Shown here: piece by piece, positions 1 through 64,000 of the stretch
How positions within the stretch are numbered: the first letter of the stretch is position 1
How the letters are laid out: the number at the start of each line of letters is the position of its first letter
Source: Planctomycetota bacterium
GTDB taxonomy: Bacteria; Planctomycetota; UBA1135; UBA2386
Direction: 5' to 3'
Assembly (NCBI GenBank): GCA_020638655.1
Contig: JACKIC010000011.1
Location: forward strand, 40,890-104,889
Length of the DNA: 64,000 nt
The notes under the pieces: model-generated
What the model was told of the DNA's origin: nothing
The model's input: only the letters and a program-made list of their open reading frames with translations
The model's database searches: none
Translations under genes and position numbers: made by a program

Positions 1-1916
1 TGCAGCGGGAGCTGGCCGCGGTCGCGGCCCTGGCCGACAAGCTCGGGCCGCGCGAGTCGCTGCCGCTCGGCGGCGCGCTCGAGGTGCGCTGGCTCGACGG
101 CTTCCTGCGCGGTGAGCACGCGCTGCAGTCCCGCGACCTGGCCGAGCTCAAGCGGTTGGTGCGCGCCGGGGAGCGCTGCCGCCTGTGGTTCGGCGCCGGC
201 GCGCTGCCGCTGCAGCAGTTCGCCGGCGCGGCGCCGCAGCTCGCCGACCTCGTCGAGGAGCTCGAGCAGATCGTCGACGACCGCGGTGAGGTCCTCGACT
301 CCGCGTCGCCCAAGCTCGCTGCGGCGCGGCGCGAGATCGAGCAGGCGCGGCTCGTGGTCGACACCACGGTGGTGCGCGTGCTCAGCAGCGCCGAGGTGCG
401 CAAGGTGCTGCAGTCGCCGGAGCCAGCGTGGCGCCACGGCCGGCCCGTGCTGCAGGTCAAGGCCGAGCTGCGCCACAAGGTCGCCGGCGTGATGCACGAC
501 CGCAGCGCCTCGGGCGCGACCGTGTTCGTCGAGCCCGAGGAGGTCGTCGACGCCGCCAACAAGCTGTCGGACCTGCAGGCCAGGGAGGCGCGCGAGATCC
601 AGGTGGTGCTCGTCGACGTGGCGCGCGCGCTGCAGCGGCTGGCGGAGCCGCTGCACGCGGCGGTCGATTTCGTCGCGGCGTCCGACCTGCTGCAGGCCAA
701 GGCGCGGCTCGTCGCCGAGGGCTACACCGTTCCCGAGGTCGGCGCCGAAGGGCCGCTGCGCCTCGCCGGCGGGCGGCACCCGCTGCTGCTGCGCGGGCCG
801 GCGCCCGAGCAGGTCGTGCCGCTGGAACTGTCGCTCGGAGATCCGCACCGCCTGTTGGTGGTCACGGGGCCCAACACCGGCGGCAAGACCGTGGTGCTCA
901 AGACCGTCGGCCTGCTGTCGCTGATGGCGCTCAGCGGCGTGCCGATTCCCGCGGCGGTGGGGGCGCAGGTGCCGTTCTTCGCGGCGGTGCAGGCCGACAT
1001 CGGCGACGAGCAGGGCATCTCGCAGAACCTGTCGACGTTCAGTTCGCACGTGCAGCGCATCGCCCGCTGCCTGCGTCAGGCCGGCGGGCGCGCGCTGATC
1101 CTGCTCGACGAGCTGGGTGCCGGCACCGATCCCGAGGAAGGCGGCGTGCTGGGTTATGCCGTGCTCGAGCAGCTGGTCGCGGCGCAGGCCTACGCGGTGG
1201 TCACCACGCATCTGGGGCGCCTCAAGGACTTCGCCTACCAGCACGACGGCGCCGAGAACGGCTGCATGGCCTTCGACGGCGCCTCGCTGCGGCCGCTCTA
1301 TCGCCTCGACGTCGGCATTCCGGGCAACAGCCACGCGCTCGACATCGCCGCGCGCGTCGGCATGCCCGAGCGCGTGGTCGCGCGCGCGCGCGAGCTGCTG
1401 GGGCCACGCGACCAGACCCTCGACCACGTGATCGAGCGCGTGCAGGTGGCGCGGCGCCAGGCCGAGGAGGACCGCAAACGCACCGCCGACATCAGCCGCA
1501 GCGTCGCGGCGCAGAAGGTCGAACTCGACGAACGCCTCGCCGGCGCCGTGCGCAAGGAGAACTGGCTGCAGGAAGAAGCCGACGGTGTCGTCGAGGCCGA
1601 GCTGCGCGCGGCCCAGGCGGCGCTGCAGCTGCCGCTGCAGGGGCTGCTCAGCGCCCCCGGCAAGCACGGCGAGAGCGCGCGGGCGCTGAAGACCGTCGTC
1701 GACGGGCTGCTCAAGAGCGCTGCGCTGCACCGGCGGCGCGTGCGCTTCTGCCACGGGCTCAAGAAGGGCGCGCAGGTGTTCCTGCCGCGTTGGCGGCGGT
1801 TGTGCGTCGTGCACAAGATCGACAAGGTGCGCGAGACGCTGACCGTCGACTACGGCAAGGTCCGCATGGAGGTGCCGTTCGAAGACGTCTCCTGGCTGCA
1901 GCCGCTCGGGGAATGA
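1..1916 (+). CDS. mutS2: MutS2-like ATPase, 5'-truncated by window edge; C-terminus lacks an Smr domain
   Basis: Frame 3 is open from nt 3 with no stop, so the gene starts upstream. Walker A 'GPNTGGKTVVLKT', Walker B 'LILLDELGAGTDPEEG' and 'STFSSH' are present. A coiled-coil is followed by the short tail 'VFLPRWRRLCVVHKIDKVRETLTVDYGKV'. Confidence 0.8.
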   Translation, partial: QRELAAVAALADKLGPRESLPLGGALEVRWLDGFLRGEHALQSRDLAELKRLVRAGERCRLWFGAGALPLQQFAGAAPQLADLVEELEQIVDDRGEVLDSASPKLAAARREIEQARLVVDTTVVRVLSSAEVRKVLQSPEPAWRHGRPVLQVKAELRHKVAGVMHDRSASGATVFVEPEEVVDAANKLSDLQAREAREIQVVLVDVARALQRLAEPLHAAVDFVAASDLLQAKARLVAEGYTVPEVGAEGPLRLAGGRHPLLLRGPAPEQVVPLELSLGDPHRLLVVTGPNTGGKTVVLKTVGLLSLMALSGVPIPAAVGAQVPFFAAVQADIGDEQGISQNLSTFSSHVQRIARCLRQAGGRALILLDELGAGTDPEEGGVLGYAVLEQLVAAQAYAVVTTHLGRLKDFAYQHDGAENGCMAFDGASLRPLYRLDVGIPGNSHALDIAARVGMPERVVARARELLGPRDQTLDHVIERVQVARRQAEEDRKRTADISRSVAAQKVELDERLAGAVRKENWLQEEADGVVEAELRAAQAALQLPLQGLLSAPGKHGESARALKTVVDGLLKSAALHRRRVRFCHGLKKGAQVFLPRWRRLCVVHKIDKVRETLTVDYGKVRMEVPFEDVSWLQPLGE

Positions 1917-2031
1917 GGCCGCGGCTTGCCGCGCCTGCCCAGGCCGGTAGCATCGCCCGGCCAGGCGCGCGCCTTCGCTCCGATGCCGTGTGCCCACGCG
2001 GCGCGAACGCGCGCCCTGCCGTGAGCCAGCC

Positions 2032-2436
2032 ATGCTCCCCTCCGTCCTCCTCGCCGACAACGACGCCGCCGTCAGCGGCCTGCTGGCCGAAGTGCTGCGT
2101 CGCTCCGGCGTCGAGGTCGAGCAGGTGTTCGACGGTGAGGCGGCGCGTCGGCGCGCCTCAGAGCGCGTGCCGGACGTGCTGGTCTGCGACCTGGACATGC
2201 CGAAGATGTCGGGCATCGACGTGCTCGAGGCCTTGCGCGATCAGCCGCGGCAGCCGCCGACGCTGGTGATCTCGGGCTATCTGGACGCGGCCATCGAGGC
2301 GCGGTTGGCGCAGCTGCCGTTCGTGCACACCGTGTTGCGCAAGCCCTTCGATCTGATGATGTTCGCCGGGCTGGTGCGCGAGTTGGCGAGCGCCGGCGGA
2401 GCCGGGCCGGCAGGCGAACGAGAGGCCTCGGCTTGA
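2032..2436 (+). CDS. single-domain CheY-like response-regulator receiver
   Basis: ATG at 2032 lies inside ORF 1990-2436. Receiver signatures are 'LLADND', phospho-acceptor context 'VLVCDLDMP', 'LVISGY' and 'LRKPFD'. There is no output domain. Confidence 0.75.
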   Translation: MLPSVLLADNDAAVSGLLAEVLRRSGVEVEQVFDGEAARRRASERVPDVLVCDLDMPKMSGIDVLEALRDQPRQPPTLVISGYLDAAIEARLAQLPFVHTVLRKPFDLMMFAGLVRELASAGGAGPAGEREASA

Positions 2437-3641
2437 GCGGATTCCTGCGCCGGCTGACCTTCCGCACCGCGGGGGAATCGCACGGGCCGATGGTGGTGGC
2501 GCTGCTCGAGGGCCTGCCGCGCGGCCTGCCGATCGACCTGGCGGCCGTCGACGCGACGCTGCGCCTGCGGCAGGGGGGCGCCGGCCGCGGCGGTCGGCAG
2601 CGCATCGAAGACGACCGCGTGCAGATCCTCGGCGGCGTGCGCCGCGGTCGCACCATCGGCTCGCCGCTGGCGCTCGCCGTCGCCAACCGCGACCACAGCA
2701 TCGACGATCTGCCGGAGCCCTCGCGCCCGCGCCCGGGGCACGGCGACCTGGCCGGGTGCTTCCACTGGCTGGACACGGACATCCGCTCGACCCTCGAGCG
2801 CGCTTCCGCGCGCGAGACCTGCGCGCGCGTCGCCGCCGGGGCGGTGTGCGCGCAGCTGCTGGGCCTCGCCGGCACCGAGGTGCTCGGGTACGTGCGCGCC
2901 GTGCACGCCGCGGTGCTGCCTGCGGACCGGCCCGGTGTCTCGTTCGGCCCGGGGGGGACACCGCTCGCGCAGTGGCGGGCCCGCCGCGATGGCACGCGCC
3001 TCTACACGCTCGACGCGGACGCCGACGCCGCGATGCTCGAGCGGGTGCAGGAGGCCGCGCGCAAGGAGGATACGGTCGGCGGTGTGGTCGAGGTCGCGGC
3101 CGCGGGGGTGGTGCCCGGGCTCGGCTCCTGCGTGCAGTGGGAGGAGAAGCTCGATGCGCGACTGGCGGCGGCCCTGATGTCGATCCCGGCGGTGAAGGGC
3201 GTGGAGGTCGGTGTCGGCTTCGGCGCCGCCGCCGCGTTCGGATCCCAGGTCCACGACCCGATCGGCGCCGAGCGCGGGGGCGCGGGCGGCGCCGTGTTCC
3301 AGCGCCCGTCGAACCGCGCCGGCGGCCTCGAGGCGGGCATGACCAACGGGCAGCCGCTGGTGCTGCGGGCGGCGATGAAGCCGATCTCGACCCTGCGCCA
3401 GCCGCTCGCCAGCGTGGACCTGAGCTCCGGTGCGCCCGCGCTCGCCGGCTACGAACGGTCGGACGTGTGCGCGGTGTCGGCGTGCGCGATCGTCGCCGAG
3501 GCGATGGTGGCGCTGGTGCTTGCCGACGCTCTGCTCGAGCGCATCGGCGGAGAGTCCGTCGGCGAACTGCAGTCCCGCCTGCAGGTGTTCCTCGCGGAGG
3601 CCCGGCGTCTGGGGGGCGGCGGCAGCGCGCCAACCCGCTGA
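2433..3641 (+). CDS. aroC: chorismate synthase
   Basis: TTG start overlaps the upstream stop (TTGA). Motifs 'FRTAGESHGP', 'GGAGRGGRQRIE' and 'YERSDVCAV', at 402 aa, are typical of AroC. Confidence 0.9.
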   Translation: MSGFLRRLTFRTAGESHGPMVVALLEGLPRGLPIDLAAVDATLRLRQGGAGRGGRQRIEDDRVQILGGVRRGRTIGSPLALAVANRDHSIDDLPEPSRPRPGHGDLAGCFHWLDTDIRSTLERASARETCARVAAGAVCAQLLGLAGTEVLGYVRAVHAAVLPADRPGVSFGPGGTPLAQWRARRDGTRLYTLDADADAAMLERVQEAARKEDTVGGVVEVAAAGVVPGLGSCVQWEEKLDARLAAALMSIPAVKGVEVGVGFGAAAAFGSQVHDPIGAERGGAGGAVFQRPSNRAGGLEAGMTNGQPLVLRAAMKPISTLRQPLASVDLSSGAPALAGYERSDVCAVSACAIVAEAMVALVLADALLERIGGESVGELQSRLQVFLAEARRLGGGGSAPTR

Positions 3642-3716
3642 ATGGGCCAGCGGGCCGCGGCCGCCGGGCGATCGTCGGCGGCGGGCGATCGCGCCAAAAA
3701 AAGGCCACCGCCGACC

Positions 3717-3744
3717 TTGAACTGCCTTCGGCCGTCGGTATCTT
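3717..3744 (+). promoter_or_regulatory. candidate sigma70-type promoter for the tRNA-tuf operon
   Basis: TTGAAC (3717-3722), a 16-nt spacer and TATCTT (3739-3744) lie about 29 nt upstream of the first tRNA. An A7 tract at 3696-3702, unusual in this GC-rich DNA, could act as an UP element. Confidence 0.3.
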
Positions 3745-3772
3745 CCTTCGGCCTTTCCCTAGCAGTTAGCCC

Positions 3773-3848
3773 GCTAGCGTAGCTCAACTGGTAGAGCACC
3801 TGATTTGTAATCTGGAGGTTGTGGGTTCGATTCCCATCGCTAGCTCCA
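3773..3848 (+). tRNA. tRNA-Thr (anticodon TGT)
   Basis: Hand-folded cloverleaf: acceptor GCTAGCG/CGCTAGC, D stem GCTC/GAGC, anticodon loop TTTGTAA, T arm GTGGG-TTCGATT-CCCAT, encoded CCA. Confidence 0.9.
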
Positions 3849-3959
3849 GACCGTCAGGTGATCGGCCGGTTGCTCGCGGGGTGAGCGGTTCCACCAGCCG
3901 GTGGGGCCGACCACCGGTTGGCGCGCGGCTCGGGGAAGGACGCACGGACGTGCAACGTC

Positions 3960-4044
3960 GGGCGGATACCAAAGCGGCCAAATGGACCAGACTGTAAATC
4001 TGGCGGCTCAGCCTTCGCAGGTTCGAATCCTGCTCCGCCCACCA
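3960..4044 (+). tRNA. tRNA-Tyr (anticodon GTA), class II with long variable arm
   Basis: Acceptor GGGCGGA/TCCGCCC, anticodon stem-loop CCAGA-CTGTAAA-TCTGG, long variable arm, T arm GCAGG-TTCGAAT-CCTGC, encoded CCA. Confidence 0.9.
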
Positions 4045-4133
4045 GTCTTCCATCTGCCGACGCGGCCAGCCGCCGAGGTCGATGGATCTTCTGGATGACG
4101 TGGACGTCGTGCGCTCGGTTGGATAGTCAGTTC

Positions 4134-4192
4134 TTCGAAGTTCAGTGGGCTTCGAAGTCAGTCGGTTCGAAGTCAGTCGGTTCGAAATCGCC
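4134..4192. repeat. about 15-bp tandem repeat in the tRNA-Tyr/tRNA-Gly spacer
   Basis: 'ttcgaagtcagtcgg' occurs at 4151-4165 and 4166-4180, flanked by diverged copies 'ttcgaagttcagtgggc' and 'ttcgaaatcgcc'. Confidence 0.85.
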
Positions 4193-4235
4193 TTCTTCTG
4201 GTGGCCATCCTCTCGAGGGTGCTCAACAGAGGGAT

Positions 4236-4309
4236 GCGGGTGTAGCTCAAAGGTAGAGCTCCAGCCTTCCAAGCTGGCTGTGAGGGTTCGATTCCCTCCA
4301 CCCGCTCCA
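4236..4309 (+). tRNA. tRNA-Gly (anticodon TCC)
   Basis: Acceptor GCGGGTG/CACCCGC, anticodon stem-loop CCAGC-CTTCCAA-GCTGG, T arm GAGGG-TTCGATT-CCCTC, encoded CCA. Confidence 0.9.
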
Positions 4310-4369
4310 ATTTCGTCGCCGTCGTTCGCGCCCGCTGCACGTAGCCTCGCTCTTTCTCCGTTTGCGTCT

Positions 4370-4444
4370 GCTGCCATAGCTCAGTGGTAGAGCACCTCCT
4401 TGGTAAGGAGGAGGTCGTGGGTTCAAGTCCCACTGGCAGCTCCA
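4370..4444 (+). tRNA. tRNA-Thr (anticodon GGT)
   Basis: Acceptor GCTGCCA/TGGCAGC, anticodon stem-loop CCTCC-TTGGTAA-GGAGG, T arm GTGGG-TTCAAGT-CCCAC, encoded CCA. Confidence 0.9.
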
Positions 4445-4559
4445 TCTTCAGCATCCATCCCCATCGTCGTTCGCGTCCCGGCCATCCTTCCGGTCGCGGG
4501 CGACAGTTGATCATCCCTTTCAGTGTTGGCGGGCCGCGCGGCCCCCGAGTTCGAGACCC

Positions 4560-5762
<1,203 letters not shown>

Positions 5763-5922
5763 TCCTCGAGGTGGGAGGGCCCGCTGAGGCGAGTCCTCCC
5801 GCCAGCAGAATTCGCCGCGTCGAGAGGGGGGTTCGCTCAACTCTGGCAGCCGCAGCAATGCGGTGTCGACTCGTCGCTCGCTGGAGTCCACGGCCGATGG
5901 CCGGAGACCCGACGGGCAACAC

Positions 5923-5998
5923 AGGGCAGTAGCTCAATTGGTAGAGCTGTCGATTCCAAATCGACCGGTTGTGGGTTCAAGTCCTTCCTGCCCTGCCA
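5923..5998 (+). tRNA. tRNA-Trp (anticodon CCA)
   Basis: Acceptor AGGGCAG/CTGCCCT, D stem GCTC/GAGC, anticodon stem-loop GTCGA-TTCCAAA-TCGAC, encoded CCA. The T stem GTGGG/CCTTC has one T-T and one G-T pair. The position between tuf and secE is classic. Confidence 0.85.
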
Positions 5999-6270
5999 AC
6001 TTCATGGCGTCGTCGCCCCGCGGTTCCCATGCACGGTTTCCTCGGGGTGGGTGCCATGGCGCCGGGCCTTGGTGGCTGGCCGGGCCGCTTCCCGCGCCGC
6101 GGGTGCACGCGAGGCGTTGCGGCGGCGAGGCAACGCCCCCTGCAAGGCAATCCAAGGCAAATGCTGGGCACGCGGGTGCCCGTGTGTAGAATGCTCGCCC
6201 TCGATTCGGCCCGAACCGTCGCGACTTCCGCGGCGCCGGGCACCCGTTTGATGCAAGATCGGAGACCACT

Positions 6271-6708
6271 GTGAGCTATCGCAAGGACCAAGGACGCTAC
6301 GCGCGCATGCTCGCCTTCTGGGGCCTGACGCTGCTCGTCATGTACGGCTGCTTCTACAGCGGCGGGTTGGTCAGCGTCCTGGACCGGTGGCTCGGCGACG
6401 CCAACACCACCTACGTCGATCCGTTCCCGCTGCTCGGCAAGCTCAAGACCTCGAGCTTGATCGCCCTCGGCGTGCTGGTCGCGGTCGCGTTCGGTTTCCA
6501 CCTGATCATGGCGCGACCCAAGGTCGCCGACGCCCTGGTCGAGACCGAGAACGAGATGCGCAAGGTCACCTGGCCGACCTGGGGCGAAGCCTGGCAGGGC
6601 ACGATGGCCGTCACCGCGATGGTGGTGGTGTTGTTCCTGTTCCTGACCGGCGTCGACCTGATGCTGATCACGGTGATGGAGATGCTGATGCCGGGAGGCA
6701 AAGGCTGA
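6271..6708 (+). CDS. secE: preprotein translocase subunit SecE (multi-TM form)
   Basis: GTG start. The C-terminal 'ETENEMRKVTWPTWGEAWQGTMAVTAMVVVLFLFL' matches the SecE core helix. Hydrophobic N-terminal segments are present, and it lies immediately upstream of nusG. Confidence 0.8.
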   Translation: MSYRKDQGRYARMLAFWGLTLLVMYGCFYSGGLVSVLDRWLGDANTTYVDPFPLLGKLKTSSLIALGVLVAVAFGFHLIMARPKVADALVETENEMRKVTWPTWGEAWQGTMAVTAMVVVLFLFLTGVDLMLITVMEMLMPGGKG

Positions 6709-7238
6709 TGGCGCTGCAGTGGTACTTCCTCCGGGTCCAGGTCGGTCGTGAAGACCGGATCCGCGAGAGCATGGTGCGCCGGCTGAAGCAGGCTGGCATC
6801 GAGAGCCTGGTGCCGCAGATCGTGGTGCCGGTGGAGATCATCGCCGACCATCGCCAGGGCAAGAAGGTCGTCAAGCGCCGCAAGCTCTACCCCGGCTATC
6901 TGATGGTCGAGATGGACCTTTCGGACGACGTCTGGTTCGTGCTGCGCGAGACGCCGGGCTTCGGCGACTTCGTCGGCGGCCACACCCAGCCGACTCCGGC
7001 GGCGTCCGAGGACGTCGAGAAGGTGCTCGCGAGCATGGATGCGAGCAAGGAGCAGCCGAAGGTCGCGGTCACCTTCAAGAAGGGGGACCGGGTCAAGATC
7101 AAGACCGGCGCCTTCGAGAACACCGACGCCACGGTGGAAGAGGTGCACGCCGACAAGGGCACGCTCGACGTCAGCGTCAACTTCTTCGGCCGGCCGACGC
7201 CGATGTCGCTCGGCTACTGGGAAGTCGAGCTGATCTGA
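6708..7238 (+). CDS. nusG: transcription termination/antitermination factor NusG
   Basis: The ATG overlaps the secE stop by 1 nt (TGATG). NGN start 'WYFLRVQVGREDRI', 'YPGYLMV' and the KOW segment 'FKKGDRVKIKTGAFENTDATVEEV' are present. Confidence 0.92.
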   Translation: MALQWYFLRVQVGREDRIRESMVRRLKQAGIESLVPQIVVPVEIIADHRQGKKVVKRRKLYPGYLMVEMDLSDDVWFVLRETPGFGDFVGGHTQPTPAASEDVEKVLASMDASKEQPKVAVTFKKGDRVKIKTGAFENTDATVEEVHADKGTLDVSVNFFGRPTPMSLGYWEVELI

Positions 7239-7288
7239 GCCCGGTGATCTGAGCCCGGTGATCTGGGCCCGGCTGATCTGGGCCCGGC
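7231..7288. repeat. 14-15-bp tandem repeat (4 units) that includes the nusG stop codon
   Basis: Units are 'tgatctgagcccgg' x2 (7231-7258) then 'tgatctgggcccggc' x2 (7259-7288). Unit 1 contains the last nusG codons and TGA. Confidence 0.9.
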
Positions 7289-7309
7289 GGGGGAGGCCGC
7301 CTCTCCCGC
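7287..7309 (+). terminator. GC-rich hairpin after nusG (possible attenuator or terminator, no U-tract)
   Basis: 10-bp stem gcgggggagg/cctctcccgc (one G-U pair) with a 3-nt loop. No T run follows. Confidence 0.3.
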
Positions 7310-7395
7310 ACCCGCTGCGGCGTCCCGCCGCATCTCCGCACGCGGCGCCCGTGGGCTGGAGTCGCCGGATTTTGCGGAAGTTGCAGCTTGCCCCG

Positions 7396-7424
7396 TTGAC
7401 AGTGAGTGGCCGTTCTGGTTCACT
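7396..7424 (+). promoter_or_regulatory. candidate promoter for rplKA
   Basis: Exact TTGACA (7396-7401), a 17-nt spacer and TTCACT (7419-7424) lie about 135 nt upstream of rplK. Confidence 0.3.
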
Positions 7425-7557
7425 CTTCGCCCCCCTTTCCCGAACGGAATCGCTCCGATCGGATCCTCGAGATCGCTGATCCCCAGCCCCCGAGGACTCT
7501 TCATGTGGGAGGGTGTCGGCGTCCGTCGGCATCCGTCAGCACCGCAGAGAGAACGAC

Positions 7558-7983
7558 ATGGCCAAGGAAGTAACCGCTCAGATCAAGTTGCAGTGCCCGG
7601 CAGGGCAGGCGACGCCGGCGCCCCCCGTGGGCCCCGCGCTCGGCCAGCACGGTGTCAACATCGGACTGTTCGTCAAGCAGTTCAACGACGAGACCCGCGC
7701 GCAGGCCGGTTTGATCATCCCGGTGATCGTTTCGGTCTACAAGGACCGCACCTTCACCCTCGCCTACAAGTCTCCGCCCGCTTCGGTGTTGCTGAAGAAG
7801 GCGGCGAAGATCGCCACGGCAGCCCAGACGCCTGGCAGTCAGATCGCCGGTGAGGTCACGCGCGCGCAGGTTCGCGAGATCGCCCAGATGAAGATCAAGG
7901 ACTTGAACGCGGTGGATGAAGCAGCGGCGATGCGCATGGTGGAAGGCACCGCGCGCTCGTGTGGCATCAAGGTCGTCGATTGA
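7558..7983 (+). CDS. rplK: 50S ribosomal protein L11
   Basis: ATG at 7558 lies inside ORF 7513-7983. '[27 protein letters not shown]' is the L11 signature. Confidence 0.95.
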
Positions 7984-8072
7984 GATTCGTCGGTCGACGC
8001 TGAGTGCCGCGGGCGCCGTGCGCCCCGTCGGACACCGGATCGTCGCCCCGACACCAGCAATTAGGAGCATTC

Positions 8073-8759
8073 ATGGCACGCAAGCGCAGCCGTCGCTACC
8101 AGAAGGTCGCCGCCAAGGTCGACCGCACCAAGCGCTACGCCTTGACGGAAGGTCTGGCGCTGATCAAGTCTCTCCAAGGCCCCAAGTTCGACGAAGCCGT
8201 CGATCTGGTCGTTCGCATCGGTATCGACGCGAAGAAGACGGACCAGCTGGTCCGCGGCTCGGTCAGTCTCCCCAAGGGCACGGGCAAGTCCGTGCGGATC
8301 GCCGTGTTCGCCGAAGGCGAGAAGGCGGCCGCGGCGCTCGAGGCCGGGGCTGACTTCGTCGGCGCGGCCGACCTCGCCGACAAGATCGAGAAGGGCTTCA
8401 CCGACTTCGACATGACCATCGCGTCGCCCGACATGATGCGTTTCGTCGGCAAGCTCGGTAAGGTCCTCGGCCCGCAGGGCAAGATGCCCTCGCCCAAGGC
8501 CGGCACGGTCACCCCGAACGTCGCCGACGCCGTGCGCGAGTTCAAGGCCGGCAAGATCGAGTTCCGCACCGACGCGGGCGCCAACGTGCACGCCGCCGTC
8601 GGCAAGAAGTCGTTCGGCGCCGAGGACCTCGCCGCCAACATCACCGCCTTCGTCGACCACCTGCGCACCCTGCGTCCGTCGCAGGCCAAGGGCGCGTTCA
8701 TCCGCAAGGTCGTCGTTTCCACCTCGATGGGCCCGGGCGTGACCCTGGCGGTCGACTAA
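8073..8759 (+). CDS. rplA: 50S ribosomal protein L1
   Basis: ATG at 8073 is preceded by AGGAG (8063-8067). 'FDEAVDLVVRIGIDAKK', 'VRGSVSLPKGTGK' and 'GKMPSPKAGTVT' are present. Confidence 0.95.
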   Translation: MARKRSRRYQKVAAKVDRTKRYALTEGLALIKSLQGPKFDEAVDLVVRIGIDAKKTDQLVRGSVSLPKGTGKSVRIAVFAEGEKAAAALEAGADFVGAADLADKIEKGFTDFDMTIASPDMMRFVGKLGKVLGPQGKMPSPKAGTVTPNVADAVREFKAGKIEFRTDAGANVHAAVGKKSFGAEDLAANITAFVDHLRTLRPSQAKGAFIRKVVVSTSMGPGVTLAVD

Positions 8760-8770
8760 GGAGCTCTGTC

Positions 8771-9298
8771 ATGCCGAACCTGGTCAACAACATCCTCCTC
8801 GACGAGCTGCAGAAGGAGTTCCAGAACATGGGCTCCTGCGTGGTCGTCGAGTACGGCAACGTTCAGCCCAAGCAGGACATCGAGATCCGCACCAAGCTGC
8901 GGGAAGCCGGCGTCCGTTACCGCGTCGTCCGCCGCCGCCTGGCCCAGAAGGCCTTCGCGAACCTCGACCTCGACATGGGCGATGCCCTGCTGGGTCGCTG
9001 CGCCATCGCGATCGCCGACAAGGAAGGCGCGATCCACGCCGCCAAGATCCTCCGCGAGTGGATCAAGGCCACCAAGGACGCGCCGCTGCAGATCAAGGGT
9101 GGCATCGTCGAGGGGCAGGCCTACCTGGGCAGCGCCGCCGACGTGATCGCCGATCTCCCCGATCGCAACACCGTCAACACCCAGATCGTCTCGGCGATCA
9201 GCGGCCCGGCCCGATCGATCGCCTCGATCCTCAGCGCCGTGGCCGGCGGCCTGGCGCGCTGCATCCAGGCGCGCGTCGACAAGGGGTCGCCCGAGTAG
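8771..9298 (+). CDS. rplJ: 50S ribosomal protein L10
   Basis: 175 aa between rplA and rplL. 'RTKLREAGVRYRVVRRRLAQKA' is an L10-like region. Confidence 0.9.
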   Translation: MPNLVNNILLDELQKEFQNMGSCVVVEYGNVQPKQDIEIRTKLREAGVRYRVVRRRLAQKAFANLDLDMGDALLGRCAIAIADKEGAIHAAKILREWIKATKDAPLQIKGGIVEGQAYLGSAADVIADLPDRNTVNTQIVSAISGPARSIASILSAVAGGLARCIQARVDKGSPE

Positions 9299-9400
9299 CG
9301 GCGGCCGGTGCGCACTGCCTGGTGCGCAAGCTGATTCAAACTAGCCAATTACGGCGTCTCTTACCCAAAGCATTCCAGAATACCGGAGGTTGTAGCCATC

Positions 9401-9805
9401 ATGTCGGAAGCTGAAAACGTGGTCCTCGATGCTGATCTCGAGGAAATCTTCACCAAGATCGACGGCCTGAGCCTGGGCAAGGCTGCCCAGCTCGTCAAGG
9501 CCATGGAAGCTCGCTGGGGTGTCTCGGCGGCGGCTCCGGTCGCGGTTGCTGCTGCGGCCCCGGCCGCCGGCGGCGCTGCCGCTGCTGAGGAGCAGACCGA
9601 GTTCACCGTCATCCTCAAGGAAGGCGGCGCGCAGAAGATCAACGTCATCAAGGTCGTGCGTGAGATCACCGGCCTGGGCCTCAAGGAGGCCAAGGCGCTG
9701 GTCGACGAGGCTCCCAAGCCTGTCAAGGAAGGTGTGAGCAAGGACGAGGCAGCCGAGCTGCAGAAGAAGCTGACCGAGGCTGGTGCCACGGTCGAGCTCA
9801 AGTAG
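9401..9805 (+). CDS. rplL: 50S ribosomal protein L7/L12
   Basis: Ala-rich hinge followed by '[56 protein letters not shown]'. Confidence 0.95.
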
Positions 9806-9838
9806 TGGGTCGCCCGTCCGCGCGCGCGCCGGGGCCTT

Positions 9839-9861
9839 GGGACCTTGGGTCCGAAGGTCCC
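9839..9861 (+). terminator. hairpin between rplL and rpoB (candidate attenuator)
   Basis: 8-bp stem gggacctt/aaggtccc with a 7-nt loop, 34 nt after the rplL stop. An attenuator at this position is known in E. coli. There is no clear U-tract here. Confidence 0.4.
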
Positions 9862-10035
9862 GGTTGCGCACCCAGTCACAACCTTCTCGCTGCCCGGCGA
9901 CTCCTTCGCGATTTGCGTTGCGGATGAGTGGCTCGGGTCTGTACTCTTGCACCGCTGCCGGTTCGGTTTTTGCATGGCCCACGGTTCTCACCTAGTGTGA
10001 GCTTCGTGCGCGTGCATTCGTCGACCACAGGCAGC

Positions 10036-10065
10036 GTCCCGGTTTGCAAAGTCCCGGTTTGCAAA
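10036..10065. repeat. 15-bp perfect tandem duplication in the rpoB leader
   Basis: 'gtcccggtttgcaaa' occurs twice, at 10036-10050 and 10051-10065. Confidence 0.9.
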
Positions 10066-10120
10066 GCACAGTCGGATCGAAAAGCGCTGGGCCCGGACGC
10101 GGGCCCTCAGGTGGAACCGC

Positions 10121-13831
<3,711 letters not shown>

Positions 13832-13963
13832 TCGCCCGCGCGGTCTGCCGAAGCGCTCGTCGCGCAACTCAACCGTTTACCAGTCAGCATCTCACCTCTC
13901 GCAAACTGTCGTCCCGCGCCGTGAACACGGCGCGCCCGACGAGCAACTACAAGGCGGCGCACG

Positions 13964-18178
<4,215 letters not shown>

Positions 18179-18345
18179 GGCCCGACGCCTCCCGTTTCCC
18201 GACCGATTGTGGAACCCGACGGCGCCTGCGGCGCCGAGGGGGGGCCGGATTCCCTGCTCCGTTGCTCGCCGACGGGGTTGCATTCCCGACCCGATTCTCT
18301 ATCCTCCCCACCCCTCATTTCCCGGACTGCGCAGACTAGGACAGT

Positions 18346-18720
18346 ATGCCGACCATCAACCAGCTGGTTCGCAAGGGCCGCAAGAAGATCAAGTACAAGA
18401 GCAAGTCGCCGATCCTCGACGCCTGCCCGCACAAGCGCGGCGTGTGTCTGCAGGTGAAGACGATGACGCCGAAGAAGCCGAACTCGGCTCTGCGCAAGAT
18501 CGCGCGCGTGCGCCTCAGCAACGGCAAGGAGACCACGGTCTACATTCCTGGTGAGGGTCACAACCTGCAGGAACACTCGATCGTGCTGATCCGCGGCGGC
18601 CGCGTGCGCGACCTCCCCGGTGTGCGCTACCACGTGCTGCGCGGTTGCCTGGACGCCTCGGGCGTCGAGAGCCGTCGCCGCAGCCGCAGCAAGTACGGCG
18701 CGAAGCGCCCCAAGAAGTAG
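18346..18720 (+). CDS. rpsL: 30S ribosomal protein S12
   Basis: '[12 protein letters not shown]', '[11 protein letters not shown]' and '[14 protein letters not shown]' are present. Confidence 0.96.
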
Positions 18721-18798
18721 TTCGCCCGAAGCAGTCGTTCGTCGCCAGTCCTGTCGCAGTCCCACCGTCCGAACTGAATCCACCCGCCGAAGCCTCCG

Positions 18799-19272
18799 AT
18801 GCCTCGCTCCTACAAGTCCACCGAAGTCCACCTGAAGGGCGACCCCCGCTACAACAACAAGCTGGCCAGCAAGATCGTCAACAAGATCATGCTGCAGGGG
18901 AAGAAGACGACCGCGCAGCGGCTCTTCTACGAGGCCATCGACACGGTCGTCGGCAAGATCGAGAACGGCGACGCCGTCGAGGTCTTCACGAAGGCCATCG
19001 AGAACATCAAGCCGCGCGTCGAAGTGCGCAGCAAGCGCGTCGGTGGCGCGACCTACCAGGTCCCGCGCGAAGTCAACAAGCGCCGCCAGCAGAGCCTCGC
19101 GATCCGTTGGCTCGTGGACGCTGCCCGCGCCAAGCGCGGCAAGCCGATGGCCCGCTCGCTCGCCGAGGAGCTGTTCGACGCCTTCAACAACCAGGGCGCC
19201 GCGGTCACCAAGAAGGAGAACGTGCACAAGATGGCCGAGGCGAACAGCGCCTACAGCCACTTTGCCTGGTAG
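18799..19272 (+). CDS. rpsG: 30S ribosomal protein S7
   Basis: 'DPRYNNKLASKIVNKIMLQGKKTTAQ', 'VEVRSKRVGGATYQVP' and the C-terminal 'AYSHFAW' are present. Confidence 0.96.
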   Translation: MPRSYKSTEVHLKGDPRYNNKLASKIVNKIMLQGKKTTAQRLFYEAIDTVVGKIENGDAVEVFTKAIENIKPRVEVRSKRVGGATYQVPREVNKRRQQSLAIRWLVDAARAKRGKPMARSLAEELFDAFNNQGAAVTKKENVHKMAEANSAYSHFAW

Positions 19273-19329
19273 TTGGCACTTTGCCTGGTAGTTGGCACTT
19301 TGCCTGGTAGTTGGCACTTCGCCTGGTCA
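19258..19329. repeat. 19-bp tandem repeat (3 perfect units plus 1 diverged) that re-copies the rpsG C-terminal codons and stop
   Basis: 'cactttgcctggtagttgg' occurs at 19258-19276, 19277-19295 and 19296-19314, then 'cacttcgcctggtca'. Unit 1 encodes ..HFAW*. Confidence 0.92.
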
Positions 19330-19373
19330 CAGGCATCTCGCCGCACCAGTCGAACCGCGTCCTCGACGCCCCC

Positions 19374-19407
19374 GAAACCCCGCTCCGAGCGGGGTTTCTT
19401 CGTTTCT
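19374..19407 (+). terminator. strong intrinsic terminator after rpsG
   Basis: 10-bp stem gaaaccccgc/gcggggtttc with the 5-nt loop tccga, followed by ttcgtttct. Confidence 0.8.
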
Positions 19408-19545
19408 GGGCGGGGCCCTGCGGGAACGCTTGGCGAAGGGGAATAGAGGGGGCCGCTCGGTGGTCCGAGGCCGCGCGAAAGTACGCGCCCGCGACGTTTT
19501 CGGTCGCTGCGCCCGCCTCAACCCTGGTCTAGACTCGGCCCACCG

Positions 19546-20790
19546 ATGAAGTTGCCCATTCCGACGCTGCTCTACCTCTGCGCCGCCGGTCTGTTCGGTT
19601 ACGCCGGCTGGACGGTCTACAAGATGCTGCCGCTGCTCGACAACAAGACCAACCAGGACGCGACGTCGAAGGGGCAGAAGGATGGCCTGGACCGCCTGGG
19701 CAAGGGCAAGGGGCAGGGGCCGGTGACGGTCGACTGGCAATACACCGACCGCACCGCGGGGTGGTGGGCACAGTTCAAGGCGCCCAACTACATCGGCAAG
19801 CTGCCCGAAGTGCCCGTGGACCCGAAGGAGCAGGAGAACAAGGTCACCGAGCGGCCGCTCGATGTCCGCCCTCTCGAGCAGATCATCGAGCTGGTCTCAT
19901 TGACCTACGACGGCAGCACGCTGGGCAAGGGCGGCAACTCGCACGTGATCGTGCGGTACAAGCCCGAGGCCAACGTGCAGCCCCCCGAGTGGTACATGCG
20001 AGAGAACGCGCTCGACGGCGCCGGTGGACCGGCGACGGCCCTGCCGCGCGACGTCGCCGCGACGCGCGGTGGCCGTCCCAACCAGCCTCGTCCGAACGCG
20101 CCGATGCCGACCTCGATGGTCGGCCGCGAGATCCAGCAGATGGTCTGGATCGACGGCGGCGATGACGTGCGCCGCACCGCGACGCTGTGGGGAGAGTTCG
20201 ACAACATCAAGTTGGTGCGGGTCGCTCCCGACGCGCAGTCGGCGTTCTTCGTGCGCACGCCGCCGCCGCCCAAGGAGGGCGAACCGGCGGTGGAGCCCAA
20301 GGAGGAGGAGCTGATCAAGACCAACGCCGCGATCAGCCAGGACCTGCTGCGCGAACTGCGGGTGCTGCAGGGACGCTCGCCGACCGAGGGTGGTCAGCGG
20401 CGCGATGTCGCCGCCGGCGCGCAGAACACCTGGATCGAGAGCGAGTCGACCACGCAGGTCGGCAACCGCTGGAACATCGGGCGCCAGGACGAGAAGCGCT
20501 TCCGCGACCCCGACGAGCTGCTGACGCAGATCCACGTCGACACCTACGTCAGCAATCACAGCGATACGCGCGGCCTCGTCGTGCGCGGCATCGACCCGCA
20601 GATCGCGTCCAACTTCGGCATCGCGCAGCAGGACGTGCTGCTCGAGATCAACAGCCGCAAGGTGCAGACGCAGGCGCAGGCGATGCAGTTCGTGAAGGGT
20701 GAGTACAACAAGGGCGTGCGCACCTACGTCACGCAGTGGCTGTCGAACGGCCAGATCGTCGAGCGCATCTACCAGGCGCCCGACAAGTAG
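19546..20790 (+). CDS. hypothetical membrane-anchored protein with a C-terminal PDZ-like segment (GspC-like organisation)
   Basis: N-terminal TM segment 'LLYLCAAGLFGYAGWTVY', a long Pro/charged linker, and the C-terminal 'GLVVRGIDPQIASNFGIAQQDVLLEINSRKVQTQAQAMQFV'. Confidence 0.55.
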   Translation: MKLPIPTLLYLCAAGLFGYAGWTVYKMLPLLDNKTNQDATSKGQKDGLDRLGKGKGQGPVTVDWQYTDRTAGWWAQFKAPNYIGKLPEVPVDPKEQENKVTERPLDVRPLEQIIELVSLTYDGSTLGKGGNSHVIVRYKPEANVQPPEWYMRENALDGAGGPATALPRDVAATRGGRPNQPRPNAPMPTSMVGREIQQMVWIDGGDDVRRTATLWGEFDNIKLVRVAPDAQSAFFVRTPPPPKEGEPAVEPKEEELIKTNAAISQDLLRELRVLQGRSPTEGGQRRDVAAGAQNTWIESESTTQVGNRWNIGRQDEKRFRDPDELLTQIHVDTYVSNHSDTRGLVVRGIDPQIASNFGIAQQDVLLEINSRKVQTQAQAMQFVKGEYNKGVRTYVTQWLSNGQIVERIYQAPDK

Positions 20791-20800
20791 CGGGCCCGGC

Positions 20801-21535
20801 ATGTCTGGCCGCCTGCTGACGGTCGACGCGGGCAACTCCACGCTCGATCTCATGGTGCATCCGTCGGCCGCGCGTCGCCGGTTCGAGGCGCATGCCGGCG
20901 ACGCCGACCTGCTGGCGTTCGTCGATCAGCACCCGATCGAAGAATGTGCCGCGGTCAGCGTGCGCGCCGGTGCGCTGCAGCGCCTGCTGCCCGCGCTGCG
21001 CGCGCGCGGGGTGCGCTGCCGGGTGGTCGGCGAAGAGCTCGCCTGCCCCTTGCCCCTCGACTACGCGACGCCCCAGACGCTCGGCGCCGATCGCTGGCTC
21101 GGCGCGCTCGCAGCGCACCGGCGGTTCGGGCGCGCGGTGGTGGTGGACTGCGGCACCGCGACGACCGTCAACCTCGTCGAGGACGACGGCACGTTCCGCG
21201 GCGGCCCGATCGCGCCGGGGCTCGCGGCGTTCGTGGCCGGCATGGCGGCGGTGACTCCGGCGCTGCCGGCGCCGCGGCTCGAGGCAGAGCCGGAGATGCC
21301 GCCGCGCAGCTCCCAGGCGGCCGTCGACGCGGGGGTGTTGGTCGGCTACGGCGGTCTGGTCGAACGACTCGTCGCCGACCTGCTGCGTGCGGCGCGCGGG
21401 CCGGCGACGGTCGTCGTCACCGGCGGCCGCGCCGAACTCGTACTGCGCCACGCGCGGCTGCGCGCGGAGTCCGTGCCCGATCTCGTGCATCAGGGGCTGC
21501 GGCTGCTCGCCGAGGCTTCGCCATGCGGCGGCTGA
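20801..21535 (+). CDS. coaX: type III pantothenate kinase
   Basis: ATG at 20801 lies inside ORF 20699-21535. The ASKHA motifs 'LTVDAGNSTLD' and 'VVDCGTATTVNLV' are typical of CoaX. Confidence 0.8.
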   Translation: MSGRLLTVDAGNSTLDLMVHPSAARRRFEAHAGDADLLAFVDQHPIEECAAVSVRAGALQRLLPALRARGVRCRVVGEELACPLPLDYATPQTLGADRWLGALAAHRRFGRAVVVDCGTATTVNLVEDDGTFRGGPIAPGLAAFVAGMAAVTPALPAPRLEAEPEMPPRSSQAAVDAGVLVGYGGLVERLVADLLRAARGPATVVVTGGRAELVLRHARLRAESVPDLVHQGLRLLAEASPCGG

Positions 21536-22584
21536 CCCCAGCCGGTGTCGCCGGCGTCGCCTGTGTGCTGGCCGAACCCGCGGAACGAGCAGCGCTCGCC
21601 GCGTGCCTGCGCACCGCCTCGGACCGGCCGTTGTCGCTCGTGCCCGGCGGCGCGCCACGACGCGCGCGGCTGCTGCTCGGCGGACGGGCGGTGGACGACG
21701 TGTTGGTCGTCGACCGCGGCGAGGTCGGCGTCGAGCTGCACCTGCACGGCTCGCCGGCGGTGCTCGACCTGCTCGCCGAGGCGTTCGGATTCGTCGCCGC
21801 AACCGCGACGACGCCGGCGCAGCGGCTGCGGCAACAGGCGATCGGAGTCGAGCAGCTCGACCTCGCGCTCGAGCAGGAGGGCTTCGACTTCGACCGGCAC
21901 CTGGCCGAGCTGCGCCGCCTGCCGCCCGCTGCGAGGACCGCCGCGGTCGCGGCGACGATCGCGCGGTCGCGCGCGGCGCTGGCCCTGGCTACGCCGCGGC
22001 GCCTGGTCCTCGTCGGCGCGCAGAACGTGGGCAAGTCGTCGCTGTTCAACCGCCTGCTGTTCCGCGAACGCGTGCTCACCGGCGACGTGCCCGGACTGAC
22101 CCGGGACCCGATCGCCGAGGTGACCACGCTCGCCGGTCATCCCTACGAAGTGGTCGACACCGCCGGCGTGGGGGAGTTCCGCGACGAGCTCGAGGCGCGC
22201 GCGTTCGCGGCCGGCCAGCGGCAGCGCGACGGCGGGCTGGTGCTGTTGGTGATCGACGGCCAGCGCGGTCCGAGCGCGGCCGACCGGGCCCTGATCGCGG
22301 CGAGTGCCGAGCCGCTGCTGATACTGCTCAACAAGTCGGATCTGCCGCCGAGCCCGCGGCCACAGGGCCAGCCGGATGCACTGCCCGATGGCCTGCCCGC
22401 GCCGCTGCAGGTCTCCGCGACCGCCGAGCCCGCCGCGCAGCTGCGGGCGCGGATCGGCGCGGCGCTGCGCGGCATGCGCGGTCTGCCCGAGCCGGGGCCC
22501 GTGGGCGGTCCGGCGGCGCTCGACGAAGCGCAGTGGCGGGCGCTGCTCGCGCTCGCCGAAGGCGCGGTCGCGCCTCGGTTGTAG
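21523..22584 (+). CDS. MnmE(TrmE)-like GTPase, short form without the C-terminal CIGK motif
   Basis: The ATG overlaps the coaX 3' end. 'VELHLHGSPAVLDLL' resembles the MnmE N-domain. G1 is 'GAQNVGKSS', the 'PGLTRD' loop is present, G3 is 'DTAG' and G4 is 'NKSD'. Only 354 aa. Confidence 0.6.
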   Translation: MRRLTPAGVAGVACVLAEPAERAALAACLRTASDRPLSLVPGGAPRRARLLLGGRAVDDVLVVDRGEVGVELHLHGSPAVLDLLAEAFGFVAATATTPAQRLRQQAIGVEQLDLALEQEGFDFDRHLAELRRLPPAARTAAVAATIARSRAALALATPRRLVLVGAQNVGKSSLFNRLLFRERVLTGDVPGLTRDPIAEVTTLAGHPYEVVDTAGVGEFRDELEARAFAAGQRQRDGGLVLLVIDGQRGPSAADRALIAASAEPLLILLNKSDLPPSPRPQGQPDALPDGLPAPLQVSATAEPAAQLRARIGAALRGMRGLPEPGPVGGPAALDEAQWRALLALAEGAVAPRL

Positions 22585-22616
22585 CGCGGCCGGCGCGCCT
22601 GCATGATGCCACCCTC

Positions 22617-23963
22617 GTGGGTGACCCAAGCAAGCGCGACCTCGTCTCGATCGAAGACCTAAGCACCGAGGAGATCCTCGAGCTGTTCCAGCACGCCGAC
22701 GAGTTCCGCGCCAACCTCAGCGACTGGTCCGACGTCTGTCGCGGCGCGATCATGGCGACGCTGTTCTTCGAGCCCAGCACGCGCACGCGGTTGTCGTTCG
22801 AGTCGGCGATGCTGCGCCTCGGCGGCGGCGTGATCAGCGCCGCCGACAAGGAGAGCACGAGCCGCGCCAAGGGCGAGTCGCTCGCCGACACCGTGCGCGT
22901 GGTGGGGGGCAGCTACGCCGACATCCTGGTCGTGCGCCACCCCGAGGACGGCGCGGCGCGCGTCGCGGCGCGCTACGCGCGGGTGCCGGTGATCAACGGC
23001 GGCGACGGCGCGCACGAACACCCGACGCAGACGCTGTGCGACCTGTACACGCTGTGGAAGGAGAAGGGGCGGCTCGAAGGGCTCGAGGTCGTGCTCTGCG
23101 GCGACCTGCGCTACTCGCGCACGATCCACTCGTTCTGCTACGCGCTGGCGCGGTTCGGGGCCAACATCGTGACGATGCCGTACGCCGGCTTCGAACTGCC
23201 CGACTACGTGCTGCACCGGTTGACGCGCGACTACGGCGTGCAGACGGTCGCGGCCTCGGTCGCCGACCTGCCGGGGCTGGCGGGCAGCAGCAACGCCGCG
23301 GCCTACCTGACGGCGAGCAAGCCGCACCAGCTGGCGCTGTTCACGAGTCTGACGCGCTTCGAGGTCAACCGCATCGACGCGATCTACATGACCCGCGCGC
23401 AGCGCGAACGGCACGCCGGCGAGGATACGGCCAACTACCCGCGCCTGGGGCGCAACACGCTGGGGGTTGAGGCGGCGCGCGACGCGCGCGTGATGCACCC
23501 ACTGCCGCGCGTCGACGAGATCGACTACGACGTCGACGACGACCCGCGCTCGATCTACTTCCGTCAGGCGGAGCTCGGTGTGCCGATGCGCATGGCGCTG
23601 ATGGCGTTCCTGCTGGGCAAGATCCAGCTGCGGGCGCGGCCGCCGGCCGCGACCTCGGTCGAGCCCGGGATCGCCGGTGGCGCCGGGCTGCGCTGCCGCA
23701 ACGAGCGCTGCATCACCAACAACGAGGGCGTGCGCTACCTGCAGCGCGACTTCCGTCTGCGCGCCGAGGAGTCGCCGCCGATGCTGGCCTGCGCTTACTG
23801 CGAACGCGAGATCGAGGCGCGTTTCGTCGCCCAGGAGAGCACCCGGCTGTTCCACCCGCATGCCGCGCCGGCGGTTCAGGCGATCGAGATCGCCAAGCGG
23901 ATCTACTTCGAGTCGGAAGCCCAGGCGTTGGCGGCCGGGTTCCAGCCCGCTGCCACGGCGTGA
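22617..23963 (+). CDS. pyrB: aspartate carbamoyltransferase catalytic chain fused to a PyrI-type zinc domain plus an extra tail
   Basis: In-frame GTG at 22617. 'FFEPSTRTRLSFE', 'HEHPTQ' and 'HPLPR' are ATCase motifs. The C-terminal 'LRCRNERCITNNE...LACAYCERE' is a 4-Cys PyrI Zn domain. Confidence 0.8.
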   Translation: MGDPSKRDLVSIEDLSTEEILELFQHADEFRANLSDWSDVCRGAIMATLFFEPSTRTRLSFESAMLRLGGGVISAADKESTSRAKGESLADTVRVVGGSYADILVVRHPEDGAARVAARYARVPVINGGDGAHEHPTQTLCDLYTLWKEKGRLEGLEVVLCGDLRYSRTIHSFCYALARFGANIVTMPYAGFELPDYVLHRLTRDYGVQTVAASVADLPGLAGSSNAAAYLTASKPHQLALFTSLTRFEVNRIDAIYMTRAQRERHAGEDTANYPRLGRNTLGVEAARDARVMHPLPRVDEIDYDVDDDPRSIYFRQAELGVPMRMALMAFLLGKIQLRARPPAATSVEPGIAGGAGLRCRNERCITNNEGVRYLQRDFRLRAEESPPMLACAYCEREIEARFVAQESTRLFHPHAAPAVQAIEIAKRIYFESEAQALAAGFQPAATA

Positions 23964-24396
23964 GTCGCCCCCGATTGGCGCATCTCCCTGCTGTCTCGTG
24001 CGATATCGCACCGCGGGGCCGCGCAGCGCCGGCCCCATGGCGGCTTCCCCGCCGCTATCATGTGCCTGTAACCTCGTTGCCGAGAGAGTCTTGTGCCCTC
24101 TTGCCCTGCGGGGGGGCGACGGCATGATGTTTGATGCTCCGCCCTACAGTCCCCCCTCCATGGGGAGTCGAGTCGTCTCCCCCGACGCCTCGCCCCGTGT
24201 TTCGATGTACGTTTCGCTGGTCCCTCTCGTTGCAACGATCGACGCCGCCATCATTCCGGGCGGGCGCGCGACCCCGTTGCATCTCGAGGTCCTCAGCATG
24301 ACCGCTCCGTCGTGCGTCGTCGCGCACGGCTCCGGATCCTGTCGATCCGCAGCCGCGCGCGGCGCCGCCAACGAACTTCAGACCTAGTCGAGGATC

Positions 24397-27300
24397 ATGG
24401 CATTCAATCCCCGCGAATCCCGTTCGCACGACGTCCTGCAACCTGCCCGCGTGAGCTCTCGCCGCGCGGCGACCGTTGCGGTGCTCGCGGCTGCATTGGC
24501 CTTCCCAGCCTGTAGCGGCAGTGGTGGTGGTTCGACGGGCGGGGCCACCCCCGGCACCGCGCACGCCGAACTGCAGCGCATCGAGTTCGGCCGCCTCGCC
24601 GACGTCTACGGCTATCAGGTGACTCCGGAAGGTCAGTCGATCGCGCTGTTCGCGCGCGACGTGCTGATCGGTCCGGACATCGAAGACGAGCGCGGCACCA
24701 ACGAGGTCAAGCGCGACGACGAGATCCTCTTCGACTTCATCGGCTCGGATCCGGACACGCTGCAGCCGCGCCTGTTCATCCCGCGCGACATGACGAGCAA
24801 CGCGTTCAAGACCGCGTTCGAGCGCCTCGACGACCAGGTCCGCGAAGTCACGCCGATGGTCTTCGGCACGAGCGGCCCGGGCCGCCCGTTCGGCGTGGTG
24901 CCGCGCAATGCGGCGATCCGGCTGGTGTTCTCGGGCGACCTCGGCGTCGACGACGCCTTCTTCGTCAATCGCGACGCCAACGGTCAGGTGACCGGGCTGC
25001 GCAACACCGAGGCGGTGCAGTTGCTGCAGATCGTCGGCGACCCGACGCAGCTCGGCGGCTTCTCCCCGGTCCCGGCGCGCATCGTCGTCGGTGCCCGCAC
25101 GCTGATCCTCGACCCGGTGCTGCTCGGCACCGAGGGCCAGCAGTTCCAGACCGCGAACAACGCGGCGGGCCTGCCGGCGTCCCCGGACCAGGTCGGCGCC
25201 AACATCCGCGTCGCGCTGGCACTCGAAGGCCCGCTGTCGATGCCGAGCCTGCGTGAGCCCACGACCACCGGTCTGCGCGGCATCAACAACAGCGGCCGCG
25301 CCGCGATCGTGCGCGACTTCCGCTCGGGCAACTCGAACGACAACTCGGCCGACATCTCGCGCGGCTTCGTCCGCGACGCGCTGCCGCTGCGCATCGTCGG
25401 CGAGATCGTCATGTATCTCGAGGCCGTCGATTCGGTGAACGAGTTCACGCAGGAGATCACGGTCTACAAGAACGGCGTCAGCCACGAGATCGACCGCGGC
25501 GACGTCTTCCGCATCGTCAGCGACAGCTCGGGCATCCCGTTCGGCGCGGCCGAGGTCGTGGTCGACCCCGATGACGACCAGGGGCAGCCGGACGTGCAGC
25601 ACGTGCGCGTGCGCATCCGGCGCCTGGAAGGGCTCGAGAACCTCGATCCCCGCAACATCCCGGGTTACCCGAGCAATGTCGCGCAGCGCGAGCCCTGGCT
25701 CGTCGAGAACGCGCCGAAGGCGATCTGCGTCGCCGAGTTCCGCGCCGGCACCGGCCCGAACAACGCGACGCCCCCCGGCGACGGTGACAACCCCGAGGTC
25801 TTCATCTCGTTCACGCCGGAGCCGCTGCCCAACCTGGACGGGTCCAAGCCCGACCCCAACGAGTTCGTTTCGCCCTACGCGGGTGCGGTGGTGCGCTTCA
25901 CCAAGCCGGTCGACATGTCGACCGTGAAGTGGGCCGACACGTTCTTCTTCGCGATGCGCGACCTGACCAGCCAGTCGAGCATCGATGACTTCATCGCCCA
26001 TGTGCCGAACAACAACAACGGCCAGGGCATGGATCCGGCGCAGTTCAACGCGGCCAAGTTCCGTACGCCCTACCTGGTGACGGCGCGCGTGTTCGACGAG
26101 GACGGCTCGCAGACCGCGCTGCGCCTGCAGCCGACGAGCGGCTTCTTCCTCAACGACGCGATGCGCAATCCGGCGCCGAACACGGATTTCCGCTTCTTCC
26201 TGCACCTGATCGCCGACTCGGCCGAGGGCGGCATCCTCGACCTCGCCGGCAACCGCGTCGACCTGCAGGGCACCACTGCGGCGCTCGGCAACGACGTCGT
26301 GATCCCGTTCACGGTCGACACGCGCATGAACGGCGCCCAGCCGTTCTTCCCCGACAACGTCTCGATCAACATCGTGCGCCGCTTCGCCGATCGCGACGAG
26401 GACGCGATGCCTTCGTACTTCCAGCCTTCGGAAGTGCAGGCTCCGGGCACCCCGCCGACCGCGGCGAGCTACCCGCTCGAGGACCTGTTCGGCGGCTTCG
26501 TCTACATCGACGGCAAGCTGCAGGCGCGCCCGACCAGCCGCGTCCGCGTCGTCGCCGACAACCTCAACCAGGCGCCCGTGGGGGCGCAGGGCACGGTGCT
26601 GCAGTGGTGTCCGCCGTCGGTGTCGGGTGAAGGTCAGGTGGCCTCCAACTCGGCCACGCAGGTGGTCAACGCCGGCATCCAGAACCCCCTCAACCCCTAC
26701 GGCTGTCGTCTGCAGACGCTGTGGCGCGAGGTCGACCTGAGCCTGTCGCGCAGCGATCCGTTCGACTTCAACCTCGACATCGAGCAGATGTACTGGGCGC
26801 CCTACACGGGCACGACGCTCGTGTTCGACGAGTTCGACCGCGCCAGCCTGTTCCTCGGCCACTCCGAGTTCCGCCCGGCGCCGTGCGTCGGTGACTTCAG
26901 CTCGCTGCCGTCGCTGCCGAATTCGGGCCTGCGCACGGGCTTCCAGAAGAACTTCGTCTGGAACCCCGAGCCGACGGGCGGTGGTGCGACGATCGAGTCG
27001 CAGCCGAGCCCGCACCCGGCCTACGTCGACGCGCCGCTGACGATCGACCCGTCGACGATCGTCTACGAGGTCAACCAGGTGAACCGGTTCCTGCCGCTGC
27101 CGACGTTCCAGAAGCCGTACTTCGTCTATCGCGACGAGACGATGGTGGAGCAGGGCAACGACGCCGGCACCGGCTCGGACGTCACCCCGGGCACCTACAA
27201 CCCATACATCCTGTCGCCGTTCGAGCAGGGCCAGGGCCGTCGCTGGGTCGATCTCGACGCCGGCGTCACCTTCGTCAACTCGTTCTGGAACGACGCGCCC

Positions 27301-28332
27301 AACCGGCAGATCGCCACCACGTCGAGCGCTGACGCCTTCACGGGCGGCCTCGTCGGCAACGTCGCGCTGCCGCTGCTGGCCGACTTCTGGGCCTACTGCG
27401 ACTCGTCCGAGCTGCCTGCCGGCAACGGCTACACGGCGCTCGGCGTGAACGGTTGGCAGGTCTCGGTCACCGTGCAGTCGAGCCCGGTGCCGAACTTCCG
27501 CATCGTGTCGGCCGGCCGGCCACCGAGCCCGAGCGGTCCGGCGCAGTGCATCGGTCCGGGCAGCTCGCAGTGGAACAGCGCCTCGGGTGGCTGGACGCCG
27601 GGTGGCTCCACCAACCCGACCGCGACCGCCAACGCCGACAACACGCTCTACTGGATCATGATGGACGTGCTCAAGCGTCAGAGCGTGATCACCAACGGCT
27701 TCCTCGACATCAACAACCCCAACCGCGTGCCGGAAGGGTACTCCGACCCGCGCCTGGGCCCGTTCTATCTGGCCGGTGGTGTGAGCACGCGACCCAACGA
27801 CGTCGTGCCGGTGTTCGGCTACGAGTTCGACCCGCCGCTGTCGAGCCTGCCTGGCGGCACCTCGGTGGTGCCGCAGTTCCGCGCTGCGGGACCGGTCGAT
27901 GGCACGCCGTGGTACTGGCAGAAGTGGATCTCCACCGCGAACGCGCTGTTCCCGGCGGATCCCTACAACCAGCAGGACGCGCGCAACCAGCTCAAGCCGA
28001 CCGCCGACAACTTCCCGCTCGATCCCTACAAGGCCGGCGACGCCCACATCCGCAAGTGGGACTCGCGACCGATCCCGGGCACGTCGACGGCGCGCAACTG
28101 GTGGACCTACTTCTACAACCGCACGGTCACCAGCTACGTGTCGGACCCCAACCAGCTCGTCGATCCCGCCTACACGCTGCAGTTCGCGGGCCCGAACGAG
28201 ACGTTCACCCCGGCGGACGTGCGCTACGTCAACTGGCGGTTCGTGACCACCAACAACACCGACGCGCAGCCGCCGGTCAGCCCGGTGATCGAGACCTTCG
28301 CCCTGTCGTACCGCTTCCAGCGCGTGCAGTAG
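24397..28332 (+). CDS. giant predicted lipoprotein A (family 1), function unknown
   Basis: 1311 aa with RBS GAGGA at -9. Signal peptide and lipobox 'LAAALAFPAC' are followed by 'SGSGGGS'. Ig-like (SbsA/Big_5-style) segments carry 'ILDLAGN'. It is a clear paralogue of C. Confidence 0.85.
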   Translation: MAFNPRESRSHDVLQPARVSSRRAATVAVLAAALAFPACSGSGGGSTGGATPGTAHAELQRIEFGRLADVYGYQVTPEGQSIALFARDVLIGPDIEDERGTNEVKRDDEILFDFIGSDPDTLQPRLFIPRDMTSNAFKTAFERLDDQVREVTPMVFGTSGPGRPFGVVPRNAAIRLVFSGDLGVDDAFFVNRDANGQVTGLRNTEAVQLLQIVGDPTQLGGFSPVPARIVVGARTLILDPVLLGTEGQQFQTANNAAGLPASPDQVGANIRVALALEGPLSMPSLREPTTTGLRGINNSGRAAIVRDFRSGNSNDNSADISRGFVRDALPLRIVGEIVMYLEAVDSVNEFTQEITVYKNGVSHEIDRGDVFRIVSDSSGIPFGAAEVVVDPDDDQGQPDVQHVRVRIRRLEGLENLDPRNIPGYPSNVAQREPWLVENAPKAICVAEFRAGTGPNNATPPGDGDNPEVFISFTPEPLPNLDGSKPDPNEFVSPYAGAVVRFTKPVDMSTVKWADTFFFAMRDLTSQSSIDDFIAHVPNNNNGQGMDPAQFNAAKFRTPYLVTARVFDEDGSQTALRLQPTSGFFLNDAMRNPAPNTDFRFFLHLIADSAEGGILDLAGNRVDLQGTTAALGNDVVIPFTVDTRMNGAQPFFPDNVSINIVRRFADRDEDAMPSYFQPSEVQAPGTPPTAASYPLEDLFGGFVYIDGKLQARPTSRVRVVADNLNQAPVGAQGTVLQWCPPSVSGEGQVASNSATQVVNAGIQNPLNPYGCRLQTLWREVDLSLSRSDPFDFNLDIEQMYWAPYTGTTLVFDEFDRASLFLGHSEFRPAPCVGDFSSLPSLPNSGLRTGFQKNFVWNPEPTGGGATIESQPSPHPAYVDAPLTIDPSTIVYEVNQVNRFLPLPTFQKPYFVYRDETMVEQGNDAGTGSDVTPGTYNPYILSPFEQGQGRRWVDLDAGVTFVNSFWNDAPNRQIATTSSADAFTGGLVGNVALPLLADFWAYCDSSELPAGNGYTALGVNGWQVSVTVQSSPVPNFRIVSAGRPPSPSGPAQCIGPGSSQWNSASGGWTPGGSTNPTATANADNTLYWIMMDVLKRQSVITNGFLDINNPNRVPEGYSDPRLGPFYLAGGVSTRPNDVVPVFGYEFDPPLSSLPGGTSVVPQFRAAGPVDGTPWYWQKWISTANALFPADPYNQQDARNQLKPTADNFPLDPYKAGDAHIRKWDSRPIPGTSTARNWWTYFYNRTVTSYVSDPNQLVDPAYTLQFAGPNETFTPADVRYVNWRFVTTNNTDAQPPVSPVIETFALSYRFQRVQ

Positions 28333-28350
28333 GCGCTCGCTCGCCCGAGA

Positions 28351-28402
28351 GACCGCCCGGCCATTCCCCGGGCCGGCGGTCGCCAACCGCTCTTTTCCTC
28401 TC
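28351..28402 (+). terminator. imperfect GC hairpin plus T-rich tract after gene A
   Basis: 'gaccgcccggccattccccgggccggcggtc' forms an interrupted stem and is followed by 'gccaaccgctcttttcctct'. Confidence 0.4.
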
Positions 28403-28558
28403 CCCTCCCCTGTCTCGGCTGGTCGTGCCCATGGCGTGGCCGGTTCCCCTGGACCCGACAATCTCCCCCTCAGAGGTCGTGCCCAGGGGGTAGACTCCTG
28501 CCGGCCCGCGCCCTCGCGGGTCTGCATCCAGATCTCGAGCCCTGATCCCCAGAGTGTT

Positions 28559-28579
28559 TGGCGGAAGTCACTTCCGCCA
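28559..28579. promoter_or_regulatory. perfect 10-1-10 palindrome upstream of gene B
   Basis: TGGCGGAAGT-c-ACTTCCGCCA lies 34 nt upstream of the B start codon. A second small hairpin, gccct-agcg-agggc, lies at 28588-28601. Confidence 0.4.
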
Positions 28580-28612
28580 GGCAAGACGCCCTAGCGAGGG
28601 CGCATTCGCACC

Positions 28613-31600
28613 ATGAATCGAGTGAATCATGCCCGGCTGTTCTCCCTGGCCGTCCTGAGCGCCCTCGTCGGCTGTTCGGGCGGTGGCTCCACGACCGGCT
28701 CCTTGCAGTCCGGTGGGGGGTTCGTCGTGTTGCAGACCGAGCCGCTCAACAACGCTCGGCTCTACCTCAACGACCCGATCAGCATCGACTTCACCAGGAA
28801 GGTGGACCTGTCGTCGGTCAACCTGAACACGTTCTCGTTCCAGGTGCTCGACCAGACCGGGACGGCGGTGTTCGAGCCGGTCGCGGGTGACTTCGCCCTG
28901 GCCACGAGCCCGGGCGACACCGACGTCGGCCGCCGGCTGCAGTTCGTGCCGCGCTTCCCGACCAACAACACCTTCGACAACGGCGGGTTCCGCCCGGGCC
29001 GCACCTACATCGTGCAGCTGGTCGGTGGCAATCAGTTGAACGGCACGGTCATCCGCGACCAGGGTGGCAAGGGGCTGAGCCAGGCGTTCTCGTTCCGCTG
29101 CCAGACCGCCGAGGGCTCGACGCCGAACCAGCTGTTCCGCAACACGGTGCCCGGCGGTCCGCGCCGCGCGGCGCTCGAGATCTCGCCGACTCCGGACGCG
29201 TCGGGCGTCTCCCTGAACAAGCTCGGCTCGCCGCCCGTGGAGGTCCGCCTGGTCTTCGATCAGGCCCTCAACCCGAACAGCGACAACGTGCCGACCGCGG
29301 TGCAGACGAACCCGCTGCTGCGCAGCGCCAACGCGCGCGGCCGCGTCTTCCTCGAGTACGACGACCCCGAGCGCGGCGTCAACACGTGGATCCCCTCCGA
29401 CGTCGAGCTCGAGAGCAACGGCCTCGATGGCTCGACCCTGGTGCTGCGTCCCGTCGGCGTGCTGCCGAACAACGCGACCGTGCGCGTCATCGTCGAGAGC
29501 ACGCTCGAGGACATCTCGGGTGAGTCGAACGTCTCCAACGCGGCCTACGAGCGCATCTTCGGCACCTTCCAGACCAAGCGTTCCTACGAACAGCAGTTCG
29601 ATGCGCTGGTCAACGACTTCCAGACCGCCGCGTCGGTCGACTTCGAAGCCCCGTTCTCCGAGCCCGTGGCCGAGGTCGGCCCCGGCTACATCAAGGCGGG
29701 CTTCGCCTTCGAAGGCACGCAGACGACGATCGAGTACGAGCCGACGCTGCGCGACACCATCCTGAACACCGACTTCACGCAGGTCGTGCCGAAGGTCGGC
29801 ACGCCCTACAACGTCTCGGGCGGCGTCTTCAACTTCAAGAACGTCAAGATCCCGGCGGGCGTCAAGGTCCAGGGGCAGGGCACCAACCCGATGGTGTTCC
29901 TGGTCTCCGGCTCGTTCGAGATCGAAGGCGAACTGTCGGTGCGCGGCGGCGACGGCACGCGCGTCAACTCCTCGGGGACCGCCTACCTGCCCAAGGCGGG
30001 CGGCGTCGGTGTGTGCGCCGGCGGTGACGGCGGCGACGGTTCGCCCAGCGCGACCCAGCGCGACCTGCAGGGCGGCACCGGCAAGGGGCCGCGCCAGGTG
30101 ACTGCCGGAGGCGGCGTCGGCGGCCGCCTGGCCTGCACCGCAGGCTGCATCCGCGGTTCGGGTGGTGGCGGTGGCTCGCTCGCCACGCAGGGTGACCCCA
30201 ACTACAAGCAGAAGACGATCGCTGCTGGCGCCGGTCCCGGCAACCCGCCGAACCCGCTGCCGATTTTCCAGCAGCAGGTTGGTATCGGCGGCAATGGCTG
30301 TGACGGCAGCGCCGGCACGGTGACCCGCACGCTGACCGGTGGCATCGCCGGCCCGATCGTGTTCGGCGACTCGCGCAACGACAACAACTTCTGGGGCTCG
30401 GCGATCAACGTCAACCGCAACCTGCGCATCACCGGCGAGCTGTCGCTGCCGATCGGCGGTGGCGGTGGTGGCGGCGGTGGCGACCTTTCCTACAACGGCA
30501 CCTGCACCGTCGAGGACGTCAACTTCCAGAACGACAGCAGCGGCGGCGGTGGTGGCGGCGGTGGCGGTGTGCTCATCGTCAAGGCGCTCGGCCCGATCAT
30601 CATCACCGAGTCCGGCCGCGTAACGGCGGACGGCGGCCATGGTGGCGGTGGTGAGCAGGGCGGTTCGTCGACCCGCGGCGGCGGCGGTGGTGGCGGCGCC
30701 GGCGGCATGGTCGTGCTGATGTCGGCGACTCGCATCGAGATCAACGCCCACGGCTCCAACGGCCTCTACACCTACGCGCAGAACAACTACGACTTCTCGG
30801 TCTCGGCGGACGGTGGCGTCTGCCGCACCGAGGAGAACAGCTCGCCGCGCGTGGTCAGCAAGTACCCGGCGAGCGGCCTGGCTGTGCTCGCGGGCTCGAG
30901 CTACGACGCCAAGCCGCTGGGTGGCTTCGGCGGCATGGGCATCGTGCAGCTGATGGCGCCCCCTGGCGACAACAGCGACAACTCGAACACGGTGCTCGAC
31001 GACAACATCCGTGTCTACCGCAACGGTCTCGAACTGACCGGCACGTCCACGCCGACCAAGCAGTCGATCCTGGCCTGGCGCGGCTTCCCGAACGCGCAGG
31101 GCCAGTTCGTCGACGACTTCGGCACGCCGACCAACATCGGCGACGACGAGGGCGACATCCGTCCCGCGCCGCTGCTCATGCCGGTGCCGTTCAGCAGCCA
31201 GACGCGTCTGCGCTCGAAGTGGCTGGACACCGGCGCCTCGCTGCGCCGCGCGCTGCTCGCCGACGACGGCCTGCCGCGCGGCATCGTCGAGGCGGGCGGT
31301 GCTCTCGCCGGCCCGACCTACCTGTTCGACGGCACCGATCCGGCCACGGGCTACGCGGTGTTCAACACCGCGGGTGACCGCGGCGAGAACGCGCAGGCCG
31401 TGTATCCCGCGGTCGGGCCGCAGACGGGCATCCTCAGCGTCGACAGCAACGCGACCTTCCAGGGTCGGCCGGCCTACCGCGTCGAACTGGACGCCGCGAC
31501 GCTCGGCGACGTGGTCGACCTCTACACCCAGTACGAAGCCGAGATGCTCGATGCCGCCGGCGACGTTCTGTATCGCAAGGCCGACGGGTCGGTGACCACG

Positions 31601-32074
31601 AGCTTCGTCGAGGGACTCGAGAAGGTCAGCTTCCGCATCTACTCGCACACGAACCGCGTGCTGACCCTCGCGACCGAAGCCGGGACGATCCCGGTCGAAG
31701 CCGCCAAGGTGCAGCTGCGCGCCAAGTTCTTCAAGTTCGTCACCAACGGGCGCGAAGGCCTCGGCGGCACCTACCCCGCGAGCGTCGGCCAGAGCCGCGT
31801 GCCGCTGTCGAACGTGCGCATCGGCTTCGCCTTCCACCAGGACCCGGCGAATCCTTCCGCACAGCGTTATCCGGCCCAGGCCGGCAGCTATGTCTACGAC
31901 CTGAACGACCCGGTCGTGAAGGAAGACATCCGTCAGCTCGGTGCGAGCTTCGTGCAGTGGGACATCTTCTTCGATTGCGCCTTCAAGAGCCTGCCCTCCG
32001 ACACGCCCCCGGCGTTCGGTCCGGGCTCGCCGCTGCCCGAACTGCACTTCCTCCGCCTCCCGTTCCGCTTCTGA
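28613..32074 (+). CDS. giant predicted lipoprotein B (family 2) with Ig-like N-terminus and poly-Gly beta-helix-like modules
   Basis: 1153 aa. Lipobox 'LSALVGC' is followed by 'SGGGS', then 'NDPISIDFTRKVDLSSVNLNTFSFQV'. Three runs of 7-9 consecutive Gly occur. The protein ends 'LHFLRLPFRF'. Confidence 0.85.
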   Translation: MNRVNHARLFSLAVLSALVGCSGGGSTTGSLQSGGGFVVLQTEPLNNARLYLNDPISIDFTRKVDLSSVNLNTFSFQVLDQTGTAVFEPVAGDFALATSPGDTDVGRRLQFVPRFPTNNTFDNGGFRPGRTYIVQLVGGNQLNGTVIRDQGGKGLSQAFSFRCQTAEGSTPNQLFRNTVPGGPRRAALEISPTPDASGVSLNKLGSPPVEVRLVFDQALNPNSDNVPTAVQTNPLLRSANARGRVFLEYDDPERGVNTWIPSDVELESNGLDGSTLVLRPVGVLPNNATVRVIVESTLEDISGESNVSNAAYERIFGTFQTKRSYEQQFDALVNDFQTAASVDFEAPFSEPVAEVGPGYIKAGFAFEGTQTTIEYEPTLRDTILNTDFTQVVPKVGTPYNVSGGVFNFKNVKIPAGVKVQGQGTNPMVFLVSGSFEIEGELSVRGGDGTRVNSSGTAYLPKAGGVGVCAGGDGGDGSPSATQRDLQGGTGKGPRQVTAGGGVGGRLACTAGCIRGSGGGGGSLATQGDPNYKQKTIAAGAGPGNPPNPLPIFQQQVGIGGNGCDGSAGTVTRTLTGGIAGPIVFGDSRNDNNFWGSAINVNRNLRITGELSLPIGGGGGGGGGDLSYNGTCTVEDVNFQNDSSGGGGGGGGGVLIVKALGPIIITESGRVTADGGHGGGGEQGGSSTRGGGGGGGAGGMVVLMSATRIEINAHGSNGLYTYAQNNYDFSVSADGGVCRTEENSSPRVVSKYPASGLAVLAGSSYDAKPLGGFGGMGIVQLMAPPGDNSDNSNTVLDDNIRVYRNGLELTGTSTPTKQSILAWRGFPNAQGQFVDDFGTPTNIGDDEGDIRPAPLLMPVPFSSQTRLRSKWLDTGASLRRALLADDGLPRGIVEAGGALAGPTYLFDGTDPATGYAVFNTAGDRGENAQAVYPAVGPQTGILSVDSNATFQGRPAYRVELDAATLGDVVDLYTQYEAEMLDAAGDVLYRKADGSVTTSFVEGLEKVSFRIYSHTNRVLTLATEAGTIPVEAAKVQLRAKFFKFVTNGREGLGGTYPASVGQSRVPLSNVRIGFAFHQDPANPSAQRYPAQAGSYVYDLNDPVVKEDIRQLGASFVQWDIFFDCAFKSLPSDTPPAFGPGSPLPELHFLRLPFRF
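30455..30707 (+). repeat. GGN-rich low-complexity coding segment (three poly-Gly tracts) inside gene B
   Basis: The tracts at 30455-30481, 30541-30567 and 30676-30707 encode G9, G9 and 'GGGGGGGAGG'. Each is followed by a hydrophobic strand ('VLIVKA', 'MVVLMSA'). Confidence 0.85.
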
Positions 32075-32269
32075 TCCGATCCGCGGCCTCAAACGCCGTT
32101 GCCAGCGAACGCTCGGCAGCGGCTGACGATGCCGCTCTCCAACTACCGATACCGGTCGTAACCGCCCTTTCGAGCGCGTCGCGACCTCTGACCCAAGCAC
32201 GAGATTCCCACACCACGACTGCTGCCGACGACCACGCGTCGCCGACACGATGACCTGGGGCACACTGAC

Positions 32270-35200
32270 ATGAAGCAACCCACGTTCCGATCCCGTCAGT
32301 TCGGTAGCCGCGCGCTCCCATTCGCGCTGGCGCTGGTGGCGGCCACTGCCTGTGGCGGGCCCAAGAGTGTCGGCTCACTCAGCCAGGACGCCGATCGTCC
32401 GACGCTGCTGAGCGTCCAACTGGGTCGCCTGGTCGACGTCTATTCCTACCAGCGCATCGACCCGACCAACGGCGACCGTCGCGATCGCTTCAATCGCCGC
32501 CTGACGTTGGTCGCCGAGAACCTGGTCATCAACCCCAACATCGAGTCGCAGTCGTTGTTCGACGCGGCCGGTGAGGAGCTGCCGGGCGCGAACTTCGAGT
32601 TCCGCACCTTCAGCAAGTCGGTCGGCCACGAGGAGCTCGTGATCCTGTGGGACGATCGCGCCGGGCCCGAGGCCGAGCGTTACCAGGCGGCGCTGCAGAT
32701 CGCCCAGGCGGGGCTGACCGAGCTGGCCCCGTCCTACCGCAACCAGAACACGCAGACGCGCCCGATCCCGATCGTGCCGCGCAACGCCGCGATCAAGCTG
32801 AACTTCAGCAGCCCGGTCAAGGCCGACGAGGCCTTCTTCGGGGTCAACCCGTCGGCGATCCAGCTGCTCGAGTTCAAGGGTGACCCGGCGGTCGTCGATC
32901 CGGTCAACGCGTTCCGCATCCTGCCCTATCGCCCGATCCCGCAGGGCTCGACGATCGTGCTGGACACCACCATCCTCGGTGGCGAAGGCGCCAACGGCCT
33001 GACCGTCGCCGGTCTGCCGGCGTCGTCCGACAACGTCACCGCGAACATCCGCGTGGCGATCCCCGTGCGCGGCGCGGTCGCGCCGTCGTTCTACGTCCGC
33101 GAGGACGCCGTCGCCGAGCTCAACGGCGTCGACAGCGCCGGGCGCAACTCGGTGATCCGCGACTTCCGTTCGGGCAACCTCAACGACGGCGTCGCCGGCC
33201 GCCTGCGCGAGTCCGAGCCGCCGATGATCGTCGGCAGCTTGCCGATGGGCATCACCGAGATCGACACGGTCAACAACGTCATCACGATCAACAAGCGCCT
33301 GCACTTCGTGCCGGTGCGCGGCCGCTTCCCGTTCGTCGACGGCCCGCTCGAGCAGAGTGGCATCCCCGCCGGTCCGTTCTCGGTGCCGATCTCGCGGCCG
33401 CTGCGCACGGGCGACATCCTGACGCAGACGCTGCAGGTGCAGATGCCGGACGGCTCGATCGAGTCGGTCGAGCTGCGCGCCGAGATCCTGCACAACCTCG
33501 AGGTCGGCACCGTCATCGGTGACCAGAACCTGCCGCGCCTCGGCCGGGTCGAGAACGGTCAGGGCGGTTCGGATCAGGGTGAGCGCCTGTCGGTCGTGCG
33601 CGTTCGCGTCGCCTCGCTCGAGGCCGGTCGCGACTCCCTCGGTCGCATGCACTCGTTCGAAGCCAGCAGCCTGCCCAACGGCCGCGACTGCGTGCTGCGG
33701 GCCCGCTACTACGACGAAGTCGCCTACGTCGGCAGCACGACCGAGTTCGTCAGCGATCGCGATTGGCGCCACGAGTTCGTGCGCATCGACCCGACCCCGT
33801 CGGGCGCGGTGCAGCCCGCCACGCAGGTGTCGCCGAATGCTTCGATCGCGGTCGAGTTCACCAAGCCGCTGGACCTCGATCAGGTCGACAACACCGACAA
33901 CTTCCTGGTCACCAACACCTCGATCCTGACCGAGTCCTTCGCGGTCCAGATGGGCGACGCCAAGCGCGCGACCGCGCGCATCGTGCCGACCCGCCTGACC
34001 GACCTGGCCGGTGACGGCACCGTGCTGCGTCTGCAGCCGCCGATGGGCTTCTTCCACAACACGGGCACGCCCGAGACCTACGCGGTGCACGTGCGCCTGG
34101 GTGGGGCCGGTGTGCTCGACCTCGCCGGCAACGCCGTGGACATCTTCGGCGACCTCGCCAATCCGTCGGACAGCTGGTCGGTCGACTTCTCGCTCGATGC
34201 GCAGGCCCTGACCAACCGGGTCGGCTGGCACACCTATACGATGACGAGCGAGGACGAAGACGGCTCGCTGCCGGGCTCGGTCGACATGTTCGGCCAGTAC
34301 CGTCTGCAGGACGGCCGCCTGTTCGCCGCCGCCGGTGTGCGCTTCAGCCGCACCGCCGACAACCAGAACCTGGCGACGATCAGCCGCATCCACCGCGGCG
34401 AGTGCTGGGATCCGGACTTCGATCCGACCGTCGGCAGCCCGCAGGGCGTGCCCGCGGCGCCCCTGGACGGCGCCGGTCTGCCGCACCCCGGTCTGCTCTA
34501 CTGGCAGCCGCGCATGTTCGATCAGATCGCGCCGCCGAACGTGCCGTCGGTCTACGAGTACTACCAGCAGCTGCCGCAGAACGTCGGCCGCGTGGTCGAG
34601 CCGCATCACCCCAACGGCTCGCGCCTGCAGATGCGCTACCTCGAGGACGACTTCTCGCTGAGCTACCGCCAGCCGTCGGAGTTCGGTCTCGACGTCGAGC
34701 AGATGTACTGGTCGCCCTTCAACGACGAGACCGTCTACTACGACGTGTTCGATCGCTACACGATGTCGCTCGCGCACACCGCGCGTCGCGCCGACGTGCG
34801 CTTCACGCTGATCCCCGGCGACTCGAGCGCGATGCCGCCGGTGCCGCCGGGCTGCCTGTTCAACTGCCCGAGCATGAACAGCGGCCTGTCGAGCGTGTTC
34901 GCTGACAACGTCCTGCCGGGCACCCAGGAGGTGCCGGTGTTCGAGGACAAGGTCTACAGCATCAACCCGAACCAGGCCTTCCGCTCGCCGCTGAACGTCA
35001 AGTACGTGCCCTACCCGCGCTTCGACCGCTCCTACACCTGGCGCGACTCGCGCCTGGTCACGGTCGACAACGCCGGCAACGTGATCGGCCTCGGCGGCGC
35101 CGAGCAGCCCGGTGCGCCGCAGCCCAACAACGACACCACGGCGAACATCGATTCGCCCTGGATCGCCAGCGTGCCGGATCCCGACTTCGTCAACGTCGGC

Positions 35201-36220
35201 GGTTCGGTGTGGGTCCAGGACCCGGCCGACTTCGTCGGCGACGCGATGCACGACCACGACCCGATCGCCCTGCCGCTGCTGGTCGACTTCAAGGTCTTCC
35301 CGGACAGCGCCGCCAACGGCATCGCCGCGGGCGTCAACAACTTCCAGGTCGCCATGATGGGCCCGCCCAGCTACGGCTTCCCGGGCATCCCCGGCGGCTA
35401 CTACGACCGCCAGGGTGCGGGTTGCGGCGGCACGCCGCCGTGGCCGCGCTCGCGCGTCCAGGCGACCGGTGGTGAGGACATCATCTCGGGCGCGACGATC
35501 CTGATCGACCCGGCCAATCAGCTGATGGCCCAGTCGAGCACGCTCAAGGACGCCGGCCTCGGCAACGCCACGCGTGCCCTGTTCAGCGCCCCTCCGGGTG
35601 ACGGCATGGTGCACTGGGCGCAGGCCGACTTCGTGCGCAAGGTCTCGACCGTGACGATCGGCTTCTTCGACTCGCTGCAGCCGCAGCGCGCGCAGCTGGT
35701 CACGTTCGACGGCTCGGGCACGGCCTCGATCAACGCGACCAACGGCTTCCCGGATCTGCTGACGCTCGATCCGACCCTGCGCATCCGCGACCTCGTCGTG
35801 CAGCTCGACCCGCCGCAGAGCCGGCAGCCGGCTGGCACCTCGGTGGTCGTCGAGATCCGCGGCGCCGAGGACTTCGACAACTCGGGCAATCTCTACAACC
35901 CGAGCTTCGACCAGGCGTCCCAGACCCCGGACGACACGTTCGACGGTCGCGGCAACCTGCTCAACGTCAACTACGCCTGCGAGGCCTACCGCTACTCGCA
36001 GTCGAACCAGCCGGGCAACATCCCGCGCATCAACGCCACGCAGCTGACCCGCTACGTGACCGAGGACCAGCTGGCGCTGATCCGCAGCCCGGCCACGGGC
36101 CTGCTGCCGCGCTTCCTGAACCTGCGCCTGGTGATGACCAACAATGTCGACGTGTCGCCGGCGCTGTCGCCGTCGCTGCGCAGCATGAGCGTGGTCTACA
36201 AGCTCGAGCCGGGGCAGTAA
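32270..36220 (+). CDS. giant predicted lipoprotein C (family 1), paralogue of A
   Basis: 1316 aa with lipobox 'LVAATAC'. Blocks shared with A include 'VPRNAAIKLNFS', 'AGLPASSDNVTANIRVA', 'IRDFRSGNLND', 'LDVEQMYWSP' and 'VLDLAGNAVD'. Confidence 0.85.
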   Translation: MKQPTFRSRQFGSRALPFALALVAATACGGPKSVGSLSQDADRPTLLSVQLGRLVDVYSYQRIDPTNGDRRDRFNRRLTLVAENLVINPNIESQSLFDAAGEELPGANFEFRTFSKSVGHEELVILWDDRAGPEAERYQAALQIAQAGLTELAPSYRNQNTQTRPIPIVPRNAAIKLNFSSPVKADEAFFGVNPSAIQLLEFKGDPAVVDPVNAFRILPYRPIPQGSTIVLDTTILGGEGANGLTVAGLPASSDNVTANIRVAIPVRGAVAPSFYVREDAVAELNGVDSAGRNSVIRDFRSGNLNDGVAGRLRESEPPMIVGSLPMGITEIDTVNNVITINKRLHFVPVRGRFPFVDGPLEQSGIPAGPFSVPISRPLRTGDILTQTLQVQMPDGSIESVELRAEILHNLEVGTVIGDQNLPRLGRVENGQGGSDQGERLSVVRVRVASLEAGRDSLGRMHSFEASSLPNGRDCVLRARYYDEVAYVGSTTEFVSDRDWRHEFVRIDPTPSGAVQPATQVSPNASIAVEFTKPLDLDQVDNTDNFLVTNTSILTESFAVQMGDAKRATARIVPTRLTDLAGDGTVLRLQPPMGFFHNTGTPETYAVHVRLGGAGVLDLAGNAVDIFGDLANPSDSWSVDFSLDAQALTNRVGWHTYTMTSEDEDGSLPGSVDMFGQYRLQDGRLFAAAGVRFSRTADNQNLATISRIHRGECWDPDFDPTVGSPQGVPAAPLDGAGLPHPGLLYWQPRMFDQIAPPNVPSVYEYYQQLPQNVGRVVEPHHPNGSRLQMRYLEDDFSLSYRQPSEFGLDVEQMYWSPFNDETVYYDVFDRYTMSLAHTARRADVRFTLIPGDSSAMPPVPPGCLFNCPSMNSGLSSVFADNVLPGTQEVPVFEDKVYSINPNQAFRSPLNVKYVPYPRFDRSYTWRDSRLVTVDNAGNVIGLGGAEQPGAPQPNNDTTANIDSPWIASVPDPDFVNVGGSVWVQDPADFVGDAMHDHDPIALPLLVDFKVFPDSAANGIAAGVNNFQVAMMGPPSYGFPGIPGGYYDRQGAGCGGTPPWPRSRVQATGGEDIISGATILIDPANQLMAQSSTLKDAGLGNATRALFSAPPGDGMVHWAQADFVRKVSTVTIGFFDSLQPQRAQLVTFDGSGTASINATNGFPDLLTLDPTLRIRDLVVQLDPPQSRQPAGTSVVVEIRGAEDFDNSGNLYNPSFDQASQTPDDTFDGRGNLLNVNYACEAYRYSQSNQPGNIPRINATQLTRYVTEDQLALIRSPATGLLPRFLNLRLVMTNNVDVSPALSPSLRSMSVVYKLEPGQ

Positions 36221-36267
36221 TGCCCGCAGCTGCGGTCCCCGGTGGGCCGCAGCACAACGGATCTGCG

Positions 36268-36308
36268 CGCGGCCGACTGCCTTGGGGCAGTCGGCCGCGT
36301 TCGTTTCC
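36268..36308 (+). terminator. strong intrinsic terminator after gene C
   Basis: Perfect 14-bp stem cgcggccgactgcc/ggcagtcggccgcg with loop ttgg, followed by ttcgtttcc. Confidence 0.8.
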
Positions 36309-36384
36309 AGGGCGTGTTCGCGAATGCGGAGCACTGTCGCTGCCGTGGCGTTAGCGTGTGCCCGGTTCGCCGTCGTCGTCTACG

Positions 36385-38250
36385 ATGGGCCCGCTGCAGT
36401 CCATGTCCTGTCCCCGTGCCATCCCCGCGCTGCTCGTGCCCCTGGGCCTCGCCCTCGCCGCGGGGTGCCACCGGTCGGCGCCCCCGGCCTTCGAGGTGAT
36501 GCACACCTCGCCCGTGCTGGGCGGTGAAGCCGGGCCGCTGCTGCTCAACGACACCATCACGGTCTACTTCTCGGCGCCCGTGTCGGCGCTCAGCGTGACG
36601 TCGGACTCGGTGCACGTCGTCGACGCGCGCGGCAACCAGGTGCCGGGCCAGCTGCGGGTGGGTGAGAACTGGGTGACCTTCGCGCCGCGACCGCCGCTCA
36701 CGGCGGGCCTCGTGGACGGTTCGTTCCAGCCGGGGGAAGCCTACGAACTGCGCCTGGCGGGGTATCCCCGTCCCGACGCGATCCGCGCGGTCGATGGCAG
36801 GCGGCTGTCGATCGGCCACGTGCTGCCGTTCCGGGCGGCGGACGTCGACCATCGCGAGGGGGGGCTGCCGGCACCGCTGCGACCGCTGGCCTCGGACCTG
36901 CCGCTGGTGCTGCGCGCCGCCGAGGCGCCGCAGGCGCTGCCCGTCGATGCCGCGGTCCTGCGTCTGCACTTCTCGTCGCCGCTGCTGCCGACCTCGGTGA
37001 CCCCGTCGGCGTTGGTGATCCAATCGCTGCGCGACATGGCCACCCTGACTCCGCGGCGGGTCAGGGCGGTGACCTCTGCGGTCGACCTCAACCCGGGCAG
37101 CAGCGTCGAGGTCGAACTCGGCGCGACCCCGGCCCGCGAGGATGGTGGATTCCTCGCGCTGCAGCCCGGTGACCTGATCAGCGTGTCGCTGCGCATGGAC
37201 GCGGATGGCCTGCGGGACTACCAGGGCAACACCGTGTTGCCGGCGCCGCCGCAGTTCTGGACGGTCGTGCCCGGGGCGACCGTGGCGCTGCTCGAACTCC
37301 CTGGCGCGGCGGAGTCGTTCGTCGACGAGGGCAGCCTCGAGCCGGGCTTCGAGGTGCGCGGCGGCGTGGTGCGGCCGCGCGTGCGCGTCGAGGCGGGCGA
37401 CGGCAGCCTGGGCGCGTTCCGACCGCAGCAGGACACCGTGCTGCGGCCCGGGGAACCATTCGACCGCGGTGACGGCGTCCAGGTCGCGAGTCGCGACGGA
37501 CGGTTCCCGTTCCGCCTCATCGAGGTACCCAGGGGCGTCACGGTGACGCTCGATTGTCGGGGCGGGCCGGTGCAGCTGACCGCTCTGGGCTCGGTGTCGA
37601 TCCTGGGCGAACTGGCGCTGCGTGGCGCGGCCGTGCCGCTCGCCGAACGGCAGCTCGCCCCCGTTCCCGCGGCCAGCCTGTTCGACCTCGGCGCGCCGCT
37701 GCTGCTCGCCGCCGGCGACGTGCACCTGTCGGGCCGCGTCGTCAGCGACGCCCCGGCCGAAGGCGACGCCACGCCGTTCGTGGTCGCCGCCGCCGGGCAC
37801 GTGCACCTGGGCGGCGAACTGCCGTTCCGCACGGTCCTGGCGGTGGAAGCGGCCCACGCGGGCGGCTCCGGGCCGGCGGTGCACGGTCCGCGCGGCCAGA
37901 CCCTGCTGCGCTCGGTCGAGTTCACCTACGGCCTGGCGCCGGGCGCCACCTGCGAGGCGCGCGGGTTCAGCGCCTGGCAGCAGCTGCCGGAAGGGCGCAT
38001 CGGCGGCGTCGTGCAGGTGCGCGACGCCGACGCCGAGCTGCGACTGGCGTGGCAGTCGACGCCGCCCGACGCGATCGTCACCGACGCGCCGGACCTGACG
38101 CCCGGGCGCACGGGCCGTCTGCAGACGTTGTTCGACGGGGAGCCCGTCACGATCGCCGAGCGCGCGTTCGTGCGCTTCGCCTTCGAGGCGAGCCTGCGCC
38201 ACGACCGTCGGCTGCCGTCGTTGCGCATGCTGCGCCTCGTCGCTCGCTGA
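36385..38250 (+). CDS. predicted lipoprotein D (shorter family-2 relative)
   Basis: ATG at 36385; alternative starts are GTG 36358 and ATG 36403. Lipobox 'LALAAGC'. 'NDTITVYFSAPVSALSVTSDSVHVVD' and 'FRLIEVPRGVTVTLD..ILGELALRG' align with B and E. Confidence 0.75.
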   Translation: MGPLQSMSCPRAIPALLVPLGLALAAGCHRSAPPAFEVMHTSPVLGGEAGPLLLNDTITVYFSAPVSALSVTSDSVHVVDARGNQVPGQLRVGENWVTFAPRPPLTAGLVDGSFQPGEAYELRLAGYPRPDAIRAVDGRRLSIGHVLPFRAADVDHREGGLPAPLRPLASDLPLVLRAAEAPQALPVDAAVLRLHFSSPLLPTSVTPSALVIQSLRDMATLTPRRVRAVTSAVDLNPGSSVEVELGATPAREDGGFLALQPGDLISVSLRMDADGLRDYQGNTVLPAPPQFWTVVPGATVALLELPGAAESFVDEGSLEPGFEVRGGVVRPRVRVEAGDGSLGAFRPQQDTVLRPGEPFDRGDGVQVASRDGRFPFRLIEVPRGVTVTLDCRGGPVQLTALGSVSILGELALRGAAVPLAERQLAPVPAASLFDLGAPLLLAAGDVHLSGRVVSDAPAEGDATPFVVAAAGHVHLGGELPFRTVLAVEAAHAGGSGPAVHGPRGQTLLRSVEFTYGLAPGATCEARGFSAWQQLPEGRIGGVVQVRDADAELRLAWQSTPPDAIVTDAPDLTPGRTGRLQTLFDGEPVTIAERAFVRFAFEASLRHDRRLPSLRMLRLVAR

Positions 38251-38477
38251 CCTGCGCCCCCGCGTTCGGCGACCTTGTGCTGGATTCGCTCCGGCGCCAC
38301 CGTATGCTGCCGGCCTCGGTCGACGGCTTCGTACTTCGCGGGTCAGCGTGGGGTGCGGCAGCCAGCGTGGTCTGCGCCCGTCGGTCGATTCGTGCGGTGG
38401 TCTGCTCTCGCGAGCGGGTCTGGGTCCGGTGTCTGTGCGGCTGACGTCGCGCCGGCACGTAGAGGCGTTTTCCAACC

Positions 38478-39455
38478 ATGTCGACGGTTGTTTTCGAGGT
38501 GGGGGCAGCCCTGCTCGGGGCCTGCGTAGGGTCCTTCCTCAACGTCGTCATCTACCGCCTGCCGCAGGAAGATCCCGCCAGACGATCGCTCGGCGGTCGT
38601 TCGCACTGCCCGCACTGCGGCGCGCAGATCCGCTGGTTCGACAATCTGCCCGTGCTCGGCTGGGTGCTGCTGCGCGGGCGCGGCCGCTGCTGCGGGCAGC
38701 GCATCGCGTTCCGCTATCCGCTCGTCGAACTGCTCACCGCGCTGCTGTTCCTCGCGGTGACGCTGTGGTCGCCGTGGAACCTGCCGATCACGATCGACGA
38801 CCTCGGCGGCCTGCACGTCGACACTGCGCGGGCGGTCGGCTACGGCCTGCACCTGCTGTTCGTCTCGGTGCTGGTCGCGTGCACGTTCATCGACTTCGAC
38901 AAGCAGATCCTGCCCGACGCGATGACCAAGCCGGGCATGGCGATCGGCGTGCTCGCCGGCATCTACCCGGGCATCGCCGGGCCGATCTCGCGCGATGCGT
39001 CGACGCCCTACGCGCTGCGCACGCTGCTCGCGAGCGTCGTCGGCCTGGCGGTCGGCGCCGGGGTCACGTGGGGCATCCGCTGGCTCGGCTCGCGCGTCTT
39101 CGGCAAGGAGGCGATGGGGCTCGGCGACGTCAAGTTCCTCGGCATGATCGGCGCGTTCCTCGGCTGGCAGGGCGCGCTGCTCACCCTGTTCCTGGGCTGC
39201 GTGGTCGGCGCCGTGGTCGGCGGTCTCGCGGCGCTGCGCGGCGGGCTGGGGCTGCGCATCCCGTTCGGTCCGTACCTCGCGCTGGGCGCGTTGATCGCGC
39301 TGTTCGCGCAGGACCACGTCTACGTCTTCTTGTTCGACACATGGCCGGAGTGGCAGCGGCGCAACCCGTCGTCACAGTTCCTGCTGCTCGGCATGGCCGT
39401 GTTGTCGTTGTTCGCGTTGTTCGTGCTCGTGCGCCGTGGGCGCCGCGCAGGATGA
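38478..39455 (+). CDS. pilD: prepilin peptidase (A24 family)
   Basis: 'GSFLNVVIYRLP', 'CPHCGAQIRWFDNLPVLGW', 'GRCCGQRI', 'FIDFD' and 'GLGDVKFLGMIGAFLGW' are present. Confidence 0.9.
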   Translation: MSTVVFEVGAALLGACVGSFLNVVIYRLPQEDPARRSLGGRSHCPHCGAQIRWFDNLPVLGWVLLRGRGRCCGQRIAFRYPLVELLTALLFLAVTLWSPWNLPITIDDLGGLHVDTARAVGYGLHLLFVSVLVACTFIDFDKQILPDAMTKPGMAIGVLAGIYPGIAGPISRDASTPYALRTLLASVVGLAVGAGVTWGIRWLGSRVFGKEAMGLGDVKFLGMIGAFLGWQGALLTLFLGCVVGAVVGGLAALRGGLGLRIPFGPYLALGALIALFAQDHVYVFLFDTWPEWQRRNPSSQFLLLGMAVLSLFALFVLVRRGRRAG

Positions 39456-39499
39456 TCCATTCGTCGTTTGCACCGATTCGATTCCGTTTGGGAGGCACC

Positions 39500-40144
39500 A
39501 TGATGTTCCGCAAGACACTCCTTCTCTTCGCCGCCGCAGCGATGACGCTGTTGCCGAGCTGCACGGCCCGTTACCAGGACATGCTTCGCGATCGCGATTC
39601 GCGCATCCGCGACCTCAACGGCGAGGTCGCGCGCCTGCGCGGCGAGAACGACGACCTGCAGCGCCGGCTCGCCTCGGCGGCGACCGTCACGCCGACGCCC
39701 GCCGCGGCCAAGCGCGACGACAGCGAGGTCAGCGACATCCAGCGCGACGTCGGTCCCGACGCCTACGTCGATCGCCGTCGCGGCCGCATCAGCATCGGCG
39801 TGCAGGACAAGGTGACCTTCGACTCGGGCAGCAAGACCCTCAAGGACTCGTCGCACTCCGTGCTACGCAACGTCGCGAACGTGCTCAAGGACAAGTTCGC
39901 GGGGCGGCGCTTCTTCATCGAAGGCCACACCGACACCGATCCGATCGTCAAGACCAAGGGGCTCTACCGCAACAACCGGCACCTGTCGTTCGAGCGCGCC
40001 GACTCCGTGGCGGCGTGGCTGATCAAGCAGGGTGTGCCGGAGTCCTCGATCGTGGTCGTCGCCTACGGCCAGTTCGATCCTCGCGACCCGAAGAACAAGG
40101 AAGCCAACCGCCGCGTCGAGATCGTCGTCGGCGACAGCCTCTGA
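39500..40144 (+). CDS. OmpA/MotB-domain lipoprotein with N-terminal coiled coil
   Basis: RBS GGAGG (39491-39495). Lipobox 'LLPSC', coiled coil 'IRDLNGEVARLRGENDDLQRRL', and OmpA C-like 'FFIEGHTDTDPI...NRHLSFERADSVAAWL...NRRVEIVV'. Confidence 0.8.
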   Translation: MMFRKTLLLFAAAAMTLLPSCTARYQDMLRDRDSRIRDLNGEVARLRGENDDLQRRLASAATVTPTPAAAKRDDSEVSDIQRDVGPDAYVDRRRGRISIGVQDKVTFDSGSKTLKDSSHSVLRNVANVLKDKFAGRRFFIEGHTDTDPIVKTKGLYRNNRHLSFERADSVAAWLIKQGVPESSIVVVAYGQFDPRDPKNKEANRRVEIVVGDSL

Positions 40145-40388
40145 GCGGGCTGGTCCTCCAGGGGAGTGCGGCCCGCGCGCGATGCGCCTACGGGGCCCGG
40201 CTGTGGCGTCAAGTCGCAGTTGGGCCCGGGTCCGCACGACGCAGTGCGGCTTCCCCCGGCCGCCGGGCCTGATATAACGAAGTGTCCCAGGTGCCACGGT
40301 TTCCGGCGGCTACCCCACCGGACTCCGCGGCGGCGGGCACATCGTTTCGCGCCCCGAACGGGGCGCTTCGTCCCCTCGGAGTGACCCA

Positions 40389-42422
40389 ATGGCCCATACA
40401 TCGGAGCAAGTCCGCAACGTCGCCCTGGTCGGGCACGGACATGCGGGCAAGACCGCCCTCCTCGACGCGATCGCGTTCCACCTCAAGCTCAGCTCGCGTC
40501 TTGGCAGCACCGCCGACGGCACCAGCCTGAGCGACATCGACGCCGAGGAGAAGGAGCGACGACAGACCCTGTCGGCGCACCTGTTCCAGCTGCCGATCGG
40601 CGACACGGTCTGCAACGTGTTCGACACGCCTGGGCACCCCGACTTCCTCGGTGAGGTGCTCGCGGCGATGGACGCGGTGGAGACCGCGCTGTTCGTCGTC
40701 AACGCCGCCAACCCGGTGACGTTCCATCTGCGCCACCTGTGGAAGCGCGCGGGTGACCTCGGCATCGGCCGCGCGATCGCGATCACGCACCTCGACCAGG
40801 ACAACACCGACTTCGAGGCGGTGGTCGAGGAGCTGCGCACGGCCTTCGGCCACGCGGTCGTGCCGGCGTCGTACCCCAACGCGACCGGGGCCGCCTTCAA
40901 GTCGGTTCACGACGTGACGCACCGCGAAGGCCCCAAGGCCGAGCAGTACCACGACATGATCGAGGAGGACGAGGCCGAGGTCGACGACACCTTGATGGAG
41001 CACTACCTCGAGACCGGCCACCTCGACGAGCACGAGTTCGAGGAGAACCTGCGCCGCGCGGTGGCGCGCGGCAACCTGGTCCCGGTGTTCGCGGTCTGCC
41101 CCAACCGCGGGCTCGGCCTCGAGCAGCTGCTCGAGTTCATCTCGCACCACTTCCCGTCACCCGTGTGCTTCGGCGCGCGCCCCGCCGGCGAGCCCGGCTC
41201 GGGCGCCTACGGGCAGCTCGTCGAGCCCGACGACGGGCCGTTCGTGGCCAAGGTGTGCCGCGTCGTGTCCGACCCGTACGTCGGGCGCCTGTCGGTGCTG
41301 CGTTGCCTGCGCGGCAAGCTGAGCAAGGACCAGAACGTCGTCGACGTGCGCACCGGGCAGAGCCACAAGGTCGCGCACCTCTACGCCGTGCACGGCAAGG
41401 ACACCAAGGAGATCGGCGAGGTCGTCGCCGGCGACCTGTTCGCGGTCGGCAAGATCGAGGACTTCCTGCTCGGCGACACGCTCACCGACGGCACCAGGCT
41501 CGAACTGCCGCGCGTCGCCTTCCCGGTGCCGACCTACTCGCGGCACATCTGGCCGAAGGCGCGCGGCGACGAGCAGAAGATCGGCCACGCGGTCGAGAAG
41601 ATCGGCATCGAGGACCCGACGTTCCTGCACGATCGCGACAAGGAGACCGGCGAGTTCCTGGTCACGGGCATGAGCCCGCTGCACCTCGACGTGCACTTCC
41701 AGCGGCTCAACCGTAAACACCACGTCGCGGTGGAGCACGGTCCGCCCACGATTCCCTACCGCGAGACGATCACGGCGCGCGCCGACGGCCATCACCGGCA
41801 CAAGAAGCAGAGCGGTGGCCGCGGCCAGTTCGCCGAGGTCTATCTGCGCGTGGCGCCCAAGCAGCACGGCGAAGGCTTCGAGTTCGTCGACTCGGTCGTC
41901 GGCGGCTCGATCCCGCGGCAGTTCATCCCCGAGGTCGAGAAGGGCGTGCGCAAGTTCCTGACCCGCGGCTCGCTGGCCGGCTTCCCCGTCGTCGACGTGC
42001 AGGCCGAGGTCTACGACGGCAAGTACCACGACGTCGACAGCGACCAGATCAGCTTCCAGCTGGCAGGCGAGCGGGCGTTCCTCGACGGCTTCTCCAAGGC
42101 GCGCCCGATCCTGCTCGAGCCGGTCATGGACGTCGAGATCCACGTGCCCGAGCGCTTCACGGGCGACGTCGCCGGCAACCTGTCCGGCGCGCGCGGCCGG
42201 CTGGCCGGCATGGAGGTGCACGAGGGCGTGCAGATGATCAAGGCGCACGTGCCGCTGGCATCGATGTTGGAATACTCGACACAGCTGCGCTCGATCACGG
42301 CCGGCGAGGGCACCTACACGATGCAGTTCGCGCACTACGAGCCGGTGCCACCGCACCTTCAGGCCGAGATCGTCAAGAACCGCAAGGCGGTCGTGGACCA
42401 GCACCACGGCGAGCACCGCTAG
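40389..42422 (+). CDS. elongation factor G family paralogue with non-canonical G1 and G4 motifs
   Basis: 677 aa. G1 is 'GHGHAGKT' and G3 is 'DTPGHPDF'. The domain IV tip 'GKYHDVDSD' is conserved. 'ITHLDQ' stands where NKxD is expected. Confidence 0.8.
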   Translation: MAHTSEQVRNVALVGHGHAGKTALLDAIAFHLKLSSRLGSTADGTSLSDIDAEEKERRQTLSAHLFQLPIGDTVCNVFDTPGHPDFLGEVLAAMDAVETALFVVNAANPVTFHLRHLWKRAGDLGIGRAIAITHLDQDNTDFEAVVEELRTAFGHAVVPASYPNATGAAFKSVHDVTHREGPKAEQYHDMIEEDEAEVDDTLMEHYLETGHLDEHEFEENLRRAVARGNLVPVFAVCPNRGLGLEQLLEFISHHFPSPVCFGARPAGEPGSGAYGQLVEPDDGPFVAKVCRVVSDPYVGRLSVLRCLRGKLSKDQNVVDVRTGQSHKVAHLYAVHGKDTKEIGEVVAGDLFAVGKIEDFLLGDTLTDGTRLELPRVAFPVPTYSRHIWPKARGDEQKIGHAVEKIGIEDPTFLHDRDKETGEFLVTGMSPLHLDVHFQRLNRKHHVAVEHGPPTIPYRETITARADGHHRHKKQSGGRGQFAEVYLRVAPKQHGEGFEFVDSVVGGSIPRQFIPEVEKGVRKFLTRGSLAGFPVVDVQAEVYDGKYHDVDSDQISFQLAGERAFLDGFSKARPILLEPVMDVEIHVPERFTGDVAGNLSGARGRLAGMEVHEGVQMIKAHVPLASMLEYSTQLRSITAGEGTYTMQFAHYEPVPPHLQAEIVKNRKAVVDQHHGEHR

Positions 42423-42607
42423 CCGCAGATCCCCGGGCCGGCGGCACCGCGCCGCCGGCCGCGCAAGCGCCCGTGCCGCCGGGCCGCGCCGCCCGCCGCC
42501 TCTCCGATCGAGGCGCCGCCGGGCAAGGCCTCAATGCGACAGGCCCCGTCGACCGATAGACCGCTCCGGGTCCGGATCCATCCGCACCCTCACAGGAGCG
42601 CGTCAAC

Positions 42608-43699
42608 ATGGTCTCGATGGAAGAACTGCTGAACCTCATGGTTCAGCGCGGCGGGTCCGACTTGCACATCTCGGTGGGTTCTCCTCCCAAGATTCGCATC
42701 GACGGCAAGCTCGTCGACACGGAGCACGAACCGCTGATGCCCGAGCAGACCAAGAAGTTGATCTACTCGGTGATCGGTCCCGATCAGGTCGCCAAGCTCG
42801 AGAAGCAGCTCGAAATCGACTTCTCGTTCGGCGTCGCCAACCTGGGTCGTTTCCGCACCAACGCGTTCGTGCAACGCGGCTCGATCGCCGCGGTGCTGCG
42901 CGTGATCCCGTTCGAGGTCTTCGACTTCGAGACGATCGGCCTGCCCAAGAAGGTCTGCGAGTGGATCTGCAACCTGCCGCGCGGCCTGGTGCTGTGCACC
43001 GGCGCGACCGGCTCGGGCAAGTCGACGACGCTCGCGTCGATGATCAACTACGTCAACGAGACGCGGCAGAGCCACATCATCACGATCGAGGACCCGATCG
43101 AGTTCCTGCACCGGAACAAGGGCTGCCTGATCAACCAGCGTGAGGTCGGCGGCGACACCCTGGGCTTCGACAAGGCGCTCAAGTCGGTGCTGCGTCAGGA
43201 CCCCGACGTCGTGCTGGTCGGCGAAATGCGCGACCTCGAGACGATCGAGGCGGCGCTGACGCTCGCCGAGACGGGCCACCTGACTTTCGCGACCCTGCAC
43301 ACGTCCGACGTGTGCCAGACCGTGAACCGCATCGTCGACGTCTTCCCGGCGCACCAGCAGCAGCAGATCCGCACGATGCTGTCGTTCACGCTGCAGGCCG
43401 TCGTCTGCCAGCAGCTGGTGCCGCGCATCCACGGCAAGGGCCGCGTGCTCGCCGCCGAGATCATGATCGTCACGCCCGCGATCCGGGCGCTGATCCGCGA
43501 CAACAAGGCGCACCAGATCATGTCGACGATCCAGACCGGTGGCGCGCAGGGCATGCGCACCATGAACCAGTCGCTGTTCGACCTCTACCGGGCGGGGACC
43601 ATCAGCTACGAGGACGCGATGGAGCACTGCGGTGACCACGCCGACTTCCAGCGCCTGATGGAACGTGCCGGCACCGGTGGCGCCCGCGCGACGCGGTGA
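42608..43699 (+). CDS. pilT: type IV pilus retraction ATPase PilT
   Basis: 'GGSDLHI', Walker A 'GATGSGKSTT', 'DPDVVLVGEMRD', 'TGHLTFATLHT' and the PilT signature 'AIRALIRDNKAHQI' are present. Confidence 0.9.
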   Translation: MVSMEELLNLMVQRGGSDLHISVGSPPKIRIDGKLVDTEHEPLMPEQTKKLIYSVIGPDQVAKLEKQLEIDFSFGVANLGRFRTNAFVQRGSIAAVLRVIPFEVFDFETIGLPKKVCEWICNLPRGLVLCTGATGSGKSTTLASMINYVNETRQSHIITIEDPIEFLHRNKGCLINQREVGGDTLGFDKALKSVLRQDPDVVLVGEMRDLETIEAALTLAETGHLTFATLHTSDVCQTVNRIVDVFPAHQQQQIRTMLSFTLQAVVCQQLVPRIHGKGRVLAAEIMIVTPAIRALIRDNKAHQIMSTIQTGGAQGMRTMNQSLFDLYRAGTISYEDAMEHCGDHADFQRLMERAGTGGARATR

Positions 43700-43702
43700 T
43701 CC

Positions 43703-45415
43703 ATGAGTCAATTCGCGAAGAAGCTGCGCGGCATCCTCGAGAAGGCGGGCAAGCTCGACTCCGCCACCGGGGACACTCTGCTCGCCGAGGCGCAGAGTGA
43801 GAAGCGGCCGTTCACGGAGGTGCTGGTCAAGAAGGGCGTCGCCACCGAGCACGAGCTGCTCGCGTTGATCGCCAAGGCGGCCAACGTGCCGCCGATCGAC
43901 CTGACCAAGCTGATCGTCAACAAGGAGGTGCTGGAGTCCGTGCCCGAAGACGTGGCGCGTGAGTACTGCATCTTCCCGGTCGACCGGATCGGCAACATCA
44001 TCACCGTCGCGGTCGCCAACCCGTTCGACGTGCTCAAGCTCGACGACATCCGCATCATCACGGGTTGTCAGCTGCGCACCGTCGTCAGCACCGCCGAGGA
44101 GATCGAGAAGATCCGCGGCAAGGGTTACCAGAAGGAGAGCGAGTCGGTCGACGGCATCCTCGGCTCGTTCGACGACTCCGACGTCGAGCTCAAGGAAGCC
44201 GACATCGACGACGAGAGCACCGACCTGTCGGCGATCAGCGACGAGGACTCGCCGGTCGTCAAGCTCGTCAACAAGATGATCCTGGACGCCTGCAACACCG
44301 GCGCGTCCGACATCCACATCGAGCCGTTCGAGAAGAAGGTGATCATCCGCTACCGCAAGGACGGCTGCCTCTACGAGGCGATGACGCTGCCCAAGCGCAT
44401 GCAGAACAACATCACCTCGCGCATCAAGATCATGTCCAAGCTGGACATCGCCGAGAAGCGCAGGCCGCAGGACGGCAAGTTCCAGATGAAGATCGGCCAC
44501 AAGGCGGTCGACTTCCGCGTGTCGATCCTGCCGGTGGTCTGGGGCGAGAAGACCGTCTTCCGCATCCTCGACTCCAGCAACCTCGCCCTCGACATCAAGT
44601 CGCTGGGCTTCGAGAAGCAGCCGATGGAGGACTACCTGTGGGCGTGTGCGCAGCCCTACGGCATGATCCTCGTCACCGGTCCGACGGGTTCTGGTAAGTC
44701 GACGACGCTGTACTCGGCGGTCAAGCACATCGCCGCGCCCGACATCAACCTGGTCACGGTCGAGGACCCGGTCGAATACCAGCTCGAGGGCATCAACCAG
44801 GTGCCGGTCAATCCCAAGGCCGGCCTGACGTTCGGCGGCGCGCTGCGTTCGATCCTGCGTCAGGACCCCGATGTGGTGCTGCTCGGCGAGATTCGCGACC
44901 AGGAGACCCTCGAGATCGCGGTCAAGGCCGCGCTCACGGGCCACCTGGTGCTCAGCACGCTGCACACCAACGACGCGCCGTCGACCATCACCCGCATGGT
45001 CGACATGGGTATGGACCCGTTCATGGTCGCCAGCTCGACGCTGCTGATCTGCGCGCAACGTCTCGGCCGCAAGCTGTGTCCGAACTGCAAGAAGCGCGTC
45101 GAGATCCAGAAGGACGTGCTGATCCGCCTCGGCTTCGCCGAGGAGGACTTCGCGGCCGGCCACGACATGGAGTTCTACGAGCCCGTCGGCTGCCCGCGCT
45201 GCAACCAGGGCTACAAGGGCCGCTTCGCGCTGCTCGAGACGATGCGCATGACCGAGGGCGTCAAGCGCATGGTCGTCGACCGCGCGCACATCGCCGACAT
45301 CAAGAAGCTCGCGCTGAGCGAAGGCATGTTGACGCTGCGACGCTGCGGCCTGCTGAACGCGATGCGCGGCAAGACCAGCCTGCAAGAGGTCGAGTCGTCG
45401 ACCATGGCGGACTGA
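43703..45415 (+). CDS. pilB: type IV pilus assembly ATPase PilB (GspE family)
   Basis: 570 aa. N-terminal T2SSE_N-like region, Walker A 'GPTGSGKSTT', 'TGHLVLSTLHTND' and a tetra-Cys 'CPNCKK...CPRCNQ' are present. The start lies 3 nt after the pilT stop. Confidence 0.9.
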   Translation: MSQFAKKLRGILEKAGKLDSATGDTLLAEAQSEKRPFTEVLVKKGVATEHELLALIAKAANVPPIDLTKLIVNKEVLESVPEDVAREYCIFPVDRIGNIITVAVANPFDVLKLDDIRIITGCQLRTVVSTAEEIEKIRGKGYQKESESVDGILGSFDDSDVELKEADIDDESTDLSAISDEDSPVVKLVNKMILDACNTGASDIHIEPFEKKVIIRYRKDGCLYEAMTLPKRMQNNITSRIKIMSKLDIAEKRRPQDGKFQMKIGHKAVDFRVSILPVVWGEKTVFRILDSSNLALDIKSLGFEKQPMEDYLWACAQPYGMILVTGPTGSGKSTTLYSAVKHIAAPDINLVTVEDPVEYQLEGINQVPVNPKAGLTFGGALRSILRQDPDVVLLGEIRDQETLEIAVKAALTGHLVLSTLHTNDAPSTITRMVDMGMDPFMVASSTLLICAQRLGRKLCPNCKKRVEIQKDVLIRLGFAEEDFAAGHDMEFYEPVGCPRCNQGYKGRFALLETMRMTEGVKRMVVDRAHIADIKKLALSEGMLTLRRCGLLNAMRGKTSLQEVESSTMAD

Positions 45416-45453
45416 GCACGGGAATACGACGGTAGCAACAGGCAAGGGGAATC

Positions 45454-46701
45454 ATGGCCACGAAGTTCAAGTACGAAGCGAAGGACGCCTCCGGCAAGAC
45501 CGTCAAGGGTTCGGTGGCGGCGTCGAGCCAGTCCGAAGCGGTCGCCGACTTGCGTCGTCGCAACCTGACCCCGGTGGACGTGAAGAAGGCCGGTGGCCTG
45601 TTCGGCCTCGGCGGCGGCGGCGGCGGTGGGCCGAAGGGGCGCAAGAAGGCGACCCGGTCCAGCGTGCAGAAGGGGGAGCTCGAAGTCTTCACCCGCCAGC
45701 TGTCGACGATGCTCAGCGCCGGTATCCCGATGCTCGAGGCGCTCGAGATCCTCGCCGACCAGGCCGAGTCTCCTGGCTTCGCCTTCTGCCTCGACAAGGT
45801 CGTCGAGGACATCCGCTCGGGCTCCGACCTCAGCAAGGCGATGGAGCCGCACAAGCGGGTCTTCTCGCACATCTACGTCAGCATGATCCGCGCCGGTGAG
45901 GTCTCGGGTCAGATTGACATCATCCTGCAGCGCCTCGCCGACTATCTCGAGGCGGCGGCGCACCTGCGCAGCGAGATCAAGTCGGCGATGACCTACCCGG
46001 TCATCTCGCTGTTCTTGGTCATCGGCATCGCGTCGTTCCTGATGATCGGCATCGTGCCGTCGTTCAAGCCCGTGTTCGACTCGCTCGAGGTCGAACTGCC
46101 GGGTCTGACCGTGTTCATCATGGACATCGCGTTCTTCATGCGCGACTACTGGTACCTGATCTTCGGCGGCATGTTCGGCGCGTTCGTCGGCATCAAGGCG
46201 CTGTGCAAGACGCCCAAGGGCGCCTACGCCAAGGACGCGCTGATGCTGCGCGTGCCGGTGTTCGGCGTGCTGTTCAAGAAGGTCGCCCTGTCGCGCTTCG
46301 CGCGCACGTTCTCGACGCTGGTCAAGAGCGGCGTGCCGATCCTCGGCGCGATGGAGATCGTCTCCGACACGGCGGGCAACCTGGTGATCTCCGGCATCGT
46401 CGACCGCGCGCGCGACAGCGTGCGCAACGGTGAGAGCCTGTCCGACCCGTTCATGAAGTCGACGGTGTTCCCGCCGATGGTCACCAAGATGATGGCGATC
46501 GGTGAACGTTCCGGCGCGCTCGACGCGCTGCTCGAGAAGATCGCCGAGTTCTACGACCAGCAGGTCGAGGCCGAGGTCAAGGGACTCACGTCGATGATCG
46601 AGCCGATCATGATCGCGATCATGGGTGTGATCGTGGGCGGCATCGTGCTCGCGGTGTTCCTGCCGATCTTCAAGCTGCAGGAGAAGCTCTCGGGCGGCTG
46701 A
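45454..46701 (+). CDS. pilC: type IV pilus platform protein PilC (GspF family)
   Basis: 415 aa. Duplicated GspF modules ('FTRQLSTMLSAGIPMLEAL', 'FARTFSTLVKSGVPILGAM') and 3 TM segments are present. Confidence 0.9.
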   Translation: MATKFKYEAKDASGKTVKGSVAASSQSEAVADLRRRNLTPVDVKKAGGLFGLGGGGGGGPKGRKKATRSSVQKGELEVFTRQLSTMLSAGIPMLEALEILADQAESPGFAFCLDKVVEDIRSGSDLSKAMEPHKRVFSHIYVSMIRAGEVSGQIDIILQRLADYLEAAAHLRSEIKSAMTYPVISLFLVIGIASFLMIGIVPSFKPVFDSLEVELPGLTVFIMDIAFFMRDYWYLIFGGMFGAFVGIKALCKTPKGAYAKDALMLRVPVFGVLFKKVALSRFARTFSTLVKSGVPILGAMEIVSDTAGNLVISGIVDRARDSVRNGESLSDPFMKSTVFPPMVTKMMAIGERSGALDALLEKIAEFYDQQVEAEVKGLTSMIEPIMIAIMGVIVGGIVLAVFLPIFKLQEKLSGG

Positions 46702-46747
46702 TCCGCCCGGGTGACCGGCGAACCACGAAGGCAAAGGGAGAAGGATC

Positions 46748-47626
46748 GTGAACGAAGCTCAAGGACGCGCGCTGCTCTACGGCGGCGCGATGGTGATCGT
46801 CGTCGGACTGTGCGCGGCGAGCATGCTCTACCGGCCGGAGCCGGACGTCTACACGCTGCTCAGCAGCGCCGACGTGCAGCTGCGCATGGCCTACGCGATC
46901 CCGGCGGTCGACAAGCAGGGCGTATCGCTGTCGGCGCGCGACGAGATGATCGCCGACGCGCAGAAGAACCTGGACCTGGTCGAGCAGATCAAGCCCGGCA
47001 TGGCCTGCACGGCCGAGTTCCGGGGCTTCGTGCACATGCTGCGCGGCGAGCCCAAGCAGGCAGCGGCCACCTACGCCGAAGCCCGCCGCTGCCAGGACTG
47101 CACGGCCGAGCAGGCCGACGTGCTGACCTTCAACCAGGCGCGCATGCTGGCCGAGGCCGGCGACATCGACGCCGCCCTGCAGGTGTTCTCGGTCAACGCG
47201 GCGCGGCTGGATTCCCGGTTCGGGACGCAGCGCAACCTCGAGGAAGCGTCGATGCTGCGCCGGGTCGGGCGGGTGCAGGAGGCCGAGCAGCGCGTCGACG
47301 GCGTCGTCGCCGGCGGCGCGGTGGATGCGATGTCATGGCTGCAAGCCGGTCGCGAGTACCTCGAGCTCGGCAAGAGTGACAAGGCGGAGCGCGCCCTGAC
47401 GTCGGCACAGGCCGATGTGCCAATTGCGAACTACTACCTCGCCCGCCTCAAGTTGGTGGCTGGCGATGTCGATAGAGCTCTGGCGTTGCTGGAAACGGCG
47501 ACCGCCGCGGTGCCCGGAGATGCACGGCGTCTGCTTCGTGAAGAAGCGGAGGTCTGGCAGGGAATCGCGACGGACGTTCGCTTCGAGCAGCTCCAGACGC
47601 CGCGCGCTGCGACCCCTGGTCGCTGA
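46748..47626 (+). CDS. membrane-anchored TPR-like protein in the pilus cluster
   Basis: GTG start with a GGGAGAAGGA RBS. TM segment 'LLYGGAMVIVVGLCAASMLY' is followed by helical repeat segments ('YYLARLKLVAGDVDRALALLE'). Confidence 0.6.
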   Translation: MNEAQGRALLYGGAMVIVVGLCAASMLYRPEPDVYTLLSSADVQLRMAYAIPAVDKQGVSLSARDEMIADAQKNLDLVEQIKPGMACTAEFRGFVHMLRGEPKQAAATYAEARRCQDCTAEQADVLTFNQARMLAEAGDIDAALQVFSVNAARLDSRFGTQRNLEEASMLRRVGRVQEAEQRVDGVVAGGAVDAMSWLQAGREYLELGKSDKAERALTSAQADVPIANYYLARLKLVAGDVDRALALLETATAAVPGDARRLLREEAEVWQGIATDVRFEQLQTPRAATPGR

Positions 47627-47722
47627 GCGGGGCGAGAAGGAAGAGAAAGGGGAACCACACAAAGGGGAACCGATCGGCGGCCACGTCGGCCGTCGACCAG
47701 AACAGGTTGTACGGGAGAAAAC

Positions 47723-48409
47723 ATGTCCAAGCGGGAACAGGGCTTCACACTCATCGAGCTGATGATCGTCGTGGCGATCATCGCCATCATCGCGTCGATC
47801 GCGATTCCGAACCTCCTCAGCGCGCGCCTCAACGCCAATGAATCGGCCGCGATCGCCACGCTGAAGAACATCTCGTCGGGCCAGTCGCAGTGCCAGGCCT
47901 CGGGCGTCATCGACGTCAACGGCAACGGCTCGGGCGAGTACGGCTTCTTCGGCGAGCTGTCGGGCCGCACCGCGGTCCGCAACAGCACGCAGCGCATCAG
48001 CCCGGCGGTGCTCTCGAGCGCCTTCGGCAACGTCGCCGCGGCCCGCGTCTCGCGCTCGGGCTACCTCTTCCAGATGTTCCTGCCGGACGCCACGGCCCAG
48101 GGTATCGAGGAAGATGCGACCGGTGGTGACCCGGACAACGGCCAGGGTGTCGACCCGGGCCAGGCCGAGACGCTGTGGTGCTGCTACGCCTGGCCGCAGG
48201 TCCAGGGCAACAGCGGCAAGCGCACGTTCTTCGTGAACCAGGCCGGTGACGTGCTCGCCACCAACGGTGCGGTCGTCGCCTACAACGGCACCACCACGCC
48301 GGTGACCTTCGACGTCGCGTTCGCCGCGACGAGCTCGGCCGCGATGGGTGTGCCCGTCGCCGCCAACACGCTCGGCCAGGACGGCAACACCTGGGTCGTC
48401 GTGCAGTGA
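47723..48409 (+). CDS. pilA: type IV pilin / pseudopilin
   Basis: Class III signal 'MSKREQG|FTLIELMIVVAIIAIIASIAIPNLL' with Glu at +5. 228 aa. RBS GGGAG. Confidence 0.9.
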   Translation: MSKREQGFTLIELMIVVAIIAIIASIAIPNLLSARLNANESAAIATLKNISSGQSQCQASGVIDVNGNGSGEYGFFGELSGRTAVRNSTQRISPAVLSSAFGNVAAARVSRSGYLFQMFLPDATAQGIEEDATGGDPDNGQGVDPGQAETLWCCYAWPQVQGNSGKRTFFVNQAGDVLATNGAVVAYNGTTTPVTFDVAFAATSSAAMGVPVAANTLGQDGNTWVVVQ

Positions 48410-48456
48410 TGCACGGCGGCACCTGATGCGCCCCCTGGGCGCATCGTGCCAACGCC

Positions 48457-48502
48457 AACGCCCGTCACCTGCTCGCAGGTGGCGGGCGTTGTGCGTTTGT
48501 GG
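48457..48502 (+). terminator. strong intrinsic terminator after the pilin gene
   Basis: 15-bp stem aacgcccgtcacctg/caggtggcgggcgtt (one G-U pair) with loop ctcg, followed by gtgcgtttgtgg. It is preceded by a second hairpin, gatgcgcc-ccctg-ggcgcatc, at 48425-48445. Confidence 0.75.
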
Positions 48503-48547
48503 AGGCCTCGCTCAGGAGCGGGGGGCGATCGCGCCGATAGCATCGCC

Positions 48548-49603
48548 ATGTCGGCCAAGACCAAGTCCACCGGTGCCAAGGGCGCCGGCCCCAAGACCTC
48601 CGTCGACCCGCTCGCGAGCCTGATGGCGGCGGGGGAGCTGCCGCGCGAGCCCGCGACCACGGCGGTCCCGGCGGCCACCGTCGGCGAGGAGGGCGCGGCG
48701 CCGCGCCGCGTGCAGAGCCTGTCGGTCGTGATTCCGGCGCGCAACGAGTCGCTGAACCTGCCCGGGCTGCTCGACGAAGTGAACGCCGCGCTCGCGGCCA
48801 GCGAGGTGCCGTTCCGCGAGGTGATCGTCGTCGACGACGGCTCGAGCGACGACAGCGGCAAGATCGCGGCCGCGGCGGGCGCGCGCGTCGTGCGCCACGC
48901 GCACGGGCTCGGCAACGGCGCCGCGGTCAAGCGCGGCATCCGCGAGGCCAAGGGCCAGTGGATCCTGATGCTCGACGGCGACGGCCAGCACCCGCCGGGC
49001 GAGCTCGCCGCGATGTTGTCGATGATCGAGGGCTCGGGCTACGACATGGTGGTGGCCTCGCGCGGCGGTCGCGGCGGCAGCCTGCACCGCAACTTCGCCA
49101 ACCAGGTCTACAACCGCCTCGCGAGCTACGTGTCGGGTTACCACATCCCGGACCTGACCAGCGGCTACCGGCTGCTGCGCGCCGACGTCGCCAAGGACCT
49201 CGTCTGGCTGCTGCCCAACACGTTCAGCTATCCGACGACGATCACGATGTCGATGCTGCGGGGCGGCTGGTCGGTCGGCTTCCATCCGTTCGCCGTGCGC
49301 CAACGCCAGGGCAAGAGCCACGTGCGCCTGTTCGCCGACGGCAGCCGCTTCTTCCTGATCATCCTGCGCATCGCGACGATGTTCGCGCCGCTGCGCGTGT
49401 TCCTGCCGGTGTCGCTGGCGACCGCCGCGCTGGGCATCGGCTGGTACGCCTACACCTGGTTCACCGAAGGGCGCTTCACCAACATGGCGGTGCTGCTGCT
49501 GGGCCAGGCGACGCTGCTGTTCGCGCTGGGCCTGATCGCCGAGCAGATCGCGGCGCTGCGCTTCCAGGGGCTGTCGCGCACCAGCGATCGGGGCGGCGCG
49601 TGA
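48548..49603 (+). CDS. GT2 polyprenol-phosphate glycosyltransferase (GtrB/ArnC/Ppm1-like) with C-terminal TM helices
   Basis: The ATG at 48548 was chosen because the terminator lies inside the longer ORF. 'LSVVIPARNESLNL', 'VIVVDDGSSDDS' and 'ILMLDGDGQHP' are present, plus two C-terminal hydrophobic helices. Confidence 0.8.
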   Translation: MSAKTKSTGAKGAGPKTSVDPLASLMAAGELPREPATTAVPAATVGEEGAAPRRVQSLSVVIPARNESLNLPGLLDEVNAALAASEVPFREVIVVDDGSSDDSGKIAAAAGARVVRHAHGLGNGAAVKRGIREAKGQWILMLDGDGQHPPGELAAMLSMIEGSGYDMVVASRGGRGGSLHRNFANQVYNRLASYVSGYHIPDLTSGYRLLRADVAKDLVWLLPNTFSYPTTITMSMLRGGWSVGFHPFAVRQRQGKSHVRLFADGSRFFLIILRIATMFAPLRVFLPVSLATAALGIGWYAYTWFTEGRFTNMAVLLLGQATLLFALGLIAEQIAALRFQGLSRTSDRGGA

Positions 49604-50742
49604 GCGACAGCGTGCTGTTCTGCGGGGCCTGGGACGAAGGCCCCGGTTACCCGCGCACCACCAGCCTGCAGAACGCCGTCGCCGCCGCCGGTTTCGAGGT
49701 GCGGCGCTGCCGCGTGCCGTCGCTCGGGCGCGACAAGCAGCGCGTGCTGCGCCAGCCGTGGCTGTGGCCGCAGACGGCCTGGCGGTCGCGCGCGCGCCGG
49801 CGTCAGCTGGTCGAGCAACTGCGGCAGGAGCTGCTGCGGGAGCCCCCGCGCTGCATCGTCGTGCCGTACCCGGGGCATCACGTGGTCGGCGACGTGCGCC
49901 GCACGACCGACGTGCCGGTCGTGCTCGACCTGTTCCTGTCCGCCTACGACACCGTGATCGAGGACCGTCGCCTCGCCGAGCCCGGCTCACTGGCGGCTGC
50001 GTACCTCGCCGGCATCGATCGGCGCGCCTGCGAGGCCGCCGACCTGGTTCTGCTCGACACCCCCGAGAACGCTGCCTATGTCGCCGCGCTGACCGGGCTG
50101 CCGGCGGAGCGCTTCGCCTGGCTGCCGGTCAACGACCCCGACGCGCCAGCGCAGCCCGCGCCGTGGCGGGGGGCCGCCAACGGCGCGCTGCAGCTGCTGT
50201 TCTTCGGCACCGGCGTGCCGCTGCACGGGCTGAGCACCCTGCTCGCCGCCGTCGCCAGCGTGCCGCGTGTGCACCTGACCCTGGTCGGCGGCACCGCCGC
50301 CGATCGCGCCGAGGCCCAGCGCCTGTTGCCGGGACGGTTGCGCCTCGAACCCGAGTTCGTAGATCGGCAGCGGCTCGCGCAGCTGCTGGACGAGTGCCAG
50401 CTGGTCGCCGGCGTGTTCGGTGAGTCCGGCAAGGCTCAGCGCGTCGTGCCGTTCAAGGTCGTGCACGCGCTGGCCGCGGGGCGGCCGGTGCTGACCGCGG
50501 ATACGCCGGCGGTGTGCCGTTGGCTCGAGGGCAGCGGCGCGGTGTTCCTCACGCCGGCGGCGAACGTCGGCGCGCTCGCCGGCATGTTGCGGCAACTCGG
50601 CAACGACCCGCAGCAGGTGCGGGCCGCCGCCGCCGCTGCGCGGCCGGCCTACGACCGGACCTTCTCGCTCGACGCCTGTCGCGACCGTTGGGCGCAGTTG
50701 GTCGCGGGTCTCGACGGCGCCGCCCTGGAGTGCGTGGGATGA
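49600..50742 (+). CDS. GT-B fold glycosyltransferase (GT4-like)
   Basis: The GTG overlaps the upstream stop (GTGA). The C-terminal half, 'LLFFGTGVPLHGL..LTLVGG...FGESGKAQRVVPFKVVHALAAGRPVL', resembles the GT1/GT4 nucleotide-sugar domain. Confidence 0.5.
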   Translation: MSDSVLFCGAWDEGPGYPRTTSLQNAVAAAGFEVRRCRVPSLGRDKQRVLRQPWLWPQTAWRSRARRRQLVEQLRQELLREPPRCIVVPYPGHHVVGDVRRTTDVPVVLDLFLSAYDTVIEDRRLAEPGSLAAAYLAGIDRRACEAADLVLLDTPENAAYVAALTGLPAERFAWLPVNDPDAPAQPAPWRGAANGALQLLFFGTGVPLHGLSTLLAAVASVPRVHLTLVGGTAADRAEAQRLLPGRLRLEPEFVDRQRLAQLLDECQLVAGVFGESGKAQRVVPFKVVHALAAGRPVLTADTPAVCRWLEGSGAVFLTPAANVGALAGMLRQLGNDPQQVRAAAAAARPAYDRTFSLDACRDRWAQLVAGLDGAALECVG

Positions 50743-52613
50743 CCATCGACCGCGAGCGTGTCGCGCGACTGCACCGCTGGTCGCTGTTGGCCGTGGCCCT
50801 CGCGGCCCTGCTCGCCTACGGCTGCGCAGTGCTGGGCGACTACGTGTTCGACGACGTGCACTCGGTGATCGGCAACGACGCGCTGCGCGACCTGTCCGGC
50901 ATCGGCCGGCTGCTCACCGATCCGAGCGCGTTCAGCGGCACCGGCCAGCGCATGTACCGGCCGGTGCTGCTGGTCTCGTTCGCGCTCAACCTCGCGATCT
51001 CTGCGGCGCCGTGGTCCGTCAAACTCGGCAACGTGCTGCTGCACGTCTCGGTGGCGCTGCTGGCCCTTGGCTGGTTGCGGCGCCTCGGCGTGCCGCTGCT
51101 GGCGCGCACCGTCGCGGTGGCGGTGTTCGCGGTGCATCCGCTCGCGACCGAAGCGATCAACCTGACTTCGGCGCGCAGCGAGCTGCTGCTCGTGTTCGGG
51201 CTGGTGCTCGGCGCGCGCAGCCACCTCGCCTGGCTCCGCGGCCGCGCGGCGCGGCTCGGCATGCTCGGCATGATCGCCGGCGCGGTGATCGCCTGCGGCA
51301 GCAAGGAGACCGGCGTGGTGCTGCCCGCGCTGCTGCTCGCGCAGGCGTGGATCGTGCGCCGTGCGCCGTGGACGCGGCGCGACCTGTGGCGCGCCGTGCG
51401 CGACGTGTTGCCGGTGATCGCCCTCGTGCTCGGCTACCTCGTGTTGCGCAAGGTGTTGCTCGGCCAGGCGACCGTGAGCCTGCTGCACCGCAGCGGCGAG
51501 GACCCGACGCTCGGCTTCTCGCGCACGCTGACCACGCAGCTGGCGACGATGGGCCTGCTGTTGCCGCGCGGCCTGCTGCAGATGGTGGTGCCGGTCGGGC
51601 TGTCGTTCGACCCGCCGGTTTCGTTCCGCTCCTCGTTCCTCGATCCGCTCGTGCTGGCCGGCTGGCTCGGCGTGATCGCCGCGACCTCGCTGGCGCTGTG
51701 GCCCGGTCGTCGTTCCCAACCGCGCCGCGTCGGCGCCATGTTCGCGTGGCTGACCGCGCTGCCATGGATCGTCGTGCCGCTCAACATGCCGTTCGCCGAG
51801 CACCGCCTCTACGGACCGCTGCTCGGTGTGACGGTCGCCGCGGCGCCCTTGCTCGCCGCGCTGCTTCGCCGGCTGGCCAGCACGACGCGCGCCGCCGTGT
51901 GGACACCGCTGCCGATCGCGGCGCTGCTGCTGACGTTCGCCGCGCTCTCGACCCTGCGCACGCTCGACTACCGCGACGAACGCCTGCTCTGGCAACACGA
52001 GATCGCGCAGCACCCGCTCGCCTGGCGCGCGTGGTGGGGGCTCGGCACGGCGCAGCAGCGTTACGACCAGCCGCTCGCGGCGGTCGAGCCGCTGGCGCAC
52101 GCGCACGCCCTGTTGCCGCAGCACTTCGACCTGCTGCGCAACTATGCGGAGGCGGTACTGCGCCTGCCCGCGGGCCACGAGCAGCCGTGGCGCGCCCTGG
52201 TGCTCACGCAGGAGCTGCGCGAGCGGGCGCCGCGCGACCCGTGGGCCCATGCGTTGTCGGCCGATGCCTGCATGCAGGTCGGCCGCGCCTCGGGGGACCG
52301 CGACTACTTCGAGCAGGCCGAGAAGTTCGCGCTCGCGTGCCTGGACTTCGCGCCGCCCAAGGCGCTGGTCTACCGACTCGCGGCCAATGCGCGGCGCGCG
52401 CTCGGCGACCTGGAGGGTGCGCTCGCGCACCTCGACGCGTGCATCGCGGGCGGCTTCGACTACGTGCCGGTGCGCGCCGAGCGCGCGACCGTGTTGGGGC
52501 TGCTGGGGCGCACCGCCGAGGCCCGCCGCGAACTGCGCCAGCTCCAGAGCCAGGCGCCGTTCGATCCAGCGGTGCGTCAGGCGATGCAGCAGTTGGCGAG
52601 CCCTGGCCGCTAG
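50739..52613 (+). CDS. multi-pass membrane GT-C-like protein with C-terminal TPR repeats (TMTC/PMT-like protein O-glycosyltransferase candidate)
   Basis: The ATG overlaps the upstream stop (ATGA). The first-loop motif 'GDYVFDDVHSVIGNDAL' is present, with about 10 hydrophobic segments and then TPR-like repeats ('WRAWWGLGTAQQRYDQP...'). Confidence 0.65.
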   Translation: MTIDRERVARLHRWSLLAVALAALLAYGCAVLGDYVFDDVHSVIGNDALRDLSGIGRLLTDPSAFSGTGQRMYRPVLLVSFALNLAISAAPWSVKLGNVLLHVSVALLALGWLRRLGVPLLARTVAVAVFAVHPLATEAINLTSARSELLLVFGLVLGARSHLAWLRGRAARLGMLGMIAGAVIACGSKETGVVLPALLLAQAWIVRRAPWTRRDLWRAVRDVLPVIALVLGYLVLRKVLLGQATVSLLHRSGEDPTLGFSRTLTTQLATMGLLLPRGLLQMVVPVGLSFDPPVSFRSSFLDPLVLAGWLGVIAATSLALWPGRRSQPRRVGAMFAWLTALPWIVVPLNMPFAEHRLYGPLLGVTVAAAPLLAALLRRLASTTRAAVWTPLPIAALLLTFAALSTLRTLDYRDERLLWQHEIAQHPLAWRAWWGLGTAQQRYDQPLAAVEPLAHAHALLPQHFDLLRNYAEAVLRLPAGHEQPWRALVLTQELRERAPRDPWAHALSADACMQVGRASGDRDYFEQAEKFALACLDFAPPKALVYRLAANARRALGDLEGALAHLDACIAGGFDYVPVRAERATVLGLLGRTAEARRELRQLQSQAPFDPAVRQAMQQLASPGR

Positions 52614-53380
52614 CCCGCGGGCCGATGCGGTCCGAACAGGCGCACGCCGTTCGCGTGCGTCGCCGCGGCCGCGGCCGGCAGGTCGATGCCGCGCGCGTCC
52701 GCGAGCGCGGCCAGCGTCAGCAGCACGAACGCGGGCTCGTTGCGTTTGCCGCGGTGCTTCTGCGGCGGCAGGAACGGCGCGTCGGTCTCGACGTGGATAC
52801 GATCGAGCGGCGCGAACTTCGCGGCCTCGCGCAGCGCGTCGTTCTTGGGGTAGGTGAGCGGGCCGGCGAACGACAGGTCCAGGCCGAGGTCGAGCGAACG
52901 CCGCGCTTCGTCCTTGCCGCCCGAGAAACAGTGCATCACGCCGCGCACGCGCGGCTCGCTTTCGAGCACCTCGAACAGCGGCGCGAACGCGTCGCGGCAG
53001 TGGAAGATCACCGGCAGGTCGAGCTCGCGCGCCAGCGCCAGGTGCCGGCGCAAGGACTCCCGTTGGCGGTCGAGCGGTGTGCGGTCGCGGAAGCAGTCGA
53101 GCCCGGTCTCGCCGATCGCGGCGCAGTCGGGGCGGCGGGCCAGCGCCTCGATCTCGGCCCACTCGTCGTCGAGACGCGTGGCGTCGTTGGGGTGCAGCCC
53201 GGCGCTCCAGCGCACGCCCGCCAGCCGCGCCGCGAGCTCGCTGGCGGCGCGGCTGCTGGCGGCGTCGATGCCGACCACGCAGAGGTCGGTGACACCGGCG
53301 GCGAGGGCGCGGCCGTGTTCTTCGTCGGGTCCGACCTTGCCGTCGAGGCCGAGGTGGCAGTGGGTGTCGAAGACGCGCAT
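52610..53380 (-). CDS. tatD: TatD-family metal-dependent hydrolase/DNase
   Basis: ATG at 53380. 'FDTHCHL', 'GETGLDCF', 'LPVIFHCRDA', 'GVMHCFSG' and 'VETDAPFL' are present. Confidence 0.88.
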   Translation of the reverse strand: MRVFDTHCHLGLDGKVGPDEEHGRALAAGVTDLCVVGIDAASSRAASELAARLAGVRWSAGLHPNDATRLDDEWAEIEALARRPDCAAIGETGLDCFRDRTPLDRQRESLRRHLALARELDLPVIFHCRDAFAPLFEVLESEPRVRGVMHCFSGGKDEARRSLDLGLDLSFAGPLTYPKNDALREAAKFAPLDRIHVETDAPFLPPQKHRGKRNEPAFVLLTLAALADARGIDLPAAAAATHANGVRLFGPHRPAG

Positions 53381-53466
53381 CGGGGCGAACCTTAGGCGAT
53401 CGCGAATCCTTTGCGCTACCCTGCGATAGGCGCGCCCCGTCGTTCCCCTCGCGCCGCATTCATCCC

Positions 53467-54318
53467 ATGCAGACATCCGCCGCCGTCGCCATCTCCGTCC
53501 TGCTCGCCACCGGTGCCGCCGTGGGCACCAGCCTGCTGCTGCGCCCCGAGGCGCCCGTCGCCCCGTCGACCGCGGTACTCGAGGCCCAGGTCGCCCAGCT
53601 GCTGCAGCAGGTGTCCGAGCTCCAAGCCGCGAATCAGCCCACCTCGGGCGCGGTGGCTGCGCCGGCGAGCGTCTCGCGCAGCGCGGCGCCGCAGGTCTCC
53701 GAGGAGCAGATCGCCGCGGCGGTGGAGGCCTACATGCGCAAGCACGCGGCGATCGGCACAGGGGCCTCTGCCGACGCCGCGGCCGAGTTCGATCTGGACA
53801 AGGAGTTCGACGCGCTGGCCGAGGTCAGCTACTGGCAGAACCCCGAGCTGTGGAAGCGCGCCTTCGCCGCGGGCCGCATGGACGAGGTGCTCGCGAAGTT
53901 CGAAGCGCTCGCGAAGGCCGATCCCAACAGCACCACCGCGCACCTGAACCTCGCGCGGGCCTACATGGCCTATCTGCAGATGGACCAGAGCAAGTGGCAG
54001 CTGTCGATGAAGGCCGACAAGGAATACGACCGCGTGCTCGAGCTCGACGATCACCACTGGGAAGCGCGCTTCACCAAGGCGGTCAGCTACACGTTCTGGC
54101 CGGACTTCCTCGGCAAGAAGAAGGCGGCGATCGAGAACTTCGAGATCCTCGTCAAGCAGCAGGAGCTGCAGCCGCCAACCGATCAGCAGGCGCAGACCTA
54201 TCTGTATCTGGGCAACCTGCTCGAGGCGAGCGACCCGGCGCGGGCGCGTGAGATGTGGCAGCGCGGCGCGGCGCGCCATCCCAACGACGCGGCCCTGCGC
54301 GAGAAGCTGGCCCAATAG
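53467..54318 (+). CDS. signal-anchored TPR-like protein, function unknown
   Basis: N-terminal hydrophobic 'AAVAISVLLATGAAVGTSLLL'. The C-terminal helical repeats include 'AHLNLARAYMAYLQ' and 'YLYLGNLLEASDPARAREMW'. Confidence 0.6.
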   Translation: MQTSAAVAISVLLATGAAVGTSLLLRPEAPVAPSTAVLEAQVAQLLQQVSELQAANQPTSGAVAAPASVSRSAAPQVSEEQIAAAVEAYMRKHAAIGTGASADAAAEFDLDKEFDALAEVSYWQNPELWKRAFAAGRMDEVLAKFEALAKADPNSTTAHLNLARAYMAYLQMDQSKWQLSMKADKEYDRVLELDDHHWEARFTKAVSYTFWPDFLGKKKAAIENFEILVKQQELQPPTDQQAQTYLYLGNLLEASDPARAREMWQRGAARHPNDAALREKLAQ

Positions 54319-54336
54319 CGGACCCTGGCCCGGCGG

Positions 54337-55125
54337 CTACTTGCGCGTGGTCTTCTTGGCGGCCTTCTTGGCCGCCTTCTTGATCGCGGGCTTCTTGATC
54401 GCGGCCTTCTTCAGCGGGCGCGCCGCCGGCAGGACCTTGGCCGCGGCGGCCTTCTTGGCGGGCGGGCGCGGCAGCTTGAGCTTGCGTCCGTGGCGGTCGG
54501 CGTAGTCGCGCACGGCGTCGTGGTTGGTCGCGGCGAGCGCGGTCAGCACCCGGTCGAGCTCGTGGTTGGTCGCGGCGTCGGCGTCGGCGAGCAGCGGCTG
54601 GACCAGCTTCTCGAAGCGCGCGAACAGCGCCGCGTCCGCCGCGACCGCCTGTCGGACCGCGGCGGCCGCCGCGCGGCGCAGCAGCTTGCGCCCCGACTTG
54701 ACGAAGCGCTCGAGGTCCTTCCAGAGCTTCTTGTTGCGGGCGACCAGGTCGCCGAGCGCGCCGTCGGCGAGCGGCCCGACCAGCGGCGCCGCGGTCTCGT
54801 CACCGAGCAGCTTCTCGAGGAACGGCAGGTCGGCCGGTTCGAGCAGCGCGGCGCGCGCCGCGAGGATCTCGACGCCGACTGCGCGCAGCTCGTGGATCTT
54901 GCTGGCCCACAGCGTGCGCACGAACGCGGTCATCTGCGCGCGGCCCATCTGCGGATAGGTCTCGACCAGCGCCAGCGCGGCCGCGCGCACCTCGCTGTCG
55001 GGGGCGCCGAGGCTGGTGACCTCGCCGCCGAGTTCCTGCTGCCGCGCCGCCGCGGCGGTCGGAGAGCCTACCGCGGTGAGCCGCTGCCGCAGCAGCGACT
55101 GCTCGCGTCCGAAGTTCATGCTCAT
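54337..55125 (-). CDS. AlkD-like (DNA alkylation repair, HEAT-repeat) protein with a Lys/Ala-rich C-terminal tail
   Basis: The ATG at 55125 overlaps the CBS stop (ATGA). 'TLWASKIHELRAVGVEIL' and 'LPFLEKLL' resemble the DNA_alkylation family. The tail is 'AKKAAAAKV...KKAAIKKPAIKKAAKKAAKKTTRK'. Confidence 0.5.
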   Translation of the reverse strand: MSMNFGREQSLLRQRLTAVGSPTAAAARQQELGGEVTSLGAPDSEVRAAALALVETYPQMGRAQMTAFVRTLWASKIHELRAVGVEILAARAALLEPADLPFLEKLLGDETAAPLVGPLADGALGDLVARNKKLWKDLERFVKSGRKLLRRAAAAAVRQAVAADAALFARFEKLVQPLLADADAATNHELDRVLTALAATNHDAVRDYADRHGRKLKLPRPPAKKAAAAKVLPAARPLKKAAIKKPAIKKAAKKAAKKTTRK

Positions 55126-56483
55126 ACGTTGGGCTTGCGCGTCAGGTATTCGATGAGGTCGAGCTTGGTGACGAGGCCGCGCACGACCCGCTCGTCGTCG
55201 ACGACGAGCGCGACCTCGCCGCGTTCGAAGATGGCCGTGAGCTCGCTGGTGGGGGCGTGCGGCGCGATCGTCGAGACCTTGCGTTCCATCACCTCGGCGA
55301 TCGAGGTCTTGGCGCTCGCGGCGCCCTCGACGAGCACGCGCAGCGCGTCGGCCTCGGTCAAGATGCCCGCCAGCTTGCCGTGGTCGGTGACCGGCACCTG
55401 CGAGAAGCCACGCTCCTTGAACAGGGTGACCGCCTGCGACAGCGGCGCCGCGATGTCGACGGTCACGACCTCGCGCGGCGGCATGGCGCGCAGCAGTTCG
55501 CTGATCGTGCCGATCGCCCAGTCCTCCTCGAGGAAGCCGTTCTCGCGCATCCAGCGGTCGTCGACGAACTTGGTCAGGTAGTTGCGGATGCCGTCGGAGA
55601 GCACGCACAGGATGCGCGCGCCCTTGGGGAAGTCCTTGGCGACCTGCATCGCGGCCCACACGGCGGAGCCGCACGAGCCGCCGACCAGCAGGCCTTCCTG
55701 GCGGATCAGCTGGCGCGCGACGCGGAAGCTGTCCTTGTCGTTGCTCTTGATCCAGCGGTCGACGAGGTCGCGGTCGAGCACGTCGGGGATGAAGTCGTAG
55801 CCGATGCCTTCGACCTTGTAGCTCTTGATCGGACCGGGGCCGGCGAGGATCGAGCCCTCGGGGTCGACGCCGATGATCTGGCAGTCGGGGATGCGCTTCT
55901 TCACGGCGCGGGCGACGCCCGTGATGGTGCCGCCGGTGCCGGCGGTCATCACCACCGCGGCGAGGTTGTTGTCGGTCTGCTCGCAGATCTCGACGCCGGT
56001 GCCTTCTTCGTGGGCAAGCGGGTTGGACGGGTTGCCGTACTGGTCGAGGATGTGCGCGTTGGGGATCACGTCGCGCAGGCGCCGGGCGACGCCGATGTGG
56101 CTCTCCGGCGCGTCCCAGGCCGCTTCGGTGGGGGTGCGGATGATCTCCGCGCCCAGGGCTTCGAGCACGACCTGCTTCTCGCGCGACATCTTCTCGGGCA
56201 TCGTGATGATCACGCGGTAGCCGCGCACCGCGGCCGCCAGGGCCAGGCCGATGCCGGTGTTGCCCGAGGTGGGCTCGATCAGGGTGTCGCCGGGCTTGAT
56301 CCGACCCTCCTTCTCGGCGTCGAGCAGCATGCGCACGCCGATGCGGTCCTTGACGGAGCCGCCCGGGTTCATGAATTCACACTTGCCCAGCAGTTCCTGC
56401 GGCAGGTGGCGGCCGATGCGGGAGAGGCGGACGACGGGGGTGGAGCCGACGGTCGTCAGAATCGAATCGTGAATGCGACCCAT
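55122..56483 (-). CDS. cystathionine beta-synthase (PLP domain plus C-terminal CBS pair)
   Basis: ATG at 56483. 'CEFMNPGGSVKDRIG', 'IEPTSGNTGIGLA' and 'GTGGTITG' are present, followed by two CBS motifs ('FSQVPVTDHGKLAGILTE', 'GEVALVVDDERVVRGLVT'). Confidence 0.88.
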   Translation of the reverse strand: MGRIHDSILTTVGSTPVVRLSRIGRHLPQELLGKCEFMNPGGSVKDRIGVRMLLDAEKEGRIKPGDTLIEPTSGNTGIGLALAAAVRGYRVIITMPEKMSREKQVVLEALGAEIIRTPTEAAWDAPESHIGVARRLRDVIPNAHILDQYGNPSNPLAHEEGTGVEICEQTDNNLAAVVMTAGTGGTITGVARAVKKRIPDCQIIGVDPEGSILAGPGPIKSYKVEGIGYDFIPDVLDRDLVDRWIKSNDKDSFRVARQLIRQEGLLVGGSCGSAVWAAMQVAKDFPKGARILCVLSDGIRNYLTKFVDDRWMRENGFLEEDWAIGTISELLRAMPPREVVTVDIAAPLSQAVTLFKERGFSQVPVTDHGKLAGILTEADALRVLVEGAASAKTSIAEVMERKVSTIAPHAPTSELTAIFERGEVALVVDDERVVRGLVTKLDLIEYLTRKPNV

Positions 56484-56521
56484 GTCCCGCTGATTCAAGC
56501 AGGCGGGGCCGGCGAAGGGAA

Positions 56522-58231
56522 ATGCGCGTTCCGGCCTTGTCCAATGGTTGTTCGATGCGCATCGTTGCTCGGCCCGTGAACGAGCCCGAGAAGCCAGCAG
56601 ATCCGACCCCGCCGGTGTCCGCACCGGTCCCCGCACCCGTCGCCGCGTCGGCGCCTGCTGCGCCGCGCCCCGACGCCGGCAGCCGCTCTTCAGAATCCGG
56701 TTCTTCCGAGTCCGGTTCTTCCGAGTCCGGTTCTTCCGAGTCCGGCGAGCGGGCCGAGTCCGCGGATCCCGAGCAGTCCGGCGGTGCCGCGCCGGGCGGT
56801 GACGACACCGGCGGCGAGCGCAAGCGCCGTCGCCGTCGCCGCCGCCGCAAGGGCCGCGCCGAAGGTGAGGGTGGCGACGCGCCCGAGGGCGGTGAAGCGG
56901 CGCAGGGTGACGGTGCGGCTGGGCGCCCGCAACGCCCCGAGCGTGCACGTCAGGAGCGCCAGCGCGATCGCCAGCGCCCCGATCGACAGCACCCCGATCG
57001 ACAGCGCCCCGACAAGCGGCCGCGCCGCGACTCCAACCACCACGCCGTCGAGGCCGTGCGCTCGCTCGCCGAGATGGCGCAGGCGCTGCTGCGCATCGAA
57101 GGCGTCGAGCCGCTGGCGATGCCGCGCTACCTCGACCTGCACCTGCGCGTGCCGATCGACGGCGGCAACGACATCCGTCACGCCGCCAGCACCGCCGTCG
57201 AGCAGATCCTCAAGCGCGTGCGCGAGGTCCGGGAGCACGAGAAGGCGCTGCGCCCCGGCGCGGTCTACTGCTACTTCAACGGCTCCTCCTCGGCCGAAGG
57301 CACGCGCCCGACCGAGCCGCGGCAGATCTTCGAGGGCTACAGCTCGACCGGCAAGCCGGTGTTCGCCGACTTCGTGACGATGGCGATCGAGCGCAAGGAC
57401 CCGGGCATCGACCGGCTGCTCGCGGGCGAGGAGCTGGTGCTCACGCGGGTCTCGATGGGGCGCGTGTTGCGCACCCAGCAGCTGGCCGAGTTCGGCGGCG
57501 AGTCGCCGGTGTACCGGATCCTCGGGCAGGTCGATGCCGGCCTGTTCAAGGTGCTCGGCGCCGCGGGCAAGTGCGCGTTCAGCTTCCAGCTGCTGCGCGG
57601 CACCACGCTCGAGGGCCGCATCCGGCTGCGTCTGCACGCGGTCGGCGCGGTCGATCCGATGGACCTCGCCGACCCCGCGGTGATGCAGATCGTCAGCCGC
57701 TTCCAGCGGCGGCTCGACACCGAGGCGCTGCGCCTCGAGGGCCAGAGCAAGGTCGAGAACGACGGCAAGGACGCGACGGGCAAGCCGGCTGAGATCGACG
57801 AGGAGTCGTTCGTGCGGCCGCTGCTCGAGGACTTCGCGCGGCAGCTCGAGCACCGTTCGCGCAACACCGGGCGGCGCACCCAGCACGGCCTCGAACGCAG
57901 CGAGACGGGCCAGCGGCCGACCTCGCGCGCCTACCCCGACGCGGGCGAGGCCAGCGACGACTCGATCCTCTGGGACATCGACCAGGCGACGATCGTCGTG
58001 GTCGCGCCGAAGGGGCGCGTGCACGTGTTCACCCCGGACGGCAAGCACATCACGTCGGTGGTGATGCAGGGCGACGCGATCGGCCGCCGCCGCAACATGG
58101 GGCGCTGGCGCCTGGCCGAGCCCGAGGAGCGCGGCGAGTTCCGCATCCACGTGCGCCGGCTGGTCGCGGCCGGCGAGGACCAGACCACGAGCGAGGCGCC
58201 GCTGGTGCCGCCGCCGGCCGCTGCGGAGTGA
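56522..58231 (+). CDS. hypothetical protein with a disordered Pro/Ser/Arg-rich N-terminal region
   Basis: The start is uncertain: ATG 56522 or ATG 56555. It contains the '(GSSES)x3' repeat, 'ERKRRRRRRRRKG' and 'RQRDRQRPDRQHPDRQRPDKRPRRD', then a domain of about 400 aa with no motif I recognise. Confidence 0.6.
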   Translation: MRVPALSNGCSMRIVARPVNEPEKPADPTPPVSAPVPAPVAASAPAAPRPDAGSRSSESGSSESGSSESGSSESGERAESADPEQSGGAAPGGDDTGGERKRRRRRRRRKGRAEGEGGDAPEGGEAAQGDGAAGRPQRPERARQERQRDRQRPDRQHPDRQRPDKRPRRDSNHHAVEAVRSLAEMAQALLRIEGVEPLAMPRYLDLHLRVPIDGGNDIRHAASTAVEQILKRVREVREHEKALRPGAVYCYFNGSSSAEGTRPTEPRQIFEGYSSTGKPVFADFVTMAIERKDPGIDRLLAGEELVLTRVSMGRVLRTQQLAEFGGESPVYRILGQVDAGLFKVLGAAGKCAFSFQLLRGTTLEGRIRLRLHAVGAVDPMDLADPAVMQIVSRFQRRLDTEALRLEGQSKVENDGKDATGKPAEIDEESFVRPLLEDFARQLEHRSRNTGRRTQHGLERSETGQRPTSRAYPDAGEASDDSILWDIDQATIVVVAPKGRVHVFTPDGKHITSVVMQGDAIGRRRNMGRWRLAEPEERGEFRIHVRRLVAAGEDQTTSEAPLVPPPAAAE

Positions 58232-58238
58232 GCGCGCG

Positions 58239-58790
58239 GTGACCACCCAACCGTCCAGCGCGCCGCCGCGCATCGGCATCGTCACTGTCAGCGATCGCGC
58301 CAGTCAGGGCGTGTACGCCGACGAGTCGGGGCCGGCGATCGAGGCGGCGCTGCGCGACTACCTGGCCACGCCGTGTACGTTCGACGTGCGCCTCGTCGCC
58401 GACGAACGCGACGCGATCGCCACGCTGCTGCGCGACCTCGCCGAAGCCGGCTGCTGTCTGATCTGCACCACGGGTGGCACCGGGCCGGCGCCGCGCGACG
58501 TCACCCCCGAGGCGATCGCCGACGTCTGCACCAAGGAACTGCCCGGCTTCGGCGAGCAGATGCGCGCCGCGTCGCTGCGCGCCGGGGTGCCGACCGCGAT
58601 CCTGTCGCGGCAGACCGCGGCGATCCTCGACCGCGCGCTGGTGGTGACGCTGCCCGGCAAGCCGGCCTCGATCCGCGTCTGCCTCGACGCGGTGTTCCCC
58701 GCGATTCCCTACTGCATCGATCTGATCGGCGGTCCGCGCCTCGAAGGCAATCCCGAGGTCGTCGCCGTGTTTCGCCCCAAGGGCAAGTGA
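58239..58790 (+). CDS. mogA: molybdopterin adenylyltransferase MogA
   Basis: GTG start. 'IGIVTVSDRAS' and 'ICTTGGTGPAPRDVTPEA' are MoCF biosynthesis signatures. Confidence 0.85.
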   Translation: MTTQPSSAPPRIGIVTVSDRASQGVYADESGPAIEAALRDYLATPCTFDVRLVADERDAIATLLRDLAEAGCCLICTTGGTGPAPRDVTPEAIADVCTKELPGFGEQMRAASLRAGVPTAILSRQTAAILDRALVVTLPGKPASIRVCLDAVFPAIPYCIDLIGGPRLEGNPEVVAVFRPKGK

Positions 58791-58796
58791 TCTGCG

Positions 58797-59261
58797 ATGA
58801 CCGTGACCACCAAGGAACAGTTCGTCTCCCTGCTCGCGCCGGTGGCGGCGGAACTGCGCGCCGTCGACGTCGACGCCGCGGATGCTGCGGCGCAGGCCGA
58901 GCGCGCCGCCGCGTTCACCGGCGCGGCGATCACGGCGCTGCGCGCCGCCGCGGTCGCCAACATCGACTCCGACTGGCTGCTGCCCAAGGCCGCGAACGGC
59001 ATCCGCTTCGGCCGCGTCGCCAAGGACCTGTCCGGGTTCGTCGTCGACGCGGTGCTGATGGACGTGCCCGGTCCGCGTCATCGCCACCCCAACGGCGAGA
59101 TCGACCTGTGCTTCGCGACCGCCGGCGAGCCGCGCTTCGACGACCACCCCGAAGGCTGGGTCGTCTACGGCAAGGACACCACGCACGTGCCGACGGTCAG
59201 CGGCGGCACGATGCTGATCCTCTACTTCCTGCCCGGCGGCGCGATCGAGTTCCTGGGCTGA
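58797..59261 (+). CDS. small conserved hypothetical (DUF4863-like, from memory)
   Basis: 154 aa. 'GPRHRHPNGEIDLCF' and 'GWVVYGKDTTHVPTVSGG' are present. The family assignment rests on recollection only. Confidence 0.45.
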   Translation: MTVTTKEQFVSLLAPVAAELRAVDVDAADAAAQAERAAAFTGAAITALRAAAVANIDSDWLLPKAANGIRFGRVAKDLSGFVVDAVLMDVPGPRHRHPNGEIDLCFATAGEPRFDDHPEGWVVYGKDTTHVPTVSGGTMLILYFLPGGAIEFLG

Positions 59262-59284
59262 GCCTGCGAGAGCGGGCGGCTCAG
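59256..59284. terminator. hairpin spanning both stop codons of convergent genes
   Basis: 8-bp stem gctgagcc/ggctcagc with a 13-nt loop, lying between the 58797-59261 (+) and 59281-60297 (-) genes. Confidence 0.3.
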
Positions 59285-60297
59285 CGGTACTTGGCGAGCA
59301 GCGCGTTGGCGTGCTTGGCGACCGACTCGGTCGAGGCCGCCTTCAACGCCTCTTCGAAGAACGGCACCGCGGCGGCGCCCTGGATCGAATCGAGCGCGTC
59401 GAGGCACTTGTTCAGGAAGATCGGGTCTTCGACGCGGCCCGGCGGGTTCTTGAACAGGCGCTCGATCGGCTCGATGGCCTTCTGCGACTTGATCCGGCCG
59501 AGCTCTTCGACGCACTCCTTGAGCGTCGGCGAGTCGTGCTCGGTGCGGCCGATCACCATCAGCAGCGTGTCCTCCATCTTGGGGTCCTCGCTGCGGATGT
59601 AGTGCACGACGAAGTTGAAGAAGCCCGACGCCGAGCCGGCGGTCTGGTCGGGGATCGGCAGGTTGTAGGCCGCGGCCCGCTCGAGGTTGACGCCGCGCGC
59701 CGACTCGGTCTCGAGGATCTGCCGCAGCAGCTGCTGGGCGAGGGGCTTGTCGTGCGCGATCAGCCGGTCGGCGGCGAGCCAGCGCAGGCGGGCCGAGGGC
59801 AGCAGCGTTCCCTGCAGCACCTGCTTGAGCAGTTCGCTGCCGGCCTTGGGGTCGACGCGCACCGCGGCTTCGAGCAGCCACTTGAGCTCGTCGAAGTTCT
59901 TGTCGGCCTTGAGTTCGCCGATGCGGCCGCGGATGAACGGCCAGGCGTCGTGGCCCATCGTCTCGAAGGCGCGCAGGATCGCCTCCATCTCCTCTTGCGC
60001 GTTCTTGTAGTCGGGCGCCGTGGTGCGCGCGCTGACGAGCATCGGGGCGTAGGCGCGCAGCTTGGCGAGCAGGCCCTCGGGTCCCTTCTGGTCGGAGCGC
60101 TGCTCGAGGCGGATGCGCGTGATCTCCGCGTAGATGTCCTCGAGCTGCTTGTGGCTGGCGGCCTCGGCGTCGGCGAGTCGCTGCAGTTGTTCGGACTGGC
60201 GCCACGTGACGGCGGTCGCGGCCACCAGGGCGACGACGGTCAGCCCGCACAGGGTCGCGAGCAGGCGGGAGTGGGGGGGCGAGGTGCGTTCGGTCAT
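59281..60297 (-). CDS. membrane-anchored helical-repeat (HEAT-like) hypothetical protein
   Basis: 338 aa. TM segment 'LLATLCGLTVVALVAATAV' is followed by a coiled coil and alpha-helical repeats. No catalytic motif was seen. Confidence 0.6.
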   Translation of the reverse strand: MTERTSPPHSRLLATLCGLTVVALVAATAVTWRQSEQLQRLADAEAASHKQLEDIYAEITRIRLEQRSDQKGPEGLLAKLRAYAPMLVSARTTAPDYKNAQEEMEAILRAFETMGHDAWPFIRGRIGELKADKNFDELKWLLEAAVRVDPKAGSELLKQVLQGTLLPSARLRWLAADRLIAHDKPLAQQLLRQILETESARGVNLERAAAYNLPIPDQTAGSASGFFNFVVHYIRSEDPKMEDTLLMVIGRTEHDSPTLKECVEELGRIKSQKAIEPIERLFKNPPGRVEDPIFLNKCLDALDSIQGAAAVPFFEEALKAASTESVAKHANALLAKYR

Positions 60298-60688
60298 CGG
60301 GGACGAAGGTATTGAGCGGATCTGTGTTCGTCACCTGATGTTCGAAGTCGAACACCCGGCGTGCCGGAGTGCACCCGCTCACTCCCTCGTGCGGTCTCGC
60401 GCAAAACGCCTCCCCCAAGCTGGAAGCGTCGATGGTACAGGCGCTTGGGATCGTTATTGGGGATGGGGCACGGGCGGCGGTCGGGCGGCATGGAAATTGT
60501 CCTCCGCGCCAGTTGCGGTGGCCCGGGAGGGCTCCCCGCACGCAGCATGGCAGGACAGGCCAGCCTTGCAGGTCAGGCTGCGGTATGGTTTCCTACACGA
60601 CCCTCGCATCCCCGTCTGTGGCACCACTTTGCCCTCCCGTGGTGCCGCGGTCAGGTTTCGACCCCTCCCTCTTCGATACGAGGCCTAC

Positions 60689-63376
60689 ATGGCTCATTCT
60701 GCGGCACATCCGGCTCCGGCGCATCCGGCTCCCTTCGTGACTCGTTCGGGCAAAGCAGCAGGTTTCGCACTACTCCTTTCCTTGTCGGGTCTTGCGGGGC
60801 TGACCGTTCTGGCCGGCTGCGGCAGCAGCGGCAGCAGCACTGGCGGGGCGACGATCGGTGGTGTGATGGCGCTGTCCCAGTGCAGCCTCGGTTGCAGTTC
60901 GACCGGGTGTCTGCGCACCGACATCGCGACCAACGAGATCATCATCCTGCAGTTCACGGACAACGTCGACCCGTCGACGGTGAACAGCTCGAGCATCCAG
61001 TTCCGCACGGCGTCGGGTCAGCAGCCTGTCGGCGAGTTCTTCGTCAACGGCAACCAGGTCGAGTTCCTGCCGACGGTGCTGATCTCGGGTCAGCAGACCT
61101 TCTACGGCTTCTCCCCCGGCGAGACCTACACGATGACGATCGTCGGCGGCGAGAACCAGAACGCCGTCGTGCGCAGCACCTCGGGCAAGGCGTTCGCGCA
61201 GCAGCTGTCCTGCACGCTGGTCTCGAACCAGGGCATCATCGACCACAACGGGGTGCCGCCGCGCGCGTCGTTGCTGCAGCCAAACGCCGGCCAGTTGCTC
61301 AATGCGCCGCGCGACACGCTGATCCGCCTCGAGTTCAACGAGATCATCGACTCGACGCCGTTCACTGCGGGCAACAGCCCCGTGATCTTCACCGTGCGCC
61401 GCACGCGCGAGGCGCAGGGCGGCGGTCGTGAGTGCGACGTCGGCTCGCAGCCGCTGACGCTCGCGGGCAGCCAGCGCCTGGACTACCAGCTCGACACCTC
61501 CATCCTGACCTTCACGCCGGCGGCGGAGCTGCCGCCGAACGTCTGCATCGAGGTCAACGTCACCAATGGCGTCGTCGACCTGTCGGGCAAGCCCGCGCAG
61601 CCGCAGACGTTCCAGTTCCTCACCGAGGAAGTGCCGCTGATCGAGATCCCGCTGACCGAGGAGTTCAACAACGACGTGTTCCGCGACCCCGACGCCTCGG
61701 CGTCGACCTGGGCGGGCGGTGTGGCGACCTTCGCCAAGATCGGCGGCGACGGCCGGCACGGCACGTTCTTCGTCGAACTCGGCCAGGACCTCGGCGTCGT
61801 CTTCGGCAAGCGCACCTACCAGATCAACACCGACAACACGGTGATCCCCGCGGAACAGTCCGTGACGGGCAGCCCCGTGGCGGTGACCGACGGTCGCTTC
61901 TACTTCGACACGATGGTCGTGCCCAGCGACGTGCGCATCACCTTCAGCGGCAACAACCCGCCGGTGTTCACGGTCGTCGGCCGGCTGCAGATCGACGGCG
62001 AACTCAACGTCGCCGGTCAGTCGCTGACGACCCTGCCGACCAACGTGGTCGCGGTCGGCCAGCTCGGCGGCCTCGGCGGCGTGTTCGGCGGTCGCGGCGG
62101 CCAGGGCGGTGACAAGTGCCTGGGCGTCGGCTCCAACCCGAACTTCAACGGTCGCAACGGCCAGTCGGCGCGGGTGCGCGGCGGTCACGCCTATGCGACC
62201 TCGGCCAACAACACGGCCGGCAAGGGTTCGCAGCTCTTCCCGACCGACGGCCTCAGCACCAGCCTGATCTTCGGCGGCACGGTCGTGGACTACTCGCCCT
62301 CTGCCGCCGCCGGTGGCAGCGGCGGTGGTCTGCGCGATGTCGGTGAAGACGGTCGCGTGGTCACCAACAACCACCCCGATCCGGTGCTCCTGGTGCCGCC
62401 GCGTCTCGACGCGATGGGCCCCTCCTCGGTCGGCGGTGCGGCGATGCAGCTGTTCCCGTTCCCGCCGGCGACGGGTCTGCAGAAGAGCTCGGACCACTTC
62501 ATGATCGGCGGCGCCGGCGGCGGCGGTGCCGGCAGCCACGCCTGCCTGACGATCGCCCTGGCGCGCGTCTGGTCTTCGGGCGGCGCCGGCGGCGGTGGTG
62601 GCGGTGCGATCGGCCTGCGCGCCGGCGACTCGCTGACCGTCGCTTCGACCGGTTCCGTGATCGCCACGGGCGGCAGCGCTGCGAGCATCTCCGGCGTGAC
62701 CTCGTCGTCCTCGCCGGCTCCCGGCGGCGGCGGTTCGGGCGGTTCGGTGGTCGTGCAGAGCGGCCGCGACGCCGCGATCTCGGGTCTGATCGACGTGCGC
62801 GGCGGCAACGGCGGTGTCTTCAACCGTTCGGCCAACGGCAGCCCCAACCAGGTGCCGCACAGCGCCGCGGTCGAGATCCGCGGCGGCAACGGCTCGCCCG
62901 GCTTCGTGCGCTGCGAGATCCCCGGCTCGCCGACCACGGCGCTACTGGCCACGATGCAGCCGGCGGCCGTCGCCAACAACGTCGGCACCCTGACCGAGAC
63001 GGACGACGCCGTGTCCTTCCGTTCGAAGTTCTATTCGACCGGCCTGCTGTTCGGCCCCGAGTACGCCCGCTACGAGATCCACGCCACCGTCGACGGTGTG
63101 CCGACGGTCTTCAGCGACGACCCGGCGGTCTCGACTGTCGCCGCCACCCAGGGTGCGCCGCTGCGCGCCCTGTGGCAGGCGGCCAACATCAACCTGCTCA
63201 CCAACCTGCCGACCGAGACGCGCCCGTGGCGCACCTCGGTGCGCTCGGTCGGAGGTCAGACCGGCATCGCCTCGGACGGCCTGAACGGCTTCCGCTGGCA
63301 GATCATCCAGGACCGCACCATCGCCCAGGTGGTGACGATCGACAGCGTCTCGGTGTTCTACAAGGTGGCCGAATAG
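60689..63376 (+). CDS. giant predicted lipoprotein E (family 2), paralogue of B
   Basis: ATG at 60689 lies inside ORF 60134-63376, with RBS GAGG. Lipobox 'VLAGC' is followed by 'GSSGSS', a Cys motif 'CSLGCSSTGC' and 'NEIIILQFTDNVDPSTVNSSSIQFRT'. Gly-rich modules include 'GGAGGGGGGAIGLRA' and 'IDVRGGNGG'. Confidence 0.85.
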   Translation: MAHSAAHPAPAHPAPFVTRSGKAAGFALLLSLSGLAGLTVLAGCGSSGSSTGGATIGGVMALSQCSLGCSSTGCLRTDIATNEIIILQFTDNVDPSTVNSSSIQFRTASGQQPVGEFFVNGNQVEFLPTVLISGQQTFYGFSPGETYTMTIVGGENQNAVVRSTSGKAFAQQLSCTLVSNQGIIDHNGVPPRASLLQPNAGQLLNAPRDTLIRLEFNEIIDSTPFTAGNSPVIFTVRRTREAQGGGRECDVGSQPLTLAGSQRLDYQLDTSILTFTPAAELPPNVCIEVNVTNGVVDLSGKPAQPQTFQFLTEEVPLIEIPLTEEFNNDVFRDPDASASTWAGGVATFAKIGGDGRHGTFFVELGQDLGVVFGKRTYQINTDNTVIPAEQSVTGSPVAVTDGRFYFDTMVVPSDVRITFSGNNPPVFTVVGRLQIDGELNVAGQSLTTLPTNVVAVGQLGGLGGVFGGRGGQGGDKCLGVGSNPNFNGRNGQSARVRGGHAYATSANNTAGKGSQLFPTDGLSTSLIFGGTVVDYSPSAAAGGSGGGLRDVGEDGRVVTNNHPDPVLLVPPRLDAMGPSSVGGAAMQLFPFPPATGLQKSSDHFMIGGAGGGGAGSHACLTIALARVWSSGGAGGGGGGAIGLRAGDSLTVASTGSVIATGGSAASISGVTSSSSPAPGGGGSGGSVVVQSGRDAAISGLIDVRGGNGGVFNRSANGSPNQVPHSAAVEIRGGNGSPGFVRCEIPGSPTTALLATMQPAAVANNVGTLTETDDAVSFRSKFYSTGLLFGPEYARYEIHATVDGVPTVFSDDPAVSTVAATQGAPLRALWQAANINLLTNLPTETRPWRTSVRSVGGQTGIASDGLNGFRWQIIQDRTIAQVVTIDSVSVFYKVAE
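62500..62820 (+). repeat. GGN-rich low-complexity coding segment inside gene E
   Basis: It encodes 'GGAGGGGAGS', 'GGAGGGGGGA', 'PGGGGSGGS' and 'RGGNGG', interleaved with short hydrophobic strands. Confidence 0.8.
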
Positions 63377-63486
63377 GCACGACCTGACAGCCGACACCGC
63401 GCCTTCCGAACTACTGCAGCTACACAAGCATCTCCCCGCGCCCTTCCAGCAACTTCCGACCGCGAGCCCCAGGGGCTCCTGATTCC

Positions 63487-64000
63487 ATGCGCAAGACTCT
63501 TTCCCTCGGCGTTCTCTCTGGCCTGCTCGTTCTCGGGCTGGCTGGTTGCTCCGGCAGTGGGTCCGGTTCGGCTGCGTCCGTGAAGGTGCGCTGCGCCGAT
63601 GGTTCCGCGTTCTGCCTGGTCAGCTGCGACCTCGGCTGCAGCGGCACCGGCTGTGCCGTCACGGAGATCGCCGAGAACCAGCGCCTGCGCTTCTCCTTCT
63701 CCGACGCCATCGACCCATCCTCGGTCAACGCCGCGACGGTGTCGATCCGCACGGTGACCGGCGTCGCGCCGGACGGCGACCTGGTGGTCGGCACCAACGA
63801 GCTCGCCTTCGTCCCGCGCGTGCGCACGATCAACGGCGTCAGCTCGTTCGGTTTCCAGCGCAACGAGACCTACATCATCACGATGGCAGCGGGTACGGGC
63901 ACCTCGCAGGGCGTGCGCAGTGTCTCCGGGGACGCGTTGGGCCGCGAGTTCTCGTGCACCGTGGTCGCTTCGCGCGGCATCATCGATGCCGACCAGCAGC
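63487..64000 (+). CDS. predicted lipoprotein F (family 2), 3'-truncated by window edge
   Basis: My own translation from ATG 63487 gives 'MRKTLSLGVLSGLLVLGLAGCSGSGSGS...CDLGCSGTGCAVTEIAENQRLRFSFSDAIDPSSVNAATVSIRT...ETYIITMAAG...FSCTVVASRGIID'. It is collinear with the E N-terminus and open to the window end. Confidence 0.8.
   Translation, partial: MRKTLSLGVLSGLLVLGLAGCSGSGSGSAASVKVRCADGSAFCLVSCDLGCSGTGCAVTEIAENQRLRFSFSDAIDPSSVNAATVSIRTVTGVAPDGDLVVGTNELAFVPRVRTINGVSSFGFQRNETYIITMAAGTGTSQGVRSVSGDALGREFSCTVVASRGIIDADQQ

Follow-up and report, generated by a model that had tools for sequence, protein, structure and literature searches.

Organization of the locus

The window analysed here is a 64,000-nucleotide stretch of a Planctomycetota genome, in which four successive open reading frames on the plus strand, designated A, B, C and D, make up about 13.9 kb of coding sequence (Table 1). 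The cassette is predicted to encode two undescribed families of very large, lipid-anchored envelope proteins, family 1 (A and C) and family 2 (B and D). An earlier sequence-only reading had described four consecutive genes on the same strand; the sizes it gave for A, B and C were confirmed, and the peptide motifs it quoted were each located in the gene named. Its length for D (about 621 aa) was close, but translation from the ATG at 36403 yields 615 aa and from an alternative GTG at 36358 yields 630 aa; the database protein of the same contig starts at the ATG and has 615 aa. GC3 values of 0.91–0.94 were obtained for the A–D frames, which were therefore taken as coding.

Table 1. Features of the cassette and its surroundings (positions in the window).
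Feature	Position	Strand	Description
PDZ protein	19546-20790	+	414 aa; N-terminal hydrophobic segment, weak C-terminal PDZ domain
Conserved non-coding element	24091-24133	+	From alignment of pyrBI-A intergenic regions; ~265-305 nt upstream of A
A	24397-28332	+	Family 1 giant predicted lipoprotein, 1311 aa; mature ~138 kDa, pI 4.6; Cys39
B	28613-32074	+	Family 2 giant predicted lipoprotein, 1153 aa; Cys21; 15% Gly
C	32270-36220	+	Family 1 paralogue of A, 1316 aa; Cys28
D	36403-38250	+	Short family 2 relative, 615 aa from ATG 36403; Cys22
pilD prepilin peptidase	38478-39455	+	227 bp after D
OmpA-domain lipoprotein	39500-40144	+	Predicted coiled-coil region read by eye
EF-G	40389-42422	+	
PilT/PilU-like ATPase	42608-43699	+	
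PilB	43703-45415	+	
PilC	45454-46701	+	
TPR protein	46748-47626	+	
Pilin	47723-48409	+	
Extra family 2-like paralogue	60134-63376	+	Outside the cassette; 1080 aa, Big_5
Truncated ORF	63388-63999		After the extra paralogue; same N-terminal Ig block

The conserved element upstream of A has the layout TTGTG-N4-CTTGCC (24100–24105)-N17-CATGAT (24123–24128), and its motif occurs once in the window. Within it, the block GGCATGATGTTTG (24121–24133) was conserved at a level of at least 80% per column in 15 aligned genomes. The geometry of the element is similar to that of sigma-70 -35/-10 boxes, so A may be transcribed from a promoter of its own, with a long 5' leader; a generic promoter scan returned nothing. 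The gaps between the cassette genes measure 137–280 bp and carry conserved blocks of their own, which suggests separate promoters.

Lipoprotein signature

The lipobox was defined as an N-terminal signal peptide ending in [LVI][ASTVI][GAS]C. Canonical lipoboxes were present in B (ALVGC), C (AATAC) and D (LAAGC), while the FPAC of A has an unusual proline at position -2, the consensus of its family being AAC. Lipobox-like N-termini were found in most homologues (90 of 118 for A, 114 of 120 for B, 27 of 30 for C and 100 of 120 for D), and the lipobox cysteine was invariant in a 36-sequence alignment of the family 1 superfamily. By signature, all four proteins look like lipoproteins, as had been proposed. 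Other hydrophobic segments resembling transmembrane helices were not found in A–D. In their mature forms, A, B and C are acidic proteins. Since none of the four window proteins carries Asp at position +2, the lipidated forms would most likely be located in the outer membrane.

Two protein families and their domain layout

The proposal that A and C are collinear paralogues was borne out by formal alignment (BLASTP E = 1e-76, 27% identity), which was collinear along the full length. In A, the signal peptide and Cys39 are followed by a Gly/Ser tether, an Ig-like region, a small beta-barrel, a Big_5-like Ig domain and a beta-rich C-terminal region of about 600 aa, whose fold has no known relatives. 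Numerous Asp, Glu, Arg and His positions are invariant in this region of family 1. The Pfam Big_5 profile gave no match in A and 17.6 bits in C, below the gathering score of 23.6; in the superfamily, 9 of the 36 members matched at E ≤ 0.1, which does not necessarily place them above that score. Family 1 represents a new protein family, which comprises about 590 clusters at 50% identity.

For B and D, the similarity was weaker in BLASTP (E = 6e-8) and was confined in the profile–profile comparison (hhalign, probability 98.8%, E = 4.8e-17) to residues 20–469 of B and 5–419 of D. B consists of two Ig-like (Big_5) domains, a beta-solenoid broken by poly-Gly runs of 9, 9 and 7 residues, and C-terminal beta-sandwich domains, and its terminal ...LRLPFRF is nearly invariant. 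The common part comprises the two Ig-like domains and the first turns of the solenoid; D lacks the Gly-rich centre of B, and its last ~200 aa could not be aligned to B. Big_5 (PF13205) scores were above the Pfam gathering score in both B (26.3 bits) and D (27.6 bits).

The alternating order of the families had been taken to suggest a duplicated two-gene module, which the comparison with distant relatives does not support. There the gene order is family 1–family 1–family 2 (B-like)–family 2 (D-like), and in the neighbour-joining tree both family 1 copies of each distant genome pair together, with the A and C clades each receiving 100% bootstrap support. In these distant genomes, the B-like and the D-like gene can already be told apart. 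The family 1 duplications thus look lineage-specific, whereas the B/D split is older, and A/C and B/D did not arise in a single event.

Comparison with known proteins

Searches were performed against Pfam, NCBIfam and PDB sequences, with Foldseek against PDB for the models of A and B and against BFVD for the model of A only. Beyond generic Big_5 Ig domains, none of these searches returned anything explanatory for A–D, in agreement with the earlier view that the proteins cannot be assigned to a described family. In the two AlphaFold2 models (pLDDT 79 and 73.5), a stalk of Ig-like domains leads to a large beta-rich head.

The Foldseek matches of the B model were tandem Ig modules. The best of them were the N-terminal BIg domains of LdtMt2 and LdtMt5 (PDB 6d5a, 5dcc; E = 4e-6 to 1e-4), membrane-tethered proteins in which two Ig-like domains form a stalk, as would be the case in B if its predicted tether is correct. 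Unlike the mycobacterial L,D-transpeptidases, B contains no YkuD catalytic domain detectable with Pfam, and the match covers the stalk only (TM-score on the query 0.08–0.09). The same tandem domains aligned with the Geobacillus S-layer protein SbsC (PDB 2ra1, 4uj6; E ~6e-4 to 1e-3).

The SbsC match bears on a possible, though rather doubtful, explanation, in which A–D would form an autonomous S-layer-like coat or outer-envelope scaffold unrelated to the pilus, with abundant acidic lipoproteins tiling or stiffening the envelope on its outer side; the pil neighbourhood would then be a historical accident of gene order. Large, acidic, beta-rich proteins with Big_5/SbsA-type Ig domains are consistent with such a coat. 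However, the similarity to SbsC is of a generic Ig kind (TM < 0.1 on the query), and the part shared with SbsA/SbsC amounts to about 10–25% of each protein. Unlike SbsA/SbsC, A–D are predicted diderm lipoproteins which carry large extra domains without relatives and have no SCWP-binding domain, and profile searches revealed neither SLH nor any other known anchoring or lattice domain. Moreover, a preprint on cultured relatives, which includes cryo-tomography of one strain, nowhere mentions an S-layer, this being an absence of mention only (10.1101/817700).

Several other families were rejected. No S-layer profile matched in Pfam or NCBIfam, and the SbsC match was confined to Ig domains. PilY1/PilC tip adhesins, defined by a C-terminal beta-propeller (PF05567), an optional vWA domain and no lipidation, gave no match in Pfam or NCBIfam and no propeller match in Foldseek, and A–D have lipoboxes. 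Secretins (PilQ/GspD), defined by PF00263 with N0/N1 domains, were dismissed on the lack of a PF00263 match in Pfam and NCBIfam, and PilQ is annotated separately in cultured strains. In the same two databases, no C-terminal sorting domain of the Por_Secre_tail/TIGR04183 type was detected at E ≤ 1 (T9SS cargo), and no PF05593/TIGR01643 match or RHS core (RHS/YD-repeat proteins). Autotransporters, defined by a C-terminal beta-barrel translocator, and chlamydial Pmp proteins, defined by GGA(I/L/V) and FxxN repeats, gave no profile match there either, the B model ending in beta-sandwiches with no barrel reported. None of the four known systems named in the earlier reading (S-layer, PilY1, T9SS cargo, RHS/YD) thus turned up in the searches.

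Beta-helical surface proteins are known from the PVC group in the form of the chlamydial Pmp proteins, and B, also from a PVC bacterium, resembles them and autotransporter passengers in its beta-solenoid with Gly-rich turns. In contrast to these, B has no autotransporter beta-barrel or Pmp repeat profile and carries a predicted N-terminal lipid anchor.

The solenoid of B and the invariant Asp, Glu, Arg and His positions of family 1 could also be read as signs of enzymes or substrate-binding proteins that are anchored by a lipid and capture or degrade polymers, such as polysaccharide-active beta-helix proteins, with the two families as catalytic or binding partners. The richness of Planctomycetota in polymer-degrading surface proteins counts in favour of this idea. 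It is nevertheless unlikely: glycoside hydrolase, lyase, peptidase and CBM profiles gave no match in A–D at any threshold tried, the sole structural match to an enzyme of this kind was a marginal GH110 fragment (Foldseek E = 0.14), and the cassette occupies a fixed core-genome position and not a substrate-utilisation locus. HExxH and P-loop motifs were both absent from A–D, as previously noted.

Conservation of the cassette

The block PDZ protein-coaX-GTPase-pyrBI-A-B-C-D-pilD-OmpA-EF-G was found in about 45 species-level Planctomycetota genomes, and in much more distant genomes the same slot was filled by four genes of the same families. Relatives keep both the set and its linkage to pilD, with pyrBI-A-B-C-D-pilD being retained in these species representatives.

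In 35 genomes, median identity reached 66% for A, 61% for B and 61% for C, compared with 56% for coaX and 49% for the GTPase, and the identity of A exceeded that of coaX in 33 of the 35. A–D are under strong purifying selection, the set is deeply conserved beside pilD, and the cassette (A, B and C) evolves more slowly than the adjacent housekeeping enzymes coaX and GTPase.

These values argue against variable adhesins. Classical adhesins or fibre subunits, i.e., variable surface proteins for attachment or aggregation, had been suggested first, and Ig-like domains, a Gly-rich solenoid, large size and additional family 1 and family 2-like paralogues would suit them, as would the large aggregates built by cultured relatives. 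In the usual variable sense, adhesins are nonetheless very improbable, given the very strong full-length conservation of a single syntenic copy, a repeat number which does not vary, and profile searches that turned up neither a known adhesin domain nor a sorting signal nor an autotransporter barrel.

The same conservation counts against the surface coat, since S-layer proteins normally diverge fast and A–D are far more conserved than is usual for them. Codon usage, on the other hand, favours a coat, and also the pilus-associated assembly proposed below, as it resembles that of highly expressed genes: CAI values were 0.74–0.79 for A–C, 0.77–0.84 for EF-G, EF-Tu and rpoBC, and 0.53 for coaX, although in this 70% GC genome CAI largely follows GC3. 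Expansions and tandem arrays of family 1 paralogues, typical of surface proteins, point the same way.

Link to the type IV pilus locus

The cassette had been described as lying immediately before a cluster of type IV pilus genes. This is accurate for pilD, but the OmpA-domain lipoprotein and EF-G lie before the pilT, pilB, pilC, TPR and pilin genes. pilD directly followed D in every locus where sequence downstream of D was available, and in the distant lineages L086 and L087 the D-like gene ran 1 or 4 nt into the start of pilD. The OmpA-domain lipoprotein came after pilD in each locus reaching that far.

The same conserved block also carries unrelated housekeeping genes (coaX, ribosome-type GTPase, pyrBI, fusA; further out rplU, obg and rne), so the synteny may reflect a slowly rearranging backbone and not shared function, a point which also speaks for the coat. 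The pilus linkage is thus real but ambiguous.

In cultured members of the Saltatorellus clade, Saltatorellus ferox Poly30, Engelhardtia mirabilis Pla133 and Rohdeia mirabilis Pla163, 'hypothetical proteins' are listed between PilD and aspartate carbamoyltransferase in a type IV pilus locus (10.1101/817700). This slot lies inside a pilM-pilO-pilQ...pilT...pilD...pilB-pilC-pilA locus, and its order, TatD-PilA-PilC-PilB-PilU-[EF-G]-OmpA-PilD-hypotheticals-pyrB-GTPase-coaX-PDZ-PilT-Obg-L27-L21, corresponds to that of the window (10.1101/817700). GC content is similar (67–70.5%), and PilB and PilT are both present, as in the window. The slot contains three hypothetical genes in Poly30, seven in Pla133 and four in the window, their orthology with A–D resting on position only. 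The novelty claimed earlier therefore stands as regards a described family but not as regards the genes themselves, which by gene order are already on record as 'hypothetical protein' in the preprint's locus table, where they are neither given a function nor discussed (10.1101/817700).

Because PilQ, PilO and PilM are annotated in cultured strains with the same layout (10.1101/817700), there is no missing pilus part for A–D to replace. Accessory proteins of type IVa pili (the PilF/Tgl pilotin lipoproteins, TsaP, PilP, PilY1) are comparable in being envelope-located, in some cases lipidated, and encoded in the pilus locus, and the link of A–D to pilD is conserved. In contrast to them, A–D have no PilY1/PilC, secretin, PilP, LysM or TPR profile or likeness of fold and are 5–10 times larger than pilotins. 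The window encodes a TPR protein apart from A–D, and PilQ/PilO/PilM occur in the cultured strains.

Proposed role of the cassette

Our preferred explanation, put forward tentatively and at less than even confidence, is that A–D belong as subunits to a heteromeric, lipid-anchored envelope assembly which is specific to the clade of Saltatorellus-type Planctomycetota and would work together with the outer envelope and the type IVa pilus. Each protein would be exported, acylated on its N-terminal Cys and held to the membrane, most likely the outer one, by a flexible Gly/Ser tether that is evident in A and B. Big_5-type Ig-like domains would space the protein off the membrane, with a large beta-rich head at the far end, having a fold without known relatives in family 1 and formed by a Gly-rich beta-solenoid and beta-sandwiches in family 2. 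We infer that the four proteins could form a heteromeric structure functionally belonging to the surrounding type IVa pilus/outer-envelope apparatus, possibly as an anchoring, guiding or scaffolding module and not as variable adhesins or enzymes.

Further observations count against this pilus-associated assembly, besides the housekeeping genes of the block and the presence of PilQ, PilO and PilM in cultured strains. We know of no type IV pilus machine with anything like ~450 kDa of lipoprotein per set; in the distant genome L088, pilT/B/C do not follow EF-G; family 1 paralogues, solo and tandem, are also present apart from pil genes and apart from family 2; and the gaps between the cassette genes suggest separate promoters.

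A bolder version, which we consider quite unlikely, is that the cassette encodes a new clade-defining envelope machine in which four interlocking lipoproteins (~450 kDa per set), built on a fold without known relatives, couple the retractile type IVa pilus to an outer envelope of high plasticity. Such a machine would contribute to the changes of shape, the amoeba-like movement on surfaces, the trunk formation or the fusion of cells reported for the Saltatorellus clade. The clade is an early-branching planctomycetal lineage in whose cultured members shape-shifting, amoeboid movement and fusion of cells have been reported, and the pilus locus was proposed to perhaps take part in the unusual motility (10.1101/817700). 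To our knowledge, these behaviours have no molecular explanation. The cassette sits inside this pilus locus and, at 13.9 kb, is among the largest conserved, wholly unannotated coding blocks of the clade's core genome. Cultured strains which appear to carry it exist, so the pilus/envelope hypothesis is directly testable, and family 1 at least, a new family with a large domain whose fold has no known relatives, is worth a structure.

At the other end of the block, the PDZ protein was always located upstream of coaX-GTPase-pyrBI-A, and its counterpart in cultured strains is labelled 'PDZ domain protein' (10.1101/817700). The homologue in the distant genome L086 gave a confident PDZ_6 match (E ≤ 1e-5), and the layout of the protein may be GspC/PilP-like, which is offered as a lead only.

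Composition and relationships of the four-gene cassette

Genes A to D were confirmed as an uninterrupted four-gene array, and all peptide motifs quoted for them in the earlier sequence-only reading were found in the window proteins. G+C content of the window was about 70%, and a single coding frame per gene was singled out by third-position GC. The coordinates are collected in the table.

A and C were collinear paralogues (fam1), with 27% identity over the full length (BLASTP, E=1e-76). The similarity between B and D (fam2) was weaker (BLASTP, E=6e-8); when their family profiles were compared, a probability of 98.8% (E=4.8e-17) was obtained, with only residues 5-419 of D and 20-469 of B aligned. 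Profile comparison with hhalign revealed no relationship between fam1 and fam2.

An additional fam2-like gene near the end of the window encodes a protein with 16 Cys residues and a Big_5 domain, which matched the fam2 HMM better than D did (E=1e-18). The gene following it runs out of the window and carries the same N-terminal Ig block. Judging by these two genes, fam2 extends in this genome to paralogues beyond the cassette.

Features of the window, with median identities over the 35 loci containing the whole block
Feature	Position	Strand	Length	Median identity	Remark
tRNA genes (five) around tuf	3773-4441, 5923-5995				upstream of rplKAJL-rpoBC
rpoC				89%	
rpsL-rpsG	18346-19272				
X414	19546-20790		414 aa	48%	PDZ protein
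coaX				56%	
GTPase				49%	
pyrBI	~22600-23963			81%	pyrB-pyrI fusion
GTGCGATATCGCAC	23998-24011		14 nt		palindrome
Promoter-like block	24100-24128				pyrBI-A spacer
GGCATGATGTTTG	24121-24133				pyrBI-A spacer
A	24397-28332	+	1311 aa	66%	fam1
Repeat, copy 1	28421-28434				A-B spacer
Repeat, copy 2	28475-28488				A-B spacer
B	28613-32074	+	1153 aa	61%	fam2
CCGATACC	32146-32153				B-C spacer
C	32270-36220	+	1316 aa	61%	fam1
D	36403-38250	+	615 aa	46%	fam2; ATG start, as in the contig's database protein; 630 aa from GTG 36358
EF-G	40389-42422				
Candidate glycosylation genes	48446-52613				directly past pilin
GT1-like segment	~49987-50592				strand unclear
fam2-like gene	60134-63376		1080 aa		
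Next gene	63388-63999				leaves window

Lipoprotein signature, domains and predicted folds

The lipoboxes of B, C and D were canonical, and that of A carries Pro at position -2, where the family consensus is AAC. A lipobox-like N-terminus was observed in 90 of 118 homologues of A, 114 of 120 of B, 27 of 30 of C and 100 of 120 of D, usually followed by a Gly/Ser-rich tether in the homologues of A and B. In an alignment of 36 sequences spanning the fam1 superfamily, the Cys was one of only 17 invariant columns. No further transmembrane-like hydrophobic segments were found in the mature proteins, and mature A-C were acidic (pI 4.6-4.9) with masses of 118-140 kDa.

Big_5, an Ig-like domain, was the sole Pfam match, above threshold for B and D, below it for C and absent for A; it was also the only match among the 36 fam1 superfamily members. 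The NCBIfam scan of A-D gave no match, nor did searches of PDB sequences with single-sequence and family-profile queries.

In the AF2 model of B (pLDDT 79, pTM 0.70), residues of about 36-166 and 180-322 form two Ig-like domains. They are followed by a beta-solenoid starting at about residue 350, broken by low-confidence poly-Gly stretches and with further rungs at 650-712, and by confident beta-sandwich domains from about 860 to the C-terminus. Foldseek matched it in the PDB only to tandem-Ig structures (LdtMt2/5, Fabs, SbsC), with query TM below 0.1. The model of A (residues 112-1311; pLDDT 73.5, pTM 0.71) was likewise rich in beta structure; a confidently modelled small barrel and an Ig-like domain precede a C-terminal region of about 600 residues. 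Against the PDB, this model gave no more than a marginal match to an FNR-like beta-barrel (E about 0.01) and a phage baseplate hit judged spurious (probability 0.12), and against BFVD nothing below 1e-3.

Taken together, signatures and models show A-D as predicted exported proteins of lipoprotein type, in which Ig-like stalks carry large beta-rich heads. These components (lipoprotein anchor, Ig-like domains, beta-solenoid) are familiar; fam1 as a whole appears to have no known relative in sequence or modelled fold. S-layer, PilY1, T9SS cargo and RHS/YD proteins, any of which would have contradicted the novelty proposed earlier, were absent from A-D on checking, as were secretin and autotransporter signatures.

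Distribution and conservation

More than 100 full-length homologues each were found for A, B and D, all labelled hypothetical or Ig-like; those bearing organism names came nearly all from Planctomycetota metagenome-assembled genomes. An exhaustive fam1 profile search yielded 590 clusters at 50% identity, including a distant group of proteins of about 1000-1170 aa that, where named, also belonged to Planctomycetota.

The window proteins were mapped by tblastn onto 79 loci from species-representative genomes. The order X414-coaX-GTPase-pyrBI-A-B-C-D(-pilD) was present in about 45 genomes, with identities of A ranging from 45 to 91%, and the order D-pilD-OmpA-EF-G-pilT-pilB-pilC-TPR-pilin was unchanged in three further genomes. 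Among the 35 loci with the whole block, A was more conserved than coaX in 33 and more than GTPase in all 35. Codon usage of A-C resembled that of the translation and transcription genes of the window, which is only suggestive in so GC-rich a genome.

Strong purifying selection on A-D and their retention as a group next to pilD were evident, and the pil linkage noted in the sequence-only reading extends to relatives. This conservation pattern is a poor fit to fast-evolving adhesins or typical S-layer proteins. The adhesin role suggested earlier therefore lost ground, and classical adhesins are regarded as a rather improbable explanation of A-D. An autonomous surface coat, which would be built by A-D themselves, is a possible but doubtful alternative.

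Regarding the flanking genes, the str operon order rpsL-rpsG-fusA is split by about 21 kb between rpsG and EF-G, containing the PDZ protein, coaX, GTPase, pyrBI, A-D, pilD and the OmpA lipoprotein. In more distant relatives, rplU-obg-pilT precedes the block in place of rpoC-rpsL-rpsG. X414 combines a hydrophobic segment at the N-terminus with a weak PDZ match (E about 0.05) at the C-terminus, an architecture similar to GspC/PilP; its homologue in the distant locus L086 gave a confident PDZ_6 match. It is always located upstream of coaX in the clade and directly 3' of pilT in distant members. The pyrB-pyrI fusion (aspartate carbamoyltransferase with a C-terminal PyrI_C metal-binding domain) was kept in all relatives examined, and the tRNA arrangement around tuf was ordinary.

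Duplication history

In two much more distant genomes (L086 and L087), the slot from pyrBI to pilD-OmpA-EF-G was kept and contained fam1, fam1, B-like fam2 and D-like fam2, with an overlap of 1 or 4 nt between the last and the start codon of pilD. A neighbour-joining tree of fam1 (100 bootstraps) separated an A clade including solo paralogues, a C clade and four distant sequences, each with 100% support; in the distant group, the two copies of each genome paired together. Since these genomes already have B-like and D-like fam2 as separate genes, while fam1 copies pair within a genome, the B/D split predates the fam1 duplications. The latter appear to be lineage-specific, or else homogenised through gene conversion.

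Duplication of a two-gene module, proposed earlier from the alternating order, was rejected on account of these gene orders and the tree; the alternation in the window is not evidence for it.

Extra fam1 copies were found elsewhere in several genomes, as solo genes or in tandem arrays with at most four members, and with no fam2 partner. The neighbourhoods of solo copies consisted of mixed housekeeping genes and offered no functional clue. A-type arrays, some with shortened members, occurred in L076 (9716-22935, up to four), L030 (1782-10016) and L069 (5027-13825), and conserved solo copies adjoined a DUF1731 epimerase in L055 and L080.

Relation to the type IV pilus locus

Three cultured Saltatorellota strains (67-70.5% GC) encode both PilB and PilT, unlike other Planctomycetes, and their type IV pilus locus is listed gene by gene in supplementary tables (bioRxiv 10.1101/817700). 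It begins TatD-PilA-PilC-PilB-PilU-(EF-G)-OmpA-PilD, continues with 'hypothetical proteins' (three in Poly30, seven in Pla133), followed by genes for aspartate carbamoyltransferase, a 50S-binding GTPase, type III pantothenate kinase and a PDZ protein, and ends PilT-Obg-L27-L21-Rne-PilQ-PilO-hyp-PilM (10.1101/817700). The hypothetical genes carry the locus tags Poly30_39000-39020 and Pla133_38860-38920; in Pla163 (genome CP036290), at least Pla163_28620-28630 are listed past PilD (Pla163_28610). The window and loci L040-L088 follow this order, which in the more distant ones extends to the upstream rplU-obg-pilT. From gene order, not sequence, we infer that the window comes from a member of the broadly defined Saltatorellus clade and that the genes left unnamed in the published locus are the cassette, which has previously been described only as 'hypothetical protein'.

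Replacement of a missing secretin by A-D was rejected: the cultured strains that share this locus layout have annotated PilQ, PilO and PilM, so A-D are not substitutes for a missing pilus part.

As a tentative leading interpretation, A-D may form a heteromeric lipid-anchored assembly, probably in the outer membrane, that would work with the type IVa pilus and the outer envelope. In its favour, housekeeping genes aside, the other genes with a recognisable domain in the conserved interval either belong to the pilus or, like those for the PDZ membrane protein, the OmpA-domain lipoprotein and the TPR protein, are plausible pilus accessories. In distant lineages D appears to be coupled to pilD in translation, and the cassette and PilT co-occur in the clade. 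However, the block is interspersed with unrelated housekeeping genes, solo paralogues exist elsewhere in the genome, and L088 has lost the pilTBC linkage, its A-B-C-D-pilD-OmpA-EF-G continuing without pilT/B/C.

That A-D are lipid-anchored enzymes or binding proteins is unlikely. HExxH and P-loop motifs were absent, as stated in the sequence-only reading. The remaining probability was assigned to something not yet imagined. Of the earlier interpretation, the undescribed families, their predicted lipoprotein nature and the pil linkage stood, and the module duplication and adhesin flavour did not. Deep conservation, the pilus-locus position in an unusual clade and the existence of cultured strains make the cassette worth experiments; genetic tools are beginning to appear for the phylum (PMC11958385).

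Past the pilin, the genes for a GT2 glycosyltransferase and a 699-aa TPR protein, together with a GT1-like segment, may be a module for glycosylation of the pilin or the envelope, in line with the earlier suggestion; it is not universal, since TatD directly adjoins PilA in Pla133.

Elements of the intergenic spacers

The 433-bp pyrBI-A spacer holds a block, TTGTG-N4-CTTGCC-N17-CATGAT, conserved in 15 genomes, and every position of GGCATGATGTTTG was at least 80% conserved among them. The sigma-70-like spacing suggests that A may have its own promoter with a leader of about 260 nt. A sigma-54 promoter at GGCATGATGTTTG was dismissed because the -12 GC is missing. A generic scan found no promoter, terminator-like sites were not commoner than in shuffles, and Rfam returned tRNAs only.

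Conserved octamers were present in the A-B (GGTAGACT) and B-C (CCGATACC) spacers. In the A-B spacer, GGTCGTGCCCA(T/G)GG also occurs twice, with its second copy immediately 5' of GGTAGACT. These spacer motifs are possible promoter or regulator sites of B and C. The perfect palindrome GTGCGATATCGCAC, unique in the window, lies 35 nt past the pyrBI stop; its core GCGATATCGCACC was kept by the majority of the 15 genomes in the alignment, and the palindrome looks like an operator or hairpin.

Follow-up and report, generated by a model that had tools for sequence, protein, structure and literature searches.

A pilD–pilTBC–pilA block in a planctomycete as the probable half of an ordinary type IVa pilus, with an OmpA-domain lipoprotein and an EF-G paralogue as old neighbours

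A stretch of 64,000 nucleotides from contig JACKIC010000011.1 of a Planctomycetota bacterium (hereafter the window) carries core pilus genes together with two passengers, an OmpA-domain lipoprotein and an EF-G paralogue. We conclude, at a probability of roughly 70%, that the region is the pilD/pilTBC/pilA half of a complete type IVa pilus system, ordinary in kind, of this uncultured planctomycete, and that the passengers are long-standing residents of the locus and not obligate pilus parts. The initial annotation had proposed that such passengers are conserved with the pilus genes and that they serve the machinery or stand in for parts of it; the conservation is real, while the functional reading is not supported.

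All eight genes of the block that had been described are present on one strand (Table 1). The short intergenic distances attributed to them are correct for pilT and pilB, which are 3 nt apart, but not for the EF-G paralogue, which has the widest gaps of the cluster on its two sides (244 and 185 nt).

Table 1. Genes of the block and its context (positions in the window).
Feature	Position	Strand	Supporting matches
414-aa gene without assigned role, coaX, GTPase, pyrB, four giant lipoproteins (context)	19546-38250	+	Pfam
pilD, prepilin peptidase / N-methylase	38478-39455	+	Pfam A24_N_bact 6.7e-32, Peptidase_A24 1.9e-19
OmpA-family lipoprotein, 214 aa	39500-40144	+	PF00691 1.9e-18
EF-G paralogue, 677 aa	40389-42422	+	GTP_EFTU, EF-G_D2, EFG_III, EFG_IV, EFG_C all matched
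pilT, retraction ATPase	42608-43699	+	TIGR01420 485.4 vs cut-off 319.1
pilB, extension ATPase, MshEN N-terminal domain	43703-45415	+	T2SSE 1.1e-135, MshEN 9.4e-15
pilC, inner-membrane platform protein	45454-46701	+	T2SSF 4.4e-69, two stretches
TPR protein, one N-terminal hydrophobic helix	46748-47626	+	TPR_16, TPR_14, TPR_2
pilA, major type IVa pilin, 228 aa	47723-48409	+	N_methyl 8.2e-10
GT2, GT1, TPR protein 3' of pilA (context)	48548-52613	+	Pfam Glycos_transf_2, Glyco_trans_1_4, TPR_19

Of the components by which a type IVa system is recognized, the following were found: PilB, PilT, PilC, a prepilin peptidase, a pilin carrying a short class III signal and, on contig C12, PilQ. The best NCBIfam model of PilB is TIGR02538, whose score of 665.1 narrowly misses the equivalog cut-off of 675.65, with the GspE model lower (546.8), and PilT orthologs across the order are 60-89% identical. 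The pilin leader, MSKREQG/FTLIEL, consists of 7 residues with G-1, F+1 and E+5; pilA is matched exactly by RNA-library contigs, and its orthologs directly follow pilC in relatives. Judging from their families, PilD would cleave and methylate prepilins, PilB and PilT, with PilC as their platform, would power extension and retraction, and PilA would be the fibre subunit. A tblastn search of the whole assembly with the PilD protein returned PilD alone. Since it is the sole prepilin peptidase found in the assembly, PilD probably also serves the type II secretion-like systems whose genes lie elsewhere.

Contig C12 would supply the other half, for alignment and the outer membrane. As the initial annotation had stated, the window holds no pilM, N, O, P or Q: a Pfam scan of 45 window ORFs detected none of these families, and the genome-wide Secretin, PilM_2 and PilO matches all lie on other contigs. 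Its remark that further prepilins are missing agrees with a six-frame prepilin-motif regex over contig C3, the single match of which is the pilin itself; about 15 prepilin-like ORFs occur on other contigs. The end of C12 carries a cluster of a pilM fragment, pilN, pilO and pilQ. The contig end truncates pilM, and the last 141 nt correspond to PilM residues 283-329, with 83% identity to PilM of a closed relative. The secretin is of the PilQ type (Secretin 2.1e-36, plus N0, STN and Secretin_N; best model TIGR02515 with 222.6, short of the 284.35 cut-off), and a protein of 474 aa contains a PilO domain (2.8e-10). The assignments of PilN and PilP are positional only: the 199-aa gene at the PilN position has no Pfam match, and the PilP search was matchless here and in every control genome. 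In the closed genomes G007 and G122 of the same family the row is intact: PilM (PilM_2 2e-52 and 1e-55, respectively), then a gene of 184-205 aa, one with a PilO domain and that of the secretin. Frames bearing LysM number three, on C10, C12 and C8, with none in the window. Nothing appears to be missing for the OmpA-like and TPR proteins to replace, and the suggestion that they substitute for absent envelope components is not supported.

Type IVa systems with split loci are familiar from Pseudomonas aeruginosa (pilABCD, pilMNOPQ, pilTU), and Myxococcus xanthus possesses a pil cluster. The present system resembles these in having PilD, PilB, PilT, PilC and a pilin with a class III signal, as well as PilM, a protein with a PilO domain and a PilQ-type secretin (N0, STN), and in not keeping all these genes at one locus. 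It differs in that housekeeping genes lie among the pil genes in a neighbourhood that is conserved phylum-wide, and in the 474-aa PilO-domain protein, the lack of Pfam PilN and PilP matches, and the long pilin of 228 aa.

Two further elements accompany the pilus genes. The TPR protein between pilC and pilA is detected only in families f1 and f5 (tblastn identities 27-57%), and travels with pilTBC upon its relocation in genome G064. Its N-terminus resembles a membrane helix, the surroundings of its Cys (VGLC) are atypical, and no NCBIfam pilotin model of the PilF/PilW/Tgl type matched it at E <= 1e-5; it is possibly a pilus accessory protein. The GT2-GT1-TPR genes on the 3' side accompany pilA in families f1, f5, f7 and f8, and as a group possibly act in pilin or envelope glycosylation.

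The gene order of the region is strongly kept. Within the order, pilD-OmpA-EF-G is maintained in 58 of 60 loci, one exception being a contig end, and pilT-B-C comes next in 43 of them. An arrangement repeated this often within the order is far beyond chance. The full gene order is also present in both close loci of a public collection (2/2). Among 40 pilD loci from other Planctomycetota families, the EF-G paralogue occurs at 14 and the OmpA gene at 19, and the former is followed by pilT-B-C or pilT-pilC at 9. The initial annotation had named two findings that would together overturn it, a pilMNOPQ operon elsewhere and a gene order not shared by relatives; the C12 cluster supplies the first, whereas the second is contradicted by this conservation.

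In most relatives both pilus halves lie in a single same-strand neighbourhood of 40-50 kb that includes housekeeping genes. It reads pilMNOQ, RNase E/G, L21, L27, Obg, a second pilT, coaX, GTPase, pyrB, (giant lipoproteins), pilD, the OmpA lipoprotein, the EF-G paralogue, pilT-B-C and pilA. The stretch from pilM to pilA is whole in 10 of 12 composite intervals, in which the genes upstream of pilD in the window (414-aa gene, coaX, GTPase, pyrB, giant lipoproteins) stand 5' of pilD in the same order. The joint cluster has been divided by a rearrangement in this genome, and the OmpA lipoprotein and the EF-G paralogue would be old residents of a mixed pilus/housekeeping neighbourhood. A consensus promoter and terminator scan of the region was uninformative.

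Synteny of such depth along a single strand is commonly taken to indicate a functional link, and no break of the pilD-OmpA adjacency was seen within the order; both count against independence of passengers and pilus. The phyletic pattern nevertheless separates them. Across 151 genomes, the EF-G paralogue and PilQ occur together in 93, PilQ without the paralogue in 23, the paralogue without PilQ in 30, and neither in 5; the genomes are MAGs of 80-96% completeness searched with single-protein queries, and some of these absences may reflect assembly gaps. A PilQ ortholog was detected in none of the 32 genomes of family f3, nor in the one of f6, but in 115 of 117 genomes of the other families. PilQ and the pilTBC-pilA of the window type disappear jointly in f3 and f6, where the best PilB and PilT matches are at the level of paralogues (40-47% identity); these pilus-less genomes retain type II secretion-like ATPases. 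All 13 loci examined from the two families lack pilTBC-pilA, yet keep giant lipoproteins, pilD, OmpA and EF-G. Conversely, the EF-G paralogue is cleanly missing from otherwise intact pilus clusters at 5 of 5 loci examined, with OmpA directly preceding pilT, and in four f1 genomes pilT-B-C has been relocated as a block to a different contig. The passengers have therefore kept their place across the phylum with gain and loss independent of the pilus, and by this pattern they are not obligate pilus parts.

The same loci bear on the giant lipoproteins, which, as the initial annotation had suggested, the machinery may serve or display. This is at odds with f3 and f6, in which pilTBC-pilA and PilQ are lost and the giant lipoproteins stay. 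Their persistence with pilD, OmpA and EF-G at all 13 loci could instead indicate that these three genes and the giant lipoproteins make up one functional module, for example in anchoring or production, the pilus genes being incidental. We regard this as very unlikely. Outside the order (G235, G221, G160, G245), pyrB or other genes directly precede the trio and no giant-lipoprotein matches are found; moreover, PilD substrates carry prepilin signals, not lipoprotein signals. Since the trio occurs without giant lipoproteins outside the order, pilD-OmpA-EF-G predates the giant-lipoprotein cassette.

The OmpA lipoprotein starts at ATG 39500, with TTG 39488 as an alternative. The overlapping ORF 39436-40272 was rejected as its gene, being an Arg-rich wrong frame without a Pfam match; the real frame ends at 40144. 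The N-terminus is MMFRKTLLLFAAAAMTLLPSC, followed by a coiled-coil-like stretch, and the protein combines a signal peptide with a lipobox Cys, this coiled-coil-like segment and a C-terminal OmpA_C peptidoglycan-binding domain. The signal peptide with Cys and subsequent coiled coil were detected automatically in 71 of 77 orthologs. Membership in the OmpA family is clear (PF00691, 67 bits against a cut-off of 27.2). Identity with Pal was rejected (TIGR02802, 39.2 against 125.35). Pal and other OmpA_C lipoproteins are tethers between outer membrane and peptidoglycan, and share with the present protein the lipoprotein signal Cys and the C-terminal domain. Unlike Pal, however, it has about 80 residues of coiled coil between lipid anchor and domain, and it adjoins pilD instead of tol genes. 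The protein would most likely act in a Pal/Lpp-like manner, tethering the membrane to peptidoglycan.

A more specific role would be that of a peptidoglycan anchor for every machine that depends on the prepilin peptidase, the type IVa pilus as well as type II secretion-like systems, which would explain why it stays with pilD after pilus loss. The pilD-OmpA adjacency at 58 of 60 loci of the order, at 5 of 5 EF-G-less loci and at 19 of 40 loci of other families, the gap of only 44 nt in the window, and the type II secretion-like ATPases of pilus-less genomes are consistent with this, as are the peptidoglycan-binding OmpA_C domain and the NCBIfam similarities. OmpA_C binds peptidoglycan in MotB, Pal and TssL; peptidoglycan anchoring elsewhere is accomplished by TsaP or FimV (LysM), the AMIN domains of PilQ, or GspA/B. 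However, no NCBIfam equivalog scores above cut-off for the lipoprotein, and the protein is absent at 21 of the 40 pilD loci from other families. The genome contains just two PF00691 matches, this protein being one, which fits a general envelope tether, and plainly unrelated housekeeping genes share the neighbourhood. We also know of no pilus or secretion system that uses a protein of this architecture. Such an anchor therefore appears unlikely to us, and a general tether residing beside pilD is preferred.

The EF-G paralogue is not the canonical factor. Canonical EF-G is encoded on contig C6 (TIGR00484, 939.6 against 659.4; 788 bits to Thermus EF-G), whereas the window protein scores 515 against the same cut-off, and its motifs (G1 GHGHAGKT, G2 RRQTLS, G3 DTPGH, G4 THLD, G5 lost) differ from AHIDAGKT, RGITI and NKxD. 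It exceeds the cut-offs of NF009891 (PRK13351.1-1, elongation factor G; 631.8 against 597) and NF009381 (736.6 against 583). Its orthologs are monophyletic (support 1.0) and constitute a separate Planctomycetota clade. Among 74 orthologs, the catalytic His is replaced by Tyr in 52 by motif comparison, the window copy retaining His, and the first position of G4 is T in 67, S in 6 and N in 1, so that NKxD has become T-x-x-D, in the form T-[HKR]-x-D. While the G motifs have decayed, the domain IV loops HKKQ[ST]GGxGQF and DGK[YF]HxVDS are conserved.

Assignments to known second EF-Gs were also rejected. EFG II (EF-G2) is disfavoured by NF009377 (550.6 against 890) and by the loss of NKxD, and the spdEFG2/mitochondrial EF-G2 type by 170.5 bits to ribosome-releasing factor 2 (7l20), compared with about 420 to bacterial EF-G. 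According to the accessible portion of Margus et al. 2011 (PMC3150367), EFG II conserves G1, G3, G4 (NKxD) and G5, with the first three domains least conserved, and Thermus thermophilus EF-G-2 (1WDT) is an EFG II. The paralogue is similar to 1WDT as a divergent second EF-G with a relaxed RGITI of G2, and to EFG II in its least conserved first three domains; it departs from the EFG II described in that portion by its T-[HKR]-x-D and lost G5, and scores 380 bits to 1WDT, below the 420 bits to canonical EF-G. A possible functional analogue is EF-G2 (fusA2) of Bacteroides thetaiotaomicron, an alternative EF-G enabling GTP-independent translation according to the available part of its description (PMC10294740). 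Judged against that part, both are accessory copies beside a canonical one, with five domains and a GTPase centre off consensus, although the paralogue falls outside that family (NF058620, 476.6 against 1000) and in a separate clade. From the motifs, the paralogue would most likely have kept a translocase-like binding to the ribosome, with GTP hydrolysis poor or nil, and would resemble Bacteroides EF-G2.

In Myxococcus, small GTPases position PilB and PilT, and the paralogue could analogously be a recruited regulatory GTPase of the pilus motor or PilD, given that it has stayed between OmpA and pilT throughout the phylum and that its nucleotide-binding motifs are altered. This seems highly improbable, since the paralogue is absent in 23 PilQ-positive and kept in 30 PilQ-negative genomes, is excised cleanly from intact pilus clusters (5/5), and sits between the two long gaps. 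Furthermore, the domain IV loops are the most conserved elements; their contact with the decoding centre in EF-G points to the ribosome and not to a membrane motor. A different combination, which we consider unlikely, is that a GTPase-decayed, tip-intact EF-G, kept since before the Planctomycetota classes split, shares its expression with pilD, the OmpA tether and the genes of the pilus motor in one surface-attachment or low-energy programme, providing slow ribosome translocation without GTP cost. If true, the pilus-housekeeping neighbourhood would owe its persistence to shared regulation as a unit and not to historical accident.

For pilus biology, the reading of the region as half of a complete pilus is reassuring: this planctomycete would have a standard type IVa machine, and therefore replacement envelope parts need not be invoked. 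The 40-50 kb neighbourhood, of which we found no description in the literature searched, mixes pilus and ribosome-related genes (RNase E/G, L21, L27, Obg, GTPase, EF-G paralogue) and survives across much of the phylum. The repeated clean losses of the EF-G paralogue and of the pilus provide natural controls for experiments. By its motifs, the Planctomycetota-specific EF-G clade is a candidate for translocation independent of GTP hydrolysis, which would stand beside one Bacteroides case.

The eight genes from pilD to pilin all lie on the + strand according to Pfam and NCBIfam searches, as the initial annotation had described, and the 3-nt spacing of pilT and pilB was read correctly. In order, the intergenic gaps from pilD through the pilin are 44, 244, 185, 3, 38, 46 and 96 nt. 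Two of the genes, an OmpA-domain lipoprotein and an EF-G-like protein of 677 aa distinct from canonical EF-G (hereafter the paralogue), sit as passengers between pilD and pilT. An alternative ORF for the OmpA gene, 39436-40272, was rejected, being in the wrong frame, arginine-rich and without a Pfam match. Genome-wide family searches and Pfam analysis of 45 window ORFs detected no secretin, PilM, PilN, PilO or PilP in the window, and a six-frame prepilin regex found no second prepilin there, in agreement with the earlier observation that pilMNOPQ and minor pilins are absent from this stretch. The TPR protein matches no pilotin model of NCBIfam; by tblastn it is detectable only in two families of the order (f1 and f5), and it moves together with pilT-B-C.

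Genes of the pilus block in the window, with the supporting domain or family matches
Gene	Position	Strand	Evidence
pilD	38478-39455	+	A24_N_bact 6.7e-32, Peptidase_A24 1.9e-19
OmpA-domain lipoprotein	39500-40144	+	PF00691 1.9e-18; N-terminus MMFRKTLLLFAAAAMTLLPSC, then heptad-like charge-rich stretch
EF-G-like protein	40389-42422	+	matches to all five EF-G domains
pilT	42608-43699	+	TIGR01420 485.4 vs cut-off 319.1
pilB	43703-45415	+	T2SSE 1.1e-135 and MshEN; TIGR02538 665.1 vs cut-off 675.65
pilC	45454-46701	+	T2SSF, two stretches
TPR protein with N-terminal hydrophobic helix	46748-47626	+	TPR matches
pilin (pilA), 7-residue leader	47723-48409	+	N_methyl 8.2e-10

The remaining pilus genes were sought across the assembly of the source genome (5.18 Mb, 12 contigs designated C1-C12, 82.8% complete), in which pilD is the sole prepilin peptidase found. 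A genome-wide family search located four secretins, every one outside the window's contig. Three of them (on C9, C10 and C7) stand beside type II secretion-like genes, and the fourth, on C12, carries STN, N0, Secretin_N and Secretin domains with PilQ as its best NCBIfam model. Ahead of it in the same orientation lie a PilO-domain gene (474 aa; 2.8e-10) and then a 199-aa gene, beyond which the contig ends; the terminal 141 nt encode PilM residues 283-329, with 83% identity to PilM of a closed relative, G007. In G007 and G122, both closed genomes of the same family, the order PilM, 184-205 aa gene, PilO-domain protein, secretin is intact, and PilM has 340 aa (PilM_2 2e-52 and 1e-55). PilN and PilP gave no Pfam match, the PilP search having matched no control genome either, and both are assigned by position only. 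The genome-wide check thus returned a pilM fragment, a pilN by position, a PilO-domain gene and a PilQ-type secretin, and the proposal that the passengers substitute for missing envelope parts is not supported. The cluster in the window is an ordinary type IVa pilus half-set, and, within the limits of an assembly at 83% completeness, the pilus system is complete.

Other pilus-like elements are scattered over the genome. About 15 prepilin-like ORFs lie on other contigs, four of them near a cluster on C11 (L012:3-13120). Besides prepilin-like genes, that cluster encodes FHA and LamG-domain proteins, a 540-aa PilM-like protein, a 903-aa TPR protein and a protein of 1451 aa, and it could represent a minor-pilin/tip-adhesin locus or a separate pilus-like system. 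On C5 (L014:8158-12708), three consecutive traffic ATPases, PilB/GspE-like, PilT-like and PilB/GspE-like, have no platform or pilin gene alongside. The last of the three matches the MshE-type c-di-GMP-binding motif, and the same trio is retained in the genomes that lost the window-type pilus. A pilA paralogue at L020:8836-9456 (-), corresponding to C1 ~413840-414460, shares 71% identity with the window pilin beyond residue 28; its leader and the beginning of the N-terminal helix are missing, and stop codons lie upstream. It could represent a pseudogene or a silent pilin cassette.

The passengers are genuinely and deeply conserved. The full order pilD-OmpA-EF-G-pilT-pilB-pilC-TPR-pilA is found in both close public loci, and in a class-level sample of 150 genomes, from one order and eight families (f1-f8), an ortholog of the paralogue, taken as a match with E < 1e-120 or a contig-truncated match at 41-47% identity, is present in 122 (123/151 with the source genome). 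For gene-order comparison, 60 of these loci of the order were fetched. The trio pilD-OmpA-EF-G is contiguous in 58, the exceptions being L140, cut by a contig end, and L103, which has a different gene upstream; pilT-pilB-pilC follows the paralogue in 43, so that the association of the OmpA-like and EF-G-like genes with pilTBC holds in relatives. Homologs of the giant lipoproteins, encoded by four genes upstream of pilD in the window, occupy the same place in nearly all 60 loci. Outside the order, among 40 pilD loci taken from further families of Planctomycetota, the OmpA gene adjoins pilD in 19 and the paralogue occurs in 14, followed by pilT-B-C in nine (pilB being undetected in two of these); three loci have pilD-OmpA-pilT without the paralogue, and pilD stands alone in ~17. 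At L205, a locus of 57% GC, genes were placed by tblastn. At four f4 loci (L126-L129), the gene in the pilB slot is only 25-28% identical to the window PilB by tblastn, and PilT (69%) and PilC (63-64%) are conserved. In f4 and several other classes pilD gives two separate matches, suggesting that the gene is split or carries a large insertion.

In most cases the PilQ ortholog shares a contig with the paralogue, 21-38 kb away. In composite intervals built from 12 genomes, ten (six genomes from five families of the order and four from outside it) show one same-strand neighbourhood from pilM through pilA: pilM-pilN-pilO-pilQ, RNase E/G, L21, Obg, a second pilT, an uncharacterised 414-aa gene, coaX, GTPase, pyrB, the giant lipoproteins (within this order only), pilD, OmpA, the paralogue, pilT-B-C and pilA. 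In the source genome and its nearest relatives, the break in this neighbourhood parts the second pilT from the 414-aa gene. The C12 side continues from Obg and the second pilT into a third EF-G-like gene followed by the S10 operon, and in the window the 414-aa gene is now preceded by rpsL and rpsG; as a result, the source genome has two places where a pilT neighbours an EF-G-like gene. Window 18799-20790 and L010:6846-7970 are the junctions of this apparent exchange, relatives having Obg, the second pilT, the 414-aa gene and coaX consecutively. The rearrangement appears reciprocal, and the link of the window to rpsG is specific to part of f1.

With rpsL/rpsG 21 kb upstream in the window, the paralogue might be taken for a displaced str-operon fusA. 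The rearrangement rules this out, since upstream of pilD in the 10/12 composite intervals come pyrB, coaX, the second pilT and Obg, as far as pilMNOQ, and neither rpsL nor rpsG is among them. On C12, the place of fusA ahead of S10 is taken by the third, very divergent EF-G-like gene (L010:4793-6781 (-), or C12:281392-283380; 662 aa). It has a canonical G domain (AHIDAGKT, DTPGH, NKLD), no Pfam EFG_IV match and non-conserved domain IV loops, and it scores under every NCBIfam cut-off.

Transcription of the block was approached by mapping to the region contigs of four metatranscriptome runs (two studies; wastewater and soil). Contigs with exact matches fall on the paralogue, pilT, pilB, the TPR gene and pilA, and pilC is matched at 95% or above; one contig (47403-47779) runs from the end of the TPR gene into the beginning of pilA. 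No bridge from OmpA to EF-G or from EF-G to pilT occurs among the contig pieces listed, which is no evidence against co-transcription. The contigs indicate presence in RNA libraries at most, and DNA carry-over is possible. Those on pilA (window 47442-48409) have far higher k-mer depth in all four runs, up to ~200 in one run where other genes' contigs mostly stay below 10; such depth does not validly measure expression, and conserved pilins from related organisms may raise it. A G+C-rich inverted repeat without a T tract, GGCCGGCGG ... CCGCCGGCC, lies at 42423-42470 right after the stop codon of the paralogue and could mark a transcript end or form a stabilising hairpin. A scan for consensus promoters and terminators gave no promoter-like site and a single terminator-like one on the minus strand, below the numbers in shuffled sequences; at the ~70% G+C of the window it is silent on operon structure.

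The architecture of the lipoprotein is constant: automated detection recovered signal peptide, Cys, coiled coil and OmpA_C in 71/77 orthologs, and the remaining six look similar on visual inspection. The genome encodes just one other OmpA_C protein, and no NCBIfam equivalog reaches its cut-off with the lipoprotein. It is most simply read as a putative general membrane-to-peptidoglycan tether. It may instead be an accessory of PilD-dependent machines; pilD-OmpA is the one link never seen broken inside the order. Full-text literature searches gave no paper in which pilus clusters of planctomycetes are tied to an EF-G paralogue or to an OmpA lipoprotein; pilus genes are listed for a Gemmataceae genome in one species description (PMC7397252).

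The source genome encodes a canonical EF-G on C6, which scores 939.6 with TIGR00484 (cut-off 659.4) and 788 bits to Thermus EF-G. The paralogue fails this model (515) as well as the EF-G2 models NF009377 and NF058620, and exceeds the cut-offs of NF009891 and NF009381. Against solved structures it scores ~420 bits with canonical EF-G, 380 with Thermus EF-G-2 and 170 with mitochondrial EF-G2. Passages in two papers assign the spdEFG2 type to Planctomycetes (PMC3150367, PMC4342817); we rejected this identity for the paralogue because of the weak mitochondrial EF-G2 score.

We compared the motifs of 74 locus-linked orthologs, which form one clade with support 1.0 (FastTree), with those of 72 canonical EF-Gs from other phyla. 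The orthologs retain GxxxxGKT in G1 (AHIDAGKT in 69/72 canonical proteins) and have lost both G2 (RGITI; RGITIT in 71/72) and G5 (CGSA, CGTA or CGSS in 66/72). G3, which is DTPGH in 71/72 canonical proteins, ends in Tyr in 52/74 orthologs and in His in 19/74, including the window copy. The Asn of G4 (NKMD in 72/72) is replaced by Thr in 67/74 and by Ser in six, with the Asp retained in 73. The domain IV loops HKKQ[ST]GGxGQF and DGK[YF]HxVDS are near those of canonical EF-G. From these motifs we infer that the paralogue probably still acts on the ribosome, with a GTPase chemistry that in most lineages may be relaxed or lost. Its closest published parallel is the EF-G2 of Bacteroides, which is reported to enable GTP-independent translation and to be induced under carbon limitation (PMC10294740), but the paralogue falls outside that family. 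A homology search with the paralogue returned 80 loci, 78 of them from other phyla. Since the 72 near-full-length ones are almost all canonical EF-Gs with no pil genes nearby, they are uninformative on synteny. One of the 72 has paralogue-like G motifs (GHAHSGKT, RQASIN, DTPGF). The top full-length identity to the paralogue among other-phyla loci, 39% over the whole length, belongs to L025, a MAG contig labelled Candidatus Omnitrophota, on whose 6.4 kb no pil genes were detected.

Whether the passengers belong to the pilus can be judged from genomes in which either is missing. The paralogue and PilQ are both present in 93 of 151 genomes and both absent in five, with 30 having only the paralogue and 23 only PilQ; the paralogue thus occurs in 80% of PilQ-positive vs 86% of PilQ-negative genomes, in counts that come from MAGs and single-protein queries, related genomes not being independent observations. 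Five genomes without the paralogue were examined, and in each of them pilT comes straight after OmpA in a cluster that is otherwise intact; one of the five shares its genus with a genome that retains the paralogue. In four f1 genomes pilT-B-C has shifted as a block to another contig, apart from the paralogue.

In the families f3 and f6, a PilQ ortholog is found in none of 32 genomes and in 0/1, respectively, vs 115/117 in other families. All 13 of their loci among those fetched lack pilTBC-pilA, yet keep the giant lipoproteins, pilD, OmpA and the paralogue, and in five of the genomes the best PilB and PilT matches are 40-47% identical, the level of the source genome's own paralogues. PilQ and pilTBC-pilA being absent together, the two halves of the pilus were lost together, which supports their being one machine. 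The suggestion that the cluster displays the giant lipoproteins finds no support here, since these and the trio stay where pilTBC-pilA is lost. We argue that the passengers are not obligate parts of the pilus: the trio of pilD, OmpA and the paralogue survives pilus loss.

Follow-up and report, generated by a model that had tools for sequence, protein, structure and literature searches.

An EFG II-type elongation factor G paralogue with an altered yet conserved GTP-binding pocket, encoded among type IV pilus genes of Planctomycetota

Introduction

EFG II proteins are the commonest duplicates of elongation factor G (EF-G) in bacteria and their role is debated; among the proposals are slow translocation without GTPase activity, for Bacteroides, and a function as a stress factor in mycobacteria. 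Structures are available for T. thermophilus EF-G2 (1WDT) and for its counterparts from M. smegmatis (9K0Z/9K10) and B. thetaiotaomicron (7UVP/8DMF). The signatures reported for the group (Margus, Remm & Tenson 2011, PMC3150367) are a P-loop with Gly as its first and Leu as its last residue (Gly16 and Leu25 of 1WDT), a relaxed RGITI motif that keeps Thr or Ser at position 4, and the constant presence of another EF-G in the genome. In the studied EF-G2 structures, G4 reads TKLD or NQLD and G5 reads VCS or VCG. The proteins studied so far have stress or starvation roles and no pilus connection. As for the switch II residue, the H88Y exchange almost abolishes the GTPase of M. smegmatis EF-G1, and the EF-G2 of this organism has a Tyr (bioRxiv 10.64898/2026.05.25.727771); GTP hydrolysis has nonetheless been reported for T. 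thermophilus EF-G2 despite its switch II Tyr, and the His/Tyr state thus does not map simply onto activity.

A second EF-G duplication of relevance here is the split pair spdEFG1/spdEFG2 of Spirochaetes, Planctomycetes, and Deltaproteobacteria (Atkinson and Baldauf, 2011; PMC4342817). According to the table of Atkinson, an EFGII stands beside spdEFG1/2 in Isosphaera pallida, and not in Pirellula, Planctomyces, or Rhodopirellula.

The gene described here lies in a 64,000-nt stretch of a Planctomycetota genome, hereafter the window (Table 1). The EFG II type itself is known; the member described here has an altered yet conserved GTP-binding pocket, and its gene is fixed among pil genes. No description of an EFG II position inside a type IV pilus block was found in the literature.

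The gene and its protein product

The open reading frame starts with ATG, stops with TAG, and encodes a 677-aa protein in which Pfam recognizes GTP_EFTU, EF-G_D2, EFG_III, EFG_IV, and EFG_C, each above its cut-off, i.e., the five-domain layout of EF-G/EF2 (G domain with its G' insert, II, III, IV, and V). A sequence-only reading of the window had already seen a five-domain EF-G in this protein, and the translation and Pfam bear out both this and all the strings it quoted: GHGHAGKT (residues 15-22), DTPGHPDF (79-86), THLD (133-136), and GKYHDVDSD (around 547-551). The AlphaFold2 model has a pLDDT of 93.3 and superposes with TM-scores of 0.84-0.92 on structures of EF-G and EF-G2, the majority in ribosome-bound form.

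The most conserved parts of the protein are the ribosome-contacting loops of domain IV. In a 91-sequence alignment, the columns of Q474, G476, G477, G479, H547, V549, D550, and S551 are invariant or nearly so, and the tip loops are conserved in all 52 Planctomycetota loci sampled. Together, these near-invariant loops and the confident model superposing on ribosome-bound EF-G indicate that the protein would enter the ribosomal A site as EF-G does. A pseudogene or a decay of the motifs was ruled out, the reading frame being intact and the variant residues fixed.

Table 1. Features of the window discussed in the text.
Feature	Position	Strand	Evidence or remark
rpsL-rpsG (rpsG 18778-19272)	18340..19272	+	Pfam S12 and S7
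Prepilin peptidase PilD	38478..39455	+	Pfam A24_N_bact 6.7e-32, Peptidase_A24 1.9e-19
Lipoprotein gene of the OmpA family (214 aa; lipobox LLPSC), downstream of pilD and upstream of the EF-G paralogue gene	39500..40144	+	Pfam OmpA 1.8e-18
Conserved block TGATATAAC in the 244-nt upstream spacer of the EF-G paralogue gene	40270..40278	+	Five-locus alignment
EFG II-type EF-G paralogue, 677 aa (P0001)	40389..42422	+	ORF, Pfam, NCBIfam, alignments, AlphaFold2 model
G1/P-loop GHGHAGKTAL	40431..40460	+	Gly first, Leu last (EFG II signatures); His for canonical Asp
G2/switch I RRQTL	40557..40571	+	Relaxed RGITI, Mg-binding Thr retained; Thr 119/119
G3/switch II DTPGH, catalytic His83 (codon CAC)	40623..40637	+	His in 118/119 close homologues
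G4 THLD replacing N/TKxD	40785..40796	+	Aligned to NKMD and to TKLD/NQLD of EF-G2 structures
G5 VCP replacing GSA	41094..41102	+	Aligned to VCS (M. smegmatis EF-G2) and VCG (B. thetaiotaomicron EF-G2)
Domain IV tip loops GGRGQF and HDVDS (elements reaching the decoding centre in EF-G)	41814..42041	+	Conservation
Blocks CTCAAT, CCGATA, and CACAGGAGCG, the last a ribosome-binding site, in the 185 nt that separate the EF-G paralogue gene from pilT	42530..42600	+	Conservation
PilT retraction ATPase	42608..43699	+	Pfam T2SSE 5.7e-45
PilB extension ATPase	43703..45415	+	Pfam T2SSE 1.1e-135, MshEN
PilC platform protein	45454..46701	+	Pfam T2SSF 4.4e-69
Type IV pilin	47723..48409	+	Pfam N_methyl 8.2e-10

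An altered but conserved nucleotide pocket

In the HMMER alignment of the protein with T. thermophilus EF-G, residues 6-179 align without a gap, GHGHAGKT being column-matched to AHIDAGKT and THLD to NKMD. The G1 and G4 deviations reported by the sequence-only reading are thus real, and its reservation that G4 might have been misaligned by eye is removed by the gapless alignment, with which the EF-G2 structures agree. Neither G1 nor most of G4 is peculiar, however. GHGHAGKT is a valid Walker A motif that fully fits the P-loop pattern GxxxxGKT (G1, GxxxxGK[ST]), and, in G4, Thr at the first position is an accepted alternative within N/TKxD, the accepted form of this motif, while guanine is recognised chiefly through the Asp (PMC11594714). 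What remains is the second G4 position, where Lys is replaced by His, so that the protein matches the Thr and the Asp of [NT]KxD and departs from the pattern at this residue.

Residue counts for the pocket motifs were taken from 121 close homologues, with column totals of 118-121. In G4, the His is present in 120/120 sequences, with Thr and Asp each in 119/120; the motif, earlier called degenerate, is thus conserved, varies only as TH(L/P/V)D within the clade, and stands one substitution away from the TKLD of EF-G2. To our knowledge, no characterised GTPase carries a His at this position. The other motifs are somewhat more variable: Leu closes the P-loop in 99/119 homologues, the rest having Val, Ile, or Phe, and, in G5, Pro is found in 115 and Cys in 96 of 121 sequences. 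Judging from these alignments, the Lys-to-His exchange in G4 is the only change of the pocket that is specific to the clade, and the pocket would be an EFG II pocket rather than a decayed EF-G pocket. Since the guanine-specifying Asp of G4 is kept, the protein is expected still to bind GTP and GDP, perhaps with an altered affinity or exchange rate. The His at position 4 of the P-loop, present in 93/118 close homologues, also occurs in proteins with Lys or Arg in G4, and no covariation with the G4 His is claimed.

Switch II is the other part of the pocket in which the protein stands apart from its relatives. In the phylogenetic tree, all 52 Planctomycetota orthologues sampled fall into one clade (support 0.95), within which the THxD/DTPGH proteins form a group (support 1.0) nested among DTPGY sisters of the same order. 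The catalytic His is lost, mostly in favour of Tyr, in 49/49 sampled Planctomycetota orthologues outside family f1; the tree suggests that the His of DTPGH is a reversion in the clade to which the protein belongs. With this His present in the family-level clade, ribosome-stimulated GTP hydrolysis is predicted. The THxD clade is in this respect a natural experiment, whose close relatives vary in the catalytic switch II residue (His or Tyr) as well as at the Lys position of G4; a comparison of these proteins could tell to what extent a translational GTPase can let its nucleotide pocket drift and later restore it.

Placement among EF-G subfamilies

The protein displays the EFG II signatures described in PMC3150367, namely GHGHAGKTAL, RRQTL, and further EF-Gs in the genome. 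With only its G domain as query, the PDB matches are led by three EF-G2s, from M. smegmatis (2e-38), from B. thetaiotaomicron (1.6e-34), and from T. thermophilus (8e-30), while the E-values of canonical EF-Gs go no lower than about 1e-23; at full length, Thermus EF-G1 slightly outscores 1WDT. The tree, built without named EFG II references, places the protein among GhxxxGKTxL/DTPGY proteins, separate from EFG I. Profile scores draw a more composite picture. The NCBIfam equivalog NF009891 (PRK13351.1-1, 'elongation factor G') is passed with 631.8 bits for a cut-off of 597, while the canonical FusA of the same genome obtains just 490.9 bits; the scores are below cut-off for both TIGR00484, the canonical EF-G model (515 bits versus 659.4), and NF009377, the EF-G2 equivalog (550.6 bits versus 890). 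By its signature residues and closest G-domain structures, the protein is best described as an EFG II-type paralogue.

It shares with the EFG II proteins named above the five-domain fold, the Gly-first/Leu-last P-loop, the relaxed RGITI with Thr/Ser, Thr as the first G4 residue, Cys in G5, a conserved domain IV, and an accompanying second EF-G. It differs from the studied EF-G2s by His instead of Lys or Gln in G4, by the His at position 4 of the P-loop, by the catalytic His of switch II where these have Tyr or Ser, by a position in a type IV pilus block for which no EFG II report was found, and by its score below the EF-G2 equivalog cut-off. With canonical EF-G (EFG I, FusA; T. thermophilus 1DAR/4V5F), it has in common the domain architecture, DTPGH, and the GGRGQF and HxVDS loops, with 30-34% identity and TM-scores of up to 0.92 to ribosome-bound EF-G; in contrast, AHxDxGKT, RGITI, NKxD, and GSA are altered, about 22 residues of the G' region are missing, and the gene is neither in the str operon nor the sole EF-G gene. 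The spdEFG1/2 proteins resemble it as EF-G paralogues of the same phylum, but the three-residue KDG insertion in switch I of spdEFG1 is absent from it and its G motifs are of EFG II type.

Genomic context

The gene had been noticed as embedded in a pilus cluster, and PilD, PilT, PilB, PilC, and a pilin are indeed encoded around it; the OmpA-family lipoprotein gene had been overlooked. Its 244-nt upstream spacer contains invariant columns around GGATATAAC and GTCCC in an alignment of five loci of the same family type, and the block TGATATAAC is possibly part of the gene's own promoter, although a consensus sigma-70 scan of this spacer gave no promoter-like site. The blocks conserved in the 185-nt spacer that follows may likewise form a putative pilT promoter; this spacer has no terminator-like site and no Rfam match. 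Given promoter-like blocks conserved in both spacers, the gene may not be co-transcribed with pilT. An RNA element or a terminator was looked for beside the gene, and none was found.

Conservation of this context was followed in 52 Planctomycetota loci with orthologues of the gene. At least one pil gene is a neighbour in 35 of them, and in 28 loci from 21 families the next gene downstream, in the same orientation, is pilT; pilD is upstream in 21 loci and an OmpA-like gene directly upstream in 24 (tblastn). The recurrent order is pilD, OmpA-like lipoprotein, EFG II, pilT, pilB, pilC, and this same-strand order persists at 37-47% protein identity across the 21 families. A search for related loci gave mostly canonical EF-Gs of other phyla and only two Planctomycetota MAGs; the EF-G-family loci from other phyla served as a negative control, and pil neighbours were found in 0/78 of them. 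In 7 loci, the paralogue is accompanied by pilD alone, and in others by pilTBC with pilD undetected, so that it is not merely trapped between these two flanks.

Adjacency to the core pil genes is thus conserved, but presence and absence of the gene are not tied to them. The linkage is missing in 17/52 loci, both genes still being found elsewhere in the genome (e.g., G077, G184, G167, G058, or G129). A PilB match at E <= 1e-100 is present in 198/201 genomes, a figure that says little in itself given how widespread paralogues are; the bimodal E-values and the few clear absences were used instead. Family f42 (G135, G171, G188) has no PilB match at E <= 1e-100, and families f49 and f35 have no cluster-type PilB, yet all three keep the EFG II orthologue; conversely, no EFG II was found at E <= 1e-100 in families f15 and f51, which have a PilB orthologue.

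What the pilus block may mean

The reading that we favour, with a probability of roughly 0.55, is that the protein is an EFG II paralogue working beside the main translocase and that its co-expression with the pilus block would make it an alternative translocase for the pilus-making state. The protein would be a ribosome-binding GTPase that acts alongside the main translocase without replacing it. The series pilD, OmpA-like lipoprotein, EFG II, pilT, pilB, pilC would be an ancient fixed block, in which EFG II is expressed jointly with pilus and envelope genes and is available for translocation while pili are made. Such joint expression is the most likely meaning of the block, a function as a part of the pilus machine being less likely. 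In a field where the role of EFG II is debated, a phylum-wide, strand-conserved position of this kind offers a contextual clue to when these proteins are used.

Alternatively, the gene order could be inherited and functionally meaningless, an EFG II gene having been inserted among the pil genes of an early planctomycete and retained there ever since; its product would be a general stress-type alternative EF-G, comparable to EF-G2 of mycobacteria or of Bacteroides. The loci in which linkage is lost, the phyletic independence of EFG II and PilB in both directions, the promoter-like blocks conserved on either side of the gene, and the stress and starvation roles of the studied EF-G2s are all in line with this scenario. 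However, neutral synteny does not usually preserve exact order and strand over phylum-level divergence, and the adjacency persists with either flank alone; we consider this scenario unlikely, albeit worth keeping in mind.

A direct partnership with the type IV pilus, either as a translation factor dedicated to the supply of pilins and envelope proteins or as a GTPase regulating PilB/PilT, appears still less probable. It would fit the block order kept across families, the association with either flank alone, and the absence of pil neighbours from the control loci. It is at odds with families f42, f49, and f35, where EFG II is kept without PilB (cluster-type PilB for the latter two), with families f15 and f51, where the reverse is seen, with the domain IV loops that contact the ribosome being the most conserved parts of the protein, and with the lack of any pilus-specific domain or insertion by Pfam. 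A related and slightly more doubtful proposal is that an EF-G-derived GTPase was recruited in Planctomycetota as a dedicated factor of the pilus/envelope block, for instance to drive or gate the translation of pilins and envelope proteins, and that in the family of the window genome it regained the catalytic His, and thereby the GTPase activity, abandoned by its EFG II ancestors. As to the earlier suggestion of an EF-G2-type factor co-opted next to pilT/pilB, the EFG II type is supported, whereas co-option stays conjectural: the linkage is conserved, but each partner also occurs alone.

An identity as a ribosomal protection protein of the Tet(M)/Tet(O) kind is highly improbable: the weak family-level similarity (231.6 bits on NF012153, tet_protect) falls well short of the cut-off of 775 bits, the scores of EF-G models are two- to threefold higher, and the domain IV loops are of EF-G type. 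Tet-like, LepA, BipA, and RF3 identities were all excluded by NCBIfam scores and domain content.

Other EF-G genes of the genome

That the protein could be an unusual primary EF-G of its lineage, with an odd G4, was suggested by the empty fusA slot after rpsG. The slot is indeed empty: no fusA is found downstream of rpsG in the window, where the next genes are an ORF without Pfam match (19447-20790) and a type III pantothenate kinase gene (Pan_kinase). The search for a canonical fusA that had been recommended nevertheless found one on another contig of the genome (C6), with 939.6 bits on TIGR00484 for the cut-off that the window protein fails to reach, and with the canonical motifs AHIDAGKT, RGITI, and NKMD; together with the further EF-G-family matches that a genome of family f1 (G044, the one also searched with the third paralogue) has besides the orthologue, this leaves the primary EF-G hypothesis with practically no credit. 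Contamination of the genome is estimated at 0.61%.

This third EF-G paralogue (P0123) is encoded on contig C12, beside the S10 operon, and is a better spdEFG2 candidate than the protein of the pilus block. A PilT-like gene lies next to it as well, but a second EF-G/PilT pairing was dropped from consideration, this neighbour being confined to the family of the window genome; the adjacency of P0123 that is conserved is the one with S10.

An EFG II-type elongation factor

The P0001 gene lies in a window whose G+C content is about 65-74%; a GGAG stands 8 nt 5' of its ATG, and both elements are kept in orthologous loci. Its product matches the Pfam models for the G domain and for domains II, III, IV and V of EF-G, each over its gathering score, and its AlphaFold2 model is confident (pLDDT 93.3, pTM 0.88), with TM-scores of 0.84-0.92 against mostly ribosome-bound structures of EF-G and EF-G2. 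A HMMER alignment of residues 6-179 with T. thermophilus EF-G is free of gaps and sets GHGHAGKT opposite AHIDAGKT, RRQTL opposite RGITI, DTPGH opposite DTPGH, and THLD opposite NKMD. The sequence-only reading was therefore right in its motifs and in their alignment.

Coordinates and properties of the EF-G-family genes and of the lipoprotein gene next to P0001
Feature	Position	Strand	Properties
P0001 ORF	40389-42422	+	677 residues; ATG start, TAG stop, uninterrupted
OmpA-family lipoprotein gene	39500-40144	+	214 aa; lipobox LLPSC; GGGAGG ribosome-binding site; between pilD and the P0001 gene
Canonical fusA	G000:C6:348523-350571 (L001:1426-3567)	+	939 bits (TIGR00484); AHIDAGKT, RGITI, DTPGH, NKMD, GSAF
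Third EF-G paralogue, P0123	G000:C12:281395-283380 (L003:1471-3459; L171:9393-11381)	-	662 aa; directly upstream of rpsJ/S10 operon

P0001 passes the NCBIfam cut-offs of NF009381, the generic EF-G subfamily, and of the equivalog NF009891, but not those of TIGR00484, of NF009377 (the EF-G2 equivalog) or of any Tet model. [quoted passage not shown] When its G domain alone was searched against the PDB, the best match was M. smegmatis 9K0Z (2e-38), followed by B. thetaiotaomicron 7UVP (1.6e-34) and T. thermophilus 1WDT (8e-30), i.e., the three EF-G2 proteins studied experimentally, with canonical EF-Gs next at about 1e-23. Signatures and structural matches support the EF-G2-type identity proposed earlier. 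Since G-domain alignments show that these EF-G2 proteins already have TKLD or NQLD at G4, VCS or VCG at G5 and no P-loop Asp, the single change peculiar to P0001 within its own subfamily is that of the G4 Lys to His. Judged from its sequence, P0001 is an alternative EF-G of the EFG II type; it belongs to a family-level variant in which THxD is fixed at G4 and the catalytic His has been retained or regained.

Conservation of the nucleotide pocket

The G4 motif had been called degenerate; instead, it is fixed as THxD. Among the 121 database sequences closest to P0001 (identity 55-96%; those named are annotated as Planctomycetota EF-G), G4 has His in 120/120, Thr in 119/120 and Asp in 119/120, and the G3 His (118/119), G2 Thr (119/119) and G5 Pro (115/121) are also conserved. 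The guanine-specifying Asp is thus retained in the clade of P0001 and its close homologues (THxD/DTPGH clade). In a survey of 298 guanine-nucleotide complexes, the G4 motif is given as N/TKxD, 43% of the complexes are wholly without NKxD, and the dominant guanine contact is a hydrogen-bond pair to Asp or Glu (PMC11594714). Because this Asp is conserved, P0001 is predicted to keep its guanine specificity, and the G4 His would stand in for the Lys side chain in stacking and cation-pi contacts. From the sequence and the structural model, P0001 is likewise predicted to bind nucleotide, to have GTPase activity and to associate with ribosomes.

Origin of the switch II His

In an exhaustive profile search over 1.84 billion representatives, the THxD type amounts to no more than three or four clusters at 50% identity, beyond which similarity falls abruptly to at most 45% identity. 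Distant relatives and the best matches of 49 other Planctomycetota genomes have the EFG II P-loop in common, with a variable G4 (N/T/S, then K/R/H/Q, then x-D). Almost without exception, both sets have lost the switch II His and usually have DTPGY; the His is absent from all 49 sampled orthologues outside f1, the family of P0001 (L042-L090), which have mostly Tyr, but also Ala, Leu, Phe or Thr. Domain IV loops are invariant across these orthologues despite G4 types as varied as NK, TK, TR, SK, SR, NR, TH and QK. One distant orthologue (L055, G002:C156) combines a GHGH P-loop and a THAD G4 with a switch II Tyr, and may represent a second, independent origin of the His/His pair at the base-binding pocket.

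In a tree rooted on EFG I (FastTree, LG+G), P0001 and all 52 sampled Planctomycetota orthologues group together in a single clade (support 0.95). Several well-supported nodes precede the branching of the THxD/DTPGH clade (support 1.0), and the sequences closest to it are from genomes of the same order, with THLD and Tyr (G071) or TKxD and Tyr (G191 and G138). The simplest reading, which depends on this fast tree and its rooting, is that the G4 Lys-to-His change would have come first, followed by a Tyr-to-His reversion giving the family its catalytic His; Tyr-to-His is a single-base change, from TAC to CAC, the codon seen in the P0001 gene. M. smegmatis EF-G2, with a DTPGY-type switch II, is without ribosome-dependent GTPase, and M. 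smegmatis EF-G1 with H88Y has almost no GTPase left (bioRxiv 10.64898/2026.05.25.727771). T. thermophilus EF-G2 is reported to be active although its switch II has Tyr, so that the functional effect of the P0001 His is a prediction.

Linkage to pilus genes

The pilus cluster described earlier is confirmed: the neighbours of P0001 include PilD, PilT, PilB and PilC as well as a pilin and a TPR protein, together with an OmpA-family lipoprotein gene that had been missed. For 52 Planctomycetota genomes, representing about 33 families, the 16-20 kb surrounding the orthologue were searched by tblastn for homologues of these neighbours. In 28 loci (21 families) the gene immediately 3', in the same orientation, is pilT, followed in most by pilB and pilC; pilD is upstream of the EFG II gene in 21/52 and the pilD side alone is left in 7, at least one pil neighbour being found in 35/52. 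The full block (pilD, OmpA-like gene, EFG II gene, pilT, pilB, pilC) occurs in two named Planctomycetota MAGs, JAEUHR010000058 and JBASWX010000485, and, counting these, the OmpA-like gene separates pilD from the EF-G gene in 24 loci. None of the 78 EF-G-family loci from other phyla retrieved alongside the MAGs has pil neighbours. These counts make the linkage a real one that is ancient within Planctomycetota and peculiar to the EFG II paralogue, and the P0001 gene belongs to a block of pilus and envelope genes conserved across the phylum. We found no published description of this linkage in the literature.

Two further observations concern the block. In L053 (G191:C27), pilD, EFG II, pilT, pilB and pilC are otherwise intact, and the PilB slot is only 24% identical to the window PilB, pointing to a divergent or replaced extension ATPase. 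Giant lipoprotein genes upstream of pilD (window 24388-38250) are co-linear with the block in 5/5 same-family-type loci examined (L039-L041, L091-L092).

Most likely, the linkage would mean co-expression of P0001 with pili. A serious rival, to which we give a substantial minority share, is that the synteny is neutral and simply inherited. The linkage is broken in 17/52 loci, the PilB orthologue lying elsewhere in those genomes. At E <= 1e-100, PilB has no match in three complete genomes of family f42, which keep the EF-G paralogue; families f49 and f35 also keep it without a cluster-type PilB. At the same threshold, no EFG II was found in families f15 and f51, which have a PilB orthologue, in agreement with Atkinson's table, where EFGII is present in Isosphaera and absent from Pirellula, Planctomyces and Rhodopirellula.

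In same-family loci, conserved blocks occupy both spacers, 244 nt before the P0001 gene and 185 nt before pilT, and are possibly separate promoters for the two genes; scans of the flanks of the P0001 gene gave neither a terminator nor an Rfam element. The tightest constraint in P0001 falls on the domain IV tip loops, which EF-G puts into the decoding centre. Together, the broken or independent linkage, the promoter-like blocks and these constrained loops argue that P0001 would act on the ribosome and not as a structural component of the pilus. A direct role in pilus biogenesis has a low probability, below that of neutral synteny.

Other EF-G genes of the genome

With TIGR00484, three EF-G-family genes were found across the entire assembly (5.18 Mb in 12 contigs, 83% complete), P0001 scoring 505 bits. 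The canonical fusA that the earlier reading had proposed to look for is present on contig C6 with all canonical motifs, which disposes of the suggestion that P0001 is an unusual primary EF-G. This fusA is isolated, apart from rpsL-rpsG and the S10 operon, with a 6-pyruvoyl-tetrahydropterin synthase gene downstream. The slot after rpsG was correctly described as empty, no fusA lying downstream of rpsL-rpsG in the window. The place where fusA is expected is taken by an ORF (19447-20790, +) at most 447 codons long, whose GC3 is coding-like and which matches nothing in Pfam; a type III pantothenate kinase gene comes next.

The third paralogue, P0123, has canonical G motifs (AHIDAGKT, DTPGH, NKLD) and a degenerate domain IV, and is a candidate spdEFG2-type recycling factor; its adjacency to S10 is repeated in 15 of 29 other Planctomycetota loci fetched. 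A gene for a PilT-like T2SSE ATPase of 379 aa (L003:3524-4663, -, on G000:C12) lies 64 nt upstream of P0123. This second EF-G/PilT pairing is probably coincidental, because it is confined to this genome and one other of the same family.
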